DNA of 64,000 nucleotides from Anaeromyxobacteraceae bacterium (GCA_047602405.1 JASGHJ010000001.1:32001-96000); one strand, 5' to 3'; positions 1-64,000 are shown, counted from the first letter of the stretch. Notes: generated by a model not told the origin, from the letters alone. A program made the numbers and translations.

Positions 1-1
1 C

Positions 2-1378
2 GCGATCACCGCCGCCGAGGCCGGCAAGAAGGTGGCGCTCGTCGAGAAGGAGGCGGTCCCGGGCGGCGCCTCGGCGAACACCGGCACCATCCCGTCGAAG
101 GCGCTCCGCGAGACCGCCCTCGCCATCCAGCAGGCCCGCAGCCGCGACGCGCACGGCATCGAGCTGCGCGTCTCCGGGCAGGTGACCGTCCCCGAGCTCA
201 TGGGCCGCCGCGGCCTCGTCACCGCCCGGGAGCACTCCCGCATCCGCAACGCGCTCAACCGGGCGGGCGTCGAGCAGCTCCGCGGCACCGCGAGCTTCGC
301 CGACCCGCGCACGCTCCGCGTCTCCTCGCCGGAGGGCGGCGCGCAGGAGATCCAGGCCGACGTCGTGCTGCTCGCGACCGGCACCCGGCCGCTCCACCCG
401 CCGCAGTACGCGATCGACAACGTCCGGGTCTACGACTCCGACTCGATCCTCATGCTCGACCGCGTGCCCCGCTCGCTCGCCATCCTGGGCGGCGGCGTCG
501 CCGGCTGCGAGTACGCCTCGCTCTTCGCCGCGCTCGGCGTCAACGTCTCGCTCATCGACTCGAAGGACCGCCTGCTCCCCTGGCTCGACGCCGAGCTCTC
601 GCACGCGATGCAGGACCTGTTCGCGATGGCGGGCGTCGACCTCCACCAGCGGGTCCGCGCGAACAAGCTCGAGCCGGGCGATCGCGACGTGCTCGTGACC
701 CTGTCCGACGGCTCGCGGCTCGTCGCCGAGAAGGTGCTGGTCGCGGCGGGCCGGGTGGGCAACGTCGAGGCGCTCAACCTCCCGGCCGCCGGCCTGACCG
801 CGACCGAGCGCGGCCTCCTCACCGTGAACGCGCACTTCCAGACGAGCGTGCCGCACATCTACGCGGCGGGCGACCTCGTGGGCTTCCCGGGCCTCGCCTC
901 GGTCTCGATGGAGCAGGGCCGGGTCGCGATGAGCCACGCCATCGGGGGCGAGTCGAGCCGGAAGATCGTGGAGCTCCAGCCGGTGGGCATCTACACGATC
1001 CCGGAGGTCTCCTCGGTCGGCGAGTCGGAGGAGCAGCTCAAGCAGAAGGGGCGCGCCTACGTGGTCGGCCAGTCGACGCTCGCCGCGAACGCCCGCGCGA
1101 ACCTCATCGGCGAGGCGGTCGGCTTCGTGAAGCTCCTCGCCGACGCCGACTCCGGCGAGATCCTGGGCGTGCACTGCATCGGCCCGCACGCCTCCGAGCT
1201 CGTGCACACCGGCATGGCCGTGATGCACCACGGCGGCAACGTGCGCTGGTTCGCCGAGTCGGTGTTCAACTACCCGACGCTCGGCGAGGCGTACAAGTAC
1301 GCCGCCTACGACGCGCTCGACCGCATGCGCGAGCGCAAGCAGCGGGTCACGCCGATCGAGCGGGCGGCGAAGGGGTAG
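2..1378 (+). CDS. sthA: Soluble pyridine nucleotide transhydrogenase (5' end outside the window)
   Basis: Flavoprotein disulfide reductase motifs GGASANTGTIPSKALRE (no redox Cys pair), GGGVAGCEYAS, IYAAGD and C-terminal FNYPTLGEAYK. The frame is open from position 2. Confidence 0.85.
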   Translation, partial: AITAAEAGKKVALVEKEAVPGGASANTGTIPSKALRETALAIQQARSRDAHGIELRVSGQVTVPELMGRRGLVTAREHSRIRNALNRAGVEQLRGTASFADPRTLRVSSPEGGAQEIQADVVLLATGTRPLHPPQYAIDNVRVYDSDSILMLDRVPRSLAILGGGVAGCEYASLFAALGVNVSLIDSKDRLLPWLDAELSHAMQDLFAMAGVDLHQRVRANKLEPGDRDVLVTLSDGSRLVAEKVLVAAGRVGNVEALNLPAAGLTATERGLLTVNAHFQTSVPHIYAAGDLVGFPGLASVSMEQGRVAMSHAIGGESSRKIVELQPVGIYTIPEVSSVGESEEQLKQKGRAYVVGQSTLAANARANLIGEAVGFVKLLADADSGEILGVHCIGPHASELVHTGMAVMHHGGNVRWFAESVFNYPTLGEAYKYAAYDALDRMRERKQRVTPIERAAKG

Positions 1379-2270
1379 CGCCGATCGACGCCGGCGCCCG
1401 GGGTGAGCGGGCGTGCGGGGCCAGCGCCGCCAGGAGCTCGCCTGCGTGGGTCCAGGGCAGCGCGCCGCCGGCTTCGGGCAGGAAGTGCCGCGTCGCGCCC
1501 GGGATCCGCGCGGCGAGGTGGGCGCCGCCGTCCGGCGCGTGCACCGGGCTCGCGTCGCGGCCGCCGTACCAGAGCTGCACCGGGACGCGGATCGCTCCCG
1601 GGTCGAAGGGCCAGGGCGACGAGGCGAGCACGGTGTCGGTGACGTAGCCCGCCGGCCCCTGGGCGAAGCCCTCGTCGAGCGCACGCTCGAACTCCCGCGC
1701 GAAGTCCGGCGCCGCGTACACCGCCCGGTCCCCGGGTGAGCTCCCCTCGAGCACGAGCGCCCGCAGCCGGGCCGCGTCCATCCCCGCGAGGAAGGCCTCC
1801 GCGGCGGCCCGGTCGCGCTCGATCGCCTCCACGAACCCGCGCACGCCGGGCGCGAGGCGCGCGCGGACCTCGGGGTGCGCGAGCTCGTCGGTGCCGGACA
1901 CGAAGGCGCACGCCGACGCGATCCCCGCGGCCGCGCAGGCGAGCGCGAAGGGCGCGCCCTGCGAGAAGCCCAGCACCGCCGGGCGGCCGAGGCCGAGCGC
2001 CGCCGAGGCCGCGGCGACGTCGTGCGCCCACGATGCGAGGGTCCGGCCGGGCGCGGGGTCGGAGGCGCCGAGGCCCGGGCGATCGAACGAGATGACCCGC
2101 GCCCGCAGCCCGGCGAGGTCCGCCGGCCCGAGCCCGAGCGAGCGGCCCGTGGCGGCGCCGGGGCAGAGCACGACGGGCGCGCCGTCGTCCGGGCCCCAGG
2201 ACGCCCAGGCGAGAGCGCGGCCGCCCGGGAGGCGGACGGCGCCGGTCTTCGTGGCTGGCGCGACGAGCAA
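1347..2270 (-). CDS. Alpha/beta fold hydrolase
   Basis: DRPGLGAS and GFSQG nucleophile elbow. TTG start at 2270 follows an AAGGAGG RBS. Confidence 0.8.
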   Translation of the reverse strand: MLVAPATKTGAVRLPGGRALAWASWGPDDGAPVVLCPGAATGRSLGLGPADLAGLRARVISFDRPGLGASDPAPGRTLASWAHDVAAASAALGLGRPAVLGFSQGAPFALACAAAGIASACAFVSGTDELAHPEVRARLAPGVRGFVEAIERDRAAAEAFLAGMDAARLRALVLEGSSPGDRAVYAAPDFAREFERALDEGFAQGPAGYVTDTVLASSPWPFDPGAIRVPVQLWYGGRDASPVHAPDGGAHLAARIPGATRHFLPEAGGALPWTHAGELLAALAPHARSPRAPASIGATPSPPARSA

Positions 2271-2338
2271 GGCGGGATCCTCCTTGCCATGTGGACCGGC
2301 GGACGAGCCAGGGCGGGGAACGACCCGGAAGTGGTCGC

Positions 2339-2629
2339 TCACCCGCCGAGGACGCCCCAGCTCTCGGCCAGGGCGGCCTCCTCGTGCGGCAGCATCGCCT
2401 CCACGAGCGCGGCGAGCGTCTCGTCGGAGAGCTCGGCGTGGCGCTCGGCGAGCGCCATCGCGATCGGGAGCTTCAGGCCGGTCCACGGCGCGCCGGTGTG
2501 CTGCAGGCCGGCCGCGGCGCGGGCGAGCGCGGCGCGCCAGCGCGGGGTGGTGCAGAGCCGGTCGCCGTCGCGCTCGAGGAAGCCGTCGTCGAGGAGGCGG
2601 TCGGTCGCGGAGGGCTCAGACGCGGGCAC
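2339..2629 (-). CDS. Small hypothetical protein
   Basis: 96-aa ORF with protein-like composition, lying between two same-strand genes. Confidence 0.6.
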   Translation of the reverse strand: MPASEPSATDRLLDDGFLERDGDRLCTTPRWRAALARAAAGLQHTGAPWTGLKLPIAMALAERHAELSDETLAALVEAMLPHEEAALAESWGVLGG

Positions 2630-3074
2630 GGGTGTCGGCGCCGGGCTGCGGCGCGGGCATGTGGCCGCGGACGTAGGCGATCGCGTCCAGGGTCTCCCGC
2701 CGGAAGGTGTCGTAGTCCACCTGGGCGGCGTTGAGGAACGTGCTCGCGGACATGGTGTGGGCGCCCATCATCGCCGCCTCGGCGATCTCGAGGTCGGTCG
2801 CACCGAAGAGCTTCGCGGCCTCGGTGTGGAAGAGGGTGCAGTAGCGGCAGCGCGTCGCGCCGGACACCGCGAGCCCGATGAGCTCCTTGTACTTGTTCGG
2901 GATCGCGGTCTCGGCGAGCTGGAAGTCGCGCATCATCGCCCAGAAGCCCTCGAGCGCGCTGTCGGGCATCCCTCCCACCCACGTGGGCACGGCCCCGAAC
3001 GCCTGCCGGATCTCCTCGCGGATCTTCTCCCGCTTGCCGCTGTCGCGCAGCGCGGACCTGTCGACGGTCGCCAT
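2616..3074 (-). CDS. Carboxymuconolactone decarboxylase / AhpD-family protein
   Basis: KYKELIGLAVS...CRYCTLFH (CxxC-xxx-H) and GAT..EI.EA motifs. GAGG RBS. Confidence 0.85.
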   Translation of the reverse strand: MATVDRSALRDSGKREKIREEIRQAFGAVPTWVGGMPDSALEGFWAMMRDFQLAETAIPNKYKELIGLAVSGATRCRYCTLFHTEAAKLFGATDLEIAEAAMMGAHTMSASTFLNAAQVDYDTFRRETLDAIAYVRGHMPAPQPGADTRARV

Positions 3075-3334
3075 GACCTCTCCTCACCCCCGCGGGAATG
3101 GGAACAGTGGTCGCGGAGGATGCGCGTGGGGTGTGCCTCGCGCGGCGCGCCGGCAAGTGCGGCGCACGGGCCATGACGGAGCGACCCCACCTTGCCGCGA
3201 CCGGGCGTCCGGGCGCCCGTCGGCTCGCCACGCCCCGCCGCGCCCAGAACGCCGCGCACGCAGCGCCGGCGCGCGGGGCCCCTCTCGGGGGTCGCGGTGG
3301 AGACGTCACCCGGACGCCGCGTAGCGTTCCACGC

Positions 3335-4237
3335 ATGCGCCCTCTCCGCCTCCCCGCCGCGTCGGTCGCGCTGGTCCTCGCCGCCTGCGGCGGAGGCGGA
3401 GGCGGCGGACCCGGGCCCGGCGGCCAGAGCGGCGGGAACCTCCTCGCGGCGACGGTCGGCGGACAGGCCTGGGTGGCGGACGCGTTCACGGTCGGCGTCA
3501 TCGGCGCGAGCACGCCCTCCCGCGACGGCACGATCCTCGTCACCGGCACACGCGGGTCCGACGGGACCTCGATCGCGCTCAACCTCGGCTTCATGCCCGG
3601 GCCCGCGACGCAGCCGCTCGGCGTGAACTTCGTCTCGACGCCCGGAGGGACGGGCGCGGCGATCTTCGCGTCGAAGACGTACCTCACTCCGCTCGACGGC
3701 GCCTCGGGCTTCGTGACCATCACCGAGCGGACCGCCACGCACCTCGCGGGCACGTTCCACTTCACCGCGGCCGAGCCCGCCCCGGGCACGGGCACGCTCC
3801 AGGTGACCTCGGGCGCCTTCGACGTGACGGACGCGGGCGGGCTCCCGCCGCTCCCGACCGGCGTGGGCAGCACGGTGATCGCGACGCTCGGGGGCGCGCC
3901 CTGGAACGCGGCGACGATCGTCGGCTCGAGCCCGGCCGCGGGCACCCTCGCGCTCGCGGCGGGCAACACCGCGTACACCCTCGTGCTCACCCCGAAGGTC
4001 GCGCTCGCGGCGGGCGCGAGCTACGGGATCCCGTCCAAGGTGAACCTGCAGGTGAACCGCACCGGCGCGGCGGACGCCTGGTCCGGCGGCGACGGCGCCG
4101 ACGTCGGGACGCTCACCGTCACGACGCTCGCGGCCGACCGGCTCGTCGCGACGTTCTCGGCGACGCTCCCGCCGGTGGGCGCGGGCGCGGCGCTCACCGT
4201 GACCGGCGGCGCCGCGAACGTGCACCTCCAGCAGTAG
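3335..4237 (+). CDS. Putative lipoprotein, beta-rich with an internal duplication
   Basis: Lipobox LVLAAC followed by a Gly linker. Repeated 'AT(V/L)GG..W.A' segments. Confidence 0.7.
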   Translation: MRPLRLPAASVALVLAACGGGGGGGPGPGGQSGGNLLAATVGGQAWVADAFTVGVIGASTPSRDGTILVTGTRGSDGTSIALNLGFMPGPATQPLGVNFVSTPGGTGAAIFASKTYLTPLDGASGFVTITERTATHLAGTFHFTAAEPAPGTGTLQVTSGAFDVTDAGGLPPLPTGVGSTVIATLGGAPWNAATIVGSSPAAGTLALAAGNTAYTLVLTPKVALAAGASYGIPSKVNLQVNRTGAADAWSGGDGADVGTLTVTTLAADRLVATFSATLPPVGAGAALTVTGGAANVHLQQ

Positions 4238-4249
4238 CGGCCTGGCGGG

Positions 4250-5185
4250 CTACCCCAGCCGCGCGCGCGCCTGGGCGAGCGCCGCGTGGACCTGCTCGAG
4301 CGCACCCTTCGCGGCCGCGAGGTCGTCGCGCTCGCGCTTCGCGCGGTCGAGGTCGCTCGCGAGCTGGTCGCGCTCGCGGGCGAGCTCGCCGATGGCGGCG
4401 CGCAGGCGGGCGGCCTCGGTCGCGCCGTGGCGGAGCTCCTCGGAGAGCTTCTCGACCTCGGCCTCGCGCTCGGCGCGCGCGCGCGCCTCGTCGTCGGCCC
4501 GGCGGGTCACGTCCTCGAGCAGCTTCGCGCGCTCCTCGTCGAGCGCACTGAGGGCCTGGGCGCGGCGTACGGCCTCGTCGCGCTCCTCCTCGAGCGCGCC
4601 CATCTCGCCGAGCAGCTCCTCGAGCACCTGGCGCTTCTCGGTGACCTCGACCTCGGCGGCCTGCAGCTTCTCGCCGGTCGCGCGCCCCTCGGCGGCGAAG
4701 CGGGCGAGGTCGCCGCGGACGGCCTCGAGGTCCGCGCGCAGCGCGTCCTCGCGCTCGCGGGCCGTGACGAGCTCCTTCTCGAGGTCCTTCACGAGCCCGA
4801 GCACGCTCTCGGCCGCGCGGGCCGGGTCGGCGGGCGCGGGGGCCATGCGGGCCTTCGGCTTCGCGGCCTCGGCGACCTTGCGCTTGATCTTCGCGAGGCG
4901 GTCGCGGCGGGACTGGACGTCGGTGGGGGCCGCGTCCGGGACCGGGAGGCGGGCCGTCACTGCGCCCCTCGTCTCCGGGCCGCTGCGCGGCCCTGCGCTC
5001 GGGGCGAGCGGAGAGGAAGCGGGCTCGGCCTTCGCCTGCGCCACGACCGGCGCGGCAGGGTGCGGCTCGAGCTCGAGCGGGAGGGACGCCTCGAGCTCCA
5101 CGGCCGCGGCCGGGGCCTGCGTCTCCACCGCGCCCTTCAGGCGGGGCTTCAGCTTCGGGACGTTCGCGTCGAAGGCCTTGCGCAT
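4250..5185 (-). CDS. pomX: Cell-division positioning protein PomX
   Basis: N-terminus MRKAFDANVPKLKPRLK resembles the ATPase-activating N-peptide of Myxococcus PomX. It is followed by a Pro/Ala disordered region and a coiled coil, and lies downstream of a ParA ATPase. Confidence 0.8.
   Translation of the reverse strand: MRKAFDANVPKLKPRLKGAVETQAPAAAVELEASLPLELEPHPAAPVVAQAKAEPASSPLAPSAGPRSGPETRGAVTARLPVPDAAPTDVQSRRDRLAKIKRKVAEAAKPKARMAPAPADPARAAESVLGLVKDLEKELVTAREREDALRADLEAVRGDLARFAAEGRATGEKLQAAEVEVTEKRQVLEELLGEMGALEEERDEAVRRAQALSALDEERAKLLEDVTRRADDEARARAEREAEVEKLSEELRHGATEAARLRAAIGELARERDQLASDLDRAKRERDDLAAAKGALEQVHAALAQARARLG
4964..5012. repeat. REP-like palindrome, in frame within pomX
   Basis: GCCCCTCGTCTCCGGGCCGCTGCGCGGCCCTGCGCTCGGGGCGAGCGGA. 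Three mismatches to the intergenic copy at 13417. Confidence 0.85.
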
Positions 5186-5188
5186 CGG

Positions 5189-6136
5189 CTACGCTCCCGC
5201 GGCGCCGCGCTTCGCCGCCGCGCGGACCCGCTCCAGGACCTCGAGCTGCATGAGCTCGATGTCGTTCGCGCCCTTCGAGTCGGGCTCGTACCCGAAGATC
5301 GGGCAGCCCTCGGAGGAGGCCTGGGCGAACTTGGTGCACTGCCGGACCACGCTCTCGAGGAGGTAGTCGGCGTAGTGGGTCCGGAGGGCGTCGAGCGCCT
5401 CGCGCGCGATCTTGAAGGTCTGGTTGTAGGCGTTCACGACGATGAAGATGTTCTCGAGCTGGTGCGAGAGGTCCTCCTCGAGCCCCTGGATGGTCTCGAA
5501 GAGGAGCCTGAGGCCGTCGTAGGAGAGGAAGTCGGCGAGCACCGGGACGATGAGGTCGTCGGCCGCCATGAGCGCGTTCAGGTTGAGGAGCCCGAACGAC
5601 GGCGGCGCGTCCATGATCACGAAGTCGTACTTCGCGGTGTAGCCCTGCAGCGCGTTCCTCAGCTTGAACTCGCGGCCGGAGAGCGGCATGAGCGCGAGGT
5701 CGATGGTGCTCATCTGCAGGTTCGCCGGCACGAGCGACAGGCCCGGCATGCCGGTCGGCACGGTGACCGAGTCGAGCGACTTCTTGCGGACGATGACGTC
5801 GAACAGCGTCTCCTTGAAGGTGCCGCCCTCCTGGCCCACGCACTTCGTGGCGTGGCCCTGGCTGTCGAGGTCGATGAGGAGGACCCGGTAGCCGCGCTCC
5901 GCGAGGCGGAACGCGTAGGAGGTGGAGAGGCTGGTCTTGCCGGTGCCGCCCTTGAAGTTGAGGAAGAGCTGGACGCGCGGCGCGATGGGCTGCGGCGGGC
6001 GCTTCAGCGCGGCGCGGGCGCGGAGCAGGTCGTCGGGCGCGTAGCCGTCCTTCTTGCCGATGGCCCCCTCGACCTGCTTCACGGTCGCGCTGAGGATCTC
6101 GGCGAGGCGCTTCGCGGTGTAGCGGACGTTCTCCAT
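5189..6136 (-). CDS. pomZ: ParA/MinD-family ATPase PomZ
   Basis: Deviant Walker A NFKGGTGKTS, LIDLDSQG, DAPP. Flanked by PomX-like and PomY-like genes. Confidence 0.85.
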   Translation of the reverse strand: MENVRYTAKRLAEILSATVKQVEGAIGKKDGYAPDDLLRARAALKRPPQPIAPRVQLFLNFKGGTGKTSLSTSYAFRLAERGYRVLLIDLDSQGHATKCVGQEGGTFKETLFDVIVRKKSLDSVTVPTGMPGLSLVPANLQMSTIDLALMPLSGREFKLRNALQGYTAKYDFVIMDAPPSFGLLNLNALMAADDLIVPVLADFLSYDGLRLLFETIQGLEEDLSHQLENIFIVVNAYNQTFKIAREALDALRTHYADYLLESVVRQCTKFAQASSEGCPIFGYEPDSKGANDIELMQLEVLERVRAAAKRGAAGA

Positions 6137-6144
6137 GACGACCT

Positions 6145-7785
6145 CTAGGCGGGGAACCAGCGTGAACCGCGGCGGACGATGGCGCCCGCCGTGGAGAGCC
6201 GCTCGGTGAGCGCGGCGATCTTCGCCGGGCCCTGGCCCAGCACCTCGACGAGCTCGGGCTCGGTGCGGCCGCGCAGGGCGCCGCGGAGCTCGGAGAGGAG
6301 CGAGAGCGTCGAGTCATCGGGCGGACCCGCGGGCTCGGGGGCGGTGGCGGGGGCGACCGCGACGGCGGAGCGGACGCCCCTCGTCTCCGGGGCCGCTTCG
6401 CGGCCCCTACGCTCGGGGTGAACGGTCCCCATCGGCTGCGGGGGCCTGACGGTGACCTCGGCGGCCCGCGCGGAGGGCGCGCCGTCGAGCACCGCGGAGC
6501 GGATCTCGTCGGCGCCCATCGTGGCGAGCTTCTCGGCGATGCGGCGGCTCGCGGCGCGGCGGACGGCGCCGGGGCCCTCCACGAGCGGGGCCTCCCCCGC
6601 GAGGCGGCCGAGCGCGGCGGCGACGGCCTTGCGGACCGAGGCGTCGGCGTGGTCGAGGCCGCGGACGAGCGCGGCCTGCGCGGAGGCGGTGGGCCGGCCG
6701 GAGAGCGCCGCGGCGGCGGCGCGGGCGACGCCGCGGTCCTCGTCGGAGAGCGCGACCGCGAGCGCCTCCTCGGCGCGCCCGCCGTGGGCGAACCCGAGGA
6801 GCAGCGCGGCGCGGCGGCGGACGAGCGGGCTCGGGTCGCGGAGCGCGGCGGAGAGCCGGCCCTCCGCGCCGTGCTTCTGCACGGCGGCGAGCGCCTCGAG
6901 CGCGGCGACGCGCACGGCGGGCCGGGCGTCCTCGAGCGCGCGGGCGGCGAGGTCGGCGGCGATGGGATCGCCGAGCCGGCCGAGCGCGCCCAGGATCGCG
7001 GCCTTCACGTCGGCCTCGACCTCGCGGCCGAGCGAGGCGGCGAGGAGCGGCGCCGCGGCCTTCGCGCCGAGCGCCTCGAGCGCGCGCACCGCGCGCAGGC
7101 GCCGGCCGGGGTCGGCGGCGGAGAGGTCGTCCATGGAGCGCTCGTAGAGCGCCCGGTCGGCGTGCGTCGCGAGCTGGCCGCGCAGCGCCTCGGCGTCCTT
7201 GCCGGAGAGGCCCACCCGGCCCTCGGAGGCGAACCTCGCCGCCACCGCCTGGACGTCGTCGCCCCCTTCGGTCCGCTCACCCCGAGCGTAGGCCCGCGCG
7301 GCGGGCCGAAGCCGAGCGGTCGCGGGCTCGGAGGCGCCCTCGTGCGCCTGCTTCCAGGTGCGCAGCTCCTCGATCTCGCTGCGCAGCTCGGCGATGAAGC
7401 CGGCGAGGTCGGCGCCGTCCTCCTCGGGGCCGGGCGTGCCGTCGGAGGCCTTCGCACCGGCGACGCGGGCGCGGTCGACGAGGCCCGCGAGCAGCCGCTC
7501 GCGCTCGGTCTCGAGGAGGCGCACGCGCTCGGCGAGCTCGCCGGCGCGGTTCTCGGCCTCGGCGCGGCCGCCGCGCTCGACCGCGAGCGCCTGCTCGAGC
7601 TCGACCTCCCGCCGGCGCGCCTGGGCAGCGTCACCCCGCGCGCGCTCCGCGGTGGTCCGCGCCGCTTGCGCCTCGGACTCGAGCTGCGAGACCCTGCACT
7701 CGAAGAAGACGATCTTCTCGAGCGCGCTCCTGAGGAGCCCCTCCGGATCGACCGCGGCCGCCCTCTGACCGTCCACCCCGTCCAT
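6145..7785 (-). CDS. pomY: PomY (coiled coil + HEAT repeats + disordered region)
   Basis: N-terminal coiled coil and HEAT-like repeats (VRVAALEAL, VRRRAALLLG). First gene of the pomYZX order. Start uncertain. Confidence 0.75.
   Translation of the reverse strand: MDGVDGQRAAAVDPEGLLRSALEKIVFFECRVSQLESEAQAARTTAERARGDAAQARRREVELEQALAVERGGRAEAENRAGELAERVRLLETERERLLAGLVDRARVAGAKASDGTPGPEEDGADLAGFIAELRSEIEELRTWKQAHEGASEPATARLRPAARAYARGERTEGGDDVQAVAARFASEGRVGLSGKDAEALRGQLATHADRALYERSMDDLSAADPGRRLRAVRALEALGAKAAAPLLAASLGREVEADVKAAILGALGRLGDPIAADLAARALEDARPAVRVAALEALAAVQKHGAEGRLSAALRDPSPLVRRRAALLLGFAHGGRAEEALAVALSDEDRGVARAAAAALSGRPTASAQAALVRGLDHADASVRKAVAAALGRLAGEAPLVEGPGAVRRAASRRIAEKLATMGADEIRSAVLDGAPSARAAEVTVRPPQPMGTVHPERRGREAAPETRGVRSAVAVAPATAPEPAGPPDDSTLSLLSELRGALRGRTEPELVEVLGQGPAKIAALTERLSTAGAIVRRGSRWFPA
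6376..6425. repeat. REP-like palindrome, in frame within pomY
   Basis: GCCCCTCGTCTCCGGGGCCGCTTCGCGGCCCCTACGCTCGGGGTGAACGG. Confidence 0.85.
7272..7319. repeat. REP-like palindrome, second copy in pomY, opposite orientation
   Basis: TCCGCTCACCCCGAGCGTAGGCCCGC...GCGGGCCGAAGCCGAG. Confidence 0.75.
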
Positions 7786-8114
7786 ACCCGCCCATCCCGC
7801 CCGCCCGAAAACGGATCCTGTCCTGATCACAGGATCTTGCGGCGATGGTCCAGCCTAGACTCTAGGGATCACGAGCGCAAGTAATCGCGCGACATCGCGG
7901 GGGTTCGTCGGGGACCCCACCCGCCCTCCGAGGGGCGCTCCCCGGGGGCCGGCGCCCGCCCCGGCCCCGGGTGCGACCCGCGCCCACCCCGGCGTCACCG
8001 TGGGTGACGTTCCGACCTTTCCGCGTCACCGGCTCCCGGGATGCCCGCGCGGACCTGTCCTGGATCAATATTCACCCTCGGTCGGGAGGACGGACCCCAG
8101 CCGGGGAAGCTCGC

Positions 8115-9131
8115 ATGGCGCGCATCTTCATCGTCGAGGGGGAGGACCACGGGGCGGAGCCGCTCGCGATCTCGCTGCGCGCGGCGGGCCACGAGCTCGC
8201 GGGGACGGCGATCTCCGCCTTCGAGGCCTGCGAGCGCGTCGCGCGCACTTCCCCCGACCTCGCCGTCGTGGATCTCCGCTCCCGGAGCGGCGGCGACCAC
8301 CTCGAGCTCGCCGCCGAGCTCGCGCGCCGCTTCGAGGTGCCGACGCTGTTCGTGAGCGGCGCGTCCGATCTCACCACCCTCCGCCGCCTCGGCCGCGTCG
8401 ACCCCGCCGGGGTGCTCGTGCGCCCCTTCGACGACCGCCAGCTCCGCGCCGCCGTGGAGCTCGCCCTCGCCCGCCGCGCCCGCGAGCTCGCCCGCCGCGG
8501 CGAGGCCGACCGCGCCGGGGTCGACGCCGACCTGAAGCTCCTCGCGACGCTGTCCCGGCGGCTCGTGACCGCCCTCGACGCCTCGCCCGGCCCGGCCGAG
8601 CGGCGCGCGCTCGCGGCCGAGCTCGACGACCTCGCGCGGGCCCGCGACGCACGGAGGGCGCCGCTCGCGCGGATCGGCGGGGAGGCGGTCTCGAGGCTGC
8701 GCGAACGCGTCGGCCACCGGGCCATGTTCGAGCTCACCTCAGAGGGCGACCTGTGGGTGGCCGGCCACGAGGGCCAGCTCGTGCGCGCCCTCGAGCTGCT
8801 CGCCACGGTCGCGCTCCAGTCCCACGGGGCCGGTGCGGGCACCTGGCTGCGCCTCGCGCTCCGCCGGGACGAGCTCGGCCTCGCCGAGGTGGAGCTCGCC
8901 GTCACGACCGAGTCCACCGCGCCCTCCCGCGAGGTGGTGCTCGCGGGCCTCCCGGCGAAGGCCGCCTTCGCGGTGGCCGAGGCCATCGTGGTCGCCCACG
9001 GCGGCGCGGTGCACACCGAGCGCGACGGCGCGCGGACGCTCGCACGCGTGACGCTGCCGTGCGTGCCCGCGGAGGAGGGCGCGCTGCCGCTCCGGCTCGT
9101 GCGCGACCCCGTCGCCGCGGCGGCCGGGTAG
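8115..9131 (+). CDS. Receiver domain fused to a degenerate kinase-like domain
   Basis: REC motifs IFIVEGE, PDLAVVD, VRPF. The C-terminus resembles HATPase (IVVAHGGAV...VTLP) but lacks H, N and G boxes. Confidence 0.65.
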   Translation: MARIFIVEGEDHGAEPLAISLRAAGHELAGTAISAFEACERVARTSPDLAVVDLRSRSGGDHLELAAELARRFEVPTLFVSGASDLTTLRRLGRVDPAGVLVRPFDDRQLRAAVELALARRARELARRGEADRAGVDADLKLLATLSRRLVTALDASPGPAERRALAAELDDLARARDARRAPLARIGGEAVSRLRERVGHRAMFELTSEGDLWVAGHEGQLVRALELLATVALQSHGAGAGTWLRLALRRDELGLAEVELAVTTESTAPSREVVLAGLPAKAAFAVAEAIVVAHGGAVHTERDGARTLARVTLPCVPAEEGALPLRLVRDPVAAAAG

Positions 9132-9140
9132 CGCCGCCCG

Positions 9141-10496
9141 CTACGCGCCCTTCGGCTTCACGAGGTCGAGGCCGTGCCCGTGCTCGCCGCGCTCCTCGCG
9201 CCAGAGCAGGTACGAGAACACGAACCCCGCGGTCGACAGGAGCGCGAGCGCCCACAAGGACACGAGCCAGCCCTGCGGGTGCTCCGGGCTCGCGTGGAAC
9301 GCGTCGTTCGCGAGGCCGAGGCCCCAGCTCATGCCCGCCCAGCCGATCTGCTGGCAGAACGTCATGAGCGCGTAGGCGGAGCCGAGCCGCTCCTCGGCGA
9401 CGAGGTAGGTCACGCTCGGCCAGAGCACGGCGGGGACGAGCGCGAACGCGAGCCCCATCGAGCCCATCGAGAGCACGAGCTCGAGCGGCGTTCCGGCGGA
9501 GACGAGCACGCCGAGGCCGGGCAGCGCGAGCTCGGGCAGGACCACCCCGGTGTGCCAGTACGGCATGAGCAGGAACGGCGGCACGAGGAGGAACGACCCG
9601 GCCGCCATGAGGAGCGCGCGCTTCCCGATCCGGTCGGCGAGGAGGCCGAAGAGCGGCATGCCGATCATCGACAGCATCGGCAGCACCGACTTCAGGTTGC
9701 CGGCGGCCTCGTTGGTGAGGCCGTGCGCCTGGATGAAGTAGAGGTTCGCGAAGGTCCGGAACGGGAAGATGGTCGAGTAGAACGCGACGCAGAGCCCGAC
9801 CACCCACCAGTACGACCGCTGGAACTTCACGAGGCCGGAGAGGTCGAGCTTGTCCGTGACGATCGACTGCTTCACGCCGTACGCGCGCCCGGCGTGTGCC
9901 TCGAGGACCGCGTAGACCACCGCGAGGATTGCCCAGGTGAGGCCGACGCCGGCGGCGAGCGCGAGCGGCGGCTGCCAGCCGGTGAAGAGCCCCTTCGCGA
10001 GGCCGGGCGACTTGTCGGCGACGAGCGAGCCGAAGCGCGCGATGAGGAGCTGGATGGCGAGGGCGAAGGAGATCTCCTTCCCCTTGAACCAGCGGCCGAC
10101 GACGGTGGTCGCCGCGACGATGAAGAGCTCCGAGCCGACGCCGAGCACGAAGCGCCCGACCATCATCGCGAGGGCGGGCGCGCCGGGCACGAGCCCGGGC
10201 AAAAACGCGATGAGTGCGGTGCCGGCGGCGCCGACGATCCCGAAGAGCACCGAGGACTTCGCGGTGCCGAGCCGGTCGATGAGGATGCCGCCGCCCACCA
10301 GCGTGAGCAGCGCCGCGACGTTGTAGGCCGTGTCGAGGAGGCCGATCTGCTGGTCGGTGAAGCCGAGCTCGTGCTGCAGGAAGTCGGTGACCGGGTAGAG
10401 CGCGTCGAAGACGTAGTAGTTCCCGAACATGGCCGCGCTGCAGGCGAGCAGCACGAGCCAGCGGTAGCCGCGCGGCGGCTGGACGGCGGTGGTCAC
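9141..10496 (-). CDS. MFS transporter
   Basis: Many hydrophobic helices and the motifs GILIDRLG and GLLADRIGKR. GTG start overlaps the upstream stop. Confidence 0.85.
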   Translation of the reverse strand: MTTAVQPPRGYRWLVLLACSAAMFGNYYVFDALYPVTDFLQHELGFTDQQIGLLDTAYNVAALLTLVGGGILIDRLGTAKSSVLFGIVGAAGTALIAFLPGLVPGAPALAMMVGRFVLGVGSELFIVAATTVVGRWFKGKEISFALAIQLLIARFGSLVADKSPGLAKGLFTGWQPPLALAAGVGLTWAILAVVYAVLEAHAGRAYGVKQSIVTDKLDLSGLVKFQRSYWWVVGLCVAFYSTIFPFRTFANLYFIQAHGLTNEAAGNLKSVLPMLSMIGMPLFGLLADRIGKRALLMAAGSFLLVPPFLLMPYWHTGVVLPELALPGLGVLVSAGTPLELVLSMGSMGLAFALVPAVLWPSVTYLVAEERLGSAYALMTFCQQIGWAGMSWGLGLANDAFHASPEHPQGWLVSLWALALLSTAGFVFSYLLWREERGEHGHGLDLVKPKGA

Positions 10497-10828
10497 TCGC
10501 GGCCCTTCGCGCCGCGGCGCTCGAGGCGCGCGGCCTCGAACGGCGTCGCCACCGAGGGGAAGCCGTCCGGGGCGACCGCGTTCCACGACGGCGGGAGCTT
10601 GCCCTCGGCGAGCGCGTAGATGTCGTTCGCGCCCTTCGCGACGACGAGCGCGCCGCCGGGGCCCGGGCGGACCTCCTCGTAGCGGAACACGTACTCGTCA
10701 CGGATGAGGACCGGCAGGCCCTTCACCGTCTCGAAGCCCCAGGCGTGCAGCCTCGTGACCTTGCCGAGGTCCTTGCCGTCGAGGTCCTTGACCTGCTGGC
10801 CCTTGCGGACGCCGTTGCGCTCGTTCAT
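10493..10828 (-). CDS. Hypothetical protein (PRC-barrel-like)
   Basis: G.QV.DLDG..LGKV pattern. Confidence 0.6.
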   Translation of the reverse strand: MNERNGVRKGQQVKDLDGKDLGKVTRLHAWGFETVKGLPVLIRDEYVFRYEEVRPGPGGALVVAKGANDIYALAEGKLPPSWNAVAPDGFPSVATPFEAARLERRGAKGRE

Positions 10829-10886
10829 CGGTCGAGTGTCTCCGGTGAGGGTCCCGTGTTCTACCCCGAAACCGCCAGAAAGGCGC

Positions 10887-12161
10887 TCAGGAACGCTTCA
10901 CGCGCGCGGCGCGGAGGCGCGTCACCTTGCGCGGGTCCGCGTCGACGACCGTGAACGCCCAGCCGTGCCAGTGGATCCGCTCGCCCTTCACCGGGATGAC
11001 GCCGGCGACCTGGTTCACGAAGCCGCCCACGGTCTCGATGCCCTCGTCCTCGGGCAGGTCCGCCTTCGCCGCCTCGTTGAACTCGCGGATGGAGGCCTGG
11101 CCCTGGACGCTGAACGTCCCGTCGGCGTGCGCCTCGACCGGGCGGGCGTCCTCCTCGGTGAACTCGTCGCCGAGCGCACCGACGATCTGCTCGAGCACGT
11201 CCTCGAGGGTGCAGATGCCCATGATGCCGCCGTGCTCGTCGACGACGAACGCCATGTGGAGCTTGCGCCGCTGCATCTCGCGGAGCAGCGCGTCCACCGG
11301 CTTCGACCAGGGCACGAAGTACGGCGGCCGCAGGAGGTCGCGGAGCACGATGAGCTCCGGGTGCTGCAGCATCGGCACGAGGTCGCGCGCGTGGAGGACC
11401 CCGAGCACCTGGTCGAGGCTCTCCCGGTAGACCGGCATGCGCGAGTGGCCCTCCTCCGAGAGCAGGCGGAGGATCTCGTCGGGCCGCGTGTCGATCTCGA
11501 CGGCGACGACGTCGGTGCGCGGCACCATCACGTCCCGGGCGATCTTCTCGCGGAACTCGAAGACGTTGTGGATGAGCTCGGTGGTGGCCTGGCCGGAGGC
11601 GCCCTGCGTCTTCGCCCACTCCGCGAGCGCGCGCTCCATCTCCTCGAGCGGCGGGCGCGGCAGGGAGAAGCGGCCGCCGCCGGAGGCGACGCGGACCACC
11701 GCCGCGAGCGGGCGGAGCAGCGTGCGGGCCGCCGCGAAGGGCCGGGCGAACGCGAGCGCCACCGGCTCCGGGCTCGCCGCGCCGAGCGCGCGCCCGGCGG
11801 CGGCCATCGGCATCGAGACGAGCGCCGCGGCGAGCGCGGCGACGGCGCCCCAGGCGAAGCGGATCCCCTCCGCCGCCCCCGGGTTCGCGAGCGCGCCGGC
11901 CGCGCCGGCGAGGAAGCCGGCGAAGACGGTCGCGAGCGTCACCGAGGCGCGCAGGCCGAAGGAGGTCGACTCCGGGTCGTCGAACAGGCGGGCGAGCGCC
12001 CGGGCGCTCGGTGGAGCGCCGGCCTCCTGGCCGAGCGCCTGCGCCCTCGGCAGCCCCACCGCGACGAGCGCGGCCTCGAGCGCCGCGGCGAGCGCGCGCA
12101 CCGAGAGCAGCGCCAGGGCGCCCGCGGCGAGCACGAGCGCGAGCGGGTAGGAGGCCTCCAT
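10887..12161 (-). CDS. Hemolysin-family CNNM/CBS/CorC-HlyC protein
   Basis: ARDVMVPRTDV, GHSRMPVY, VVDEHGG..GICTLEDVLEQIVG, ETVGGF. Confidence 0.9.
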   Translation of the reverse strand: MEASYPLALVLAAGALALLSVRALAAALEAALVAVGLPRAQALGQEAGAPPSARALARLFDDPESTSFGLRASVTLATVFAGFLAGAAGALANPGAAEGIRFAWGAVAALAAALVSMPMAAAGRALGAASPEPVALAFARPFAAARTLLRPLAAVVRVASGGGRFSLPRPPLEEMERALAEWAKTQGASGQATTELIHNVFEFREKIARDVMVPRTDVVAVEIDTRPDEILRLLSEEGHSRMPVYRESLDQVLGVLHARDLVPMLQHPELIVLRDLLRPPYFVPWSKPVDALLREMQRRKLHMAFVVDEHGGIMGICTLEDVLEQIVGALGDEFTEEDARPVEAHADGTFSVQGQASIREFNEAAKADLPEDEGIETVGGFVNQVAGVIPVKGERIHWHGWAFTVVDADPRKVTRLRAARVKRS

Positions 12162-12223
12162 CGGCCCGAAAGCTAACCCGGAACGCGGGGTTCGATCTGC
12201 TATAAACCCGGGTCCCCGCGTGG

Positions 12224-12275
12224 GCGTCCCTCGTCTCCGGCCTGCCTCCGGCAGGCCCACGCTCCGGACGGGCGG
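12224..12275. repeat. REP-like palindrome, intergenic
   Basis: GCGTCCCTCGTCTCCGGCCTGCC-TCC-GGCAGGCCCACGCTCCGGACGGGCGG. Confidence 0.75.
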
Positions 12276-12282
12276 GTATACG

Positions 12283-12960
12283 GTGCAGCTCGATCTCCAT
12301 GGACCTGCGGGCCGCCTCGAGGCCCTCCTCGACGACGCGCCGGACGCGCGCTTCGCGGCGCTCGTGTGCCACCCGCACCCGCGGTTCGGCGGCACGATGC
12401 ACAACCACGCGACCTACCGGCTCGCGAAGGCGGTGCGCGCGGCGGGCGGGCTCGCGCTCAGGTTCAACTACCGCGGCGTCGGCCGGAGCGGCGGCACCTA
12501 CGACCGCGCCCGCGGCGAGGCCGACGACGCGCGCGCCGCGCTGGCGTGGCTCGCGCTCGAGCGCCCGGAGCTGCCGCGGCTCGCGCTCGGCTTCTCGTTC
12601 GGCGCCTGGATGGCGGCGATCGCCGGCGGCGAGGATCCCGGCGTGCGGGCGCTCGTCATCGCGGGGCTCGCGCTCCGCTCGCCCGACCCGGACCTCACGC
12701 GCGACCTCGAGGCGGTCCGCCGCGCGCCGCAGCCGCTCGCGCTCGTGCAGGCGGAGCGCGACGAGTACGGCTCGCCCGCCGACGTCGAGGCGGCGCTCGA
12801 GGGCTCGCGCGGGCCGCGGCGCGTCTCGGTCGTCCGCGGCGCGACGCACCTCTTCACCGAGGACCTCGCCGGCCTGCAGCGCGAGGCCGAGGCCGCGCTC
12901 GCGTGGGCGATGCCGCTCGCCGGGCTCGCGGGCGCCGCCGCCGCCGGGGAGGCGCCGTGA
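12283..12960 (+). CDS. Alpha/beta hydrolase
   Basis: CHPHPRFGGTMHN, RFNYRGVGRS, GFSFG, GATHLF. Confidence 0.85.
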   Translation: MQLDLHGPAGRLEALLDDAPDARFAALVCHPHPRFGGTMHNHATYRLAKAVRAAGGLALRFNYRGVGRSGGTYDRARGEADDARAALAWLALERPELPRLALGFSFGAWMAAIAGGEDPGVRALVIAGLALRSPDPDLTRDLEAVRRAPQPLALVQAERDEYGSPADVEAALEGSRGPRRVSVVRGATHLFTEDLAGLQREAEAALAWAMPLAGLAGAAAAGEAP

Positions 12961-13412
12961 AGGCCAGCGCGGCCGAGGCCGGCGCGATGCTGGAGCGCCA
13001 CGCGGAGGACGCCGTGCGCCTCTGGCGCTCCGCGCGGCGGCAGGCGCGGCCCGGCGTGTTCCCGGGCACGCTCGACGAGCTCGTCGGACCGTTCGTGCGT
13101 GCGGTCGGCACGACGCTCATCGACGAGCGCGAGCCGTCGGCGGTCTGGGAGCGCGTCGCGGGCGTCCTGCGGTGCCCGCGCGAGGGCGCGAGCGCCGAGC
13201 ACGAGATCGAGTGGACGATCGCCGGCGAGGTGGCCGCGGCGGTCGCGGAGGCGCTCGGCGTGGGCCAGGAGGTCAGGCTGCACGCGGTCGCGGCCGCGCG
13301 CGCGTGCGCCGAGGCGAGCCGCCGGCTCGCGCAGCAGCCCGGGCCGAGCCACGGCCCCGTGCTGAAGCTGCTCGTCGCGACGAAGCCGCATCCCCGGACG
13401 GGGAAGCGGTAG
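12957..13412 (+). CDS. Hypothetical protein
   Basis: GTGA overlap with the upstream stop. Protein-like composition. Confidence 0.6.
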   Translation: MKASAAEAGAMLERHAEDAVRLWRSARRQARPGVFPGTLDELVGPFVRAVGTTLIDEREPSAVWERVAGVLRCPREGASAEHEIEWTIAGEVAAAVAEALGVGQEVRLHAVAAARACAEASRRLAQQPGPSHGPVLKLLVATKPHPRTGKR

Positions 13413-13416
13413 CTCC

Positions 13417-13465
13417 GCCCCTCGTCTCCGGGCCGCTGCGCGGCCCGACGCTCGGGGCGAACGGA
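13417..13465. repeat. REP-like palindrome between convergent genes
   Basis: GCCCCTCGTCTCCGGGCCGCTGCGCGGCCCGACGCTCGGGGCGAACGGA. Confidence 0.85.
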
Positions 13466-13482
13466 TCAGGAGAGGCCGCTCG

Positions 13483-13836
13483 CTAGTGCACCGTCGCCGC
13501 GTGACGGCGGACGACCGCGAGCAGATGGTCGAGATCGAACGGCTTCTCGATGAACCCGGCCGCGTCGAGGCCGTTCACCTTGCCGAGCGCCGAGACCACG
13601 ACGACCGGGATCCCGGCGAGGTCGGGGTCGCACTTCTGGGCGGCCCTGAACTCCCAGCCGTTCATGCCGGGCATCATGAGGTCCAGCAGCACCAGCGCCG
13701 GCCGCACGTCGCGCGCCTTCTCGAGCGCCTCCGCACCGTCGCCGACCGCGTGGACCGTGTAGCCCTCCTCGGCCAGGGCCTCGGAGACCGCCTCGCGGAT
13801 GTCGCTCTCGTCGTCCACCACCAGCACGGAAGCCAT
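13483..13836 (-). CDS. Single-domain response regulator
   Basis: VLVVDDE, LLDLMMPGMNG, KPF. Confidence 0.9.
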   Translation of the reverse strand: MASVLVVDDESDIREAVSEALAEEGYTVHAVGDGAEALEKARDVRPALVLLDLMMPGMNGWEFRAAQKCDPDLAGIPVVVVSALGKVNGLDAAGFIEKPFDLDHLLAVVRRHAATVH

Positions 13837-13987
13837 GTGGGATGAACTAGGGATCGCGAAAGATCCAGGCAACTTGTGGGGACGGTCCTCAGGTGGGCCG
13901 CCAGGCCGCCTGGCGCCTCCCCCTCCGACGGATCGTCGAGCGGTCAGGTAGAATCTTCAGCCTGCCTCGCAGGTCCGGAGGAGCACC

Positions 13988-14386
13988 ATGCAGGATCCCG
14001 TCGAGCGCTTCCTCGAGTCCCCCGCGTTCGCCGTCGCCGGCGCGTCGACCGACCGCCACAAGTACGGCAACAAGGTGCTGCGCTGCTACCTGCAGCACGG
14101 GCGGAGGGTGACTCCGGTGAACCCGCGCGAGCAGGAGATCGAGGGCCTCGCCTGCGTCGCCTCCGTGGCGGCGCTGCCGGACGACGTGAAGGCCCTCTCG
14201 ATCGTGACCCCGCCCCCCGTGACGGAGCAGGTCGTCGATGCGGCGATCGCGAAGGGCATCCGGCACCTCTGGATGCAGCCCGGCGCGGAGAGCCCCGCGG
14301 CGGTCGCGCGCGCCGAGCAGGCGGGCCTGAACGTCATCGCGGACGGGACTTGCCTGCTCGTGGTCCTCGGGTACAGCGAGCGCTGA
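13988..14386 (+). CDS. CoA-binding protein (YccU-like)
   Basis: AVAGAS..RHKYG, PVNP, WMQPGAES. Confidence 0.85.
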   Translation: MQDPVERFLESPAFAVAGASTDRHKYGNKVLRCYLQHGRRVTPVNPREQEIEGLACVASVAALPDDVKALSIVTPPPVTEQVVDAAIAKGIRHLWMQPGAESPAAVARAEQAGLNVIADGTCLLVVLGYSER

Positions 14387-14390
14387 CCCG

Positions 14391-14423
14391 CCGCTCATCC
14401 TTCGACAGGCTCAGGATGAGCGG
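14391..14423. repeat. Short REP-like palindrome between convergent genes
   Basis: CCGCTCATCCT-TCGACAGGCTC-AGGATGAGCGG. Confidence 0.7.
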
Positions 14424-14426
14424 GGC

Positions 14427-15749
14427 TCAGCTCCCCGCGAGCTGCACGCCCTCGAACACGAGCGTCGGCGTGCGCATCGACGAGTAGGCGTACGGGTCGT
14501 TGCCGACGGCCGCGAGCCGCTTCCAGAGCTCGAGCTGGTTGCCCGACACGTTCATCTCGCCCACCGGCTCCTTCACCTCGCCGCCGGAGATCCGGAACCC
14601 GCGCACGCCGAGCGAGAAGTCGCCGGTCGTGCCGTTCGAGTTGCCGCCGAGGAAGCCGGTGACGAGCACGCCCTCGCCGGCGTCCTTCACGAGCTCCTCC
14701 TGCGAGCGCGGGCCGAGCGTCCAGGTGAGGTTCGAGGTGCGGCCGGTCGTGGCCGCGAGCCCGAGCTTCCGGCCGTAGTACGTGTCCACGTAGTAGTTCC
14801 GGAGCGCGCCCCGCTCGAACACCTGGAACGGCCTCGCCGCCAGCCCCTCGCCGTCGTAGTGGCGCGAGCCGAGGCCGCGCCGCACGTGCGGATCGTCGCG
14901 CACGTCGAGGAGCGGGCTCCCGATGACCTCGCCCTGCTTGCCCTCGAGGAACGAGCGCCGCTGCTGCAGCGACGCCGCCGAGAGCGGGACGAACAGCATC
15001 GACACGAGCCGCCCCGCCGCGCGCGCCTCGACGACGAGCGTCGAGAGCGCGGTCGCGCCCTTCACCGCGCCCACGCGGGAGAGCGCCCGCCGCGCCGCGC
15101 GCGCGCCGACCTCCGCGGGCGGCTCCATCGCGTTGCGGAAGCGGCCGCCCGAGGCCGCGAACTCCTCCGGCCGGCGGCCGTCGGGGTCGAGCACGGCGAC
15201 CTCGGCGCCCACCCAGAAGTCGGTGCCGCGCTTCGTACCCTCGAAGCCGTTCGTGTGGACGAGCGCGCTCTCGGCGCGCGTGTCGGAGACGCTGGTCGTG
15301 ACCGAGAGGATCCGGTCGGAGCCGAGCGGGCTCCGGGCGCCCGCCTCGGCGGCCTCGGCGGCGCGCAGGCGCTCCTCCGGCGTGAGCCCCGCGTGCGTCC
15401 CGTCCTCGAGCTCGAGGTCGACGTCGGCGCGGCCGAGGTAGAGCTCGGGATCCGGGAGCCGCCGGTGCGGATCCTCGGCGAGCGCGCGGGCGAGCGCGAT
15501 GGAGCGGCGCACGAAGGCCTCGAGCGCCCCGTCGCGCAGGTCGCTCGTCGAGACCGCGGCGTAGCGGCCGTCCACGTACAGATCGAGCCCCAGCCCGCGG
15601 GTGGTGGCCTCGGTGACCTTCTCCACCTTGCCGTCGCGCCAGGCGAGCTCGACGTGGCGGGCGCGGTAGGCGCCGGCGGCGGCCTCGCGGGCGCCGGCCT
15701 CGAGGGCGAGCTTCGCCGCGCGGCGGGCGAGATCCAGGAGCTCGCTCAC
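14427..15749 (-). CDS. pmbA: TldD/PmbA family protein (PmbA/TldE-like subunit)
   Basis: DGEG, TTGDFSLG and ISGGEVKEPV..MNVSGN motifs. No HExxH. Coupled to tldD. Confidence 0.8.
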   Translation of the reverse strand: MSELLDLARRAAKLALEAGAREAAAGAYRARHVELAWRDGKVEKVTEATTRGLGLDLYVDGRYAAVSTSDLRDGALEAFVRRSIALARALAEDPHRRLPDPELYLGRADVDLELEDGTHAGLTPEERLRAAEAAEAGARSPLGSDRILSVTTSVSDTRAESALVHTNGFEGTKRGTDFWVGAEVAVLDPDGRRPEEFAASGGRFRNAMEPPAEVGARAARRALSRVGAVKGATALSTLVVEARAAGRLVSMLFVPLSAASLQQRRSFLEGKQGEVIGSPLLDVRDDPHVRRGLGSRHYDGEGLAARPFQVFERGALRNYYVDTYYGRKLGLAATTGRTSNLTWTLGPRSQEELVKDAGEGVLVTGFLGGNSNGTTGDFSLGVRGFRISGGEVKEPVGEMNVSGNQLELWKRLAAVGNDPYAYSSMRTPTLVFEGVQLAGS

Positions 15750-17212
15750 CTCGACCTCCCGCCGACCGTCATCGAGGCGACGCGCACCGTGGGGAGCCCC
15801 TGCGAGACCGGCACGCTCTGGCCGTCCTTCCCGCAGGTCCAGCCGCCCTCGTCGATGGCGAGATCGTCGGAGACCATGTCCACCTGCTCGAGCGCCTTCG
15901 GGCCGTTGCCGATGATGTTCACGTCCTTCACCGGCCGGGTGAGCTTGCCGTCCTCGATGAGGTAGCCGTTCTTCACGTAGAAGGTGAAGTCGCCGGCGCC
16001 GATGTTGACCTGCCCGTTCGAGAAGTTCTGGCAGTAGATGCCGCGCTTCACCGACCGGACGATCTCCTCGGTGCGGTGCGGCCCGGGGAGCATGTAGGTC
16101 GCGCGCATGCGCGGGAGCGGCGCGTGGCGGTAGCTCTCGCGGCGGCCGCTGCCGGTCGGGGCGACGCCGTAGTGGCGCGCCGAGATCGCGTCGTGGAGGT
16201 AGGTCGCGAGCACGCCGCCCTCGACGAGCGTGGTGCGGCCGGCGGGGTTGCCCTCGTCGTCGACGTTGATGGCGCCGCGGGCGCCCTGCGGCGTCGCGTC
16301 GTCGACGATGTTCACGAACGGCTGCGCGATGCGCTTGCCGATCTTGTCGGCGTAGATGCTGACGCCCTTGCGGTTGAAGTCGGCCTCCATGCCGTGGCCG
16401 ATGGCCTCGTGGAGGAGGATGCCGGAGGAGCCGGCGGCGAGCACGACCGGCATCTCGCCCGCGGGCGGCTGGCCGGCCTCGAAGAGGATGGCCGTGCGCG
16501 CGACCGCCTCCCTCACGACGCGGTCGAGCCGGTCGGGCGCGTAGAACTCGAAGCCGGCGCGGCCGGCGACGTTGTAGCCGTTCTGCTCGCGGCGGCCGCC
16601 CGCCTCGGCGAGCACCGACATCGAGAGCACGGTCATCGGCTGCACGTCCTCGACGAGGCGGCCCTCGGAGTCGGCGATCAAGACGACGCCGGACTCGTCG
16701 GAGAGGTGGACGTTCACCTTCTTCACGCGCGGGTCGGCGGCGAAGGCGCGCGCCTCGAGCCCGGCGAGGAGCGGGAGCTTCTCGCCCGCGGCGACCTCCT
16801 CCCACGGGCGCGCGAGCGGGTAGCGGTCCGGGAGGTCCCGGCGCACGTGCAGCGCGGTCGGGCCGGGGCGCGACGGGCCGGAGGCGATCGCGGCGGCGGT
16901 GCGCGCGCACTCGAGGAGCGCGGGCAGGGAGAGGTCCTCGGTGTAGCCGTAGCCGGTCTGGTCGCCGACGACGACGCGCACGCCGACGCCGAGCTCGGCG
17001 GAGGCGTAGGCGCGGTTCACCGCCCCGTCCTCGAGCCCGAGGCCGCTCGTCTGCCGGTGCTGGAAGAAGACGTCGGCGTGATCTCCGCCGCGCGAGAGCG
17101 CCGCGGCGAGCGTCTCGCGGATCATCGCCGCGGTCACGCCGAAGTTCCTCTCGAAGTACGCTGGCGGCTGCCGAGGTTCAGGCTGGCCGGCACCCGGTCG
17201 TTCCATCCCCAT
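15746..17212 (-). CDS. tldD: Metalloprotease TldD
   Basis: LLHEAIGHGMEADFNRKG, DDEG, GRRESY, CGKDGQSVPV. Confidence 0.9.
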   Translation of the reverse strand: MGMERPGAGQPEPRQPPAYFERNFGVTAAMIRETLAAALSRGGDHADVFFQHRQTSGLGLEDGAVNRAYASAELGVGVRVVVGDQTGYGYTEDLSLPALLECARTAAAIASGPSRPGPTALHVRRDLPDRYPLARPWEEVAAGEKLPLLAGLEARAFAADPRVKKVNVHLSDESGVVLIADSEGRLVEDVQPMTVLSMSVLAEAGGRREQNGYNVAGRAGFEFYAPDRLDRVVREAVARTAILFEAGQPPAGEMPVVLAAGSSGILLHEAIGHGMEADFNRKGVSIYADKIGKRIAQPFVNIVDDATPQGARGAINVDDEGNPAGRTTLVEGGVLATYLHDAISARHYGVAPTGSGRRESYRHAPLPRMRATYMLPGPHRTEEIVRSVKRGIYCQNFSNGQVNIGAGDFTFYVKNGYLIEDGKLTRPVKDVNIIGNGPKALEQVDMVSDDLAIDEGGWTCGKDGQSVPVSQGLPTVRVASMTVGGRSR

Positions 17213-17240
17213 CCACTAACCCCGTGCTAAGCCTATTTCC

Positions 17241-18068
17241 ATGCCCATCACCCGGCTGAACGGGGTCGACCTGCATTACCTCGACGCGGGTCCGGGCGCG
17301 CCCGGACCCGGGGGCGCACCCGCGCGGCCGTCCGCGGACGCCGTGCTCCTCCTGCACGCGTTCCCGCTGCACTCGGGCATGTGGACCCACGCGGTCGCGG
17401 CCCTCTCGAGCCGGCACCGGGTCATCGCGCCGGACTACCGGGGGCTCGGCAAGACGCCGCCCTCGGGCGAGCCCTCGACGATGCCGCTCGTCGCGGGGGA
17501 CGTCCGGGCGCTCCTCGGCCACCTGCGCGTCGAGCGGGCGGTCGTGGTCGGGCTCTCGATGGGCGGCTACGTCGCGCTCGAGCTGTTCCGCCAGGCGCCC
17601 GCGCTCTTCCGCGGCCTCGTGCTCTGCGACACGAAGGCCGGCGCCGACACGCCGGAGGGCGCCGCCGGCCGCGAGGCGATGGCGCGGACCGCGCTCGAGC
17701 GCGGCCTCGAGTGGGTGGCCGACGACATGATCCCGAAGCTGCTCCGCGAGGGCCACGACCCGGCGACCGCGAAGACCGTGCGGGAGCTCATCCGCGGCGG
17801 CACGCCGGCCGGCGTCGCGGCCGCGCAGCGGGGGATGGCGGTGCGGCCGGACTCGACCGCGACGCTCGGGCTCGTGAAGGTGCCCTCGCTCGTGATCGTC
17901 GGTGAGGCGGACAAGATGACGCCGCCCGCCGAGGCGCAGAAGCTCGCGGCGGGGATCGGGGGCGCGCGGGTCGAGGTGATCCCGGCGGCCGGGCACCTCT
18001 CGAACCTCGAGAACCCGGAGGCGTTCTCGCGGGTGCTCGCGGGGTTCGTGGACGGGATCGGTGGTTAG
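17241..18068 (+). CDS. Alpha/beta hydrolase
   Basis: LLHAFP, GLSMGG, AGHLSNLE. Confidence 0.85.
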   Translation: MPITRLNGVDLHYLDAGPGAPGPGGAPARPSADAVLLLHAFPLHSGMWTHAVAALSSRHRVIAPDYRGLGKTPPSGEPSTMPLVAGDVRALLGHLRVERAVVVGLSMGGYVALELFRQAPALFRGLVLCDTKAGADTPEGAAGREAMARTALERGLEWVADDMIPKLLREGHDPATAKTVRELIRGGTPAGVAAAQRGMAVRPDSTATLGLVKVPSLVIVGEADKMTPPAEAQKLAAGIGGARVEVIPAAGHLSNLENPEAFSRVLAGFVDGIGG

Positions 18069-19324
18069 GGCGCGAAGCTGAAGGTGCTCCAGGTGGAGGA
18101 CGTGTAGACCCGCTCCGCGGTCGACTGCGGCACGAGGTACCCGAGCCCGAACTCCTCCGCCGACGCGTGGTCGTCCACCGTCGCGTTCGGTCCGATCCCG
18201 GTCACGCGCCAGTAGAGGTTCCTGCCCACGGGCACGCCGACGAGCGAGAAGTCCGGGACCGCGACCGACTCGCCGCCCGTGACGATCGCGAACGGGATGC
18301 CGTTCCCGGGGGTGAGCTCGACGACCGAGACGAGCCCGGGCACCGGCTGCTTCCAGGCCAGCGCACCCGAGCGTGGGAGCGTCCCGTCCGGCGCCGGCGA
18401 GGTGAGGCCGAACGCGCCCGGGAGGCTCACCGCCCAGGCGCCGCCGCCCGCGTCGGCGGCCGAGAAGGTCCGCGACGCGACGGCGTAGCGACCATCGGGG
18501 AAGGACGCCAGCACCTCGGCCCGGAGGCGGGCAGGCCCCGCGTCGGGGATCGGGATCTTCCACGGGGGCGAGGCGTTCGTCGGGACGGGCGTCGCGCCGT
18601 CATACGGTCGCTGGAGGCGCACCCCCGCGTACGTGACCTGTCCGGTCAGGGTGGTCTCGCTGGCGTCCGGGGCGGAGATCGTGACGTCCTTCCAGAGGGT
18701 CCCGACGGGCGACATCACCATGGGCGGGAGGTCGAGGTGCTGGTCAGGCGAGAGGCTGACCGGGCCGGCCGAGCCCTGGGTGCCGTAGCCGGCGAAGCCT
18801 CCGGGCCGGGCGTCGTACGTCAGCGTGATCGCCCGGAGCGAGACCATCTCGGTCGTCCCGGAGCGCAAGGCCATGTACACGCAGTCGGCCGACGCGTCGA
18901 AGAGCAGCCCGTCCGACCCGATGCCCGCGACCGAACGCGTGGCCGAGCCCGCCGCAAACGTCGTGCAGACCGTGCCCCCCGTGACCGGCCCCTCGGCGAA
19001 CGGGGTGAGGGCCACGAGCACCGGGTCGGCGCGCCGCAGGCCGAGCCAGGCGCCCCCCCATGCGACGAAGCCGGAGGCCGCCGACGGGACGCCGATGAGC
19101 GCGTCATAGGGGACCTTCACGTGGTCCGCCGAGAAGGTCCCATCCGCGCCGGTCACCACCGCCGCGCCGCCGGCGACCGAGACCTTCACGTTCGCGAGCG
19201 GCCGGCCGTGGATGCCGACGACGCGCCCCCGGACGTCCACGTACGCGGGGGTCTTCTCGCCGCCGCCGCAGGCCGCGAGCAGCGCGCCGGCGAGCAGGAC
19301 CGCCGTTCCTCGGGGCATGGTCAT
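18065..19324 (-). CDS. Lipoprotein with a carboxypeptidase-regulatory-like domain
   Basis: Lipobox LLAAC. VRGRVV..G.PLANV.V...T.ADGTF. Confidence 0.7.
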   Translation of the reverse strand: MTMPRGTAVLLAGALLAACGGGEKTPAYVDVRGRVVGIHGRPLANVKVSVAGGAAVVTGADGTFSADHVKVPYDALIGVPSAASGFVAWGGAWLGLRRADPVLVALTPFAEGPVTGGTVCTTFAAGSATRSVAGIGSDGLLFDASADCVYMALRSGTTEMVSLRAITLTYDARPGGFAGYGTQGSAGPVSLSPDQHLDLPPMVMSPVGTLWKDVTISAPDASETTLTGQVTYAGVRLQRPYDGATPVPTNASPPWKIPIPDAGPARLRAEVLASFPDGRYAVASRTFSAADAGGGAWAVSLPGAFGLTSPAPDGTLPRSGALAWKQPVPGLVSVVELTPGNGIPFAIVTGGESVAVPDFSLVGVPVGRNLYWRVTGIGPNATVDDHASAEEFGLGYLVPQSTAERVYTSSTWSTFSFAP

Positions 19325-19331
19325 GGGCGCT

Positions 19332-20150
19332 CTACTCCCGCTCCGCGAGCGCCCCGGTGAGCGCCGCGACCGCGGTCGCGACTGCGCGCTCGACCTGCGC
19401 GCGCTCCGCGTCCTTGAAGGCCGGATCCTCGTCGGCGACGAGGTCGAGCTGCTCGGAGACGTACGCCGCGAGCGACGGCTGCACGGCCTCGAGCGTGGGC
19501 GGCTCGCGCTCGAGCGCGGCGAGGTCGCGGTACGCGACGGCGCCGAGGCGATCCCCGAAGCCCTGGTCGAACATCGCCCACGCCTCGAACGCGAGATCCG
19601 CCGCGGCGAGGCCGCCGGCGTCCGGCATGGGCAGGCTCTCGAGCCACGCGGAGAGGTCCGGCTGTCCGTTCATGAACCGGTCGCGCCGGCGCCGGAGTTC
19701 CCGGTCCGGCAGCGCCGCGAGGTGCCGCCAGACCGACTCGACGAGGTCGTGCGAGAGCTCCGGGCCGAGCTCGGTGCCGCGGCCGGGGAGCGGCGCGGCC
19801 TCCGGCGCGGGTGAGGGGTTCGGCACCGGCGCGGGCGCGTCGTCCTCGATGCCGAGGCCGGCCTCCAGGCGGGCCCACAGGCCGAAGAGGTTCGCGTAGA
19901 GGCGCCGCGCCTCCTCGGGCGTGCCGAAGCGCGGCTCGCTCGGGAAGAGCGTCGGGATGATCGCGTTCCTGGGCTCGCCGCGCGACTGCGCGCGACGGAA
20001 GGTCGCGGCGACCTCCTCGACCCCGTGCGGCGACCCGGCCCTCGCCATCAGCGCGCCGAGCACCTCGGGGCCCTCGTAGATCGCGTCGAGGCCCGAGCGC
20101 CCGCCGCCGCCACCACCGCCGCTTCCGCCGCCACGCCCTCGCCGGCTCAT
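19332..20150 (-). CDS. Hypothetical protein
   Basis: 272-aa ORF overlapping the SDR stop (ATGA). Confidence 0.7.
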   Translation of the reverse strand: MSRRGRGGGSGGGGGGGRSGLDAIYEGPEVLGALMARAGSPHGVEEVAATFRRAQSRGEPRNAIIPTLFPSEPRFGTPEEARRLYANLFGLWARLEAGLGIEDDAPAPVPNPSPAPEAAPLPGRGTELGPELSHDLVESVWRHLAALPDRELRRRRDRFMNGQPDLSAWLESLPMPDAGGLAAADLAFEAWAMFDQGFGDRLGAVAYRDLAALEREPPTLEAVQPSLAAYVSEQLDLVADEDPAFKDAERAQVERAVATAVAALTGALAERE

Positions 20151-20944
20151 GTCGCCCTCTCCTTCTGCACCGCGCCCGAGATGCGCCGCACGAGCGGCCG
20201 CGGGAGGAACCGCACCGCGGACGTCGTGAGGCCGTAGAGCCAGGTCGGCACGCGCACGACCTCGCGCCGCTCGAGCTGGCGGAGCGCGTCGGCGGCGGCC
20301 TCGGCGCTCGTGAGCACCGAGGGCACCTGCTGGAAGCGGGTGCCCGTGCCGGCGACCGCCCCGAACTCGGTCGCGACCGGGCCCGGGCAGAACGCCGCCG
20401 AGAGCACGCCCGTGCCGCGGAGCTCCTCGGAGAGCGCCTCGGCGAAGCTGAGCGCGAAGGCCTTCGTGGCGCCGTAGACGGCCATGTGCGGCGTCGGCTG
20501 GAAGGCAGCGACGGAGGCGACGGTGAGCACGGCGGCGGGCTCGCCCGCGGCGGCCGCGGCGCGGAGCTGCGGCAGGAGCGCGTGCGTGAGGAGCGCGACC
20601 GCCTCGCAGTTCGTGCGGAGCATCGCGCGGACGCGGGCCGGGTCGGAGCGCTCGAAGCGGCCGTAGGCGCCGACGCCTGCGTCGTTGACGAGCCAGGCGG
20701 CGCCGCCGAGCCTCGCCGCGGCCTCCGCGAGGCGGGGTGCGGCGTCATCGGCGGCCACGTCGAGGGCGAGCGCGTGGATGGGGGCGCGGCCGGCCCGCCG
20801 GGCCTCCGCCGCGAGCGCCTCGAGCCGGTCGAGCCGCCGGGCGACCGCGAGGACGGGGCGGCCCCGCGCGGCGACGAGCCGGGCGAGGTCCGCGCCGATC
20901 CCGGAGGACGCACCGGTGACGACGGCGAGGCGGGGGGTGGGCAT
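20147..20944 (-). CDS. Short-chain dehydrogenase/reductase
   Basis: TGASSGIG, NDAG and catalytic YGATK. Confidence 0.9.
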   Translation of the reverse strand: MPTPRLAVVTGASSGIGADLARLVAARGRPVLAVARRLDRLEALAAEARRAGRAPIHALALDVAADDAAPRLAEAAARLGGAAWLVNDAGVGAYGRFERSDPARVRAMLRTNCEAVALLTHALLPQLRAAAAAGEPAAVLTVASVAAFQPTPHMAVYGATKAFALSFAEALSEELRGTGVLSAAFCPGPVATEFGAVAGTGTRFQQVPSVLTSAEAAADALRQLERREVVRVPTWLYGLTTSAVRFLPRPLVRRISGAVQKERAT

Positions 20945-21224
20945 GCCGCGCGGGAGTCTACCCGCATGCGGCGGGGTGCGCGCGGGACGAAATCGAGAAG
21001 AGTAAGGCCCGGGCGGACCCGAGGCGTCCGCCCGGGGAGGTGAGGTCAGCCGTCGCGGCCGCTCCGCGGGCGGTGAGCGTCGCGACGGTCGGGGGGCGCG
21101 ACGGGCGGGGGGCGCGCGCCCTCCGCCGCGAGGAGGATCGAGAGCAGGTGGAGCCTCGGGACCGGACGTTCGAGGAGGGTCGCCGGCGGCGCGGCCGGCG
21201 ACGGGCGGTTGGGCCGGCGCATGG

Positions 21225-21812
21225 TCAGCGCCCCTCGAACGGGAGCCAGTTACCGATTGGCTCGCCCTCAAGCCGCAGCGACGCGTCGTAGGGGAAGCCA
21301 CGGCCGGGCGGATCCTCGTCACCGCCCTCCGGCGCGACCTCCCCCGCGGCCGACCCGCCCGGCTCGCGAGCTCCGCTGCACACGAGCGTCCGCGCCACCG
21401 TCTGGCCCAGGCACTGGTAGCAGCAGTCCGCGCAGGAGTGGGCGAGGTCGATCCCCACGCCCCAGTAGATCGTGCGGTCCGGTGTCTCGGCGCCGTAGCA
21501 GACCTTGGCGCCGGCCGCGCAACCGAGCGTCGTCGCACCCGTGCCGCCGGACGGGAGCGTGTAGACGTTCGGCGGCGGAGGCGCGACGAGGCCGTTGTTC
21601 ACGTCGAAGAACCGGATGTAGAGGCCCTGCCCGTCCGCGCAGGCGTCGGTGAGCCTCACGGTGAGGGTCGGGTCTGGCGGAGGCGGAGGCGGGGGCGGGG
21701 GCGGGGGCGTCACCTCATGCGTCGTGTGCTCCCCGCCACCTCCGCAGGCGGTACCGAGGAGGACGAGAACGACGACCGAGAGGCCAGCGAGCGGGAAGCC
21801 ACGGCGCGGCAT
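21225..21812 (-). CDS. Cys-rich lipoprotein with a poly-Pro linker
   Basis: Lipobox LGTAC, a poly-Pro run and multiple Cys. Confidence 0.65.
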   Translation of the reverse strand: MPRRGFPLAGLSVVVLVLLGTACGGGGEHTTHEVTPPPPPPPPPPPDPTLTVRLTDACADGQGLYIRFFDVNNGLVAPPPPNVYTLPSGGTGATTLGCAAGAKVCYGAETPDRTIYWGVGIDLAHSCADCCYQCLGQTVARTLVCSGAREPGGSAAGEVAPEGGDEDPPGRGFPYDASLRLEGEPIGNWLPFEGR

Positions 21813-22028
21813 GAGCTGCTCCTTGGTTCACGGCGGAAGACCCGCCGATTGGCCAAGGGACCGGCACCCGGTTGCGATCCGACGTCAGGCCGCCCGCGGC
21901 CGGGCGGCCATCGAGGCGGCTCCCCAACCGGGCCAGAACCGCCTCGGTCAGGTCCACGAACGGGCGTGGTCTGCTTCACTGAAGGTCGGGTCCCCCCGGG
22001 CCCGCGAGCCCGGGGGGAGCGGTGAAGC

Positions 22029-22802
22029 CTACGGCCCGACCTCGACCTCCACGTCGAAGCCGTCGTCGAACGCGAAGTCCCGGTCCACGAGCACCTGGTC
22101 CGCGGCGTCGCCCTCGTACACCTTCGTGCCGTCGGGGCCTGCGATCACGACCTTCTTCCGCACGTCCGCGCCGTCGCGCCCGAGGCCGAACGCGAAGGCC
22201 TTGCCGTTCATCCCGCCGAGCATCGCACCCTGCCCGCCCGGACCGCCGGGGCCCATGCGCTGCCGGATCATCTGGCGGATGCCCTCGCCCATCGCGCCGG
22301 GCGCGAAGCGCCGGTGGAACCGGTCGAGGAAGAGCACCGCGCGGGCGCGCTGCTCGGGGGTGAGGTCCTTGATGACCGCCTGGAGGGTCTCCTTGTCGAC
22401 CGCGGCCATCTGCGCGCGGGCGTCGAGGCCCTTCTGGATGGCCTGGTCGACCTCCTGGGCGCTGACCTTCTCGCCGTCGGCCGCGCGGCGGAGCACGTCG
22501 TGCGCGTCGCGCATCTGCTTGCGGATGGCGACGCGGCGGTCGTCCTGCTTCGACATCACGTCGCCGAGCTCGAGCGCCTTCTTCGGCTCGAGGTCGAGCG
22601 CCTCGGCGAGGCCGAGGGTGCGGGCGAGCTTCATGCGGCGCTCGGCGCGCTCCTGGGCCTTCGGGTCGTCCTTGAGCTGCCGCATCATGCCGGGGCCGCG
22701 CGGGCCGGCGCCGGTGGGGCCGCCGGGGCCGGGGCCCTGGCCGGGGTTCTGCGCGAAGGCGGCGAGGGGCAGCACGAGCGCCGCGAGTGCGAGCTTCTTC
22801 AT
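22029..22802 (-). CDS. Periplasmic heavy-metal-sensor / Spy-CpxP-like protein
   Basis: Signal peptide, helical body, LTPEQR motif. Confidence 0.7.
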   Translation of the reverse strand: MKKLALAALVLPLAAFAQNPGQGPGPGGPTGAGPRGPGMMRQLKDDPKAQERAERRMKLARTLGLAEALDLEPKKALELGDVMSKQDDRRVAIRKQMRDAHDVLRRAADGEKVSAQEVDQAIQKGLDARAQMAAVDKETLQAVIKDLTPEQRARAVLFLDRFHRRFAPGAMGEGIRQMIRQRMGPGGPGGQGAMLGGMNGKAFAFGLGRDGADVRKKVVIAGPDGTKVYEGDAADQVLVDRDFAFDDGFDVEVEVGP

Positions 22803-22897
22803 GGTCTCTCCTTCTCTGACGGTGAATCTCATGGTGGTGGGGTCTGCGTGCCTCGGGAGATCGGGGAATCGGTTCCGGGTCCGGCGGGCCGGAGGGC

Positions 22898-23461
22898 TCA
22901 GCGGCCCATGCCCGCGTCGTACGAGCTGAGCGCGGCCTCGGTGTACGTGGCGGAGCCGCGGACGCCCTGGCGGTAGTCGAGCACCGCCCCGGAGGCCTCG
23001 TAGAGCGCGTCCGGATCCGGCGGCTCCCAGTGCGCCCGGGCCGCCTCGAGCTCCTGCAGCTCCGCGAGGCGCGCCTCGATGGCGGCCCGCTCCTGCGCCC
23101 GCCGCGCGGCGGACTTCTGGAGCAGCACCGGGGACGCGACCGCGGCGAGGAGCGCGGCGGCGACGCCGGCGAGGATGGCCCCGCGCAGCAGGCGCGTGCG
23201 ATGGCGCTCGCGGCGGGTGAGCTCGGCCCGCAGCCGGGCCGGCAAGGTGGCCATCGCGCGGCGCTCGTCGTCGGAGACCGGCGGGAGCGCCGCGAGCCCG
23301 AGCGCGCGGCGGCTCCCGTCGAGGACCGCGCGGCACGGGGCGCATCCCTGGACGTGCGCCTCGAGCCGCGCGGCCTCGTCGGCCTCGAGCGCGCCCGCGG
23401 CGAGGAGCGAGATCGCGACCTCGTGCTCGGCGCAGGCGGCGGTGGGGGTCGGGGCGCTCAC
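22898..23461 (-). CDS. Zinc-finger (zf-HC2) anti-sigma factor
   Basis: HVQGCAPC (HxxxCxxC) and one TM helix. Coupled to the sigma gene. Confidence 0.85.
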   Translation of the reverse strand: MSAPTPTAACAEHEVAISLLAAGALEADEAARLEAHVQGCAPCRAVLDGSRRALGLAALPPVSDDERRAMATLPARLRAELTRRERHRTRLLRGAILAGVAAALLAAVASPVLLQKSAARRAQERAAIEARLAELQELEAARAHWEPPDPDALYEASGAVLDYRQGVRGSATYTEAALSSYDAGMGR

Positions 23462-24108
23462 GGGCGGGCCTCCTCGAGCTGTTCGCGCAGCCGCTTCACG
23501 GCGTGGTGGAAGGTGACCTTGGCGGAGTTCTCGGTCGTCCCGAGCGCCTCGGCGATCTCGGCGAAGGAGAGCTCCGCGTCGATGCGGAGCGTGAGCACCT
23601 CGCGCTGGCGCCGCGGCAGCGCGGCGACCGCCTCGCGCATGCGGCGCGCCTGCTCCTCGTGCTCGAGCGCGGCGGGCGCGAGCGCCGGCGCGGCCTCCTC
23701 CGGGCCGATGGCCTCGAGCGGCGCCCGGCGGGTGCGGGCCTCGTCGCGGCGGTGGTTCTTCGCGAGGTTCACCGCGATGCGGACGAGCCAGGCCTTGAAG
23801 ACGAAGCCGCGGCGGGCGTCGCCGGGGCGGCCGAAGATCGGCGTGCGGCCGAGCGTGCGGCGCGCGGCCTCGAAGGCGCGCAGGAACGTGCGCTGGGCGA
23901 GGTCGCGGGCGTCGTCCGGCGTGCGGGCCCAGCGGCGCACGAGGCGGAGCACGGTCTGCTCGTGGCGGCGGACGAGCTCGCCGAACGCGACGTCGTCCCC
24001 CACGAGGAACGCGGCGACGAGCGCCTCGTCCTCGCGGCGGGCGGGGCTCGCGCCGCCGGGGAGGACCCGGAAGGTCGGCCGCCCCGCGCTGTCGCCCGTC
24101 TCGCTCAT
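23458..24108 (-). CDS. ECF sigma factor
   Basis: DARDLAQRTF, AWLVRIAVN, LPRRQREV...SFAEIAEALG. Confidence 0.9.
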   Translation of the reverse strand: MSETGDSAGRPTFRVLPGGASPARREDEALVAAFLVGDDVAFGELVRRHEQTVLRLVRRWARTPDDARDLAQRTFLRAFEAARRTLGRTPIFGRPGDARRGFVFKAWLVRIAVNLAKNHRRDEARTRRAPLEAIGPEEAAPALAPAALEHEEQARRMREAVAALPRRQREVLTLRIDAELSFAEIAEALGTTENSAKVTFHHAVKRLREQLEEARP

Positions 24109-24171
24109 GATGTGAAGCACCGTCGGCACGCCATCTAGAGACCCCTTGCCGCCCCCGAGGTTAACGACTAA

Positions 24172-25536
<1,365 letters not shown>

Positions 25537-25677
25537 ACCCTGGGGCTGCGCGGACCCGGCCGGTGACCCGGCCTGGCCGTCCCAGCCCCCCGTGATCCCT
25601 GGCCTTCGCCGCCGGCGCTCCCGGTCCGGCGCGTGCACTCCCGGGCGCCCGTGGACGCACCTCGCCCCACGGAGCCG

Positions 25678-27780
25678 ATGGCGCCCGCTGAGCCCGACCT
25701 CGTCGCGCGCGTCCGCGCGTGGCGCACCGCCGCCGTGCGCGAGCTCCTGTTCCTGCTCGCCGGCCTCGCGGCGCTGCTCACCATCGCGTACCTGCCCTTC
25801 TACCGCGACGTGCGGCCGTTCGTGTTCGGCCTGACGATCGGCGCGACCGTCGCCTACGCCCTCGGGGCGCGGCTCCCGAACCTCTCGTACCGCGCGCGCG
25901 CGATCATCCTCGTCGCGCCCACGCTGACCTCGGCGATCGCCGTGTACCTCGCGCGCGGCGTCGACCCCATCGCCACCGCGAACGCCTTCGCCTCCGCGGT
26001 GCTCGGCACGCTCGCCGGCGGCCCGATCGTCGGCGCGGCGATCGCCGCGACGATCGCAACCTCCGTCGTCGCGGTGGCCATCTCCGGCCCCCTCGCCGGC
26101 CCGCTGCCCGTCATCGCGCCCGCCGAGCTCGCCTTCCTGCACGTGCTCGGCTCGGTGCCGCTGCTCGTGGTCTCGGTGCACGGCGTCGCCATCGTGCTGC
26201 AGCGGCTCGAGGGCGTGTCGCTCGACTCGATCGCGCTCGTGGCGCGGCTGCGGCGCGAGGCCGAGGAGCGCGAGCGCGCCGTCGCCGCGCTGCGGGAGAG
26301 CGAGGACCGCTTCCGTCTCGCGTTCAGGACGAGCCAGGACGCCTTCAGCATCTCGCGGGTGGACGACTCGACCTTCCTCGCGGTGAGCGACGGGTTCACC
26401 CGCGTGTACGGCTGGACCGAGCAGGAGACCGTCGGGAAGAAGGCGCTCGAGCTCGGGCTCTGGGTCGACCCCGCCGACCGCGCGCGCATGGCCACGCTGC
26501 TCGCCAGCGAGGGCGAGTTCCGGGACCTCGAGGTGCTCCAGCGGCGCAAGGACGGCGCGCTCCGCACGGTGCGCATGTCCGGCTCGCTCTTCGTGGGGAA
26601 GGACGGGACCGGCCAGGTCCTCGCCGTGCTCCGCGACGTCACCGACGAGCTCCGCCTCGCCGTGGAGCGCAAGCGCCTCCACGAGCAGTTCGCGCAGGCG
26701 CAGAAGATCGAGGCGATCGGCCGGCTCGCCGGCGGCGTCGCGCACGAGTTCAACAACGTCCTCACGAGCATCGGCGCTTCCGCCGGCTTCATCGGCATGG
26801 AGGCCGAGCCGGGCTCCGAGCTCGCCGACATCGCGCGCGAGATCGAGGCCGGCGTCGAGCGCGGCACGCAGCTCACCCGGCAGATGCTCGCGTTCACCCA
26901 GCGCCAGGTGCTGCAGCCGCGCCCGGTGGACGTGAACGCCATCCTCGGCGACATGCGCCGCGTGCTCGAGCGCGTGCTCGGCGAGGGCATCCAGATCGTG
27001 CTCGAGCCCGCGCGCGAGACCTGCCGCGTGCTCGCCGACCCCGGCCAGCTCCAGCAGGCGATGCTGAACCTCGTCGTCAACGCGCGCGACGCGATGCCGA
27101 AGGGCGGCCGGATCCTCCTCGCGACGAGCCTCGCGAAGGGCCCGCCGGCCGAGGTCGTGATCGAGGTCGTCGACGAGGGCCCCGGCATCCCGCCCGAGAT
27201 CGCCGAGCACCTGTTCGAGCCCTTCTACTCGACGAAGGCGGACGGCACCGGCCTTGGGCTCGCGTCGGTGTACGGCATCGTGAAGCAGCACCGCGGGACC
27301 ATCGAGGTCGAGCCCGGCGTCGGTCGCGGCGCGACGTTCCGCATCCGGCTCCCCGCCGTCGCCGAGGTGGACCCCGCCGAGGTCGGCATGCCCGGCCTGC
27401 CGCCGCGCGGCCACGGCGAGCAGGTGCTGCTGGTGGACGACGAGGCCGTGGTCCGCCGCGCGACCGAGCGCCTGCTCGCGCGGCTCGGGTACCACGTGAC
27501 CGTCGCGAGCAGCGGCGACGAGGCCCTCGCGCTCGTGGAGGGCGGCGCGAAGGTCGACGTGGTCGTGACGGACGTCGCCATGCCCGGGATGAGCGGCACC
27601 GAGCTCGCGCAGCAGGTCCGCGACCGGAGGCCCGGCACGCCGGTGCTGTTCGTGAGCGGGTACGCCGAGGAGCTCATGGACCCCGGGCTGCCGGATGGCG
27701 GCAAGCTCGGGTTCCTGCCGAAGCCGTTCTCGATGGAGACGCTGGCGGAGAAGGTCAGGGATCTGCTCGTGGATGCGTGA
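25678..27780 (+). CDS. Membrane hybrid sensor histidine kinase (TM-PAS-HisKA-HATPase-REC)
   Basis: AHEFNN, NLVVNARDAM, DEGPG, GTGLGL and a C-terminal REC domain. Confidence 0.9.
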   Translation: MAPAEPDLVARVRAWRTAAVRELLFLLAGLAALLTIAYLPFYRDVRPFVFGLTIGATVAYALGARLPNLSYRARAIILVAPTLTSAIAVYLARGVDPIATANAFASAVLGTLAGGPIVGAAIAATIATSVVAVAISGPLAGPLPVIAPAELAFLHVLGSVPLLVVSVHGVAIVLQRLEGVSLDSIALVARLRREAEERERAVAALRESEDRFRLAFRTSQDAFSISRVDDSTFLAVSDGFTRVYGWTEQETVGKKALELGLWVDPADRARMATLLASEGEFRDLEVLQRRKDGALRTVRMSGSLFVGKDGTGQVLAVLRDVTDELRLAVERKRLHEQFAQAQKIEAIGRLAGGVAHEFNNVLTSIGASAGFIGMEAEPGSELADIAREIEAGVERGTQLTRQMLAFTQRQVLQPRPVDVNAILGDMRRVLERVLGEGIQIVLEPARETCRVLADPGQLQQAMLNLVVNARDAMPKGGRILLATSLAKGPPAEVVIEVVDEGPGIPPEIAEHLFEPFYSTKADGTGLGLASVYGIVKQHRGTIEVEPGVGRGATFRIRLPAVAEVDPAEVGMPGLPPRGHGEQVLLVDDEAVVRRATERLLARLGYHVTVASSGDEALALVEGGAKVDVVVTDVAMPGMSGTELAQQVRDRRPGTPVLFVSGYAEELMDPGLPDGGKLGFLPKPFSMETLAEKVRDLLVDA

Positions 27781-27804
27781 TCAGCAGACGGGCGCCGGCT
27801 AACT

Positions 27805-27858
27805 TCCGTTCGTCCCGAGCGTAGGGCCGCCGAAGGCGGCCCGGAGACGAGGGACGCC
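27805..27858. repeat. REP-like palindrome between convergent genes
   Basis: TCCGTTCGTCCCGAGCGTAGGGCCGCC-GAA-GGCGGCCCGGAGACGAGGGACG. Confidence 0.85.
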
Positions 27859-28743
27859 CTACAGCGCAGCGGTCAGCACGATCCGCTCCCGCCCCGACAC
27901 CACTACCCCACCCGGCTTCTCGACTGTGACCGCGAAGAGTTTCGGATCCCTGACCTCGATCGGCGCGTGGATCGCGATGACCACCTCGCCGTCGCGCACG
28001 TCGAACACGCCGCCGTCGACCGGGTACCGCTGGTCCCGCGTCGCGTCGAAGATCCAGAGCTGGTACTGCTGCGCCTTCGGGTCGTTCGCCTGCAGCCCGC
28101 GGATCCGCAGGTAGCCCTGCTGCTTCGACGGGCTCCACACGACGTCGCCCGTGGCGCCGGTCGCCGCTGGATCCTTCGTGGCGGACCACGCGATGGTCTT
28201 CACGTCCTGCGCCTGCGCGAGGAGCCTAGCGCGCGCCTCCACCGGCGCCGGCGGCCGGGGCGGCGGGGCCTCGACCACCCGGACGTTCTCGATCACCGTG
28301 GGCGGCCGCATCCAGCCGAAGATCGCGAGCACCGCCGCGGCGGTCGCCGCGATCCAGCCGAGGGCACGGCCGCGGTCCCTCTTCGGACCCCTCATGCTCG
28401 AGGTGCCTCGCACCTCCCCGGTCACCCGTTCACCGGCCGAAACCGAATCACCCTCCGCTCGTCCTGAGCCCTTCGACTTCGCCGCTGACGCGGCTACGCT
28501 CAGGGTAAACGAAGTCGAAGGACGCGCCGCGCCCGGCGCCGCCGCGAGCACCTTCTCCTTCAACGCGGCCGGCATCTCCTCCAGCTTCCCGAGCTCGGCC
28601 AGCGCCGCCGCCGCCGCCGCGTAATCCAGCGACTCGTCACCCGCGCCGCCGAGCCGCTCGAGCTCGCGCGCCTCCGCCTCCGGCAGCCCCTGGGTGGCCC
28701 GGTCGGCGAGCAGCTCTTCCTTGCGGTCCGGGGCGCGGCTCAC
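27859..28743 (-). CDS. RskA-like anti-sigma factor
   Basis: One TM helix. YQLW and FAVTVEKPGG motifs. Confidence 0.85.
   Translation of the reverse strand: MSRAPDRKEELLADRATQGLPEAEARELERLGGAGDESLDYAAAAAALAELGKLEEMPAALKEKVLAAAPGAARPSTSFTLSVAASAAKSKGSGRAEGDSVSAGERVTGEVRGTSSMRGPKRDRGRALGWIAATAAAVLAIFGWMRPPTVIENVRVVEAPPPRPPAPVEARARLLAQAQDVKTIAWSATKDPAATGATGDVVWSPSKQQGYLRIRGLQANDPKAQQYQLWIFDATRDQRYPVDGGVFDVRDGEVVIAIHAPIEVRDPKLFAVTVEKPGGVVVSGRERIVLTAAL
28454..28524. repeat. Composite REP-like palindrome, in frame within the rskA-like gene
   Basis: TCCGCTCGTCCTGAGCCCTTCGACTTCG...CTACGCTCAGGGTAAACGAAGTCGAAGGACG. Confidence 0.7.
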
Positions 28744-29318
28744 GGCACATCCTCCACTGCGCTCTGGGGTTCGCCCAGCAGAAGCGCCCGGATGCGGATG
28801 AGCCCTCGCCTGGCGTGCGCCTTCACCGTGCCGAGCGGCATGCCCGTGCGCTCCGAGATCTCCTCGTGTGTGAGCCCCTCCGAGACCGACAGCCGGATGA
28901 CCTCGCGCTGCCCGGGGCTGAGCTCCTTCAGCGCCTTCGACGCCAGCGCCGCCTCCGCGACCGTCTCGGCGTCACCCTCATGTGACGCCTCGGAGAGGTC
29001 ACCGCGGACCTCCGTGACCTCGTCGATGCTGTCGGTGGCCGGGCGGCGCTGCGCCTTGCGGCGCCGGTCGATGAGCCTGCGTCGCGCGATGACCGCGACG
29101 AACGCCTCCTCGGACGCCTTCGACGGATCGTAGCGCCCGCCGTGCGACCAGAGGTCGAGGAAGATCTCCTGGACCGCGTCCTCCGCGTCGGCGCGCGACG
29201 GCGACATGCGCCGGGCGAGGCCCCAGACGATGGGCCCGAAGCGCGAGAGGGCCTCCTTCACCGCGGCGTCGTCGCCGCGGGCGGCCCTCGTCAACACTGC
29301 GGGAGAGGCTGCGTCCAT
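28740..29318 (-). CDS. ECF sigma factor (SigK-like)
   Basis: DAEDAVQEIFLDLW, IARRRLIDRRR, THEEISERTGMPLGTVKAHARRGL. Confidence 0.9.
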   Translation of the reverse strand: MDAASPAVLTRAARGDDAAVKEALSRFGPIVWGLARRMSPSRADAEDAVQEIFLDLWSHGGRYDPSKASEEAFVAVIARRRLIDRRRKAQRRPATDSIDEVTEVRGDLSEASHEGDAETVAEAALASKALKELSPGQREVIRLSVSEGLTHEEISERTGMPLGTVKAHARRGLIRIRALLLGEPQSAVEDVP

Positions 29319-29686
29319 CGACCCGCGAGCTTTGCGTGAAGAGGCGGCCGGGGAAACACCCTCGCGGGGCTCGTGCGTTCGAGGAAGGTGAGCCCCGCGA
29401 GGGCTCCGGCCAGCCGCCTGGCCTTCCGCCCCCGGGGAGGGAAGGGTGAGCCAGGCGACCGGTGCGGACTGCGGCACATCCACTGACACCGGGCTGCTGC
29501 TCCGAGGGACTCGCGGTCGATACGTACCGTGGGTTTGTCCTCGCATGGGACTGGGGTTCAGTAATCCACTGAGCCCATGTTCACCGTCCGCGGCTGCACC
29601 TGTCACCGTGCGTTACTGAGACTCAGGGTTCGCCCCGGAGGGTGGCTGTCGCCCTCCTGCCACATCGCGGTCGGGCCGGGCGAGCA

Positions 29687-29722
29687 CCGCTCGTCCTGAG
29701 CGTAGGGCCGCGCAGGACGAGC
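29687..29722. repeat. REP-like palindrome, intergenic
   Basis: CCGCTCGTCCTGAGCGTAGGGCCGCGCAGGACGAGC. Confidence 0.7.
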
Positions 29723-29735
29723 AGGGCCTCCAGGC

Positions 29736-30680
29736 TCACGGGCTCGGCAGGATGACCTTGTCGAGCACGTGGATGACGCCGTTCGAGGTGAAGACGTCGG
29801 TGGCCGTGATGTTGGCGGTGCGCGAGCGCTTGTCGGTCACCACGAACCCCGACGAGATGGAGAAGTTCTCGCCCTGCACCGTGTTCGGCTGCGCGCCCGG
29901 CGTGACGTCGGCCTCGAGCACCCGCGCCGCGAGCACGTGGTAGGTGAGCACCTTCGTGACGAGCGCCTTGTTCGCGAGGAGCTGATCCTTCGTGACGCCG
30001 AGCTCGGCGAGGAGCGCCGCGAACGCCGCGTTCGTCGGCGCGAACACCGTGAACGGCCCCGCGCCCTTCAGCGTGGTCGCGAGGTCGGCCGCGACGACCG
30101 CCTCGGCGAGGATGGAGAAGTCCGGCAGCGCGAGGGCCGTGTCGACGAGGTCCTTGTCGGCCGGCAGGATCACGTGGTCGATGACGTGGACGAGCCCGTT
30201 CGTGGCCGCGACGTCGGTGGCGGTGATCTTGGCCGTCCGGTTGCGCCCGTCCTGGATGACGACGTCGGCGCCCGAGGCCTCGATCTTGAAGAACCCGCTG
30301 CCAACCGGCGTGATGGCCTTGCCGAGCGGGATGTCCGCCTTCGCGACCTTCGCACCGAGCACGTGGTACTGCAGCACCGCGGTGAGGAGCGGCTTGTTCG
30401 CGAGGAGCTGCTCCTTCGTGACGCCGAGCTCGGTGAGGAGCGAGGCGAACGCCGCGTTCGTCGGCGCGAAGACCGTGAAGGGCCCGGCGCCCTTCAGCGT
30501 GGAGGTGAGGTCGGCCGCGACGACCGCCTCGACCAGGGTGGAGAGGTCGGGATTGCCCTGCGCGAGCTCCACGATGTCCTTCGTGGGCCCGGTGGTGCCG
30601 TTCGAGTCGTCCTTGTCGTCGCCGCAGGCCACGAGCGCCGCGGCAGCCGCGAGCGCGAACAGGATACGAGCGTGCTTCAT
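29736..30680 (-). CDS. Two-domain fasciclin (FAS1) lipoprotein
   Basis: Lipobox LVAC. Two copies of GPFTVFAPTNAAF...YHV...NG.(V/I)HV.D.VI. Confidence 0.92.
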   Translation of the reverse strand: MKHARILFALAAAAALVACGDDKDDSNGTTGPTKDIVELAQGNPDLSTLVEAVVAADLTSTLKGAGPFTVFAPTNAAFASLLTELGVTKEQLLANKPLLTAVLQYHVLGAKVAKADIPLGKAITPVGSGFFKIEASGADVVIQDGRNRTAKITATDVAATNGLVHVIDHVILPADKDLVDTALALPDFSILAEAVVAADLATTLKGAGPFTVFAPTNAAFAALLAELGVTKDQLLANKALVTKVLTYHVLAARVLEADVTPGAQPNTVQGENFSISSGFVVTDKRSRTANITATDVFTSNGVIHVLDKVILPSP

Positions 30681-30736
30681 GATGGGTTCCTCCTCGGGTT
30701 AGAGGCGCGAGCTCGCGCCGCCAGGTCGAGGAGGGG

Positions 30737-30763
30737 TTCGTGTCCAGGGCGCGTCGAGGATGC
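30737..30763 (-). promoter_or_regulatory. Candidate SigK-type ECF promoter of the fasciclin gene
   Basis: GCATCC-N17-CGAA upstream of the start, resembling the ATCC/CGAA boxes of SigK-type promoters. Confidence 0.4.
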
Positions 30764-30830
30764 GTCTTGCGTGGGTGAAACCTCGATGGAGGTCGGTGCA
30801 TCCAGGAGTGCAGCGCGAACGAACCGGGTT

Positions 30831-30861
30831 CGTTCGTCCTGAGCCTTTCCAAGGACGAACG
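30831..30861. repeat. Short REP-like palindrome, intergenic
   Basis: CGTTCGTCCT-GAGCCTTTCCA-AGGACGAACG. Confidence 0.65.
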
Positions 30862-30880
30862 CTGGAAGCTTGGCCGCCGG

Positions 30881-32131
30881 TTAGCGCTTCTTCTCCACGT
30901 ACGGGATGCCCTCGCCGTCGAGCCACGCCTTCGCGCATGCCTCGACGCGCTCGTTCGAGAACGCGAACCAGCGCTCGCGCTCGGCCGGGTGGTCGAGCAG
31001 GACGTCCTTGAAGCGGCGGAACGGGCGCTTCCCCTCCAGGGCGGCGTCGAGCTTTGCCCCCAGCCTGCGATCGCTGCAGGCCTCGGCGAAGTCCTCCATG
31101 TCCTGGTACCCCTCGTGCGACGGCTGGGGCTCGATCTCGAGGAACCGCTCCTCGTCTCCGAGCTCCTCTTCGTCCTCGACGGGGAGCCACTCGTTGTCGC
31201 CGCCCTCGAAGTAGGAGAAGACCTCGCCGGTCTGAAGATCGACGAACCCGCGGTGGCCCGGGTCGTTGTCATCGAAGGCGATGAGGAATTCGTCCAGGTC
31301 GACGGGCGGACACTGCCGGGCCTTCCTCGGCTCCGAGGGCTCGTTCGCGGGAACCGGGTCCGAAGAATCGGACTGGGCCGCCTCGTCGAACGCGGCGACC
31401 ATCTTCTCGGCCGCCTGGCCGTTGTCGGGATCGAGCGCGACGGCCCGCTCGAGGACCGCGCGCGCCTCATCGGCCCTGCCCAGCTGCACGAGGCACACGC
31501 CGAGGTCCCGCAGGCAGTGCAGGAAAGGCTGGTTCTCGTAGAACCGCCACGGAAGGCACCCCGTGAAGCCCTTCCCGAGCGCGTGCTCGCCGAGCGCGAC
31601 GCCGATCTCGAAGTGGCGCGCCGCCGCCTCCAGGCTCGCGCACCTGAGCGCGTCGCCGAGCGCGGCGTGTGCCTCGATGGACCGGACATCGTGCAGCAGG
31701 AGGACCATGGCGAAGGCTACGAGCTCTCCGGGCTCCTTCTCGGGGTCGAGCCCGTTGATGAGCTCCATCGGGTCCTCGCCCTTCACCCGCGGGACCGCGC
31801 GCTCCAGCGAGAACGCCTTCCGGTCGAGATCGGGCGCGTGGCGAGGCTCGACGATGAGCGGCGGCAGCCCGAGGGCCGGGATGTCGAGCCTGGCGTGCTC
31901 GATCCGGCCCGAGAGCACCGGGATGCCTTCACGCGTGCCGTGCTTCTTCGCCCGGACGCTCACGATGGTTCCCGGGAACGGCGTCACGTCGTCCCGATCC
32001 TCGTAGAACACGGTGGAGCCGTCGTCGACCCGCCGACAGCGCATCCCGAGGTCCTGGAGGGTGAGGGCGACGAGCTCGACAACGTCCCCTCCGGGCACTG
32101 CCACCTTGTGAGGTTCGCGCTTCTTCGTCAC
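30881..32131 (-). CDS. TPR-containing protein with a C-terminal UPF0158-like domain
   Basis: NQPFLHCL...TPR helices. YQDMEDF...GKRPFRRFKDVL..HP..RERWF. Confidence 0.75.
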   Translation of the reverse strand: MTKKREPHKVAVPGGDVVELVALTLQDLGMRCRRVDDGSTVFYEDRDDVTPFPGTIVSVRAKKHGTREGIPVLSGRIEHARLDIPALGLPPLIVEPRHAPDLDRKAFSLERAVPRVKGEDPMELINGLDPEKEPGELVAFAMVLLLHDVRSIEAHAALGDALRCASLEAAARHFEIGVALGEHALGKGFTGCLPWRFYENQPFLHCLRDLGVCLVQLGRADEARAVLERAVALDPDNGQAAEKMVAAFDEAAQSDSSDPVPANEPSEPRKARQCPPVDLDEFLIAFDDNDPGHRGFVDLQTGEVFSYFEGGDNEWLPVEDEEELGDEERFLEIEPQPSHEGYQDMEDFAEACSDRRLGAKLDAALEGKRPFRRFKDVLLDHPAERERWFAFSNERVEACAKAWLDGEGIPYVEKKR

Positions 32132-32140
32132 CCGGTCCTC

Positions 32141-32899
32141 CTACCGCGGCCCATCGCCCGCGGCGAGCTCCGCGAGCAGCTCCCGCGCGCCCAGCTGGTC
32201 CTCGGGATCGAGGAGGAGCAGCCTCAACAGCTGCCGCCGCGCGTCCTCGGGGTTGCCGAGCTTCGACTGCGCCCACGCGTAGCCGTACAGGCACCGGAGG
32301 AACGGCCGGTTGCTCTCGATGGCCCACGGGAGGAGCCCGTCGAAGTCCGCCGGGATCGGCTCGTCCGCGATGCGGAGCGCGATCTCGTAGTGGAGCCGCG
32401 ACATGCGGTGGAACCGCTGGGACGCGATGTCGCCGAGGAGCGCGTGCGCGCCGAGGCAGCGGAGGTCCTTCGCGAGGAGCCGCCACGCGCGCGTGAACGC
32501 GAGCGGGACGTCGCCCGCCGCGAAGGACGCCTCCGCGTCGAGGAGCGGCCGCCGGTGCTTCCCCTGCCCCGGGATCGGGTGCTCGAGCGCGTGCACGCGG
32601 CGGCCCTCGCCCGACTCGAGCGCGATGAGCTTCAAGGGCTCGAGCCGGAGCATCGGCACGTCGACGCGGACCGACTCGACGTCGCCGGAGAGGAACGGGC
32701 GACCGTAGGTCCAGTACTTCTTCACCTTCACCGTCGCGACCGCTCCCGGCGCGAGGTGCACGCCGTCGATGCCGCGGAAGGTGACGAGGGAGCCGTCGTC
32801 GAGCCGCCGGCAGCCGATGTCGGTGTGCGTGACCGCGAGCACCGCGAGGTCCACGCGCGCGCCGGGCGGGAGGTGGGGGGCCTTCGGGCGAGCCGTCAC
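32141..32899 (-). CDS. TPR protein, paralogue of the N-terminal part of 30881-32131
   Basis: Shared CRR.DDGS, LSG, LPW..E.N.PFL.CL. Confidence 0.7.
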   Translation of the reverse strand: MTARPKAPHLPPGARVDLAVLAVTHTDIGCRRLDDGSLVTFRGIDGVHLAPGAVATVKVKKYWTYGRPFLSGDVESVRVDVPMLRLEPLKLIALESGEGRRVHALEHPIPGQGKHRRPLLDAEASFAAGDVPLAFTRAWRLLAKDLRCLGAHALLGDIASQRFHRMSRLHYEIALRIADEPIPADFDGLLPWAIESNRPFLRCLYGYAWAQSKLGNPEDARRQLLRLLLLDPEDQLGARELLAELAAGDGPR

Positions 32900-33684
32900 G
32901 CGGTCGCGAGCTCCATCACCACCTCCGCCCCGACCTTGCCCTTCCCGAGGGTCACGTCCCCGCCGTGCTCGCGGGCCACCTTCCTCGCGAGCGCGAGCCC
33001 GAACCCCGCCGCCGGCGCCGTCCGGTGGAAGAGGAACGGCTCGAACACCGTCTCCGGCAGCGCGTTCCCGAACCCCGGCCCCTCGTCGGAGACCTTCACG
33101 CGCGCCTTGCCCCGCGAGTGCTCGACCTCCACCCGCACGTGCCCGCCGAACCTCGAGACCCGGAGCGCGTTCGTGAGGAGCTCCACGACCGCCTGGGTGA
33201 GCCCCTTCACGTCGAGCTGCGCCGGGAGCCGGTCCGGCCCGTCGACCGTGACCTCGATCTGCTTCAGGCGTGCCTGCTCCTTCGTGGCCTCGATGGCCTG
33301 CCGCACGACGGCCGCGAGGTCGCCCGCCTCGCGCCGCGTGCGCGGCTCGACGAGGACGAGGATGCGCCCCGCGAGCGTGGAGAGCCGGTCGACCTCGCGC
33401 TTCGCGTCCTCGATGGACGCCGCGAGCTCGGTCGTGTCGCGCCTGCGGCGCAGGGCGAGCTCGAGCGAGGCGCCGAGGAGCCGGAGCGGCTTCTCGAGCT
33501 CGGTGACCGCGCGCGAGGCGAGCCAGACGCGCTCGCCGCGCTCGTCCGCGAGGACCTGCTCGGTCGCGTGGAGCTCCTGCCGCGCGCGGCCCAGGCGTCC
33601 GCGCACGAGCGCCGCCCACCCGAGCGGCAGCGCGGCCGCGAAGAGGAGGGCGAGGATGAAGGGCCAGGCGGTGGTGGCCTGCAC
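32896..33684 (-). CDS. Histidine-kinase-like membrane protein lacking the phospho-His
   Basis: N, G1, F and G2 boxes are present (LLTNAL, DEGPG, FEPF, GFGL). The H-box reads AVTELEKPL. Confidence 0.75.
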   Translation of the reverse strand: MQATTAWPFILALLFAAALPLGWAALVRGRLGRARQELHATEQVLADERGERVWLASRAVTELEKPLRLLGASLELALRRRRDTTELAASIEDAKREVDRLSTLAGRILVLVEPRTRREAGDLAAVVRQAIEATKEQARLKQIEVTVDGPDRLPAQLDVKGLTQAVVELLTNALRVSRFGGHVRVEVEHSRGKARVKVSDEGPGFGNALPETVFEPFLFHRTAPAAGFGLALARKVAREHGGDVTLGKGKVGAEVVMELATA

Positions 33685-33752
33685 GGGGCCATCATCCCCC
33701 CTGCCGCACCGCCCCCACCACACCGTTTGCAGGTGCCCGGCCCCTACCCACC

Positions 33753-33803
33753 CCGTTCATCCCGAGCGTAGGGCCGCTCTAGGCGGCCCGGAGTCGAGGG
33801 ACG
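33753..33803. repeat. REP-like palindrome upstream of the tRNA cluster
   Basis: CCGTTCATCCCGAGCGTAGGGCCGC-TCTAG-GCGGCCCGGAGTCGAGGGACG. Confidence 0.85.
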
Positions 33804-33935
33804 AAACCCCTGCAACTCCGCCCTTGATCGCCGGCTCAGGGTACCGTATAGAGGCGTGCTCGCACCGCCGCGGCAGACGCCCCGGTCGTGCCAGGTACCC
33901 GGAACGAGTAGGGATTCACGAACGGAGCAGCATTC

Positions 33936-34025
33936 GGAGGAGTGGCCGAGCGGTTTAAGGCGGCGGTCTTGAAAACCGCTGAGGGTTCACGCCCTCCGAA
34001 GGTTCGAATCCTTCCTCCTCCGCCA
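33936..34025 (+). tRNA. tRNA-Ser(TGA)
   Basis: Cloverleaf with anticodon arm GCGGT-CTTGAAA-ACCGC, long variable arm, TTCGAAT loop, GCCA end. Confidence 0.96.
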
Positions 34026-34042
34026 GAGAAGGAGAGAGGTTC

Positions 34043-34132
34043 GGAAAGGTGGCCGAGAGGCCGAAGGCGCTGGTTTGCTAAACCAGTATACGGGTAACCG
34101 TATCGAGGGTTCGAATCCCTCCCTTTCCGCCA
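34043..34132 (+). tRNA. tRNA-Ser(GCT)
   Basis: Anticodon arm CTGGT-TTGCTAA-ACCAG, long variable arm, GCCA end. Confidence 0.96.
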
Positions 34133-34178
34133 GTGAGGAAGCACCCGACGTAGACTGTCGGTGACATCGAGAGAGTTG

Positions 34179-34255
34179 GGGCCCTTAGCTCAGTTGGATA
34201 GAGCGTCGGACTACGAATCCGAAGGCCAGAGGTTCGAATCCTCTAGGGCCCGCCA
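34179..34255 (+). tRNA. tRNA-Arg(ACG), integration target of the island
   Basis: GGGCCCT/AGGGCCC acceptor stem, anticodon arm TCGGA-CTACGAA-TCCGA, CCA end. Confidence 0.97.
34210..34253 (+). repeat. attL core (tRNA-Arg 3' half)
   Basis: ACTACGAATCCGAAGGCCAGAGGTTCGAATCCTCTAGGGCCCGC. Confidence 0.9.
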
Positions 34256-34261
34256 GTAAAG

Positions 34262-34300
34262 ACGGGGACTTGGCTCATCGCCAGGTCCCCGTTTCCTTTT
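34262..34300 (+). terminator. Intrinsic terminator after the tRNA cluster
   Basis: ACGGGGACTTGGC/GCCAGGTCCCCGT hairpin followed by TTCCTTTT. Confidence 0.75.
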
Positions 34301-34398
34301 CCGGGGCCACGGCGGGGCCAACGAGGACGAGTCGAACCTGCACTCCGGCCTTCGGAAGTGCGGGGGACCACGGTGAACCCTTCACGTACGGGTGAGCC

Positions 34399-35511
34399 AT
34401 GGCGCGTCCAACCAGGCATCGGGGCAAGTGGCGGATTCGTTGGTTCGACGAGAACGATCGTCGTCGCAGTGAGGTCTACGAGAAGCTGACTCACGCGAAG
34501 TCGAAGCTCCGCGAACACGAACTGAAGGCAGAGGAGATCAGGCTCGGGATTAGGTCGCCTGACCCGGCTCCTCGCACGTTCGACGACGCGGCCGACTACT
34601 GGCTCAAGCACCGTGCAGTGAACAAGCGGAGCCGGGCCTGCGACGAGTCTATCCTGCGGGTACACCTGCGGCCGTTCTTCGGTGGGATGAAGCTTGCCCG
34701 GATCGGAGTGCAGCAGGTGGACGAGTTCTCCGCCACGAAGACCCACCTTCACAAGAACACCCTGCACCACGTCCTCACCCTTCTGATCTCGCTCCTTCAC
34801 CTGGCCGTCGAACTCGATTGGTTGAGGAAGCTCCCGAAGATCAAGAAGCCGTCGATTAAGCTGTTCACGAAGGACTTCCACTACCTTCGCAACGGAAGCG
34901 AGCTCATCAGGTTTCTTCGTGCGGCCCACGACGAGGGCGACCTCGCCTTCGCCCTGTACGCCACTGCGGTGTTCACCGGCCTACGTCAGGGCGAGTTGGC
35001 CGCACTCCGGTGGAGTGAAGTGAACCTTGAGAAGCGACTGATCTCCGTTGAGCACAGTTGGCATGGACCGACGAAGACCGGCGAGGTCCGTTACGTCCCC
35101 ATTCTCGACCCGCTCCTCCCGGTGCTGCAGGAGTGGCACCTGAAGTGTCCCGGCGAGTTCGTGTTTCCGAATCGGGATGGACGCATGTTCTCGAAGTGCG
35201 CCCGCATCTTCCAGGAGACGTTTCACGACATTCTCGACCGGGCGGGCTTTCCAAAGGTGGAACGCCACGGGCGCACCCGCCGGTACATCAGGTTCCACGA
35301 TCTGCGGCACACCTTTGCCTCCCACTGGATGATGAATAGCGGTGACCTCTTCCGCCTCCAGAGCGTCCTCGGCCACAAGTCGCCGCTGATGACCATGCGT
35401 TATGCGCACCTCGCGCCGGACGCATTCGAGCAGGACCACGCACGCCTGGGCGGCCGACTCGATCTTGAGGACGCGCCTGTCGTCGAGTTGCGCCCAAAGC
35501 CAGCCCAGTAG
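34399..35511 (+). CDS. Tyrosine recombinase / integrase
   Basis: TGLRQGEL (R), TKT (K), FHDLRHT (HxxR), LGH and MRYAH (Y) are all intact. Confidence 0.95.
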   Translation: MARPTRHRGKWRIRWFDENDRRRSEVYEKLTHAKSKLREHELKAEEIRLGIRSPDPAPRTFDDAADYWLKHRAVNKRSRACDESILRVHLRPFFGGMKLARIGVQQVDEFSATKTHLHKNTLHHVLTLLISLLHLAVELDWLRKLPKIKKPSIKLFTKDFHYLRNGSELIRFLRAAHDEGDLAFALYATAVFTGLRQGELAALRWSEVNLEKRLISVEHSWHGPTKTGEVRYVPILDPLLPVLQEWHLKCPGEFVFPNRDGRMFSKCARIFQETFHDILDRAGFPKVERHGRTRRYIRFHDLRHTFASHWMMNSGDLFRLQSVLGHKSPLMTMRYAHLAPDAFEQDHARLGGRLDLEDAPVVELRPKPAQ

Positions 35512-35623
35512 ACGCCTGCACTGCACTCCGATTTTGAGGAGTGCGGGGGTCTCCTGTTCGCTGCCGCGCTAGACCGTTCCCATCACGAGCAGCCCGCAAG
35601 GAAGCGGGCACTGGAGAACGGAC

Positions 35624-35953
35624 ATGAAGACGGCATCGTCACCGGGCACACCTACCGGCGCACTGCATCCTCGTCAGGCACTAGACGAGGCCGATCGCAG
35701 CGACAAGCCACGGAGCGAGGTTTCCACGGACGCCTTGGGGACCCACCCTCCCCCGCCGAAGCCTCTCCTCACCTACATGGAAGTCGCGGAGCAGTACAAC
35801 CTGAAGCGGAACACGCTCTATGCACTCGTTCACCAGGGACGCATCCCCTATGTCCGCATCGGGAAGCGTCTGATTCGCTTCTCGCGTGAGGACCTGGAGA
35901 ACTGGATCAGAGCACATACGGTCTCGTCCAAGTCCGCAAGCGAGGGCGACTAG
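35624..35953 (+). CDS. Excisionase-family HTH DNA-binding protein
   Basis: LLTYMEVAEQYNLKRNTLYALVHQGRIPYVRIGKRLIRF. Confidence 0.85.
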   Translation: MKTASSPGTPTGALHPRQALDEADRSDKPRSEVSTDALGTHPPPPKPLLTYMEVAEQYNLKRNTLYALVHQGRIPYVRIGKRLIRFSREDLENWIRAHTVSSKSASEGD

Positions 35954-36478
35954 ATGCGCCCCGGACTGCACCTTGAGTTGTCGCACCTTGTTAGCGCGAC
36001 GGTCCGCCACCTTGAGGTGCGGCCCGGGGCCAGGATCTTTCGCCTGCGGATGCGTTACGGGAAGTTCGGCGGGCTCGACAAGAGGCTCGCAAAGGCAGAT
36101 GCGTTCGTGTCTCGTTTCGACCGGACCCGTACCTCTGGCGTCTTGTTGCTTGCGCACTCTCCCGATCGGTTCCGAATGGAGCTGCGCGGCCTGGCGATCA
36201 CCCGCAAGGACCTCGCGTGCATTCAGAAGCGGTGGTGGAACGCGACGGGCGTCCGGTGCGCGCTCTCCGACATTGAGCTAGTTGGCGTTAGCCCCCTTGA
36301 CCGACCCGCGATCCGAAATGCGATCGCCTGGGCGCTGAAGTCGCGCAGGCCGTACTTCCTGAACGAGGAAGAATCCGTTGTCGCCGCAGGAGCATTTTCC
36401 GACATTTGGGCGGCGCGCCCCGTTGCCGCCGTCCCCCTTCGTGAGTCGGACCTACGCGACGATCTCGGCGGTCCCTGA
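35954..36478 (+). CDS. Hypothetical protein
   Basis: Starts immediately after the excisionase stop. No recognised motif. Confidence 0.5.
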   Translation: MRPGLHLELSHLVSATVRHLEVRPGARIFRLRMRYGKFGGLDKRLAKADAFVSRFDRTRTSGVLLLAHSPDRFRMELRGLAITRKDLACIQKRWWNATGVRCALSDIELVGVSPLDRPAIRNAIAWALKSRRPYFLNEEESVVAAGAFSDIWAARPVAAVPLRESDLRDDLGGP

Positions 36479-36498
36479 GATGACGCCTTGCGTGTCGT

Positions 36499-37482
36499 AT
36501 GAGCACCGCTGAAAGACCGAGTGGTGAACGTCGTCCGTGGGGGATCCGCGTTCATCGCGGTCCGACTGACGAACGTCATCGACAGCGGGTGAGGGAGTAC
36601 GACCTGCTCCCGGCTTTCGTTGCTGGAGTGCAGACTCTTCTCGCCTCCCGGGCCGACCTGACCGCGTTCGCGATCTCGCTCACCTACAACGAGCACGTTC
36701 GGCCAGACTGGCTGTATCGGTCGGTGCACTGGTTCGATCGTGAGGTGATCAGGGATACCGACTCACTTTGGCTGGTCCTCGATCTCAGGCGCAACAACCT
36801 TGGACCTCACTGGCACGGCCTGCATCTTTCTGAAAGGCGGGAGCCTCCCACCAGGGAGCTCCAAGCCTGGGCCAAGCGCAACGGCGGGTCCGCAAAGACG
36901 AACTGGGTCAGGTACCTCGAATACCAGGATGAGAGAGCCTCTCCTCGCTTCGCAAGAAGCGTTCACTCATGGATCTGGTACTGCTGCAAGGCACTCCCGA
37001 CGCCATCGCTGCTGCTGACGGAACGCGCTGTTTCATCCTCCTACCTGGAGGATCTCTGGGCAGAAGCGTTCGGATACCGATCTACTGACCAGTTCTTCTC
37101 CCCCTTCCTCGTCGATCGGGGTGGCGTTCCCGTCGCAACCCCTGAAGGTGAGCAAGGCAACGTTCGGCGGTGCCTCTTCTGCAAGCGACCGCTGGGCGAG
37201 GGCCGACATCCCCGAGCCAAGTACTGCCGCGAGTCTGACCGCCCCTGCAGGTTGCGTGCTTGGCGCGCGCAACGCGCGAAGCGCCTGGCCTCCTCCACCA
37301 CAGCAACACCGGACTCGTCAGGGGGCTCATCCGATACGGATCCATCTCCCGAAGCGACTTCGGGCAACGGAGATCCACCCGCAGGCACGGACCCTGTTCC
37401 ATGTGACGTTTCGGACCGTATCGAACCGCATCAAGATGATCTCGTTTCCGAACCCACCAGCTCGCGCCGCTCTGAGTTGTAG
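36499..37482 (+). CDS. Putative HUH endonuclease (rolling-circle Rep-like)
   Basis: AISLTY (motif 1), GPHWHGL (HUH), WYCCK (YxxK) and a C-terminal CxxC...C...C. Confidence 0.5.
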   Translation: MSTAERPSGERRPWGIRVHRGPTDERHRQRVREYDLLPAFVAGVQTLLASRADLTAFAISLTYNEHVRPDWLYRSVHWFDREVIRDTDSLWLVLDLRRNNLGPHWHGLHLSERREPPTRELQAWAKRNGGSAKTNWVRYLEYQDERASPRFARSVHSWIWYCCKALPTPSLLLTERAVSSSYLEDLWAEAFGYRSTDQFFSPFLVDRGGVPVATPEGEQGNVRRCLFCKRPLGEGRHPRAKYCRESDRPCRLRAWRAQRAKRLASSTTATPDSSGGSSDTDPSPEATSGNGDPPAGTDPVPCDVSDRIEPHQDDLVSEPTSSRRSEL

Positions 37483-37498
37483 ATCGTCCATGCGCGTT

Positions 37499-39055
37499 TG
37501 CGGATTTCGGCGAATGGTGAACACGGGGATCGGCGCATCGTGAACAGCCGGATCGGGGGAACGTGAACGCCAGGATCGGCGTTCATGAACACCGAGATCG
37601 GGCATCGTGAACACGCGGATCGGCCATCGTGAACAGGCCGGCCGCGTCACCCCTGCGGGGTAGGGTCCGCGCCTCACCGAGGCGCGGAGAGCGGTCCCGG
37701 CGAAGCGACGCTGGACGGTAGCCACCCGTCCCGCGCCTCCACCACGGAGGCGGCGGGATGGCGACTGAGCGACTGTCCATGCGGAAGACGAGAGAGGTCC
37801 TGAGGCAGAAGTGGGAGCTCGGGCGCACGCACCGCGAGGTGGCGGCGAGCGTGGGGCTGTCGCTGGGCGCGGTGGCGCTCGCGCTCGGCCGGGCGGCGGC
37901 GGCCGGGCTCGACTGGGCGACTGCGCAGGGGCTCTCGGACGTCGCGCTCGAGGAGCGGCTCTACGGACCGCGCGACGAGGCTGCGGCCCGACCGATGCCG
38001 GACTGCGAGTACCTCCACGCGGAGCGGAAGAAGCCGGGCGTGACGCTGGAGCTGCTTCACCATGAGTACCTGGAGAAGCATCCGGAAGGCTACCGGTACA
38101 CGCAATTCTGCGAGCGGTACCGCGAGTGGCTGAAGCGCCGCGGCCTCACGATGCGCCAGGAGCATCTCGCCGGCGAGAAGCTCTTCATCGACTACGCAGG
38201 GAAGAAGCCGCACATCGTCGATCCCAAGACGGGCGAGGTGATCGCCGTCGAGCTGTTCGTCGCGGTGCTGGGCGCGTCGAACTACACCTACGCCGAGGCG
38301 ACCCTCACGCAGCGGGGCCCGGACTTCATCGCCAGCCACGTGCGGTCGCTGGGCGCGCTGGGCGGAGTGCCCGCGGCTATCGTGCCTGACCAGCTCAAGA
38401 GCGGAGTCACCGCCGCGTGCCGCTACGAGCCGGGGATCCAGCGCACCTACGAGGATCTGGCGCGGCACTACGGCACGACAGTCCTGCCGGCGCGGCCGCA
38501 ACGGCCGCGCGACAAGGCCAAGGTCGAGGTCGCGGTGCAGATCGCCGAGCGGTGGATCGTGGCCAGGCTGCGTCACGAGACCTTCTTCTCGCTCGAGGCG
38601 CTGAACGAGCGGATCGCCGAGCTGCTCGAGGACCTGAACGGCCGGAGGATGCGCGTCTACGGTGCGAGCCGCCGAGAGCTCTTCGAGCGCGTCGACCGGC
38701 CCGCCCTGAAGCCGCTGCCGCCCGAGCCGTTCGCATACTCCGAGTGGAGGACCGCGCGGCTCAACATCGATTACCACGCCGAGATCGACCACCACTACTA
38801 CTCGGCGCCGCACGCGCTCGTGCACGAGCAGGTCGAGGCGCGGCTCACCGCGGTGACCGTGGAGATCTTCCACCGCGGCGAGCGGGTCGCCTCGCATGTG
38901 CGGAGCTACCGGCGTGGCGGGCACACGACCGTGCCCGAGCACATGCCGAAGGCCCACCAGAAGCACCTCGAGTGGACACCGTCGAGGATCCTGCATTGGG
39001 CGGAGACCATCGGCCCGAAGACCCGTGAGCTCGCCGCGGCGATTCTCGCCGAGCG
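37499..39055 (+). mobile_element. IS21-family element A, left half
   Basis: Starts TGCGGATTTCGG with repeated GTGAACA..GATCGG boxes. Preceded by the target duplication CGCGTT. Confidence 0.9.
37758..39055 (+). pseudogene. istA: IstA transposase of element A, N-terminal part (interrupted)
   Basis: GEKLFIDYAG, LGASNYTY, VPDQLK, PRDKAKVE. Cut at 39055. Confidence 0.9.
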
Positions 39056-39117
39056 TGTCAAAGAAACCCCCAACTGATCCACCCCGAGAGCGGGCATGGT
39101 GATCCACCTCGGCCCGA

Positions 39118-39900
39118 TCAGGCGTCGGCCCGCGCCTCGTTTCCGCCCTTCCTCTCGGCGGTGCGCTTGCGGGTGGCGCGGGTCCGATAGCTCTCGCCGG
39201 TGATCGCGATCTGGTGGGCGTCGTGGGCGAGCCGGTCGAGCGCCGCGCTCGCGAGCAGCGGCTCGCCGAAGACCTCGGGCCACTCGGGGAAGGCGCGGTT
39301 CGAGGTGATGATCATCGAGCCCTTCTCGTACCGCTCGGCGACGATCTCGTAGAGGTCCTCGGGGGCCGGCGCGCGGAGGGGCTTCAGGCCGAAGTCGTCG
39401 AGGATGATGAGGTCGGGGCGGGCGAAGCTGGCGAGGCGGCGCTCGTAGGTGCCGTCCGCGCGGCCTGCTGCGAGGTGGGCGAGCGCGCGGGCGGCCGTCA
39501 TGAAGACGACCTCGTAGCCGCGGCGGCACGCCTCATGGCCGAGCGCCTGGGCGAGGTGGCTCTTGCCGACACCAGAGGGGCCGACGAAGAAGACGTTTTG
39601 GTGCTGCTCGATGAAGCGGCAGGTGGCGAGGTCGGCGATCTCCTTCTGGGAGACCTTGGGGCAGGCGGTGAAGTCGAAGGTCTCGAGCGTCTTCTGCGGG
39701 TCGAAGGCCGCGCGGCGCAGCCGCATCTTCAGCTTGTGCTGAGCGCGCCGCTCGACCTCGTCCTCGACGAGCTGGGCGAGGAACTCAACGTACGAGAGCT
39801 TGGCGTCGATGGCGCCGCGGTTGCGCTGCTCGAGGGTCTCGAGGATGCCGCTGAGCCTCAGGCTCTTCAGCATCGGGGTGAGCTGATGGATCAGGTCCAC
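39118..39900 (-). CDS. istB: IstB ATPase
   Basis: GPSGVGKSHLA, LIILDDFG, ITSN, LDRL.H. Confidence 0.92.
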   Translation of the reverse strand: MDLIHQLTPMLKSLRLSGILETLEQRNRGAIDAKLSYVEFLAQLVEDEVERRAQHKLKMRLRRAAFDPQKTLETFDFTACPKVSQKEIADLATCRFIEQHQNVFFVGPSGVGKSHLAQALGHEACRRGYEVVFMTAARALAHLAAGRADGTYERRLASFARPDLIILDDFGLKPLRAPAPEDLYEIVAERYEKGSMIITSNRAFPEWPEVFGEPLLASAALDRLAHDAHQIAITGESYRTRATRKRTAERKGGNEARADA

Positions 39901-41471
39901 TGGGTCTCTCCTTGGGTGATGGCCGTGTCGGCCGGGTTGAACAGGTCGAAGAAGGTCCTCGCGTAGGTCGGCTCGGCACGCGGTGGTAGCGGGGACGCGG
40001 CGTCGCCGGGCAAGGGCTCCCGGTCGAGGCCGCGGTTGAGGATCCGCTGCACGGTCTTGGCCTGGATCGCGTCGCAGGCGACGGCGCGGCGGCAGGCCGC
40101 CTCGAGCCGCTTCTCGCCCACCGACTCGGCGAGCCGCAGGGTGGCCTGGGCCCCGCGGAGCCGATCGAGCACCTCGTCGCCGAGGAGCAGCTCGATGAAC
40201 TTGCCGGTGGCTGGCCCGATCTGGCGAGCGCGCTCGCGGCACCAGGTCGGCGTCTGCATCAGGTAGCGGAGCTTCTTGGGTGGCAGGTGCGCGGGGTTGG
40301 TGACGCGCTGGCCCGGCCGAAGCGCCCGCCCGTGCGTCGCCACGAGCTGGTGCTCGCGGAAGAGCTGGACGACCCGCGAGGTGGAGCGCAGCCACAACCG
40401 CTCGCCGATGAAGGGATGAGGCGCCGAGTAGTAGCTGCGCGCGAAGACGACGTGGCAGTCGGGGTGGAGCTTCGCCTGCTTCCACTCGACGAGATCGAAC
40501 GGGCTGGAGGGAAGCGGGATGAGCGCCGGCCGCTCCCGCGCCTCGAAGACGTGGATCGGGATCTCCTGCGTCGTGCCGTGCACGCGCGCGCCGGCGTGGT
40601 CGACGACCCAGTCGATGGCCTCGCCGTTGGCGTCGACGAGGCCGCGGAAGGCGCGCCCGGCGAGGAAGCTCCGCTTCACGTACTGCACGCCGCGCTCGAC
40701 CTTGCCCTTGTGCTCGGGCGTCCGCGCGACGCAGGGCGAGATCACGAAGCCGTAGTGCTCGGCGCATTCACGGTAGGCGCGCTGGACCTCGGGATCGGTG
40801 ATCGACGCCTTGATGATGCCGGCCTTCAGGTTGTCGAGGAGGACCTTGCGCGGGACCCCGCCGAAGAACTCGAACGCGTTGCGGTGCAGCGCGAGCCAGG
40901 TCCCGACGGTCTGGTCCTGCACGAGCTCGACGTACTGGTGCCGGCTGTGCGAGAGCGTCATCACGAAGACCCAGGTCTTCGCCGGTGCCTCGCCCGGCGC
41001 CCGCGGGATGAGCCCCGCGTAGCCGAAATCCACCTGGGCCTCCTCGCCCGGACCGACCTCGAGCCGCACGACCGCGCGCCGCGGGCGCTCGTCGACGTAC
41101 CGCCGCACGAAGCGCCGGAACGCGGTGTAGCTCCCGCGCACGTCGGGGTGCGCCACCGAGAACCGCTCCCAGGCAACCTTGACCTGCAGGCCGGCGCCCA
41201 CGAGCTCGGCGATCTCGTCGTGGTACGCCATGAGCCGCGGAGGCGCCTGGACGGGTTCGGTGCGGGCGAGCCTCTCCTCGAGCTCGGCGGCGGTCGGCAG
41301 CGTCGCCGCGTCGCCTGCCAAGAGCTTCTCGCCCTCGAACCAGGCCACGTACTCGCGGACCGTATTGCGGCTGACGCCGAGCCCCTTCGCCACCGCCCGC
41401 GCGCTCTCGCCGAGCCGCAGCCGTCGCAACATCTCGCGAACGTCGAGCACGTCGCATCTCCTCCCTGCCAT
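39891..41471 (-). CDS. istA: IstA DDE transposase
   Basis: PGEEAQVDFG, LLDNLK, PEHKGKVE. Confidence 0.92.
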   Translation of the reverse strand: MAGRRCDVLDVREMLRRLRLGESARAVAKGLGVSRNTVREYVAWFEGEKLLAGDAATLPTAAELEERLARTEPVQAPPRLMAYHDEIAELVGAGLQVKVAWERFSVAHPDVRGSYTAFRRFVRRYVDERPRRAVVRLEVGPGEEAQVDFGYAGLIPRAPGEAPAKTWVFVMTLSHSRHQYVELVQDQTVGTWLALHRNAFEFFGGVPRKVLLDNLKAGIIKASITDPEVQRAYRECAEHYGFVISPCVARTPEHKGKVERGVQYVKRSFLAGRAFRGLVDANGEAIDWVVDHAGARVHGTTQEIPIHVFEARERPALIPLPSSPFDLVEWKQAKLHPDCHVVFARSYYSAPHPFIGERLWLRSTSRVVQLFREHQLVATHGRALRPGQRVTNPAHLPPKKLRYLMQTPTWCRERARQIGPATGKFIELLLGDEVLDRLRGAQATLRLAESVGEKRLEAACRRAVACDAIQAKTVQRILNRGLDREPLPGDAASPLPPRAEPTYARTFFDLFNPADTAITQGETQWT

Positions 41472-41715
41472 CCACGCCCTCCAGGCAAAAGGCCCGGAGT
41501 GGCACGCGCCCGCGGCTGCCACAAGGCGCACGACGCCCCCTCCGCGCGCCTCTCGGCGGCGGCCTCGACGTCGTGCTGTGGGGAGCTGCGGGGTGGATCA
41601 GTTACCCCGCCCCTGGGGTGGATCAGTATGGGTGATCATGGGTGGATCACCATGCCCGCCCCTGGGTGGATCAGCTTGGGCGCTCCTGGTGGATCAGGTA
41701 CCGCGCCCCTCGACA

Positions 41716-42414
41716 GGTTGAGATGGACGTCCATCTCGTCCTCGTAGAAGACCGGCTCCTCCGGCGTGGCGTTCCTGGCGACGCGACGCAACCTCGCCAG
41801 CACGCGCTTCCTGCGACCTGTTTCCCAGGGGCAGGCGACCGTCGGCTTCGGCATCCTGAGCCGCGCCCCGATCGCGGAGAGCGCCCGGCCCATCGTGCAC
41901 GGAGCCACTCGCGGGAGCTGGCGCCGCTCCAGCTCGCAGCCGAGCAGCTCGCGGGTCCAGGTCGTGCGCTGCCAGCCGAACTCGGTCGGGACCGAGTGCA
42001 GAACCCGCTCGAGCTCCTCCTTGAACCGGAGGTCCACCTTGCGGACGCCGTTGAAGGCGCGCTGATCGAGCAGGCCCTCCTCCCCAGCGTCGGCGAACCG
42101 CTGCGCCGCCTTCACCACGGTGGACGGGACGCAGGCGAGGTCGCGGGCGACCTGCTGTCGAGAGAGTCCCTGTCCGAGCTTGGCGATCATGAGGAAGCGG
42201 AGGGCGGTGTGCGGGTCCTTGGCCTTCTTGGCGCGGCGGATCAGTCTGCGTCGCACGGCACGATCGAGCCGCGGTATGTTGTGCACGGGAAGGTCTCCTC
42301 CGAGTTCGCTGCTGGTCTCGCAACCGCAACGATCGATGGGTTGACCTTCCCTTTCAACTTTCTCCCTGCGGTCCGCGGCCTTGCCGCTGATCGCGAATCA
42401 CGAACGGTCGTTTA
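41716..42414 (-). mobile_element. IS630-family element, left end and N-terminal transposase fragment (CDS 41716-42286)
   Basis: HTH region, W..TTWT, FYEDEMDVHLN. The terminal GGTCGTTTA matches the end at 58930-58938. Confidence 0.88.
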
Positions 42415-42421
42415 GGCACGA

Positions 42422-45142
42422 CTAGGCGCGCATGCCGAACAGGAAGTTGTGAGACGTGGTGAGCCCCTTGTCCTTGATGCCGTGCTTCTCCACGGTCGTC
42501 ACGTCCTCCGTTACGACCCCCAGATCGTCGAACTGCTCCTTCATCAGCTGATGAAGGTGTTCAACCATCCGGTGGCGATCGGATCCACCCAGGTGGACGA
42601 CGAGTAGGCCACCCGGGCGAAGCATCTTCTGGCACGCATCAAAGAAGTCTCGATAGATATCGAGGTCCTTGGTTTGCTGACGTTCGAGGAACGCGAGGCT
42701 GCGAGTGTGGAAGTCGCCCTCTTCCCAGCCGCAGAACCACATCCTCAGCCAGTTGGGACGGTCGAAGCGCATGCCAAGAAACGGCGGAGAGGTTGCGATC
42801 AGATCTGCACCCGACACGTTCTTCGGCAACGCTCGGAAATCACCCCAGTACGACTTGCCGGGCACGTACGTGATCGGCAACGGCTCGCGCAGGGCTGAAT
42901 CGACACGCGCCCGTACGTGCTTGAGAACGGACTTGTACGGGCGCGGCCCCTTTGGGTGAAAAGGTGTGATCGGATGCGAGGTCCGGGAGATGGCGTACGG
43001 CCTGTTTCCGTGGAGTACGTGCAGGAGTGACGCCTTCACGAACAGATCGCCGTCCGACGGGTTGTCGATGCCCAGGAAGTACCGCCTGGCCTTCAGAACC
43101 TCATCAAGCGTGTCCGGGTGAAAGAAGTCAGCTACGCTGCCGTTCAGGCCGAACTCTGCGCTTTTCTTGTCGGCCTCGCCTAGACGCAGGTTGTTGAGGG
43201 CCCGTTCAAGGGCCTGGAGAGATGTCTCGACACTCGATGTCGAAGGGACGCGGATCTTTCCGCTCGCCACGGCGTATGCAAGCGGCGAGAGGTCGTTCGT
43301 GATGGCATTGCGCCCGTTCAGTGCCGCCTCGAATGCCACCGTTCCGATGCCGCCCAACGGATCTACGACTGTCCCCCCTGGATCGGAGAACTGCTCGACG
43401 ATCCAGTGCGCGATGGCAGGCTTCAGTTTGCCCTGATAGCTGCAGAGCGAATGAAGCGGATGCCCCCAGTTACGCTTGGAGAACGGAGCGTCCTTATAGG
43501 GCAACTCGCGCCGGAAGCTCTCAATGCGGCCCTGAATGTCCTTCGGGGCAGCACTGCGAGTGGAGGTCCGTGAAGCTCGTTCGACGGAACCTCCTGAAGA
43601 CTCCCTGTTGCGCCGAGCCCCCGGAGATCTCTTTAGAACGATTTCTACCTGGTGGAGCTTTGAACGGTCATAGGAGTAGCGGCGCGCGAGGACCCTTGTG
43701 GAGTCCACAAGGAGCCCGGCTTCGACGGCTACGTTGGCCAGGAGTACGTCGGTGGGGACATGGACTCCGTAGAACTTGGAGTCTCCGATATCCAGCACGA
43801 ACCGCCCGACAGGTTCCATCCGCTCCCGCGTGGCTTTCAGCATGTCGAACATGTCTGAGAAGTAGTGGCGGACAAGCAAGGGAATGCGTTTGTCTCCACG
43901 CCCCTCAAGCTCGGCGACGACCTTCTCGACTTGGTCGAAGTGATGAACATTCGACCGGCCCCGGGAAACGCTGTTGATGCCAGCGGTAATGCCGGACCTG
44001 TGGAGGCTGCCCAGTTCCGTCTCGGACGAAAGCCAACCAAGGAGCCAGAGTTCGAGCTTGGTGTTTCGGAAGTAGTTCGTGCCGTTCAGGTAGGGCGGCG
44101 ACGTGATGATGAGGGTGTACTGCCCGGTGTCCTTGCCCTCGGCCCTTGAGTCCTCGGACGCAAGGCGGGTGGGGGCGATCGGCCCCTGAGGAGAGCTCAG
44201 GTCCTCCACCATCTCGTTGACCTTGCTGGAAATAAACCCGGGGACATCCACGACGCGATTCGTGTACTCGCCGGGGCGACGACGGCGTAGGTCGGCCCGG
44301 CGAGTCATGTTCGATGACTTAACGACGTTCGAACCCACCGCTAGAAGCAGCAGCGCTCTCGCGTGTTCATTCTTGGCGACCTTCCGGGCCAAATCTCTGG
44401 CGGCGATCAGCTCACGGAGGTGTTGTTCAACGAAGAAGTCCCTTTCGTCGAAGGCTGCCTCGTACTCCTCCATGCTGACTGCCTGACACAGGCGTTCGAA
44501 TGCCTTGGACTGAACAACCGCGAGGTACTCGGTTGCGGTCCGTTTGAACGCAGCGAGATGCTGTCGGGCCCACGCGGCAGAGTTGATCTTCGTCTCTGCG
44601 ACAAACCGCATGAAGGGGTTAATTTCGGCGTACGCAGACGGGATGCCTCGAATGCTTGCTTCGAGAAGCGTGGTTCCTGCGCCGCCGAAGGGATCGTAGA
44701 CAGTTCGCGGGTGGCCGAACCTGCCCAGGAGTTCCGCAACGTAGTCGGCCGAGAACCCTTCCACGTACGGATACCAGCGATGATACGGGACGGTCTTGCT
44801 GTCTCGGAAGGTGAGCCCTACCGAGGGCGAGTCGGTGACATCAGGCGTCAACGGAAGTTGCTGCTGACGTGCGACGGTGTTGGAGCGCGCGGCCATCTGG
44901 CTCACTCTTTCCGAAAGGACGAGAAGGACGTGGTTGTTGAGAGTGCGGTGGGACCTGTGCGCTGCGTCGCTCAGGTCCTCAAACACGGGGTCGCCCAGCA
45001 GCCCGCGCACGGCGCGACTGGAGAGGGCGAGTAGGTGACTCGTCGAAGGATCGCCAGCGGGTACGCCAAGCGTGAAGCGCCGGGCGCGACCAGAGCGGGT
45101 TCTCTCGGGCGGGAAGTAGAGCGTCTTGAACGTCTGGGCCAT
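42422..45142 (-). CDS. Fused double amino-DNA methyltransferase (M1+M2) of a type IIS RM system
   Basis: Two full motif sets: YDPFGGAGTT...ITSPPY and VDPLGGIGT...ATSPPF. HRWYPY.EGFS and HSLCSYQGK starts. Confidence 0.88.
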   Translation of the reverse strand: MAQTFKTLYFPPERTRSGRARRFTLGVPAGDPSTSHLLALSSRAVRGLLGDPVFEDLSDAAHRSHRTLNNHVLLVLSERVSQMAARSNTVARQQQLPLTPDVTDSPSVGLTFRDSKTVPYHRWYPYVEGFSADYVAELLGRFGHPRTVYDPFGGAGTTLLEASIRGIPSAYAEINPFMRFVAETKINSAAWARQHLAAFKRTATEYLAVVQSKAFERLCQAVSMEEYEAAFDERDFFVEQHLRELIAARDLARKVAKNEHARALLLLAVGSNVVKSSNMTRRADLRRRRPGEYTNRVVDVPGFISSKVNEMVEDLSSPQGPIAPTRLASEDSRAEGKDTGQYTLIITSPPYLNGTNYFRNTKLELWLLGWLSSETELGSLHRSGITAGINSVSRGRSNVHHFDQVEKVVAELEGRGDKRIPLLVRHYFSDMFDMLKATRERMEPVGRFVLDIGDSKFYGVHVPTDVLLANVAVEAGLLVDSTRVLARRYSYDRSKLHQVEIVLKRSPGARRNRESSGGSVERASRTSTRSAAPKDIQGRIESFRRELPYKDAPFSKRNWGHPLHSLCSYQGKLKPAIAHWIVEQFSDPGGTVVDPLGGIGTVAFEAALNGRNAITNDLSPLAYAVASGKIRVPSTSSVETSLQALERALNNLRLGEADKKSAEFGLNGSVADFFHPDTLDEVLKARRYFLGIDNPSDGDLFVKASLLHVLHGNRPYAISRTSHPITPFHPKGPRPYKSVLKHVRARVDSALREPLPITYVPGKSYWGDFRALPKNVSGADLIATSPPFLGMRFDRPNWLRMWFCGWEEGDFHTRSLAFLERQQTKDLDIYRDFFDACQKMLRPGGLLVVHLGGSDRHRMVEHLHQLMKEQFDDLGVVTEDVTTVEKHGIKDKGLTTSHNFLFGMRA

Positions 45143-45329
45143 GGCCGAGAAGGTAAAGTACCATACCTCAACACCTCACCTTCTGCACGCGCCATCCCTC
45201 AACGTTCGCCAGTATTCGATGTGGGTCTGACACTGCACGCCCGGGCAGGAGGCACCGGCCGCCGTACCTCAATCGTACGTTCTGCAACTGGGATCTTCCG
45301 CCGGGCGGACGACCTCTGCGGCGGTGCCT

Positions 45330-45602
45330 CTACTCAGGTTTCGAGGCCCCAGAAGCCGTGTCCGTTGCCGCGCTAAGAACCGGCACCGTAGGCGGTTGCA
45401 GGTTGGGCTCCGGTGTTGGTGTTGCGGCTGCAAAGCTCCCGTCGCACCACGCCGTGACCACGGCAACCAAGAGGTCGTTCATGGAGCAACGGTGCCGCTT
45501 GGCGTGGTCGCGAACCTCTCGATGAAGCGCGGAGGGCATTCGCAACAGGTAGGGGTGGTGATCCCCCAGCTTTGCTGGTCGGCCTCTTCGTTTCTGGGCC
45601 AT
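45330..45602 (-). CDS. Ribbon-helix-helix (Arc-like) DNA-binding protein
   Basis: YLLRMPSALHREVRDHAKRHRCSMNDLLV. Confidence 0.7.
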   Translation of the reverse strand: MAQKRRGRPAKLGDHHPYLLRMPSALHREVRDHAKRHRCSMNDLLVAVVTAWCDGSFAAATPTPEPNLQPPTVPVLSAATDTASGASKPE

Positions 45603-46222
45603 CTTCGCCTCCCCCGGGGCCGAACGTCTTGATATCAGTGGCGGTTGTCAGTGTGATTTCAGGTACTTCTGCGCCCGGACTTGATTTAAGATATCAGAAA
45701 ACCCCGGAGGAGGCACATGGTTCCTATACAGAGGGACGGGTCGGCCACGTCCAAAATCAGGGCCGCGCGATACATCCGCGTCTCGCGGTCAGATCAGCGC
45801 CCAGCGCTTCAAGCCGACGAAACCGCCGAGTTCATCCAGAGGCGCGGGTGGAGTCTCGTAGACACGTACATCGACGAAGGGGTCAGCGGCACCAAGGCCC
45901 GGCGGCCAGAACTCGACAGACTTCTGGCCGCAGCACGCCACCGCCAGTTCGACGTTCTCGTCGTGTGGCGGTCCGACCGCCTGTTTCGCAGTCTCAAACA
46001 CATGGTCATCACGCTGGGAGAACTTGCTGCGGGTTCCGGCCCATGGCGATCACGGATTCCGGAGCAAGCCGATCACTGATTCCGGTCGAAGCCGACCACC
46101 GATTCCGGAGCATGCCGATCGCTGAACGAACGGCCAGCTGAGGCCGTCGGTCGCAGTCAGCGCGGGCGCGTTGACGCCGCTGGGTAGTCCGCCGCTCTTG
46201 CCGCCTCCACAAGGGAGGCGGG

Positions 46223-47764
46223 ATGGCGGCCGAGAGGCTACCGATGCGGAAGCTGCGAGAGGTCATCAGGCTGAAGCTGCAGGCCGGCCAGTCCGGCCGT
46301 GCGATCGCGCGGGCGTGCGGGATCTCGTCGAGCACGGTGAGCGAGTACCTCGGGCGCATCGCGCTCGCCGGCCTCACCTGGCCGCTCCCGCCCGAGCTCG
46401 ACGACGACGCGCTCGAGCGGCTCCTCTTCCCCGACGAGCGCCATCCGGTGTCGAACCGGCCCGAGCCAGAGTGGAGCTTCATCCACCGCGAGCTGCAGCG
46501 GCGGCACGTGACGAAGCAGCTACTCTGGCAGGAGTACAAGGAGGCGACGCCGGAGGGGCTGCAGTACAGCCAGTTCTGCGACAAGTACCTGCGCTGGGCG
46601 AAGCCGCTGTCGGCGACGATGCGGCAGGCCCATCGCGCCGGCGAGAAGACCTTCATCGACTTCAGCGGGAGCGGGCTCGAGCTCGTGCACCCCGCCACCA
46701 GCGACCGCAAGAAGGTGGTGCTCTTCTTGGCGGTGCTCGGCGCCTCGAACCTGACGTACGCGGAGCCGGTGCTGAACCAGGATCTCCCGACCTGGATCGG
46801 TTGCCACGCCCGCGCCTTCGAGTACTTCGGAGGCGCGACCGAGATCTGGGTGCCCGACAATCCTCGGGTCGGCGTGACGAAGGCGAGCAAGTACGAGCCG
46901 GTGCTCAACCGGTCGTACGAGGACCTCGCCGCCCACTACGGCGCGGCGGTGATCCCGGCGCGCCCGTACCGGCCGCGCGACAAGGCGAAGGTGGAGGTGG
47001 CGGTCCAGATCGCCTCGCGCTGGATCCTGGCGGTGCTGCGGAATCGCGTCTTCTACTCGATGGAGGAGATGCGGGCGGCGGTGGCGGGGCTGCTCGAGAA
47101 GCTGAACCACCGGCAGATGCGGCGCCTGAAGAAGTCGCGGCGCGAGCTCTTCGAGGAGATCGAGCGCGCCGCCCTGAAGCCCTTGCCGGCGCAGCCCTAC
47201 GAGTACGCCGAGTGGGCTCGGCCGAGGGTCGACCTCAGCTACCACGTCGAGCACGACGACCACTTCTACAGCGTCCACTTCTCGCACATCGGCGAGCAGC
47301 TCGACCTGCGCGCGACCGAGTCCACCGTCGAGATCTTCCGGCGGGGCACGCGGATCGAGAGCTATCCGCGCAGCTACGCGAAGGGGAAGTACACCACGCG
47401 CAAGGAGCACATGCCGCGCGCCCATCTCGACCAGGTCGAGTGGACGCCCGAGCGGCTGACGAACTGGGCGCGAACGACGGGGCCCCACACCGCCGCCCTC
47501 GTCGAGGCGATCATGGCCTCGAAGGGACACCCGCAGCAGGGCTTCAAGGCGTGCCTCGGCGTGCTGCGGCTCGCGAAGCAGTATCCCGCCCAGCGGATCG
47601 AGCGGGCGGCGGCGCGGGCGCTGCACTGCCGGACGCTCTCCTCGGGGAGCGTCGCCTCGATGCTCAAGAACAACCTCGACCAGCTGCCGCTGCCCGGCGA
47701 GGAGGAGCCGCAGCAGGCGCTGCCCCTCCACGAGAACATCCGCGGCCGCAGCTACTACCACTGA
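46223..47764 (+). CDS. istA: IstA transposase
   Basis: GEKTFIDFSG, VPDN, PRDKAKVE, HENIRGRSYYH. Confidence 0.93.
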   Translation: MAAERLPMRKLREVIRLKLQAGQSGRAIARACGISSSTVSEYLGRIALAGLTWPLPPELDDDALERLLFPDERHPVSNRPEPEWSFIHRELQRRHVTKQLLWQEYKEATPEGLQYSQFCDKYLRWAKPLSATMRQAHRAGEKTFIDFSGSGLELVHPATSDRKKVVLFLAVLGASNLTYAEPVLNQDLPTWIGCHARAFEYFGGATEIWVPDNPRVGVTKASKYEPVLNRSYEDLAAHYGAAVIPARPYRPRDKAKVEVAVQIASRWILAVLRNRVFYSMEEMRAAVAGLLEKLNHRQMRRLKKSRRELFEEIERAALKPLPAQPYEYAEWARPRVDLSYHVEHDDHFYSVHFSHIGEQLDLRATESTVEIFRRGTRIESYPRSYAKGKYTTRKEHMPRAHLDQVEWTPERLTNWARTTGPHTAALVEAIMASKGHPQQGFKACLGVLRLAKQYPAQRIERAAARALHCRTLSSGSVASMLKNNLDQLPLPGEEEPQQALPLHENIRGRSYYH

Positions 47765-47855
47765 CCACCCGAGACCGCGCCGACGCGGCCTCGCGGCGCC
47801 CCGGTGCCGGGCACGACGCCCGCGCGCCGACCTCATCGAGGCCAGGGAGAAGTGC

Positions 47856-48614
47856 ATGCTCGTGGAGCAGACGATGGAGAAGCTCGTCGCGATGAAGCTC
47901 AGCGGGATGGCGGAGGCGCTGCGCCGCTGGATGGAGCAGCCCAAGGAGAAGGAGATGACGCCGCTCGATCTCGTGGGCTTGCTCGCCGACGCCGAGTGGC
48001 GTCACCGGGAGCAGCGGAAGCTGACCGGCAGGCTGCGGACCGCGCGCTTCCGCCAGGACGCCTGCATGGAGGATGTCGATTACCAGCACCCCCGCGGCCT
48101 CCAGAAGGCGGTGATGCTCGACCTCGCGACGTGCCGCTGGGTGGACGCCCACCAGAACGTGATCTTCAGCGGCCTGACCGGCGTCGGGAAGAGCTACCTC
48201 GCCTGCGCGCTCGGCCAGAAGGCGTGCCGCGAGGGCCACTCCGTCGTCTACCGCCGCGCCTCGCGTCTCTACGACGAGCTCGCCCAAGCGCGCGCCGACG
48301 GAACTTACCTCCTCCTGCTCCGCCGCCTCGCCAAGACCGACGTCCTCGTGGTCGACGACTTCGGCCTCGAAGTGCTGAGCACGACCCAGCGCCGGGACTT
48401 CCTGGAGGTGATGGAGGACCGCTACGGCATCTCGTCGACCATCATCACGAGCCAGCTCGATCCCAAGAACTGGCACTCCATCATCGGCGACGAGACCATC
48501 GCCGACTCGGTTTGCGACCGACTCATCCACAACGCACACAAGGTGAAGCTCAGCGGCGAGTCGCTCAGGAAGACGAGGGCGGACTTGACCAAGGGCCAGA
48601 AGCCGGCGAAGTAG
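47856..48614 (+). CDS. istB: IstB ATPase
   Basis: GLTGVGKSYLA, VVDDFG, ITSQ. Confidence 0.93.
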   Translation: MLVEQTMEKLVAMKLSGMAEALRRWMEQPKEKEMTPLDLVGLLADAEWRHREQRKLTGRLRTARFRQDACMEDVDYQHPRGLQKAVMLDLATCRWVDAHQNVIFSGLTGVGKSYLACALGQKACREGHSVVYRRASRLYDELAQARADGTYLLLLRRLAKTDVLVVDDFGLEVLSTTQRRDFLEVMEDRYGISSTIITSQLDPKNWHSIIGDETIADSVCDRLIHNAHKVKLSGESLRKTRADLTKGQKPAK

Positions 48615-49158
48615 ACCTACCCAGCGGCGTCACGCCCCGGGTGATCGCCTTGCCGGTACAGGTGATCGGCATCGGCCGGAATGGCCGATCGGCATGGCCG
48701 GAATCCGCACTTGCCGCTCTCGGTGTCGAGTTCGTTAGCGTGACGGAACCATTCGACACGACCACACCGCAAGGGCGGCTACTACTGCACCTGGTCGCCG
48801 CATTCGCCGAGTTCGAGCGGGGAGTCCTTGTCGAACGAACCCGCGCAGGACTCGCGGCAGCCCGTCGTCGTGGCGCGCACATCGGAAGGCCCCGAATCCA
48901 GGTGGATCGGACTCGCGTCATCGAGCTCCACAAAGCCAAGAAGTCGATCCGCCAGATCGCTCGCGAGATGCAGATCGGCGCGACCACTGTGCACCGGCTG
49001 TTGAAGAACACCGAACCCACCGAGTAGTTCGCCTCACCGCAGTTCCCTCCCCATCCCCGGTCCGCGAGTGGCGCACGAGGCGCGGCCACAACGCTACTGG
49101 TGCGCGCTCGCGACCGGGATGCCCAGGGAACGCAACCCAGGATTTGGAAGGAGATGAG

Positions 49159-49779
49159 ATGCAGGACCGGCTTGTCGTTTTGGAAGCAGCCTGGGACGAC
49201 GAATTCATGGATAAGCGTACCGTCCGACCGTTCATCGACGGATGGGCGGCCAACGCGCGAATCGGATACGCCTACCGGGCGTACAACGGGCGTGAGGACC
49301 TTCTCCACTGGCTTATTCGATTCTGCGAGGACCCGATAGCAGACACCCTTTACATCGCGGGACATGGTGACCGGGGACGGCTTGTTGGCCTCGACAACCG
49401 GCGCATCGACATCGCCTCGCTCTTGCGCGAGGTGTTCGAGAAGGGACGCCCCCAGAGAGGAGGCAAGAAGAAGGGCGTACTCATCGGCGCGTGCGAGTGT
49501 CTTGGGCCGCGTCTGCGGACGCGAGTGCTTGCGAACACAAATCGCAGGCTTCACTGGTTGGCGGGCTACTCAGTCGAGATCCCGTGGCTGGACTCGATGT
49601 TGGTTGATGTCGCGTTCCTTGAGTACCGATACAGAGGTGGTCCACGCCACCGGAGCATGACTCGTGAGCCAGGTGCGTACCTGCAACGCCGGTACGGAAC
49701 AGTGGACCGGGTTTCGAAGTGGGTCGTGCGGGACTTCCCTCTCGCAGAGAAGTGGGGATTCGGGGTGGCGACGCGATGA
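49159..49779 (+). CDS. DUF6642-like protein with a caspase/CHAT-like His-Cys dyad
   Basis: LVVLE..W, LYIAGHG, LIGAC, LAGY...IPWLDS. Confidence 0.65.
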   Translation: MQDRLVVLEAAWDDEFMDKRTVRPFIDGWAANARIGYAYRAYNGREDLLHWLIRFCEDPIADTLYIAGHGDRGRLVGLDNRRIDIASLLREVFEKGRPQRGGKKKGVLIGACECLGPRLRTRVLANTNRRLHWLAGYSVEIPWLDSMLVDVAFLEYRYRGGPRHRSMTREPGAYLQRRYGTVDRVSKWVVRDFPLAEKWGFGVATR

Positions 49780-50405
49780 AGACCACCCTTCTGTGCTTCT
49801 CGGACCTTCATCGTGATCTCGCGGCGGCTCGCCGCCTTGCCGGACTTGCCCTCGGCGGTCGGTACGCGTTTCTCATCAGCGCCGGGGACCTTGGAGTGGA
49901 CGGCGTTCACGAGCCCGGCCTGACTTCTCTGATCGCGAAGGGAGGAACAGAGATCCTGTCAGTTCCGGGCAACCACGATGGCACCGCTTCCTACCAGGCA
50001 GAGGCACATGGAGGTGGGTGGACGGACCTGGACGGACGGACTGTCAAACGAGGCGAGTGGTGGTTCGCTGGGATCGGCCTCCTTCCTGCGCCGTACACAA
50101 CCAGTTCGCCCGCCCGGGATTTCGAGACTCGCACCGCCTTGCTCCTAGAGAGCTTCGCCCACCTGCCTCTGAGCAGGCTCGTTCTTGTGACCCACGTTCC
50201 ACCTTCGGAGACCATCGCCGCGCGAGATCGGCGCTTCATCGATCGCGGAAGCGTTGTTCTCGCGAACTGGCTTCAGTCCCACCCTGTGGCCGCCGTGGTC
50301 TGCGGCCACGTCCATCACCCAGAACCCGTGGTGACTGAAATCGGAAGTACGAGGATCATCGTTGGCGGCCCCTGGGCGTCCGAACTGACGCTCGGAAACG
50401 ATTGA
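49776..50405 (+). CDS. Calcineurin-like metallophosphoesterase
   Basis: SDLH, AGD, PGNHD, THVP, CGHVH. ATGA overlap with the upstream gene. Confidence 0.88.
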   Translation: MKTTLLCFSDLHRDLAAARRLAGLALGGRYAFLISAGDLGVDGVHEPGLTSLIAKGGTEILSVPGNHDGTASYQAEAHGGGWTDLDGRTVKRGEWWFAGIGLLPAPYTTSSPARDFETRTALLLESFAHLPLSRLVLVTHVPPSETIAARDRRFIDRGSVVLANWLQSHPVAAVVCGHVHHPEPVVTEIGSTRIIVGGPWASELTLGND

Positions 50406-50438
50406 AACGTGCAAAAGGTAGAGAGCCCGGCGCGCCCG

Positions 50439-51753
50439 CTACTCGTCGTCCAGGGGCGGCAGTGTCGCTCCAACCCCGAACGGACCTGTGACTCCGCTGC
50501 CAGGGACGAACACCATTGATACAGGCGGTTCCTTTCCGAACCGCCTTGAGCCCGGCACGAAGTGCGCGTGTTCCTGAAAGTCGAAGCGTCCGCCCATCGT
50601 CACGTCAATCTCGAACTCGTTGAACACAAGCCACCCGAAGCGCTTGCGCTTCTCCTTCAGTGTCTCAACGAAGTGCTTGAGCTCCGCGACTCTGGGCCCA
50701 ACCCCCGCGATGCGTTCAAGGCAGACGTGAAGAACTGTGTCTTCTCCTGCGGCCTCAAGCTGTTCAAGTCCCTTGAAGACGCGGGCGTAGCCGAACCTTC
50801 TGGCACGCTGCATGGCCTTTTCGTTCGTAACTGCCCACTTCACCCCAGCTACCCAGGAGAGGGCAACCGCGTAGGACGGGCCCGCCATACGTCCACGGTG
50901 AGCATCTACCAGTCCATGCCAGGGCCCGCCCGAAGCGTATTCGAATTGATCCCAGAAGTACGCGGGCGAGGGGATAAGGATGAGGTTCTCGGGCGGGTCG
51001 AGAGGGACGAGCCCCCTGGCGAAGACGGTCCCTTCGGGCCTAACGATCGCACCACCTGAGGCGAGTGCGCCGAAGGCATCCCGCACCAGCTGTTGTGGGT
51101 CGAGCTGCGGCGTTTCGGTGGCGATCTTCCACTCGATAACCGCCGACACCTTCTCCGAATCGAGCACATGAATCAGTGGTGTCGTTGCGTCGCGTACCGC
51201 GTCACGGATGCGTGGGGAAGCGTCCGTCATCCGATCGAACTTCTTGCATTCGACGTGTAGCCGGCCCCGGCGAGTCTGAACCGAGAAGTCAGGGGTGGGC
51301 GTGGAAGACGCGGGGATGAACGCGAGATCTGTTATCGCCGGGTGCACGGCGTACCGGGCCGCGACAACAACCTCGAAAAGCGCCGCCTCGAAGTCATCGA
51401 ACTCGATGGCGCGTGCGAGACGGTCGAATCCGTTGCTCGTACCCGGAAGAGTGGGTCGTGATCGTTCGGAGCGCTGAGGCGAGTATCCGCGTGAAGGGTA
51501 GATAGCGCGCAACTCGAAACACATCGAAGAAGAGTGAGGCGTTCGGCTGTCTTAGGTGGCTCTCAACTACGAGAAGCACCCGGACAAGCGCGGGAACTTG
51601 AACCTCGTGGTCGGCGATCTTGTCGTAGTACGTGAGAGGGATCTGCCCACCGCTCAGGTAACTATCGAGAAGGCGCTGATCGACCGATACCCCGGTCAGC
51701 TTCCTGATCTCCGCGATGTCCGCTTGAATCGCCTGTCGCTCCGGCGCGTCCAT
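50439..51753 (-). pseudogene. PD-(D/E)XK nuclease-like gene, frameshifted near 51428
   Basis: ALFEVVVAARY...TPDF...VECKK. Two overlapping ORFs join (GYEQRI|DRLAR) if one base is removed. Confidence 0.6.
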
Positions 51754-52048
51754 GCCTGAACGTAACACCTGGTCGGGCGGACAACGAGAACCTCGCAAAC
51801 CGTCCGTCCGCCCGTGCGACGGCCGTGTTCCAGAAACGTCCTAGAACGGGCCTACGGCGGTCCCTGCAAAATTGGGCCGTCCGACGACGTGAGGTGCCGC
51901 ACCGGAACCGACCGGAAACGGAACGGCCAACCGGGGCGCACCGTACACGTCATCCGGGAGGCCGCGAAGGCGGCGGGGCCATACGCACGCGCATCTACCA
52001 GTCACGTGGCGGAGGACCGTCCGTCTTGGTAGCCTGCCATGACAGGCC

Positions 52049-52795
52049 ATGCCGAAGACCTTCCCGGACCTGACCGAAGCGATCGGAACACTTGCCGCAG
52101 CGGTCTCCCAGTGCGCAGAACGCTGCGCCGGTGTCAATTGCGGCCGCGAGGCAGGGGTTCTTCCCCGGTGCCTGTTTGTAGAGCCGGGCACGAACCGAGG
52201 GGGAGTCGGAGACCTCGAAGGCGGCACCGTCGTCGTGGGGCTGAATCCAGGGAAGATGAAGAAGCCCGAGGCCCGCAAGGTCAACGCCCTCCTGGACGCC
52301 GTCGGGAAGGGAAGGGACGCATTCAGCGCAGATGACTGGCGGGCCTACACGGATGCCTACTACGCATGGATGCGAGATACGATCGCCAGCAAGGTGCCCT
52401 ACTACACGCTGCTTCGGCTCCTGGTCCGAGCAGGCGGCAGAAGAGGACCGATCCTCTGGACTGAGATCGTCAAGTGTCAGTCAAAGGACAACGAATCAAC
52501 CGCAAATACGAAGCGTCGTAAGGGCCTGTATAGAGGCCACCAGTCCACGGTGAGGCGGTGTACGTCAGGCTTCCTGGTGAGAGAACTGGATGCCGTGCCG
52601 AAAGACTGGCCCATCTTGGCAGCTGGAGCGGACGCCTTCGACTGGCTATCCGCCAACGCAGATGGGCGGACTGTCGTCGGGGTCCCGCATCCGTCAGGAG
52701 CTGCCTTCCAGTTCTTCACTCTCTTTGCTCCCGTGGGCCTTAATACGGATCGCTTCGAATGGAAGAACGGAAAATGGCATTCCGCCAAGCAATAA
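52049..52795 (+). CDS. Uracil-DNA-glycosylase-superfamily fold protein
   Basis: VVVGLNPG (motif A), LWTEIVKC, ILAAG..A, VPHPS (motif B). Confidence 0.65.
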   Translation: MPKTFPDLTEAIGTLAAAVSQCAERCAGVNCGREAGVLPRCLFVEPGTNRGGVGDLEGGTVVVGLNPGKMKKPEARKVNALLDAVGKGRDAFSADDWRAYTDAYYAWMRDTIASKVPYYTLLRLLVRAGGRRGPILWTEIVKCQSKDNESTANTKRRKGLYRGHQSTVRRCTSGFLVRELDAVPKDWPILAAGADAFDWLSANADGRTVVGVPHPSGAAFQFFTLFAPVGLNTDRFEWKNGKWHSAKQ

Positions 52796-52850
52796 ACCGT
52801 TGCGCCGACGCGAAGACCATGGAATCGGGGCGGTAGACCAGGAGGCGTTC

Positions 52851-54377
52851 GTGAAGGCTCTCCACGAGGTTGACACGTTCGGCGGCATTGATGCGGACGC
52901 AGACACCCTGCTCGACGAGTGCTTCCAGGACCACGAAGCCTACTTGGAGGCGGTGGCTCACAAGCGGCCAGTGGTTCTGGGACGCAAGGGAAGCGGGAAG
53001 ACGGCCATTTTTCGGAAGATCATAAGAACCCGAAAGCATGACTTCTTCTCGTTTGGCCATACCTTTTCAGACTACCCATGGCACCACCACAACCTCCAGG
53101 CGCAGATTGGGGTGCCCGAGGAACTCCGCTATGTCCAAAGTTGGCAGTATCTCATTCTCCTGACGACGGCGAAGCTGCTTCTCAACCAGGACCAGAGTCA
53201 GCCCTGGAGTGAGACCGCGCAGGAGGAGCTGAGCCGCATAGAGAAGTTCGTTGTCGATTCGTACGGAACCCGGGACCCAGATGTCACGCAACTGTTTTCA
53301 CCTGCGAAGCGCCTACGCATTCGTCCGCACATTAGGATCGGGAAGGAATGGGCGGACCTAGGGCTCGATCTTGAACGCCTTCCGGTCTCTGACCTCCCCC
53401 GTGTACTTCAGGAGGTCAACGCGAATGTGAGTCGCGCCGTGGTCGAGTGCCTTAATCCGGAACTCGACTACTTCGTCTGCTTCGACGAGTTGGATCGCGG
53501 GTTCGACCTGAAAAGCGCCACCTACGGCAACATGCTTATCGGCCTGTTGCTCGCGGCGAAGCTGCTCAACGATCAAGCGCGAAACGCCGGGAAGCGCTTC
53601 TCTGTCGTAGTCTTCCTCCGAGACGACATCTACCAGACCCTCAAGTTCGAGGATAAGAACAAGGTCAGCGAGACCCTGGTATCTCGGATCGAGTGGGACT
53701 CAGCACGAACCAAGTGGACACTCCAAGCGCTCATGGAGCGTCGCTTTGAGAAGGTCATCGGCGATGGCGCGAAAGTCCCGTGGTCCACGGTGTTCGATGA
53801 GCTTCATCAGATGCCCGGTCGTCAAACGAAGTACCAGCACATGCTCGACCGGACGTTTCGACGCCCCAGAGACATCATCAAGTTCAGCAATGAAGTGCTT
53901 CATGCCTTCAAGGCCAGGGGGCAGTACGCCGAGACCACGTTCACAAATGACGACGTAAGCAATGCACGCGCGCCGTACTCGGAATACCTGTTGAGAGAGC
54001 TCGAGGACGAGGTGCACAAGCACCTGCCCGCGCATGAGGAGTACTTTGAGATTCTTCGCGCCGTCGGAACCGGACTGTTCGGCCGCGAGGAACTTGAATC
54101 GACCTGCAAGAAGCGCCCCGACCTGCTGAAGGACGGAAGCACTCCCATCCAGGTCTTACGCCAACTCTTCGAGTTCTCTGTCGTCGCCTATCAAAAGACC
54201 GGCGGCGTCGGTGGAGGATCGGAGTACGTGTGGCGACATATCGAAACGCGGGCGCGCTTTGATGAGGCAGCCGTCTACTTCAGGGTGCACCCTGGACTTG
54301 TCGAAGCACTGGGCCTGAAACGGTACGGCTGGAAGAAGCAAGGCGGCGGTGCTGACGCGGACGCAGAGCCCGCCTGA
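52851..54377 (+). CDS. P-loop ATPase (Sll1717/FunZ-like)
   Basis: FG.IDA..D, LGRKGSGKTA, FDELD, FLRDDI, RPRDII. GGAGG RBS before the GTG start. Confidence 0.8.
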   Translation: MKALHEVDTFGGIDADADTLLDECFQDHEAYLEAVAHKRPVVLGRKGSGKTAIFRKIIRTRKHDFFSFGHTFSDYPWHHHNLQAQIGVPEELRYVQSWQYLILLTTAKLLLNQDQSQPWSETAQEELSRIEKFVVDSYGTRDPDVTQLFSPAKRLRIRPHIRIGKEWADLGLDLERLPVSDLPRVLQEVNANVSRAVVECLNPELDYFVCFDELDRGFDLKSATYGNMLIGLLLAAKLLNDQARNAGKRFSVVVFLRDDIYQTLKFEDKNKVSETLVSRIEWDSARTKWTLQALMERRFEKVIGDGAKVPWSTVFDELHQMPGRQTKYQHMLDRTFRRPRDIIKFSNEVLHAFKARGQYAETTFTNDDVSNARAPYSEYLLRELEDEVHKHLPAHEEYFEILRAVGTGLFGREELESTCKKRPDLLKDGSTPIQVLRQLFEFSVVAYQKTGGVGGGSEYVWRHIETRARFDEAAVYFRVHPGLVEALGLKRYGWKKQGGGADADAEPA

Positions 54378-54679
54378 GTCCATCCCGCCTGCGAGCGAGG
54401 TGTCGCCGTCGGCTCGCGCAGCACTCGTATCGCTCCGTATCCGCTTTGGCGACCTGAACGTCGCGTGCCTCGAATCCGGTTGCGATCGAGATACGCGAGA
54501 ATCTTCAGATGCGTTTCGTCTGTTGGAGACCGCGCCTGCGGTCTGCCCCGGTTCCGTATCAACCGTTTCGGGGCATCGTTTCCAACCCCGCGAGAAACGG
54601 CGCACGTCTGAGTCACACGCTACGGCGGAGTGGTCCTTCCAGTCGGAACGGAAGGCCGTCTCACTGTCAGACGAACGCG

Positions 54680-55774
54680 TGCGGATTCCGGCCAACGTGA
54701 ACACCGAGATCGCCGCAACGTGATCGCCGAGATCGGGCATCGTGATCGGAGCGAAGCGACGCTGGCTGGTTCACTTGTCGGACTCGGAGCTCTCCTTTCG
54801 CCGTGAGGGCCCCTTTAGCACGAGGCGATGGGAGTTGTGGAGGACGCGGTCGCAGACGGCGTCGGCGACGGTGGGGTCGCCGATGTGATCGTGCCACCGC
54901 GTCGTCGGCACCTGGCTGGTCATGATGGTCGAGCGGGCGCCGTGCCGGTCCTCGACGATCTCGAGCAGGTCGCGGCGCTCCTGGTCCTTCGGCGGGGCAA
55001 GGCCCCAGTCGTCGATGACGAGCACGTCCACGCGAGCGAAGCGGGCGAGCAGGTTCGCGTAGGTTCCGTCGGCGTGCGCGAGGGTGAGCTCCTCGTTGAG
55101 CCGCGTGGCGCGCCGGTAGATGGCGCGGAAGCCCTTCCGGCAGGCTTGCTGGGCGAGCGCGCAGGCGACGTAGGTCTTGCCGGTACCGGTGGCGCCGGTG
55201 ATGACGACGTTCTGGTGCTCCTCGACCCAGCGGCAGGTCGCGAGCTGGCGGACGGTGGCCTTCTCGAGCTCGCGTCGGGCCGGGTAGTCGATGTCCTCGA
55301 TGCAGGCGTTCGCGAGACGCAGCTTCGCCTCCTGGAGCACGCGGACGAGCCGCTTGTTCTCGCGGTGCAGCCACTGGGCGTCGATGAGCATGCCGAGTCG
55401 TTCGTCGAAGGGCAGCTTCTGGACCTCAGGATTCTTCTGCTGTTCGACCCAGGCGGCGGCGAGGGCGTCGAGGCGCAGCGCGCGCAGCTTCTCCATCGTG
55501 GGTTCCGTGAGCATCGCTTCTCCTGTCAGTGGTAGTAGCCGCCACCCCGCACGTTCTCGTGGGTGGCGGGGGTGGCGCCCTCGGCGACTTCCTCGGCCGG
55601 CGAGGGCAGCCGGTCGAGGCCGTTCTTCAGGATCGAATCGACGTGGCGATAGGAGCGCGCGCGCACGGCGACGGCACGAGCGCACGCCGCCTCGAGTCGC
55701 TCGTCCCCGTACCGCTTGCCGAGGCGCAGAATTCCGAGGCAGGAGCGGTAGCCCTGCTCGGGATGGCGGCGCTC
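54680..55774 (-). mobile_element. IS21 element A, right half (istA C-terminus 55526-55774, istB, IR), inverted
   Basis: HPEQGYRSCLG...HENVRGGGYYH. IR TGCGGATTCCGG. Flank AACGCG is the reverse complement of CGCGTT. Confidence 0.92.
54771..55514 (-). CDS. istB: IstB ATPase of element A
   Basis: GATGTGKTY, VIDDWG, MTSQ. Confidence 0.9.
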   Translation of the reverse strand: MLTEPTMEKLRALRLDALAAAWVEQQKNPEVQKLPFDERLGMLIDAQWLHRENKRLVRVLQEAKLRLANACIEDIDYPARRELEKATVRQLATCRWVEEHQNVVITGATGTGKTYVACALAQQACRKGFRAIYRRATRLNEELTLAHADGTYANLLARFARVDVLVIDDWGLAPPKDQERRDLLEIVEDRHGARSTIMTSQVPTTRWHDHIGDPTVADAVCDRVLHNSHRLVLKGPSRRKESSESDK

Positions 55775-56018
55775 TGTCGAGGGGCGCGGTACCTGATCCA
55801 CCAGGAGCGCCCAAGCTGATCCACCCAGGGGCGGGCATGGTGATCCACCCATGATCACCCATACTGATCCACCCCAGGGGCGGGGTAACTGATCCACCCC
55901 GCAGCTCCCCACAGCACGACGTCGAGGCCGCCGCCGAGAGGCGCGCGGAGGGGGCGTCGTGCGCCTTGTGGCAGCCGCGGGCGCGTGCCACTCCGGGCCT
56001 TTTGCCTGGAGGGCGTGG

Positions 56019-57599
56019 ATGGCAGGGAGGAGATGCGACGTGCTCGACGTTCGCGAGATGTTGCGACGGCTGCGGCTCGGCGAGAGCGCGCGGGCGGTGG
56101 CGAAGGGGCTCGGCGTCAGCCGCAATACGGTCCGCGAGTACGTGGCCTGGTTCGAGGGCGAGAAGCTCTTGGCAGGCGACGCGGCGACGCTGCCGACCGC
56201 CGCCGAGCTCGAGGAGAGGCTCGCCCGCACCGAACCCGTCCAGGCGCCTCCGCGGCTCATGGCGTACCACGACGAGATCGCCGAGCTCGTGGGCGCCGGC
56301 CTGCAGGTCAAGGTTGCCTGGGAGCGGTTCTCGGTGGCGCACCCCGACGTGCGCGGGAGCTACACCGCGTTCCGGCGCTTCGTGCGGCGGTACGTCGACG
56401 AGCGCCCGCGGCGCGCGGTCGTGCGGCTCGAGGTCGGTCCGGGCGAGGAGGCCCAGGTGGATTTCGGCTACGCGGGGCTCATCCCGCGGGCGCCGGGCGA
56501 GGCACCGGCGAAGACCTGGGTCTTCGTGATGACGCTCTCGCACAGCCGGCACCAGTACGTCGAGCTCGTGCAGGACCAGACCGTCGGGACCTGGCTCGCG
56601 CTGCACCGCAACGCGTTCGAGTTCTTCGGCGGGGTCCCGCGCAAGGTCCTCCTCGACAACCTGAAGGCCGGCATCATCAAGGCGTCGATCACCGATCCCG
56701 AGGTCCAGCGCGCCTACCGTGAATGCGCCGAGCACTACGGCTTCGTGATCTCGCCCTGCGTCGCGCGGACGCCCGAGCACAAGGGCAAGGTCGAGCGCGG
56801 CGTGCAGTACGTGAAGCGGAGCTTCCTCGCCGGGCGCGCCTTCCGCGGCCTCGTCGACGCCAACGGCGAGGCCATCGACTGGGTCGTCGACCACGCCGGC
56901 GCGCGCGTGCACGGCACGACGCAGGAGATCCCGATCCACGTCTTCGAGGCGCGGGAGCGGCCGGCGCTCATCCCGCTTCCCTCCAGCCCGTTCGATCTCG
57001 TCGAGTGGAAGCAGGCGAAGCTCCACCCCGACTGCCACGTCGTCTTCGCGCGCAGCTACTACTCGGCGCCTCATCCCTTCATCGGCGAGCGGTTGTGGCT
57101 GCGCTCCACCTCGCGGGTCGTCCAGCTCTTCCGCGAGCACCAGCTCGTGGCGACGCACGGGCGGGCGCTTCGGCCGGGCCAGCGCGTCACCAACCCCGCG
57201 CACCTGCCACCCAAGAAGCTCCGCTACCTGATGCAGACGCCGACCTGGTGCCGCGAGCGCGCTCGCCAGATCGGGCCAGCCACCGGCAAGTTCATCGAGC
57301 TGCTCCTCGGCGACGAGGTGCTCGATCGGCTCCGCGGGGCCCAGGCCACCCTGCGGCTCGCCGAGTCGGTGGGCGAGAAGCGGCTCGAGGCGGCCTGCCG
57401 CCGCGCCGTCGCCTGCGACGCGATCCAGGCCAAGACCGTGCAGCGGATCCTCAACCGCGGCCTCGACCGGGAGCCCTTGCCCGGCGACGCCGCGTCCCCG
57501 CTACCACCGCGTGCCGAGCCGACCTACGCGAGGACCTTCTTCGACCTGTTCAACCCGGCCGACACGGCCATCACCCAAGGAGAGACCCAGTGGACCTGA
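56019..57599 (+). CDS. istA: IstA transposase
   Basis: Identical translation to 39891-41471. Confidence 0.92.
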   Translation: MAGRRCDVLDVREMLRRLRLGESARAVAKGLGVSRNTVREYVAWFEGEKLLAGDAATLPTAAELEERLARTEPVQAPPRLMAYHDEIAELVGAGLQVKVAWERFSVAHPDVRGSYTAFRRFVRRYVDERPRRAVVRLEVGPGEEAQVDFGYAGLIPRAPGEAPAKTWVFVMTLSHSRHQYVELVQDQTVGTWLALHRNAFEFFGGVPRKVLLDNLKAGIIKASITDPEVQRAYRECAEHYGFVISPCVARTPEHKGKVERGVQYVKRSFLAGRAFRGLVDANGEAIDWVVDHAGARVHGTTQEIPIHVFEARERPALIPLPSSPFDLVEWKQAKLHPDCHVVFARSYYSAPHPFIGERLWLRSTSRVVQLFREHQLVATHGRALRPGQRVTNPAHLPPKKLRYLMQTPTWCRERARQIGPATGKFIELLLGDEVLDRLRGAQATLRLAESVGEKRLEAACRRAVACDAIQAKTVQRILNRGLDREPLPGDAASPLPPRAEPTYARTFFDLFNPADTAITQGETQWT

Positions 57600-58372
57600 T
57601 CCATCAGCTCACCCCGATGCTGAAGAGCCTGAGGCTCAGCGGCATCCTCGAGACCCTCGAGCAGCGCAACCGCGGCGCCATCGACGCCAAGCTCTCGTAC
57701 GTTGAGTTCCTCGCCCAGCTCGTCGAGGACGAGGTCGAGCGGCGCGCTCAGCACAAGCTGAAGATGCGGCTGCGCCGCGCGGCCTTCGACCCGCAGAAGA
57801 CGCTCGAGACCTTCGACTTCACCGCCTGCCCCAAGGTCTCCCAGAAGGAGATCGCCGACCTCGCCACCTGCCGCTTCATCGAGCAGCACCAAAACGTCTT
57901 CTTCGTCGGCCCCTCTGGTGTCGGCAAGAGCCACCTCGCCCAGGCGCTCGGCCATGAGGCGTGCCGCCGCGGCTACGAGGTCGTCTTCATGACGGCCGCC
58001 CGCGCGCTCGCCCACCTCGCAGCAGGCCGCGCGGACGGCACCTACGAGCGCCGCCTCGCCAGCTTCGCCCGCCCCGACCTCATCATCCTCGACGACTTCG
58101 GCCTGAAGCCCCTCCGCGCGCCGGCCCCCGAGGACCTCTACGAGATCGTCGCCGAGCGGTACGAGAAGGGCTCGATGATCATCACCTCGAACCGCGCCTT
58201 CCCCGAGTGGCCCGAGGTCTTCGGCGAGCCGCTGCTCGCGAGCGCGGCGCTCGACCGGCTCGCCCACGACGCCCACCAGATCGCGATCACCGGCGAGAGC
58301 TATCGGACCCGCGCCACCCGCAAGCGCACCGCCGAGAGGAAGGGCGGAAACGAGGCGCGGGCCGACGCCTGA
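57590..58372 (+). CDS. istB: IstB ATPase
   Basis: Identical translation to 39118-39900. Confidence 0.92.
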   Translation: MDLIHQLTPMLKSLRLSGILETLEQRNRGAIDAKLSYVEFLAQLVEDEVERRAQHKLKMRLRRAAFDPQKTLETFDFTACPKVSQKEIADLATCRFIEQHQNVFFVGPSGVGKSHLAQALGHEACRRGYEVVFMTAARALAHLAAGRADGTYERRLASFARPDLIILDDFGLKPLRAPAPEDLYEIVAERYEKGSMIITSNRAFPEWPEVFGEPLLASAALDRLAHDAHQIAITGESYRTRATRKRTAERKGGNEARADA

Positions 58373-58434
58373 TCGGGCCGAGGTGGATCACCATGCCCGC
58401 TCTCGGGGTGGATCAGTTGGGGGTTTCTTTGACA

Positions 58435-58939
58435 CAACCCGAAGATCGGTCGCGACTGGATGCCGAGAGGGCTCCGGCGCTACGTGCTCACGCCCGGCCA
58501 GAACAGGAAGCGGTTCGTCGCCGGTGCGCTCAACGCCACGACCCGCAGGATGACCTGGGTGGAGGCGCCGACCAAGGCGAGCGAGCTCTTCCACAAGCTC
58601 GTGTGGAAGCTCCTGGGCGAGTACCGCGCTGCGCGGCGCATCCACCTCATCCTCGACAACTACATCATCCACTCGAGCAAGAAGACAAAGCGCTTCCTCG
58701 CCCAGTTCGGCGACCGCGTCGTGCTGCACTTCCTGCCCCCGTACTGCCCCGACGACAACCGCATCGAGCGCGTGTGGCTCGACCTGCACGCCAACGTGAC
58801 GCGCAATCACCGCTGCAAGACGATCGAGGAACTGATGGTCCAAGTCATCGCCTTCCTGCGCGCCTACAACCAGCGGAAGAAGCTCAACCCTTCACTCAAG
58901 CTCGCGGCCGGTGTTTCCGGATCGCGATCGGTCGTTTAG
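58435..58939 (+). mobile_element. IS630 element, C-terminal transposase fragment and right end
   Basis: NPKIGRDW continues DEMDVHL. LILDNYIIH, LPPYCP..N.IE.VW. Confidence 0.88.
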
Positions 58940-60198
58940 ATGACGGGCTCGGGGCGCTTGGCAACCTCTTGGAGCATGCGCGTGTGCTCCTTCGGATCTG
59001 CCCGACGCAACGCCTCGAAGAGGTCGATGCCCCGAAGCTCCCGAACCTTCCGCGCTGTCGCATTGAACATGGAAGGATCCCAGGTGCGGGCAAACCCAAC
59101 GATGTCACGCAGGATGCGCTGCAACTCTTTTTCGCAGACCTCCTTCTTCGTGAGGTCGGCGTAAGTCAGTCCCGTCACCTTCGCGAGCTCGCGCAGTTGC
59201 GGCTCGGTGTACACATCGACTGGGAACCTGTCTTTCTTGTGGTTGTTGCACGCCCCACATAGACAGGTCGCATGCTCGTCGATGGGCCAGAGATAGGCCA
59301 TCGGCCGAGTGTGATCGAGCTCCACATCCTTGAGAGCGAGGGGCGTCTTGCACCGGAAACACTTCCGACCGAAACGGTTCCAAACGATGCTCTTGAGCCC
59401 TGCACCCTCCCGTTCCTTGATGGCGTACAGGGCTTCCGGTTCACGCAGGAACAGCTTTCGTTCCCGAGTGATGACCGAGCTCTCGTGAAGTTGGTCAACC
59501 GTCCGCTTGGGATTGAAGTCGTCGTTGATGCGCCACTTCTTGCAGGCGCGGCACTCGTTCTGATGGCCCGTTCTCTTGGCGTTGTGCTTGTGAAACGCGA
59601 GCGTCGCGGGCCGCTTCGTGTCGATAGGCAGCAGCCGCTGGCAATACGCGCACTTCTTCAGCGGGATCGGATCACCGTGTGCCGCCGCGGTGACGGCGTT
59701 CTCCCAACTGCCCATGGCGCGGACGGTCGGACTGGTGTGCGCGAGGTAAAAGGTTTCGGGGACAAGATGCGGCGACGCGAGTTGCGCCACATCCATCTTG
59801 AGCCCCTCAGGTTGACGAACGAGACCCGCATCCAGTCCCCAGAGGCATAGGTCCCCCGCCTCCGTTGGCAGGACGAGCTCGACTGCGAGCTTACCGGGCT
59901 CGGAGGCAGAGCTGATGCCGAAGCGGGTCCAGTGGCGACCGGCGTGGACTCGGACGGACGCGGTTCGGCTCGCAGTCGAGAGCCGGACCTCGACTTCGCA
60001 GGCCCTACGGGCCTTGAGGTAGCCGCCCGCGCATGCAGTGCCGCTTCTTCCCCCCAGGTCGGGCGCGGCGAACCGCAGAACGGCAACGCCAGGCGTAGGT
60101 CCGAGACCTACGAGGAGAGACGGCGCTTCCTGAATCGCTTGGTAGTCCCGGCTCGAACGGACGGCGTCCTTCCGAGACTGCTTCGCCAACCGGCGCAT
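58936..60198 (-). CDS. SapI/BspQI-like HNH type IIS restriction endonuclease
   Basis: LKKCAYC.RLLPID, HQNECRACKKWRIN, LDHTRP.AYLWPIDEHATCLC..CNN.KKDRFP and the N-terminal MRRLA..RDYQ match my recollection of R.SapI. Not verified by search. Confidence 0.8.
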   Translation of the reverse strand: MRRLAKQSRKDAVRSSRDYQAIQEAPSLLVGLGPTPGVAVLRFAAPDLGGRSGTACAGGYLKARRACEVEVRLSTASRTASVRVHAGRHWTRFGISSASEPGKLAVELVLPTEAGDLCLWGLDAGLVRQPEGLKMDVAQLASPHLVPETFYLAHTSPTVRAMGSWENAVTAAAHGDPIPLKKCAYCQRLLPIDTKRPATLAFHKHNAKRTGHQNECRACKKWRINDDFNPKRTVDQLHESSVITRERKLFLREPEALYAIKEREGAGLKSIVWNRFGRKCFRCKTPLALKDVELDHTRPMAYLWPIDEHATCLCGACNNHKKDRFPVDVYTEPQLRELAKVTGLTYADLTKKEVCEKELQRILRDIVGFARTWDPSMFNATARKVRELRGIDLFEALRRADPKEHTRMLQEVAKRPEPVI

Positions 60199-60615
60199 GC
60201 CCCCTCCCAGCGGGGGCAGCGTGGCACGACCGGGCTAGGACTTCAATCACTCAGAGCTCACACATTCTTGGGACCTGAAGGACTGTTTCAGGCGCTCTCG
60301 TCGTGGCTCTCGTCGTGCTGAATGGTTCCGCGCCAGGACGGTCTCCTCGGGCAAGTTGATGCGGTTTCGCGATTCCCGGCCCGTCGTACCACTATCGAGG
60401 TTCGGATCATCCTTCGCGCCTCCGGGGGTATGCGACGCCATGGCCCGGTGCCGTCGGCGTTCCGCCGGTTCCGGGGCCCGCCCCGTGCACCGGGGGAGTT
60501 GTTCCAGAATGCAATTTGAGGGTTTTGGTGCGTTCCGGGGCACGTCGCCGCGACAGAATCCGACCCGACGAGTCCCGCGTTTCCCTTCGACAGGCAGGCA
60601 TCTCGGCGGTGAGTC

Positions 60616-61612
60616 CTATTTCGTTGCGTAAGGGCACAACGCAGGTGCGCACGTGAGGCACGGCCGGGGCGCGGTGCGGCGCGAGCAGGGATCGACACGC
60701 GCATCTCGGTTGGACTTGGAGCAGAACGCGTAGAGGGCCTCCTGCACGAGTCGCGGTGAGTGGCGCGGTAGACCAGAACCGAACTCGCGCAAGTCCAGCT
60801 CGCGAGCCAGGGCACGTAGCCAGCGCTCTCGGGCGGCGTAGGTCTTCGCTCCTCGATGGTCGCGCAGCTGATCCACGGCCCACGCAACGTTCGTGTCCAC
60901 GACGACGAGGTCGTTCCCGTCCACCTCGGGGAACCACGGAGAGAGGCCCGGCGCGAGTGCGGGCGTCGAAAGCAGACTCACGAAAAGTGTCGCGAGTTTC
61001 CGACCAACGCGGTGAACCTCGGAGAGGTGTTCAACAAGTAGCTCGGCCCGCCTCCTAGGAGAGGGGTCCGCTTCACGGACTGAGGCAAGAAGTCGGCCGA
61101 ATCCACCGTAACCCGCGAGCAGCAGAAGGGCCGAGGAAGGGATTCTTGCCCATGTCCCCTGTTCGTCGGAACGCAACGGTCGCGTCCTTAACGTGGCAAG
61201 GAAGACGTGGATGCAGCCCGCAGGTCACGCGACCGCCACCCTTGCGGACATCGCAAGTGGAGTCGAACTCGCACTTTGATGCCAGAGCTTCGCAGGAGTG
61301 ATGCTTGATGGCGGACCGGAGGAAGGCCAGGTCAGCAACGGGCCGAACGGCAGCGCGTGGTGCGGTCAACTGCCGACGCATGACGACCACATCGCGTTGG
61401 GCCTGATACATCGAAAGCGTGACGAAGAAGCGGAAGAGTGCGTCCTCGCACCCGCGCGCGAGGCGCGTCGCATCGACGGCGAAGGAGCCGACTCGGCGTG
61501 GGTCGCAGTAGAAGGGAAGAGGCGAGGGTTCTGTCCGACGCACGTCGAAGTGCCACCTGACGACGGCACGGAGTGCGTCGAGGGTTCTGCGTCGTCGAGT
61601 TACTCTGGTCAT
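60616..61612 (-). pseudogene. Cys-rich HhH-GPD DNA-glycosylase-like gene, frameshifted near 61145
   Basis: EVHRVGRKLA (HhH), VVVDTNV (catalytic Asp region) and a C-terminal Cys cluster. The frames join as GDMGK|IPSSA. Confidence 0.6.
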
Positions 61613-61648
61613 CCTTCGAGTGTCGGGTCTGGATGTCAGTGTAACGTA

Positions 61649-62485
61649 ATGCCCGACCAACCTACCTCTGAACCTCTTCGCCGTCCCTCATCCATCGCCT
61701 TCGTCGCTGACCTCGGGGATGCCCTCTTGGCGCGCGCCCGCGTTCAGCACGACAAGGGAGTCGGTCCGTTTAGCGCTGCTCGCACTGGCCTCGACGCAGC
61801 CGACCAGATGATTCGGTCCTGGTGGGGGGTCTCGGTCCTCACTTCAGCCCACGATGCGGAGGTGACCGCGTTCGCCGTTCAGATCGCGTACGCCACTAGC
61901 AAAGTGGACGGCAGGGTCTTGTGGCTGAGCCTTTCGGGCGAAGTCGAACGGCCGGTGTTCTACCTATTAACGGCGCTTTCCGGCGTGCCGTACCGATCGC
62001 TGTTCATCGAACGTACACTGGGGTCGGCTGAGTGGTCCGCCCTCGCATCGGCGCGCGAGGACATCGAGTCGTTGCCCGTGATGGTGGCCGACTGCCACGG
62101 CATGTCAGCCAGTGGAGTGCGCCTTGTCTGTGCCGAGGCAGCGTGTGGAATGCCCCTTGACCTCGTTATCGTAGATGGTGTCCGGCCGGGCGATGTTCGC
62201 GCCCTGGAGTCCTTGGAAGTCCTCTCAGAGGAGTTGGGCGTGCCGGTCTTGGTTCTCGCGCCTAGTGACGCCGACGCGACCCTCGGCGACTCGGAAGGAT
62301 GGACGGCGAGCCTCCGCCAAGGCTCTTTCGTCTTCCAGGTGAAGACCGAGGGGACGACAGGCGATCGATCGAGCCCCCATGTCGTGTCCGGGTTTGTCGC
62401 CGTCAACAGGGTCGGTCTTGCGCACCTCGCCTCCGTCCCGATCGCATTCGACCGCAGCTGTCGAAGGTTCTCAGGACTTGGTTAG
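61649..62485 (+). CDS. Degenerate DnaB-like helicase C-terminal domain
   Basis: TGL...D, VLWLSL, LDLVIVD, L..ELGVPVLVLA. Walker A is replaced by AHDAEVTAFA. Confidence 0.6.
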   Translation: MPDQPTSEPLRRPSSIAFVADLGDALLARARVQHDKGVGPFSAARTGLDAADQMIRSWWGVSVLTSAHDAEVTAFAVQIAYATSKVDGRVLWLSLSGEVERPVFYLLTALSGVPYRSLFIERTLGSAEWSALASAREDIESLPVMVADCHGMSASGVRLVCAEAACGMPLDLVIVDGVRPGDVRALESLEVLSEELGVPVLVLAPSDADATLGDSEGWTASLRQGSFVFQVKTEGTTGDRSSPHVVSGFVAVNRVGLAHLASVPIAFDRSCRRFSGLG

Positions 62486-62490
62486 GCCGA

Positions 62491-63315
62491 TCACTTCCCG
62501 CGCGGCGTGGCACTTCTCAAGTTGAAGGCTTCGACCATATGCGAGGGCGTCTTCAACTCTGACAGTTCGACTGGAGCATTCCTCGTCAGCGCCATCCAGA
62601 ACTCGGACGCGATTCGCGCGTCGGACTCGTCCCACCCGAAGGTTTCGCGGAAGACGCGATTAACAACCGCCTTCGACCGCTGAGGCGTCTTTAGGACGGA
62701 TGGTTTCGTCCGGCCCGACTTCAAGCGTCTCCTCCGGTTTCGAATTTGAGTGTCAGATCTGTTTAGGACTTTACCCAGCGCGGTAGCGGCGGCGGCGATT
62801 TGCCCGCCTGACTCCGACACTTCCTGTGCGGTTAGCACTAGCTCGTCGAGCTCGTCTTCGAACAGGAATAGGCCGTTACTGGTCCACAGGTCACGAATCG
62901 CCAGCTGGCGATCGTGCGCATTCTGTTGTGGCATTCGATAGATGGCGATGAGGCCCTCGAACAAGACGGAACTCAGGGCGAGGGCGCGCTCGTGATTCAT
63001 GCGTCTAGAACGGGCCGAAAGAACCTTCGACACTTTCGCCAGGTCACGCCATGCATCCAGGTCGGCGTTCTTCACGTTCGCATTCGGAGTGTCCAGGGCA
63101 GCGATGCAGTAGTCCATGCCGAGCCGCGCAACACCGGCGAGGATTCCCTCCACAAGCTCGGCCCGGGTCGCCGGGACTGCCGATCGCTTCAGCGCTCGTT
63201 CGAGAGCCGGTGCGAACTCGTCGGACCCCTCGTTCAAGAACGGCAGACGCGCGAGTCCTTCGCGCCAACCCTGCTTCGGCTTGCCTTGGTAGCCACCCTT
63301 GGAACGTTTGGTCAT
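62491..63315 (-). CDS. Hypothetical protein, possible C-terminal HTH
   Basis: Long helical ORF next to attR. AATALGKVLNRSDTQIRNRRRRL. Confidence 0.55.
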   Translation of the reverse strand: MTKRSKGGYQGKPKQGWREGLARLPFLNEGSDEFAPALERALKRSAVPATRAELVEGILAGVARLGMDYCIAALDTPNANVKNADLDAWRDLAKVSKVLSARSRRMNHERALALSSVLFEGLIAIYRMPQQNAHDRQLAIRDLWTSNGLFLFEDELDELVLTAQEVSESGGQIAAAATALGKVLNRSDTQIRNRRRRLKSGRTKPSVLKTPQRSKAVVNRVFRETFGWDESDARIASEFWMALTRNAPVELSELKTPSHMVEAFNLRSATPRGK

Positions 63316-63498
63316 GTGGGCCTTGTTCGCGCTCGCGTCTGACACTGTCAAGAGGCAACGGCGGTTTCCACCCGGCGGGGCCACTGCGGGGCCACAGACC
63401 CATCAAAACCTGCAAGGTTGGCAAGGATCGGCGATATTGATGCCGTCGCAAGTCGTTGATTCTTCTCCTCGGCAAGGTCAATGTGTTCACTCGTGGTA

Positions 63499-63543
63499 AC
63501 TACGAATCCGAAGGCCAGAGGTTCGTATCCTCTAGGGGCCCGC
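63499..63543 (+). repeat. attR, degenerate copy of the tRNA-Arg 3' half
   Basis: ACTACGAATCCGAAGGCCAGAGGTTCGTATCCTCTAGGGGCCCGC: one substitution and one insertion relative to attL. Confidence 0.9.
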
Positions 63544-63547
63544 ATCT

Positions 63548-63599
63548 GAAGAGGCCGGACTTCAACGGTTTTCCGTTGACAGTCCGGCCTCTTCCTTTT
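63548..63599 (+). terminator. Long hairpin terminator after attR
   Basis: GAAGAGGCCGGACT/AGTCCGGCCTCTTC stem with inner TCAACGG/CCGTTGA, followed by CTTTT. Confidence 0.7.
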
Positions 63600-63611
63600 G
63601 GCCCTCCGCGC

Positions 63612-64000
63612 TCAACGAACGCGCCAACCCGAAATGATCGTTCCCGATAGGGTTGAGCCCTCTTTCCCCTTCTTGAACAGCTGCTGGGTGAGCGCCTCTA
63701 CGAAAGCGCTTGCCTGCCCCTTTTGCCAGGGAAACCCCTTGGTGTCCTTCAGGTCGCGACGGGCAGTATTCACCACCACGATGGAGAACCCCAGAGAAGC
63801 CGTACTCCGAACGCCGTGGCAAGGAGACCAAGAACCGTCGCGCCGCCTCCTCCCGTTAGGGCCGAGAGGCCAATGAGGGCGAGCAGGATCCCGAGGATTA
63901 TCGAGCGGGAGGTGTCGAGCCGAACAGACGTTACGTGCTGCAGTGGGATGTCCTCTCGCGAACCCCCGCCAACCATCCCTTCGCACGGAAGTAGATCACG
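63612..64000 (-). pseudogene. Membrane protein gene fragment, frameshifted near 63780, 5' end outside the window
   Basis: DIPLQHVTSV plus two TM helices in one frame, continuing VVVNTA...PWQ in another. Confidence 0.45.

Follow-up and report, generated by a model that had tools for sequence, protein, structure and literature searches.

Two neighboring genes on an integrated island of an Anaeromyxobacteraceae genome are best explained, with a probability of about one half, as genes that work separately: an independent, Brig-like iron-sulfur glycosylase for a modified base of the cytosine type (P0001), and beside it an independent ATPase that resembles DS-41 (P0002). Of the two, we consider the glycosylase the better find. 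In what follows, positions refer to the window, that is, the whole 64,000-nt stretch of DNA that was analysed. Its relevant features are listed here, with the tRNA called by ARAGORN, the integrase taken as an open reading frame, and the ribosome-binding site, TEIVKC and the ATPase motifs read off the sequence.

34179-34255, + strand: tRNA-Arg(ACG)
34210-34253, + strand: left attachment repeat, in the 3' end of tRNA-Arg(ACG) (45-nt direct repeat, 95.6% identical)
34399-35511: integrase
52049-52795, + strand: P0001 (ORF1), 248 aa, UDG-superfamily protein from a four-cysteine family that has no name; candidate DNA glycosylase for modified bases
52112-52126, + strand: C22-x3-C26 of P0001, likely [4Fe-4S] ligands by predicted metal binding
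52238-52252, + strand: motif A of P0001, GLNPG (residues 64-68), with N66 the likely catalytic Asn (N66 99% and P67 100% conserved)
P0001 residues 138-143, + strand: TEIVKC
52463-52465, + strand: E139 of P0001, by alignment a Glu replacing the uracil-reading Asn of family 4
52475-52477, + strand: C143 of P0001, likely [4Fe-4S] ligand
52559-52561, + strand: C171 of P0001, likely [4Fe-4S] ligand
52688-52696, + strand: motif B of P0001, HPS (residues 214-216), beginning with H214 (99% conserved)
52840-52845, + strand: AGGAGG, ribosome-binding site of the ATPase gene
52851-54377, + strand: ATPase P0002 (ORF2), Sll1717-family P-loop protein (AAA+/Cdc6-like), 508 aa, GTG start
52980-53003, + strand: Walker A of the ATPase, GRKGSGKT (residues 44-51)
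53481-53495, + strand: Walker B of the ATPase, FDELD (residues 211-215)
53862-53873, + strand: RPRD of the ATPase (residues 338-341)
63499-63543, + strand: right attachment repeat of the island (45-nt direct repeat)

As the preliminary description of this locus had stated, a 248-aa frame with GLNPG, TEIVKC and HPS is followed on the same strand, after a gap of 55 nt, by a 508-aa ATPase with GRKGSGKT, FDELD and RPRD, and every one of these elements is present. Both genes stand above chance: ORF2 scores 290.9 bits on the model NF047389, and a profile grown from ORF1 matches 390 clusters at E≤1e-10. Since the tRNA-Arg gene is followed by an integrase, and the 3' end of the tRNA recurs as a 45-nt repeat, ORF1 and ORF2 are cargo of an integrated island, which spans about 29 kb from tRNA-Arg to the right repeat. 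The GC content drops from roughly 0.74 genome-wide to 0.57-0.63 at the locus. The island's other cargo includes several IS elements, two frameshifted genes, and genes for a double methyltransferase, a phosphoesterase and an HNH-like protein; neither Pfam nor the PDB supported interpreting the gene at 60616-61660 as HhH. An ORF finder proposed a longer, 595-aa frame for the ATPase, beginning at 52590. We rejected that frame because a relative with 93% identity begins at the GTG position instead, and because codon periodicity is missing from the added stretch (GC of 0.56/0.60/0.63 at the three codon positions, versus 0.64/0.38/0.73). No sigma-70-type promoter match was found within 51500-54800.

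Taken alone, P0001 has only a weak Pfam UDG match (E 2.4e-4, below the cut-off), no match in NCBIfam or PADLOC, and nothing below E 0.69 among PDB sequences. A word search with P0001 yielded six relatives, and the profile built from those six matched 530 clusters at E≤0.001, so that the family comprises some 400-500 clusters at 50% identity. We aligned 140 sequences drawn from the best 150 of the 530 clusters, a sample from which most longer, fused or partial members were left out. Conserved among them are C22, C26, P39, R40, GxNPG, E74, Y100, Y118, W137-T138, K142-C143, C171, E179 and H214, and 128 of the 140 retain all four cysteines (C22, C26, C143 and C171). Motif A reads GINPG, as it does in MUG, in 53 members, GLNPG in 50 and GMNPG in 20. 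Motif B is most commonly HPTGS (40 of 140), and P0001 itself has HPSGAA. The cysteines of P0001 match, in alignment, the ligand cysteines (CxxC, KC and C) of UDGs in families 4 and 5, and the protein is thus predicted, by alignment, to be a likely carrier of an iron-sulfur cluster. The N-terminus had been described at the outset as non-canonical. As its CxxxC corresponds to the Fe-S cysteines of families 4 and 5, it is likely part of an Fe-S site.

The AlphaFold2 model of P0001 (pLDDT 87.9, pTM 0.88) places the protein in the same superfamily. Foldseek returned no match at E≤0.001, the best being SMUG1 at 0.016. When the top 1000 Foldseek chains were realigned, the best structural match was the family-4 UDG 4ZBX (Z 11.0, rmsd 3.5, 156 residues aligned), followed within the same chains by UdgX (Z 9-10) and SMUG1 (Z 7.2-8.1); the 50 best VIA rows are all UDG-superfamily entries or a UDG-fused polymerase. 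P0001 has the alpha/beta UDG fold together with motifs A and B, and on these grounds belongs to the UDG superfamily.

It does not, however, fall within an established repair family. According to the motif definitions in the available part of PMC4787834, family 4 carries GE(A/G)PG and HPAAVL; P0001, with GLNPG and HPSGAA, departs from these as it does from the GLAPA and HPSPLN of family 5. The four Fe-S cysteines of family 4 are all there, with a first spacing of CxxxC instead of CxxC. The GMNPG of SMUG1 occurs as motif A in the family, but motif B departs from the HPSPRN of SMUG1, and the family does not group with SMUG1. The family-4 model TIGR00758 fails to match P0001, and matches 3 of the 140 members (best E 0.0025). 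We also built a tree in which 29 rows from the family were set against 23 reference rows of the UDG superfamily, the latter from six genomes and sorted by motif into family 4, UdgX, family 5, one SMUG1-type and others, with family 1 and the Brig proteins left out. In this tree the P0001 family is one side of a branch with 100/100 support, and the SMUG1-type row falls outside the family clade on a long branch of its own. P0001 and its relative P0003 also form a long branch (1.72), and P0001 has two insertions (a spacing of 73 from N66 to E139 against a median of 57, and of 28 from C143 to C171 against 17). Thus, the family resembles families 4 and 5 and UdgX in fold (Z 9-11 to family 4 and UdgX), in the four-cysteine pattern and in the motif B His. 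It differs from them in having GxNPG where they have GE(A/G/Q)PG or GLAPA, in lacking the GxPFVG stretch, in reading W-T-E where they read I-T-N, in forming a separate clade, and in being sporadic where they are core. The initial claim that P0001 has a UDG fold without being an ordinary repair enzyme of family 4 or 5 is supported by the separate clade, by the Glu at the uracil-reading site, and by the four canonical UDG-superfamily genes already present in the host genome, beside which the P0001 gene is an extra.

The key residue is the one at the base-reading position. The W-T-E-x-x-K-C stretch of the family aligns to Y-I-T-N-I-V-K-C of the Thermus thermophilus family-4 UDG (1UI0), and profile alignment places E139 on the same Asn of family-4 proteins, an equivalence of sequence and profile, not of structural superposition. 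Among the 140 aligned members Glu takes this position in 73%, Asp in 20% and Asn in 7%, so that an acidic residue stands there in 93%. In 82 frames derived from family loci, for which the search pattern was fixed as W[TS]x..[KH]C, the counts are E 73 and D 9. Comparable acidic residues have been studied elsewhere, in sources available to us in part. In Brig1, E147 would contact the Watson-Crick face at a position that is often Asn (N82 in the S. tokodaii UDG), and immunity is impaired by both E147A and E147Q (PMC11078745). Brig3 requires D127, as well as N50 within an N-P-S stretch (10.64898/2026.02.25.707755). Human UNG acquires cytosine excision through N204D, while in E. coli MUG the changes K68E and K68D increased mismatch-uracil activity, and K68D gained no cytosine activity (PMC4333384). 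Because these MUG variants keep uracil excision, K68D gaining none on cytosine, a Glu does not by itself fix the substrate. The swap of Asn for Glu or Asp, judged from the sequence alignment, thus points to a cytosine-type base, short of proof.

Among the closest known systems is Brig1, compared here by its description. Brig1 removes alpha-glucosyl-hmC and guards against T-even phages. According to the available part of PMC11078745, the fold of Brig1, like that of P0001, is closest to the S. tokodaii family-4 UDG, and Brig1 too is a protein of about 250 aa found in a defense-island context; it acts alone, as P0001 probably would. Both have a Glu for the uracil-reading Asn, as aligned via the family-4 Asn. 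They differ in that the available text on Brig1 mentions no Fe-S site (PMC11078745), in that Brig1 has 42 homologues, mostly in Actinobacteria, as opposed to the several hundred clusters of the P0001 family, and in that P0001 shows no residue clearly matching Y121 of Brig1 or the Phe of family 4. The glycosylase of the Brig3-BapA system is, as predicted for P0001, a defense enzyme of the UDG superfamily. An N-P-x motif and an aromatic cage are found in Brig3, whose pocket contains an essential Asp; the available part of its description mentions neither cysteine nor iron (10.64898/2026.02.25.707755). That system also shows that a partner gene is possible, the partner of Brig3 being a glucosidase, not an ATPase (10.64898/2026.02.25.707755). 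Brig2 is likewise a UDG-superfamily defense glycosylase, compared here by its partial description (10.1101/2025.10.29.685425).

On the preferred reading, P0001 and P0002 would be neighboring cargo of the island, working separately. The glycosylase would flip a modified, likely cytosine-type, phage base into its pocket, where Glu139 may read a Watson-Crick face bearing an amino group, at the site that in repair UDGs is occupied by the uracil-reading Asn. Asn66 would position the water, His214 would stabilise the leaving base, and the resulting abasic sites would stall phage replication, as with Brig1. A requirement for the modification, for example at C5, would spare host cytosine. The ATPase, for its part, would detect infection and work by itself, in the manner of DS-41. 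The original proposal of a glycosylase aimed at hypermodified phage DNA thus survives in part: a UDG fold outside the ordinary repair families, the Brig1-like Glu and the low-GC island speak for such a target by inference, and what finds no support is the partnership with the ATPase.

The distribution of the family bears on whether it serves defense or repair. None of 200 relatives contains a member (a single weak match is a family-5 UDG), and the family occurs in 1 of 400 searched in the phylum and, for two further phyla, in 2 of 381 and in 0 of 168. The repair UDG families, in contrast, are present in five of the five relatives searched. No member was found in plasmids with P0129 as the query, or in cultured phages with P0001 as the query; one lies on a viral contig. 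We collected 81 loci of the family, namely 80 from metagenomes (80 kept of 148 found) and the viral one. The gene is lower in GC than its flanks in 30 of the 33 long family loci, with a mean difference of -5.2 points over the set, whereas control UDG genes are lower in 8 of 23, with a mean difference of +1.2. No neighbor family occurs in more than 6 of the 81 loci. An AT shift and changing neighbors are typical of defense glycosylases according to the available part of Getz et al. (10.1101/2025.10.29.685425).

We scanned the neighborhood in the nearest 150 of 360 ORFs (at least 100 aa, within about 0.8 kb), which cover 73 loci after five duplicates were dropped. By manual tally, 13 of these 73 loci (L012, L017, L041, L045, L046, L048, L051, L054, L056, L060, L067, L078 and L086) have a restriction-modification or known defense gene among the nearest ORFs, including GmrSD-HNH, SRA-HNH with REase-ARP, and an EVE protein beside a methyltransferase. 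PADLOC matches of whatever kind at E≤1e-8 are seen at 23 of the 73, and at least four of these are spurious (ABC, RibD, sigma, polymerase). The control set consisted of 121 ORFs taken at 22 of 23 housekeeping-UDG loci and yielded no PADLOC match; it differs in taxa, contains orthologues, and was thinned by a filter of GC3>0.85 that dropped one locus (L136) and left gaps. The remaining 60 of the 73 family loci show no strict defense gene among the nearest ORFs, which counts against our preferred reading, and some lie among housekeeping genes (ftsY/ribD in L026, nusB in L016).

These observations lend some weight to the most serious rival, on which P0001 would be an accessory repair glycosylase, acting on mismatch uracil, on oxidised or deaminated bases, or perhaps on methylated-site damage beside methyltransferases, with no anti-phage role and with the ATPase as an unrelated neighbor. 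The closest folds are indeed repair UDGs, the Fe-S cysteines of repair families 4 and 5 are kept, MUG K68E retains activity on mismatch uracil with an acid in place (PMC4333384, in its available part), and several of the defense neighbors just counted are methyltransferases. Moreover, most UDG-like candidates tested by others gave no protection: the available text of Getz et al. reports protection for one of seven integron candidates (10.1101/2025.10.29.685425), and DefensePredictor, in the accessible portion of its report, scored a stand-alone 214-aa PF03167 protein as non-defensive (PMC13092281). We take this rival seriously but consider it less likely. The host already has its four canonical genes, repair families are present in all five relatives searched for them while the P0001 family is missing from all 200, 93% of members have lost the uracil-reading Asn, and the AT shift and varying neighbors match the pattern that Getz et al. 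describe for defense glycosylases.

A stand-alone defense glycosylase might also be directed at a different base, such as a 7-deazaguanine derivative, 2-aminoadenine or a hypermodified thymine. On chemical grounds, a Glu could also recognise guanine-type bases by their N1-H/N2-H face, and the two insertions of P0001 lie near its pocket. The motif B His, however, contacts the O2 of the pyrimidine in UDGs. Brig2 shows, in the available part of its description, that a UDG fold is able to target thymine modifications (10.1101/2025.10.29.685425), but among UDG-fold enzymes with a pocket acid, the ones that we found characterised, namely Brig1, Brig3 and UNG N204D, act on cytosine-type bases in the accessible parts of their accounts, and we regard a defense glycosylase for one of these other bases as improbable.

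In the literature searched, outside of which lie most subscription journals, we found no name or description for the P0001 family, with Brig2 and the other candidates of Getz et al. standing outside the sequence comparison. The UDG-fold defense glycosylases in that literature are Brig1, Brig2 and Brig3, and to these the family adds a diverse set of several hundred candidates with one sharp, testable signature in common, a Glu or Asp for the uracil-reading Asn together with four cysteines. If active, the family would broaden the range of phage modifications exposed to glycosylase attack, would show how a family-4-like repair enzyme can be repurposed, and would provide base-specific reagents for mapping modified cytosine.

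The ATPase is readily classified. P0002 aligns over positions 1-454 of the 454 of NF047389 (290.9 bits against a cut-off of 75, E 2e-86), and has at least 1,143 relatives. Its AlphaFold2 model (pLDDT 83.3) finds Cdc6/Orc1 (2QBY_A, E 1.1e-3) as the top Foldseek match, followed by Sso1545 and BrxC. PADLOC gives no match for P0002, and the literature searched contains no function in print for Sll1717-family proteins. The closest described system is DS-41, which, in the available part of PMC13092281, is a single gene of 502 aa with an HHpred match to 2QBY_A and a remote likeness to Avs1B. Among the first 30 of 169 places reported there, its -log EOP is 5.3 on T4, 5.0 on Bas1 and 3.6 on Bas63 (PMC13092281). 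P0002 resembles DS-41 in length, in being a single-gene, Cdc6/Orc1-like AAA+ protein with 2QBY_A as the top match for both, in having no added effector domain, and in its mobile-element context. The two differ in family: P0002 belongs to NF047389 and falls far below the cut-off of the DS-41 model NF053860 (29.6 bits against 370, E 3.4e-7), and none of 21 ATPase relatives scores above 57.7 bits on that model. The preliminary description had the ATPase as lacking an evident effector domain; the model bears this out as far as an added domain is concerned, but a Cdc6/Orc1-like architecture is present. Since DS-41, a remote relative of P0002, protects as a single gene, an effector-less ATPase of such a build needs no partner. 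P0002 offers an inexpensive way to find out whether members of the common but uncharacterised Sll1717 family protect as single genes, in the way that DS-41 does.

We examined the pairing of the two genes from both sides. None of the 81 family loci (74 clusters at 90%; 60 with at least 300 nt and 38 with at least 1,600 nt downstream) matches the ATPase profile at E≤0.01, a profile that picks up the first 80 aa in 30 of 30 ATPases tested. Conversely, none of 30 ATPase loci matches the family profile (best E 0.35), in a test that addressed the P0001 family and not every UDG. These loci comprise 8 from GTDB, 3 from genomes of the same class, 3 of 19 plasmid matches and 16 viral ones; their flanks vary (100 nt upstream in L001, 1.5 kb in three loci), and two pairs are near-duplicates. 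Across 13 ATPase loci at 41-63% identity there is no common upstream partner. At the level of genomes, several of which are incomplete assemblies, none of 10 that bear the ATPase contains the P0001 family, and none of three that bear the family matches NF047389, while G000 does match. A search of 7,997 long candidates, which is weak evidence, gave no fusion of glycosylase and ATPase, and the 15 longer family members scanned, from the best 150 listed, have unrelated extensions and no ATPase domain. The adjacency is thus not conserved across divergent genomes, and the idea that the glycosylase acts with, or is sensed by, the ATPase finds no support. Because the ATPase elsewhere occurs without the glycosylase family, two separate defense genes are likely, not one system.

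The pair could nonetheless form one system in this lineage, in which the ATPase would sense the glycosylase, its abasic product or its complex with DNA, and amplify the response. The shared strand and short gap would suit such a system, as would the long branch of P0001 and P0003 with its insertions. Two loci, L110 and L112, also encode longer Sll1717 ATPases whose N-terminus is fused to a domain of the N-glycosidase type, resembling nucleoside 2-deoxyribosyltransferase (E 2.2e-8 and 0.0054). The zero counts in 81 and 30 loci and in 13 other genomes, the lack of a common upstream partner, and the strong ribosome-binding site that the ATPase has for itself make a joint system unlikely in our view. 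Least probable of all is a more ambitious version, in which a widespread Fe-S family would stand between the family-4 repair UDGs and Brig1, would have acquired two insertions in this one lineage, and would there serve a Cdc6-like ATPase for which base excision on phage DNA is the trigger, as the first glycosylase-sensor/ATPase-amplifier defense system.

One further result bears on the reading of two independent genes. P0003 (75% identical to P0001) and P0276 (93% identical to the ATPase) both lie on Logan contigs 12,804 nt long; given the equal length, this is most likely one contig, and likely a second copy of the pair. A second record likely carrying both genes counts against independence and in favor of a joint system, but at 93% identity of the ATPase this near-identical copy is best taken as the same island, and shared descent suffices to explain it.

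The glycosylase gene (P0001) and the Sll1717-family ATPase gene (P0002) lie among the following features of the island, given here by their positions in the window.

42422-45142, minus strand: double methyltransferase of N4/N6 type, 906 aa (MTase_II in PADLOC, E 1e-132)
45717-49027: serine resolvase gene broken by an IS21-type element
48695-48710 and 54679-54694: perfect 16-nt inverted repeat
49144-50405, plus strand: ORFs for a 211-aa protein and then a calcineurin-like phosphoesterase
51798-50439, minus strand, divergent from the P0001 gene: frames of 134 and 361 aa that overlap each other and hold a PD..E.K nuclease-like stretch
58936-60198, minus strand: 420-aa protein with a weak HNH match (E 0.095)
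61660-60616, minus strand: candidate glycosylase-type gene, split over two frames

The 16-nt repeat joins the end of the IS21-type element to the end of another element at 54679. Thus, a 6-kb cargo that includes the P0001 and P0002 genes sits between two IS ends. A 2,662-nt IS is also present, in two copies that are 100% identical. P0003, the glycosylase of what is likely a second island copy, is 75% identical to P0001, whereas the ATPase there (P0276) is 93% identical to P0002; change is faster in the glycosylase.

The two frames divergent from the glycosylase gene contain PDF..VECKK, which we take to be the PD..E.K nuclease-like stretch. They probably represent a single frameshifted gene, or else an assembly indel, and they matched nothing in Pfam, PADLOC or plasmid searches. 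The phosphoesterase is recognized both by Pfam (calcineurin-like, E 6.6e-12) and by PADLOC (PDC-S10, E 2e-9); the 211-aa protein has no family match. The methyltransferase and HNH-like genes, 14 kb apart, are possibly a split restriction-modification pair.

The gene at 61660-60616 is a candidate for a second, Dag-like glycosylase family within the same island as P0001. It is unbroken in its relatives, whose frames span 328-438 aa, and it has matches in 18 of 300 other genomes of the phylum. The protein carries an invariant Asp within VVDTNV, a four-Cys motif at the C-terminus, and an HhH-like stretch, VHRVGRKLA. The HhH/EndoIII identity is putative; Pfam and PDB searches returned no match backing that reading. 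Among the genes around it are those for McrC, an N4/N6 methyltransferase and an SMC-like protein.

Elsewhere, one member of P0001's four-cysteine family (G343:C8:35651-36331) is interrupted by a stop and lies between ordinary genes, with no ATPase found within 16 kb. A divergent UDG-like gene within a 56% GC patch (G190:C1:7353152-7356577; PF03167, E 1.4e-7) falls outside the family.

Sll1717 ATPases of ~790 aa are encoded on viral contigs, and the two scanned (L110, L112) have an N-terminal nucleoside 2-deoxyribosyltransferase/TIR-like domain; further long forms occur at L095, L113 and L114. At another locus of this ATPase family, a standalone gene for such a domain (L099:7288-8634) lies 0.8 kb downstream. 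Two IncFIB/FII plasmids (L096, L098) carry different Sll1717 ATPases, 48% and 23% identical to P0002, in the same slot adjoining repB and integrase, which is likely a defence hot spot; one of the two also adjoins pifC and a P-loop NTPase.
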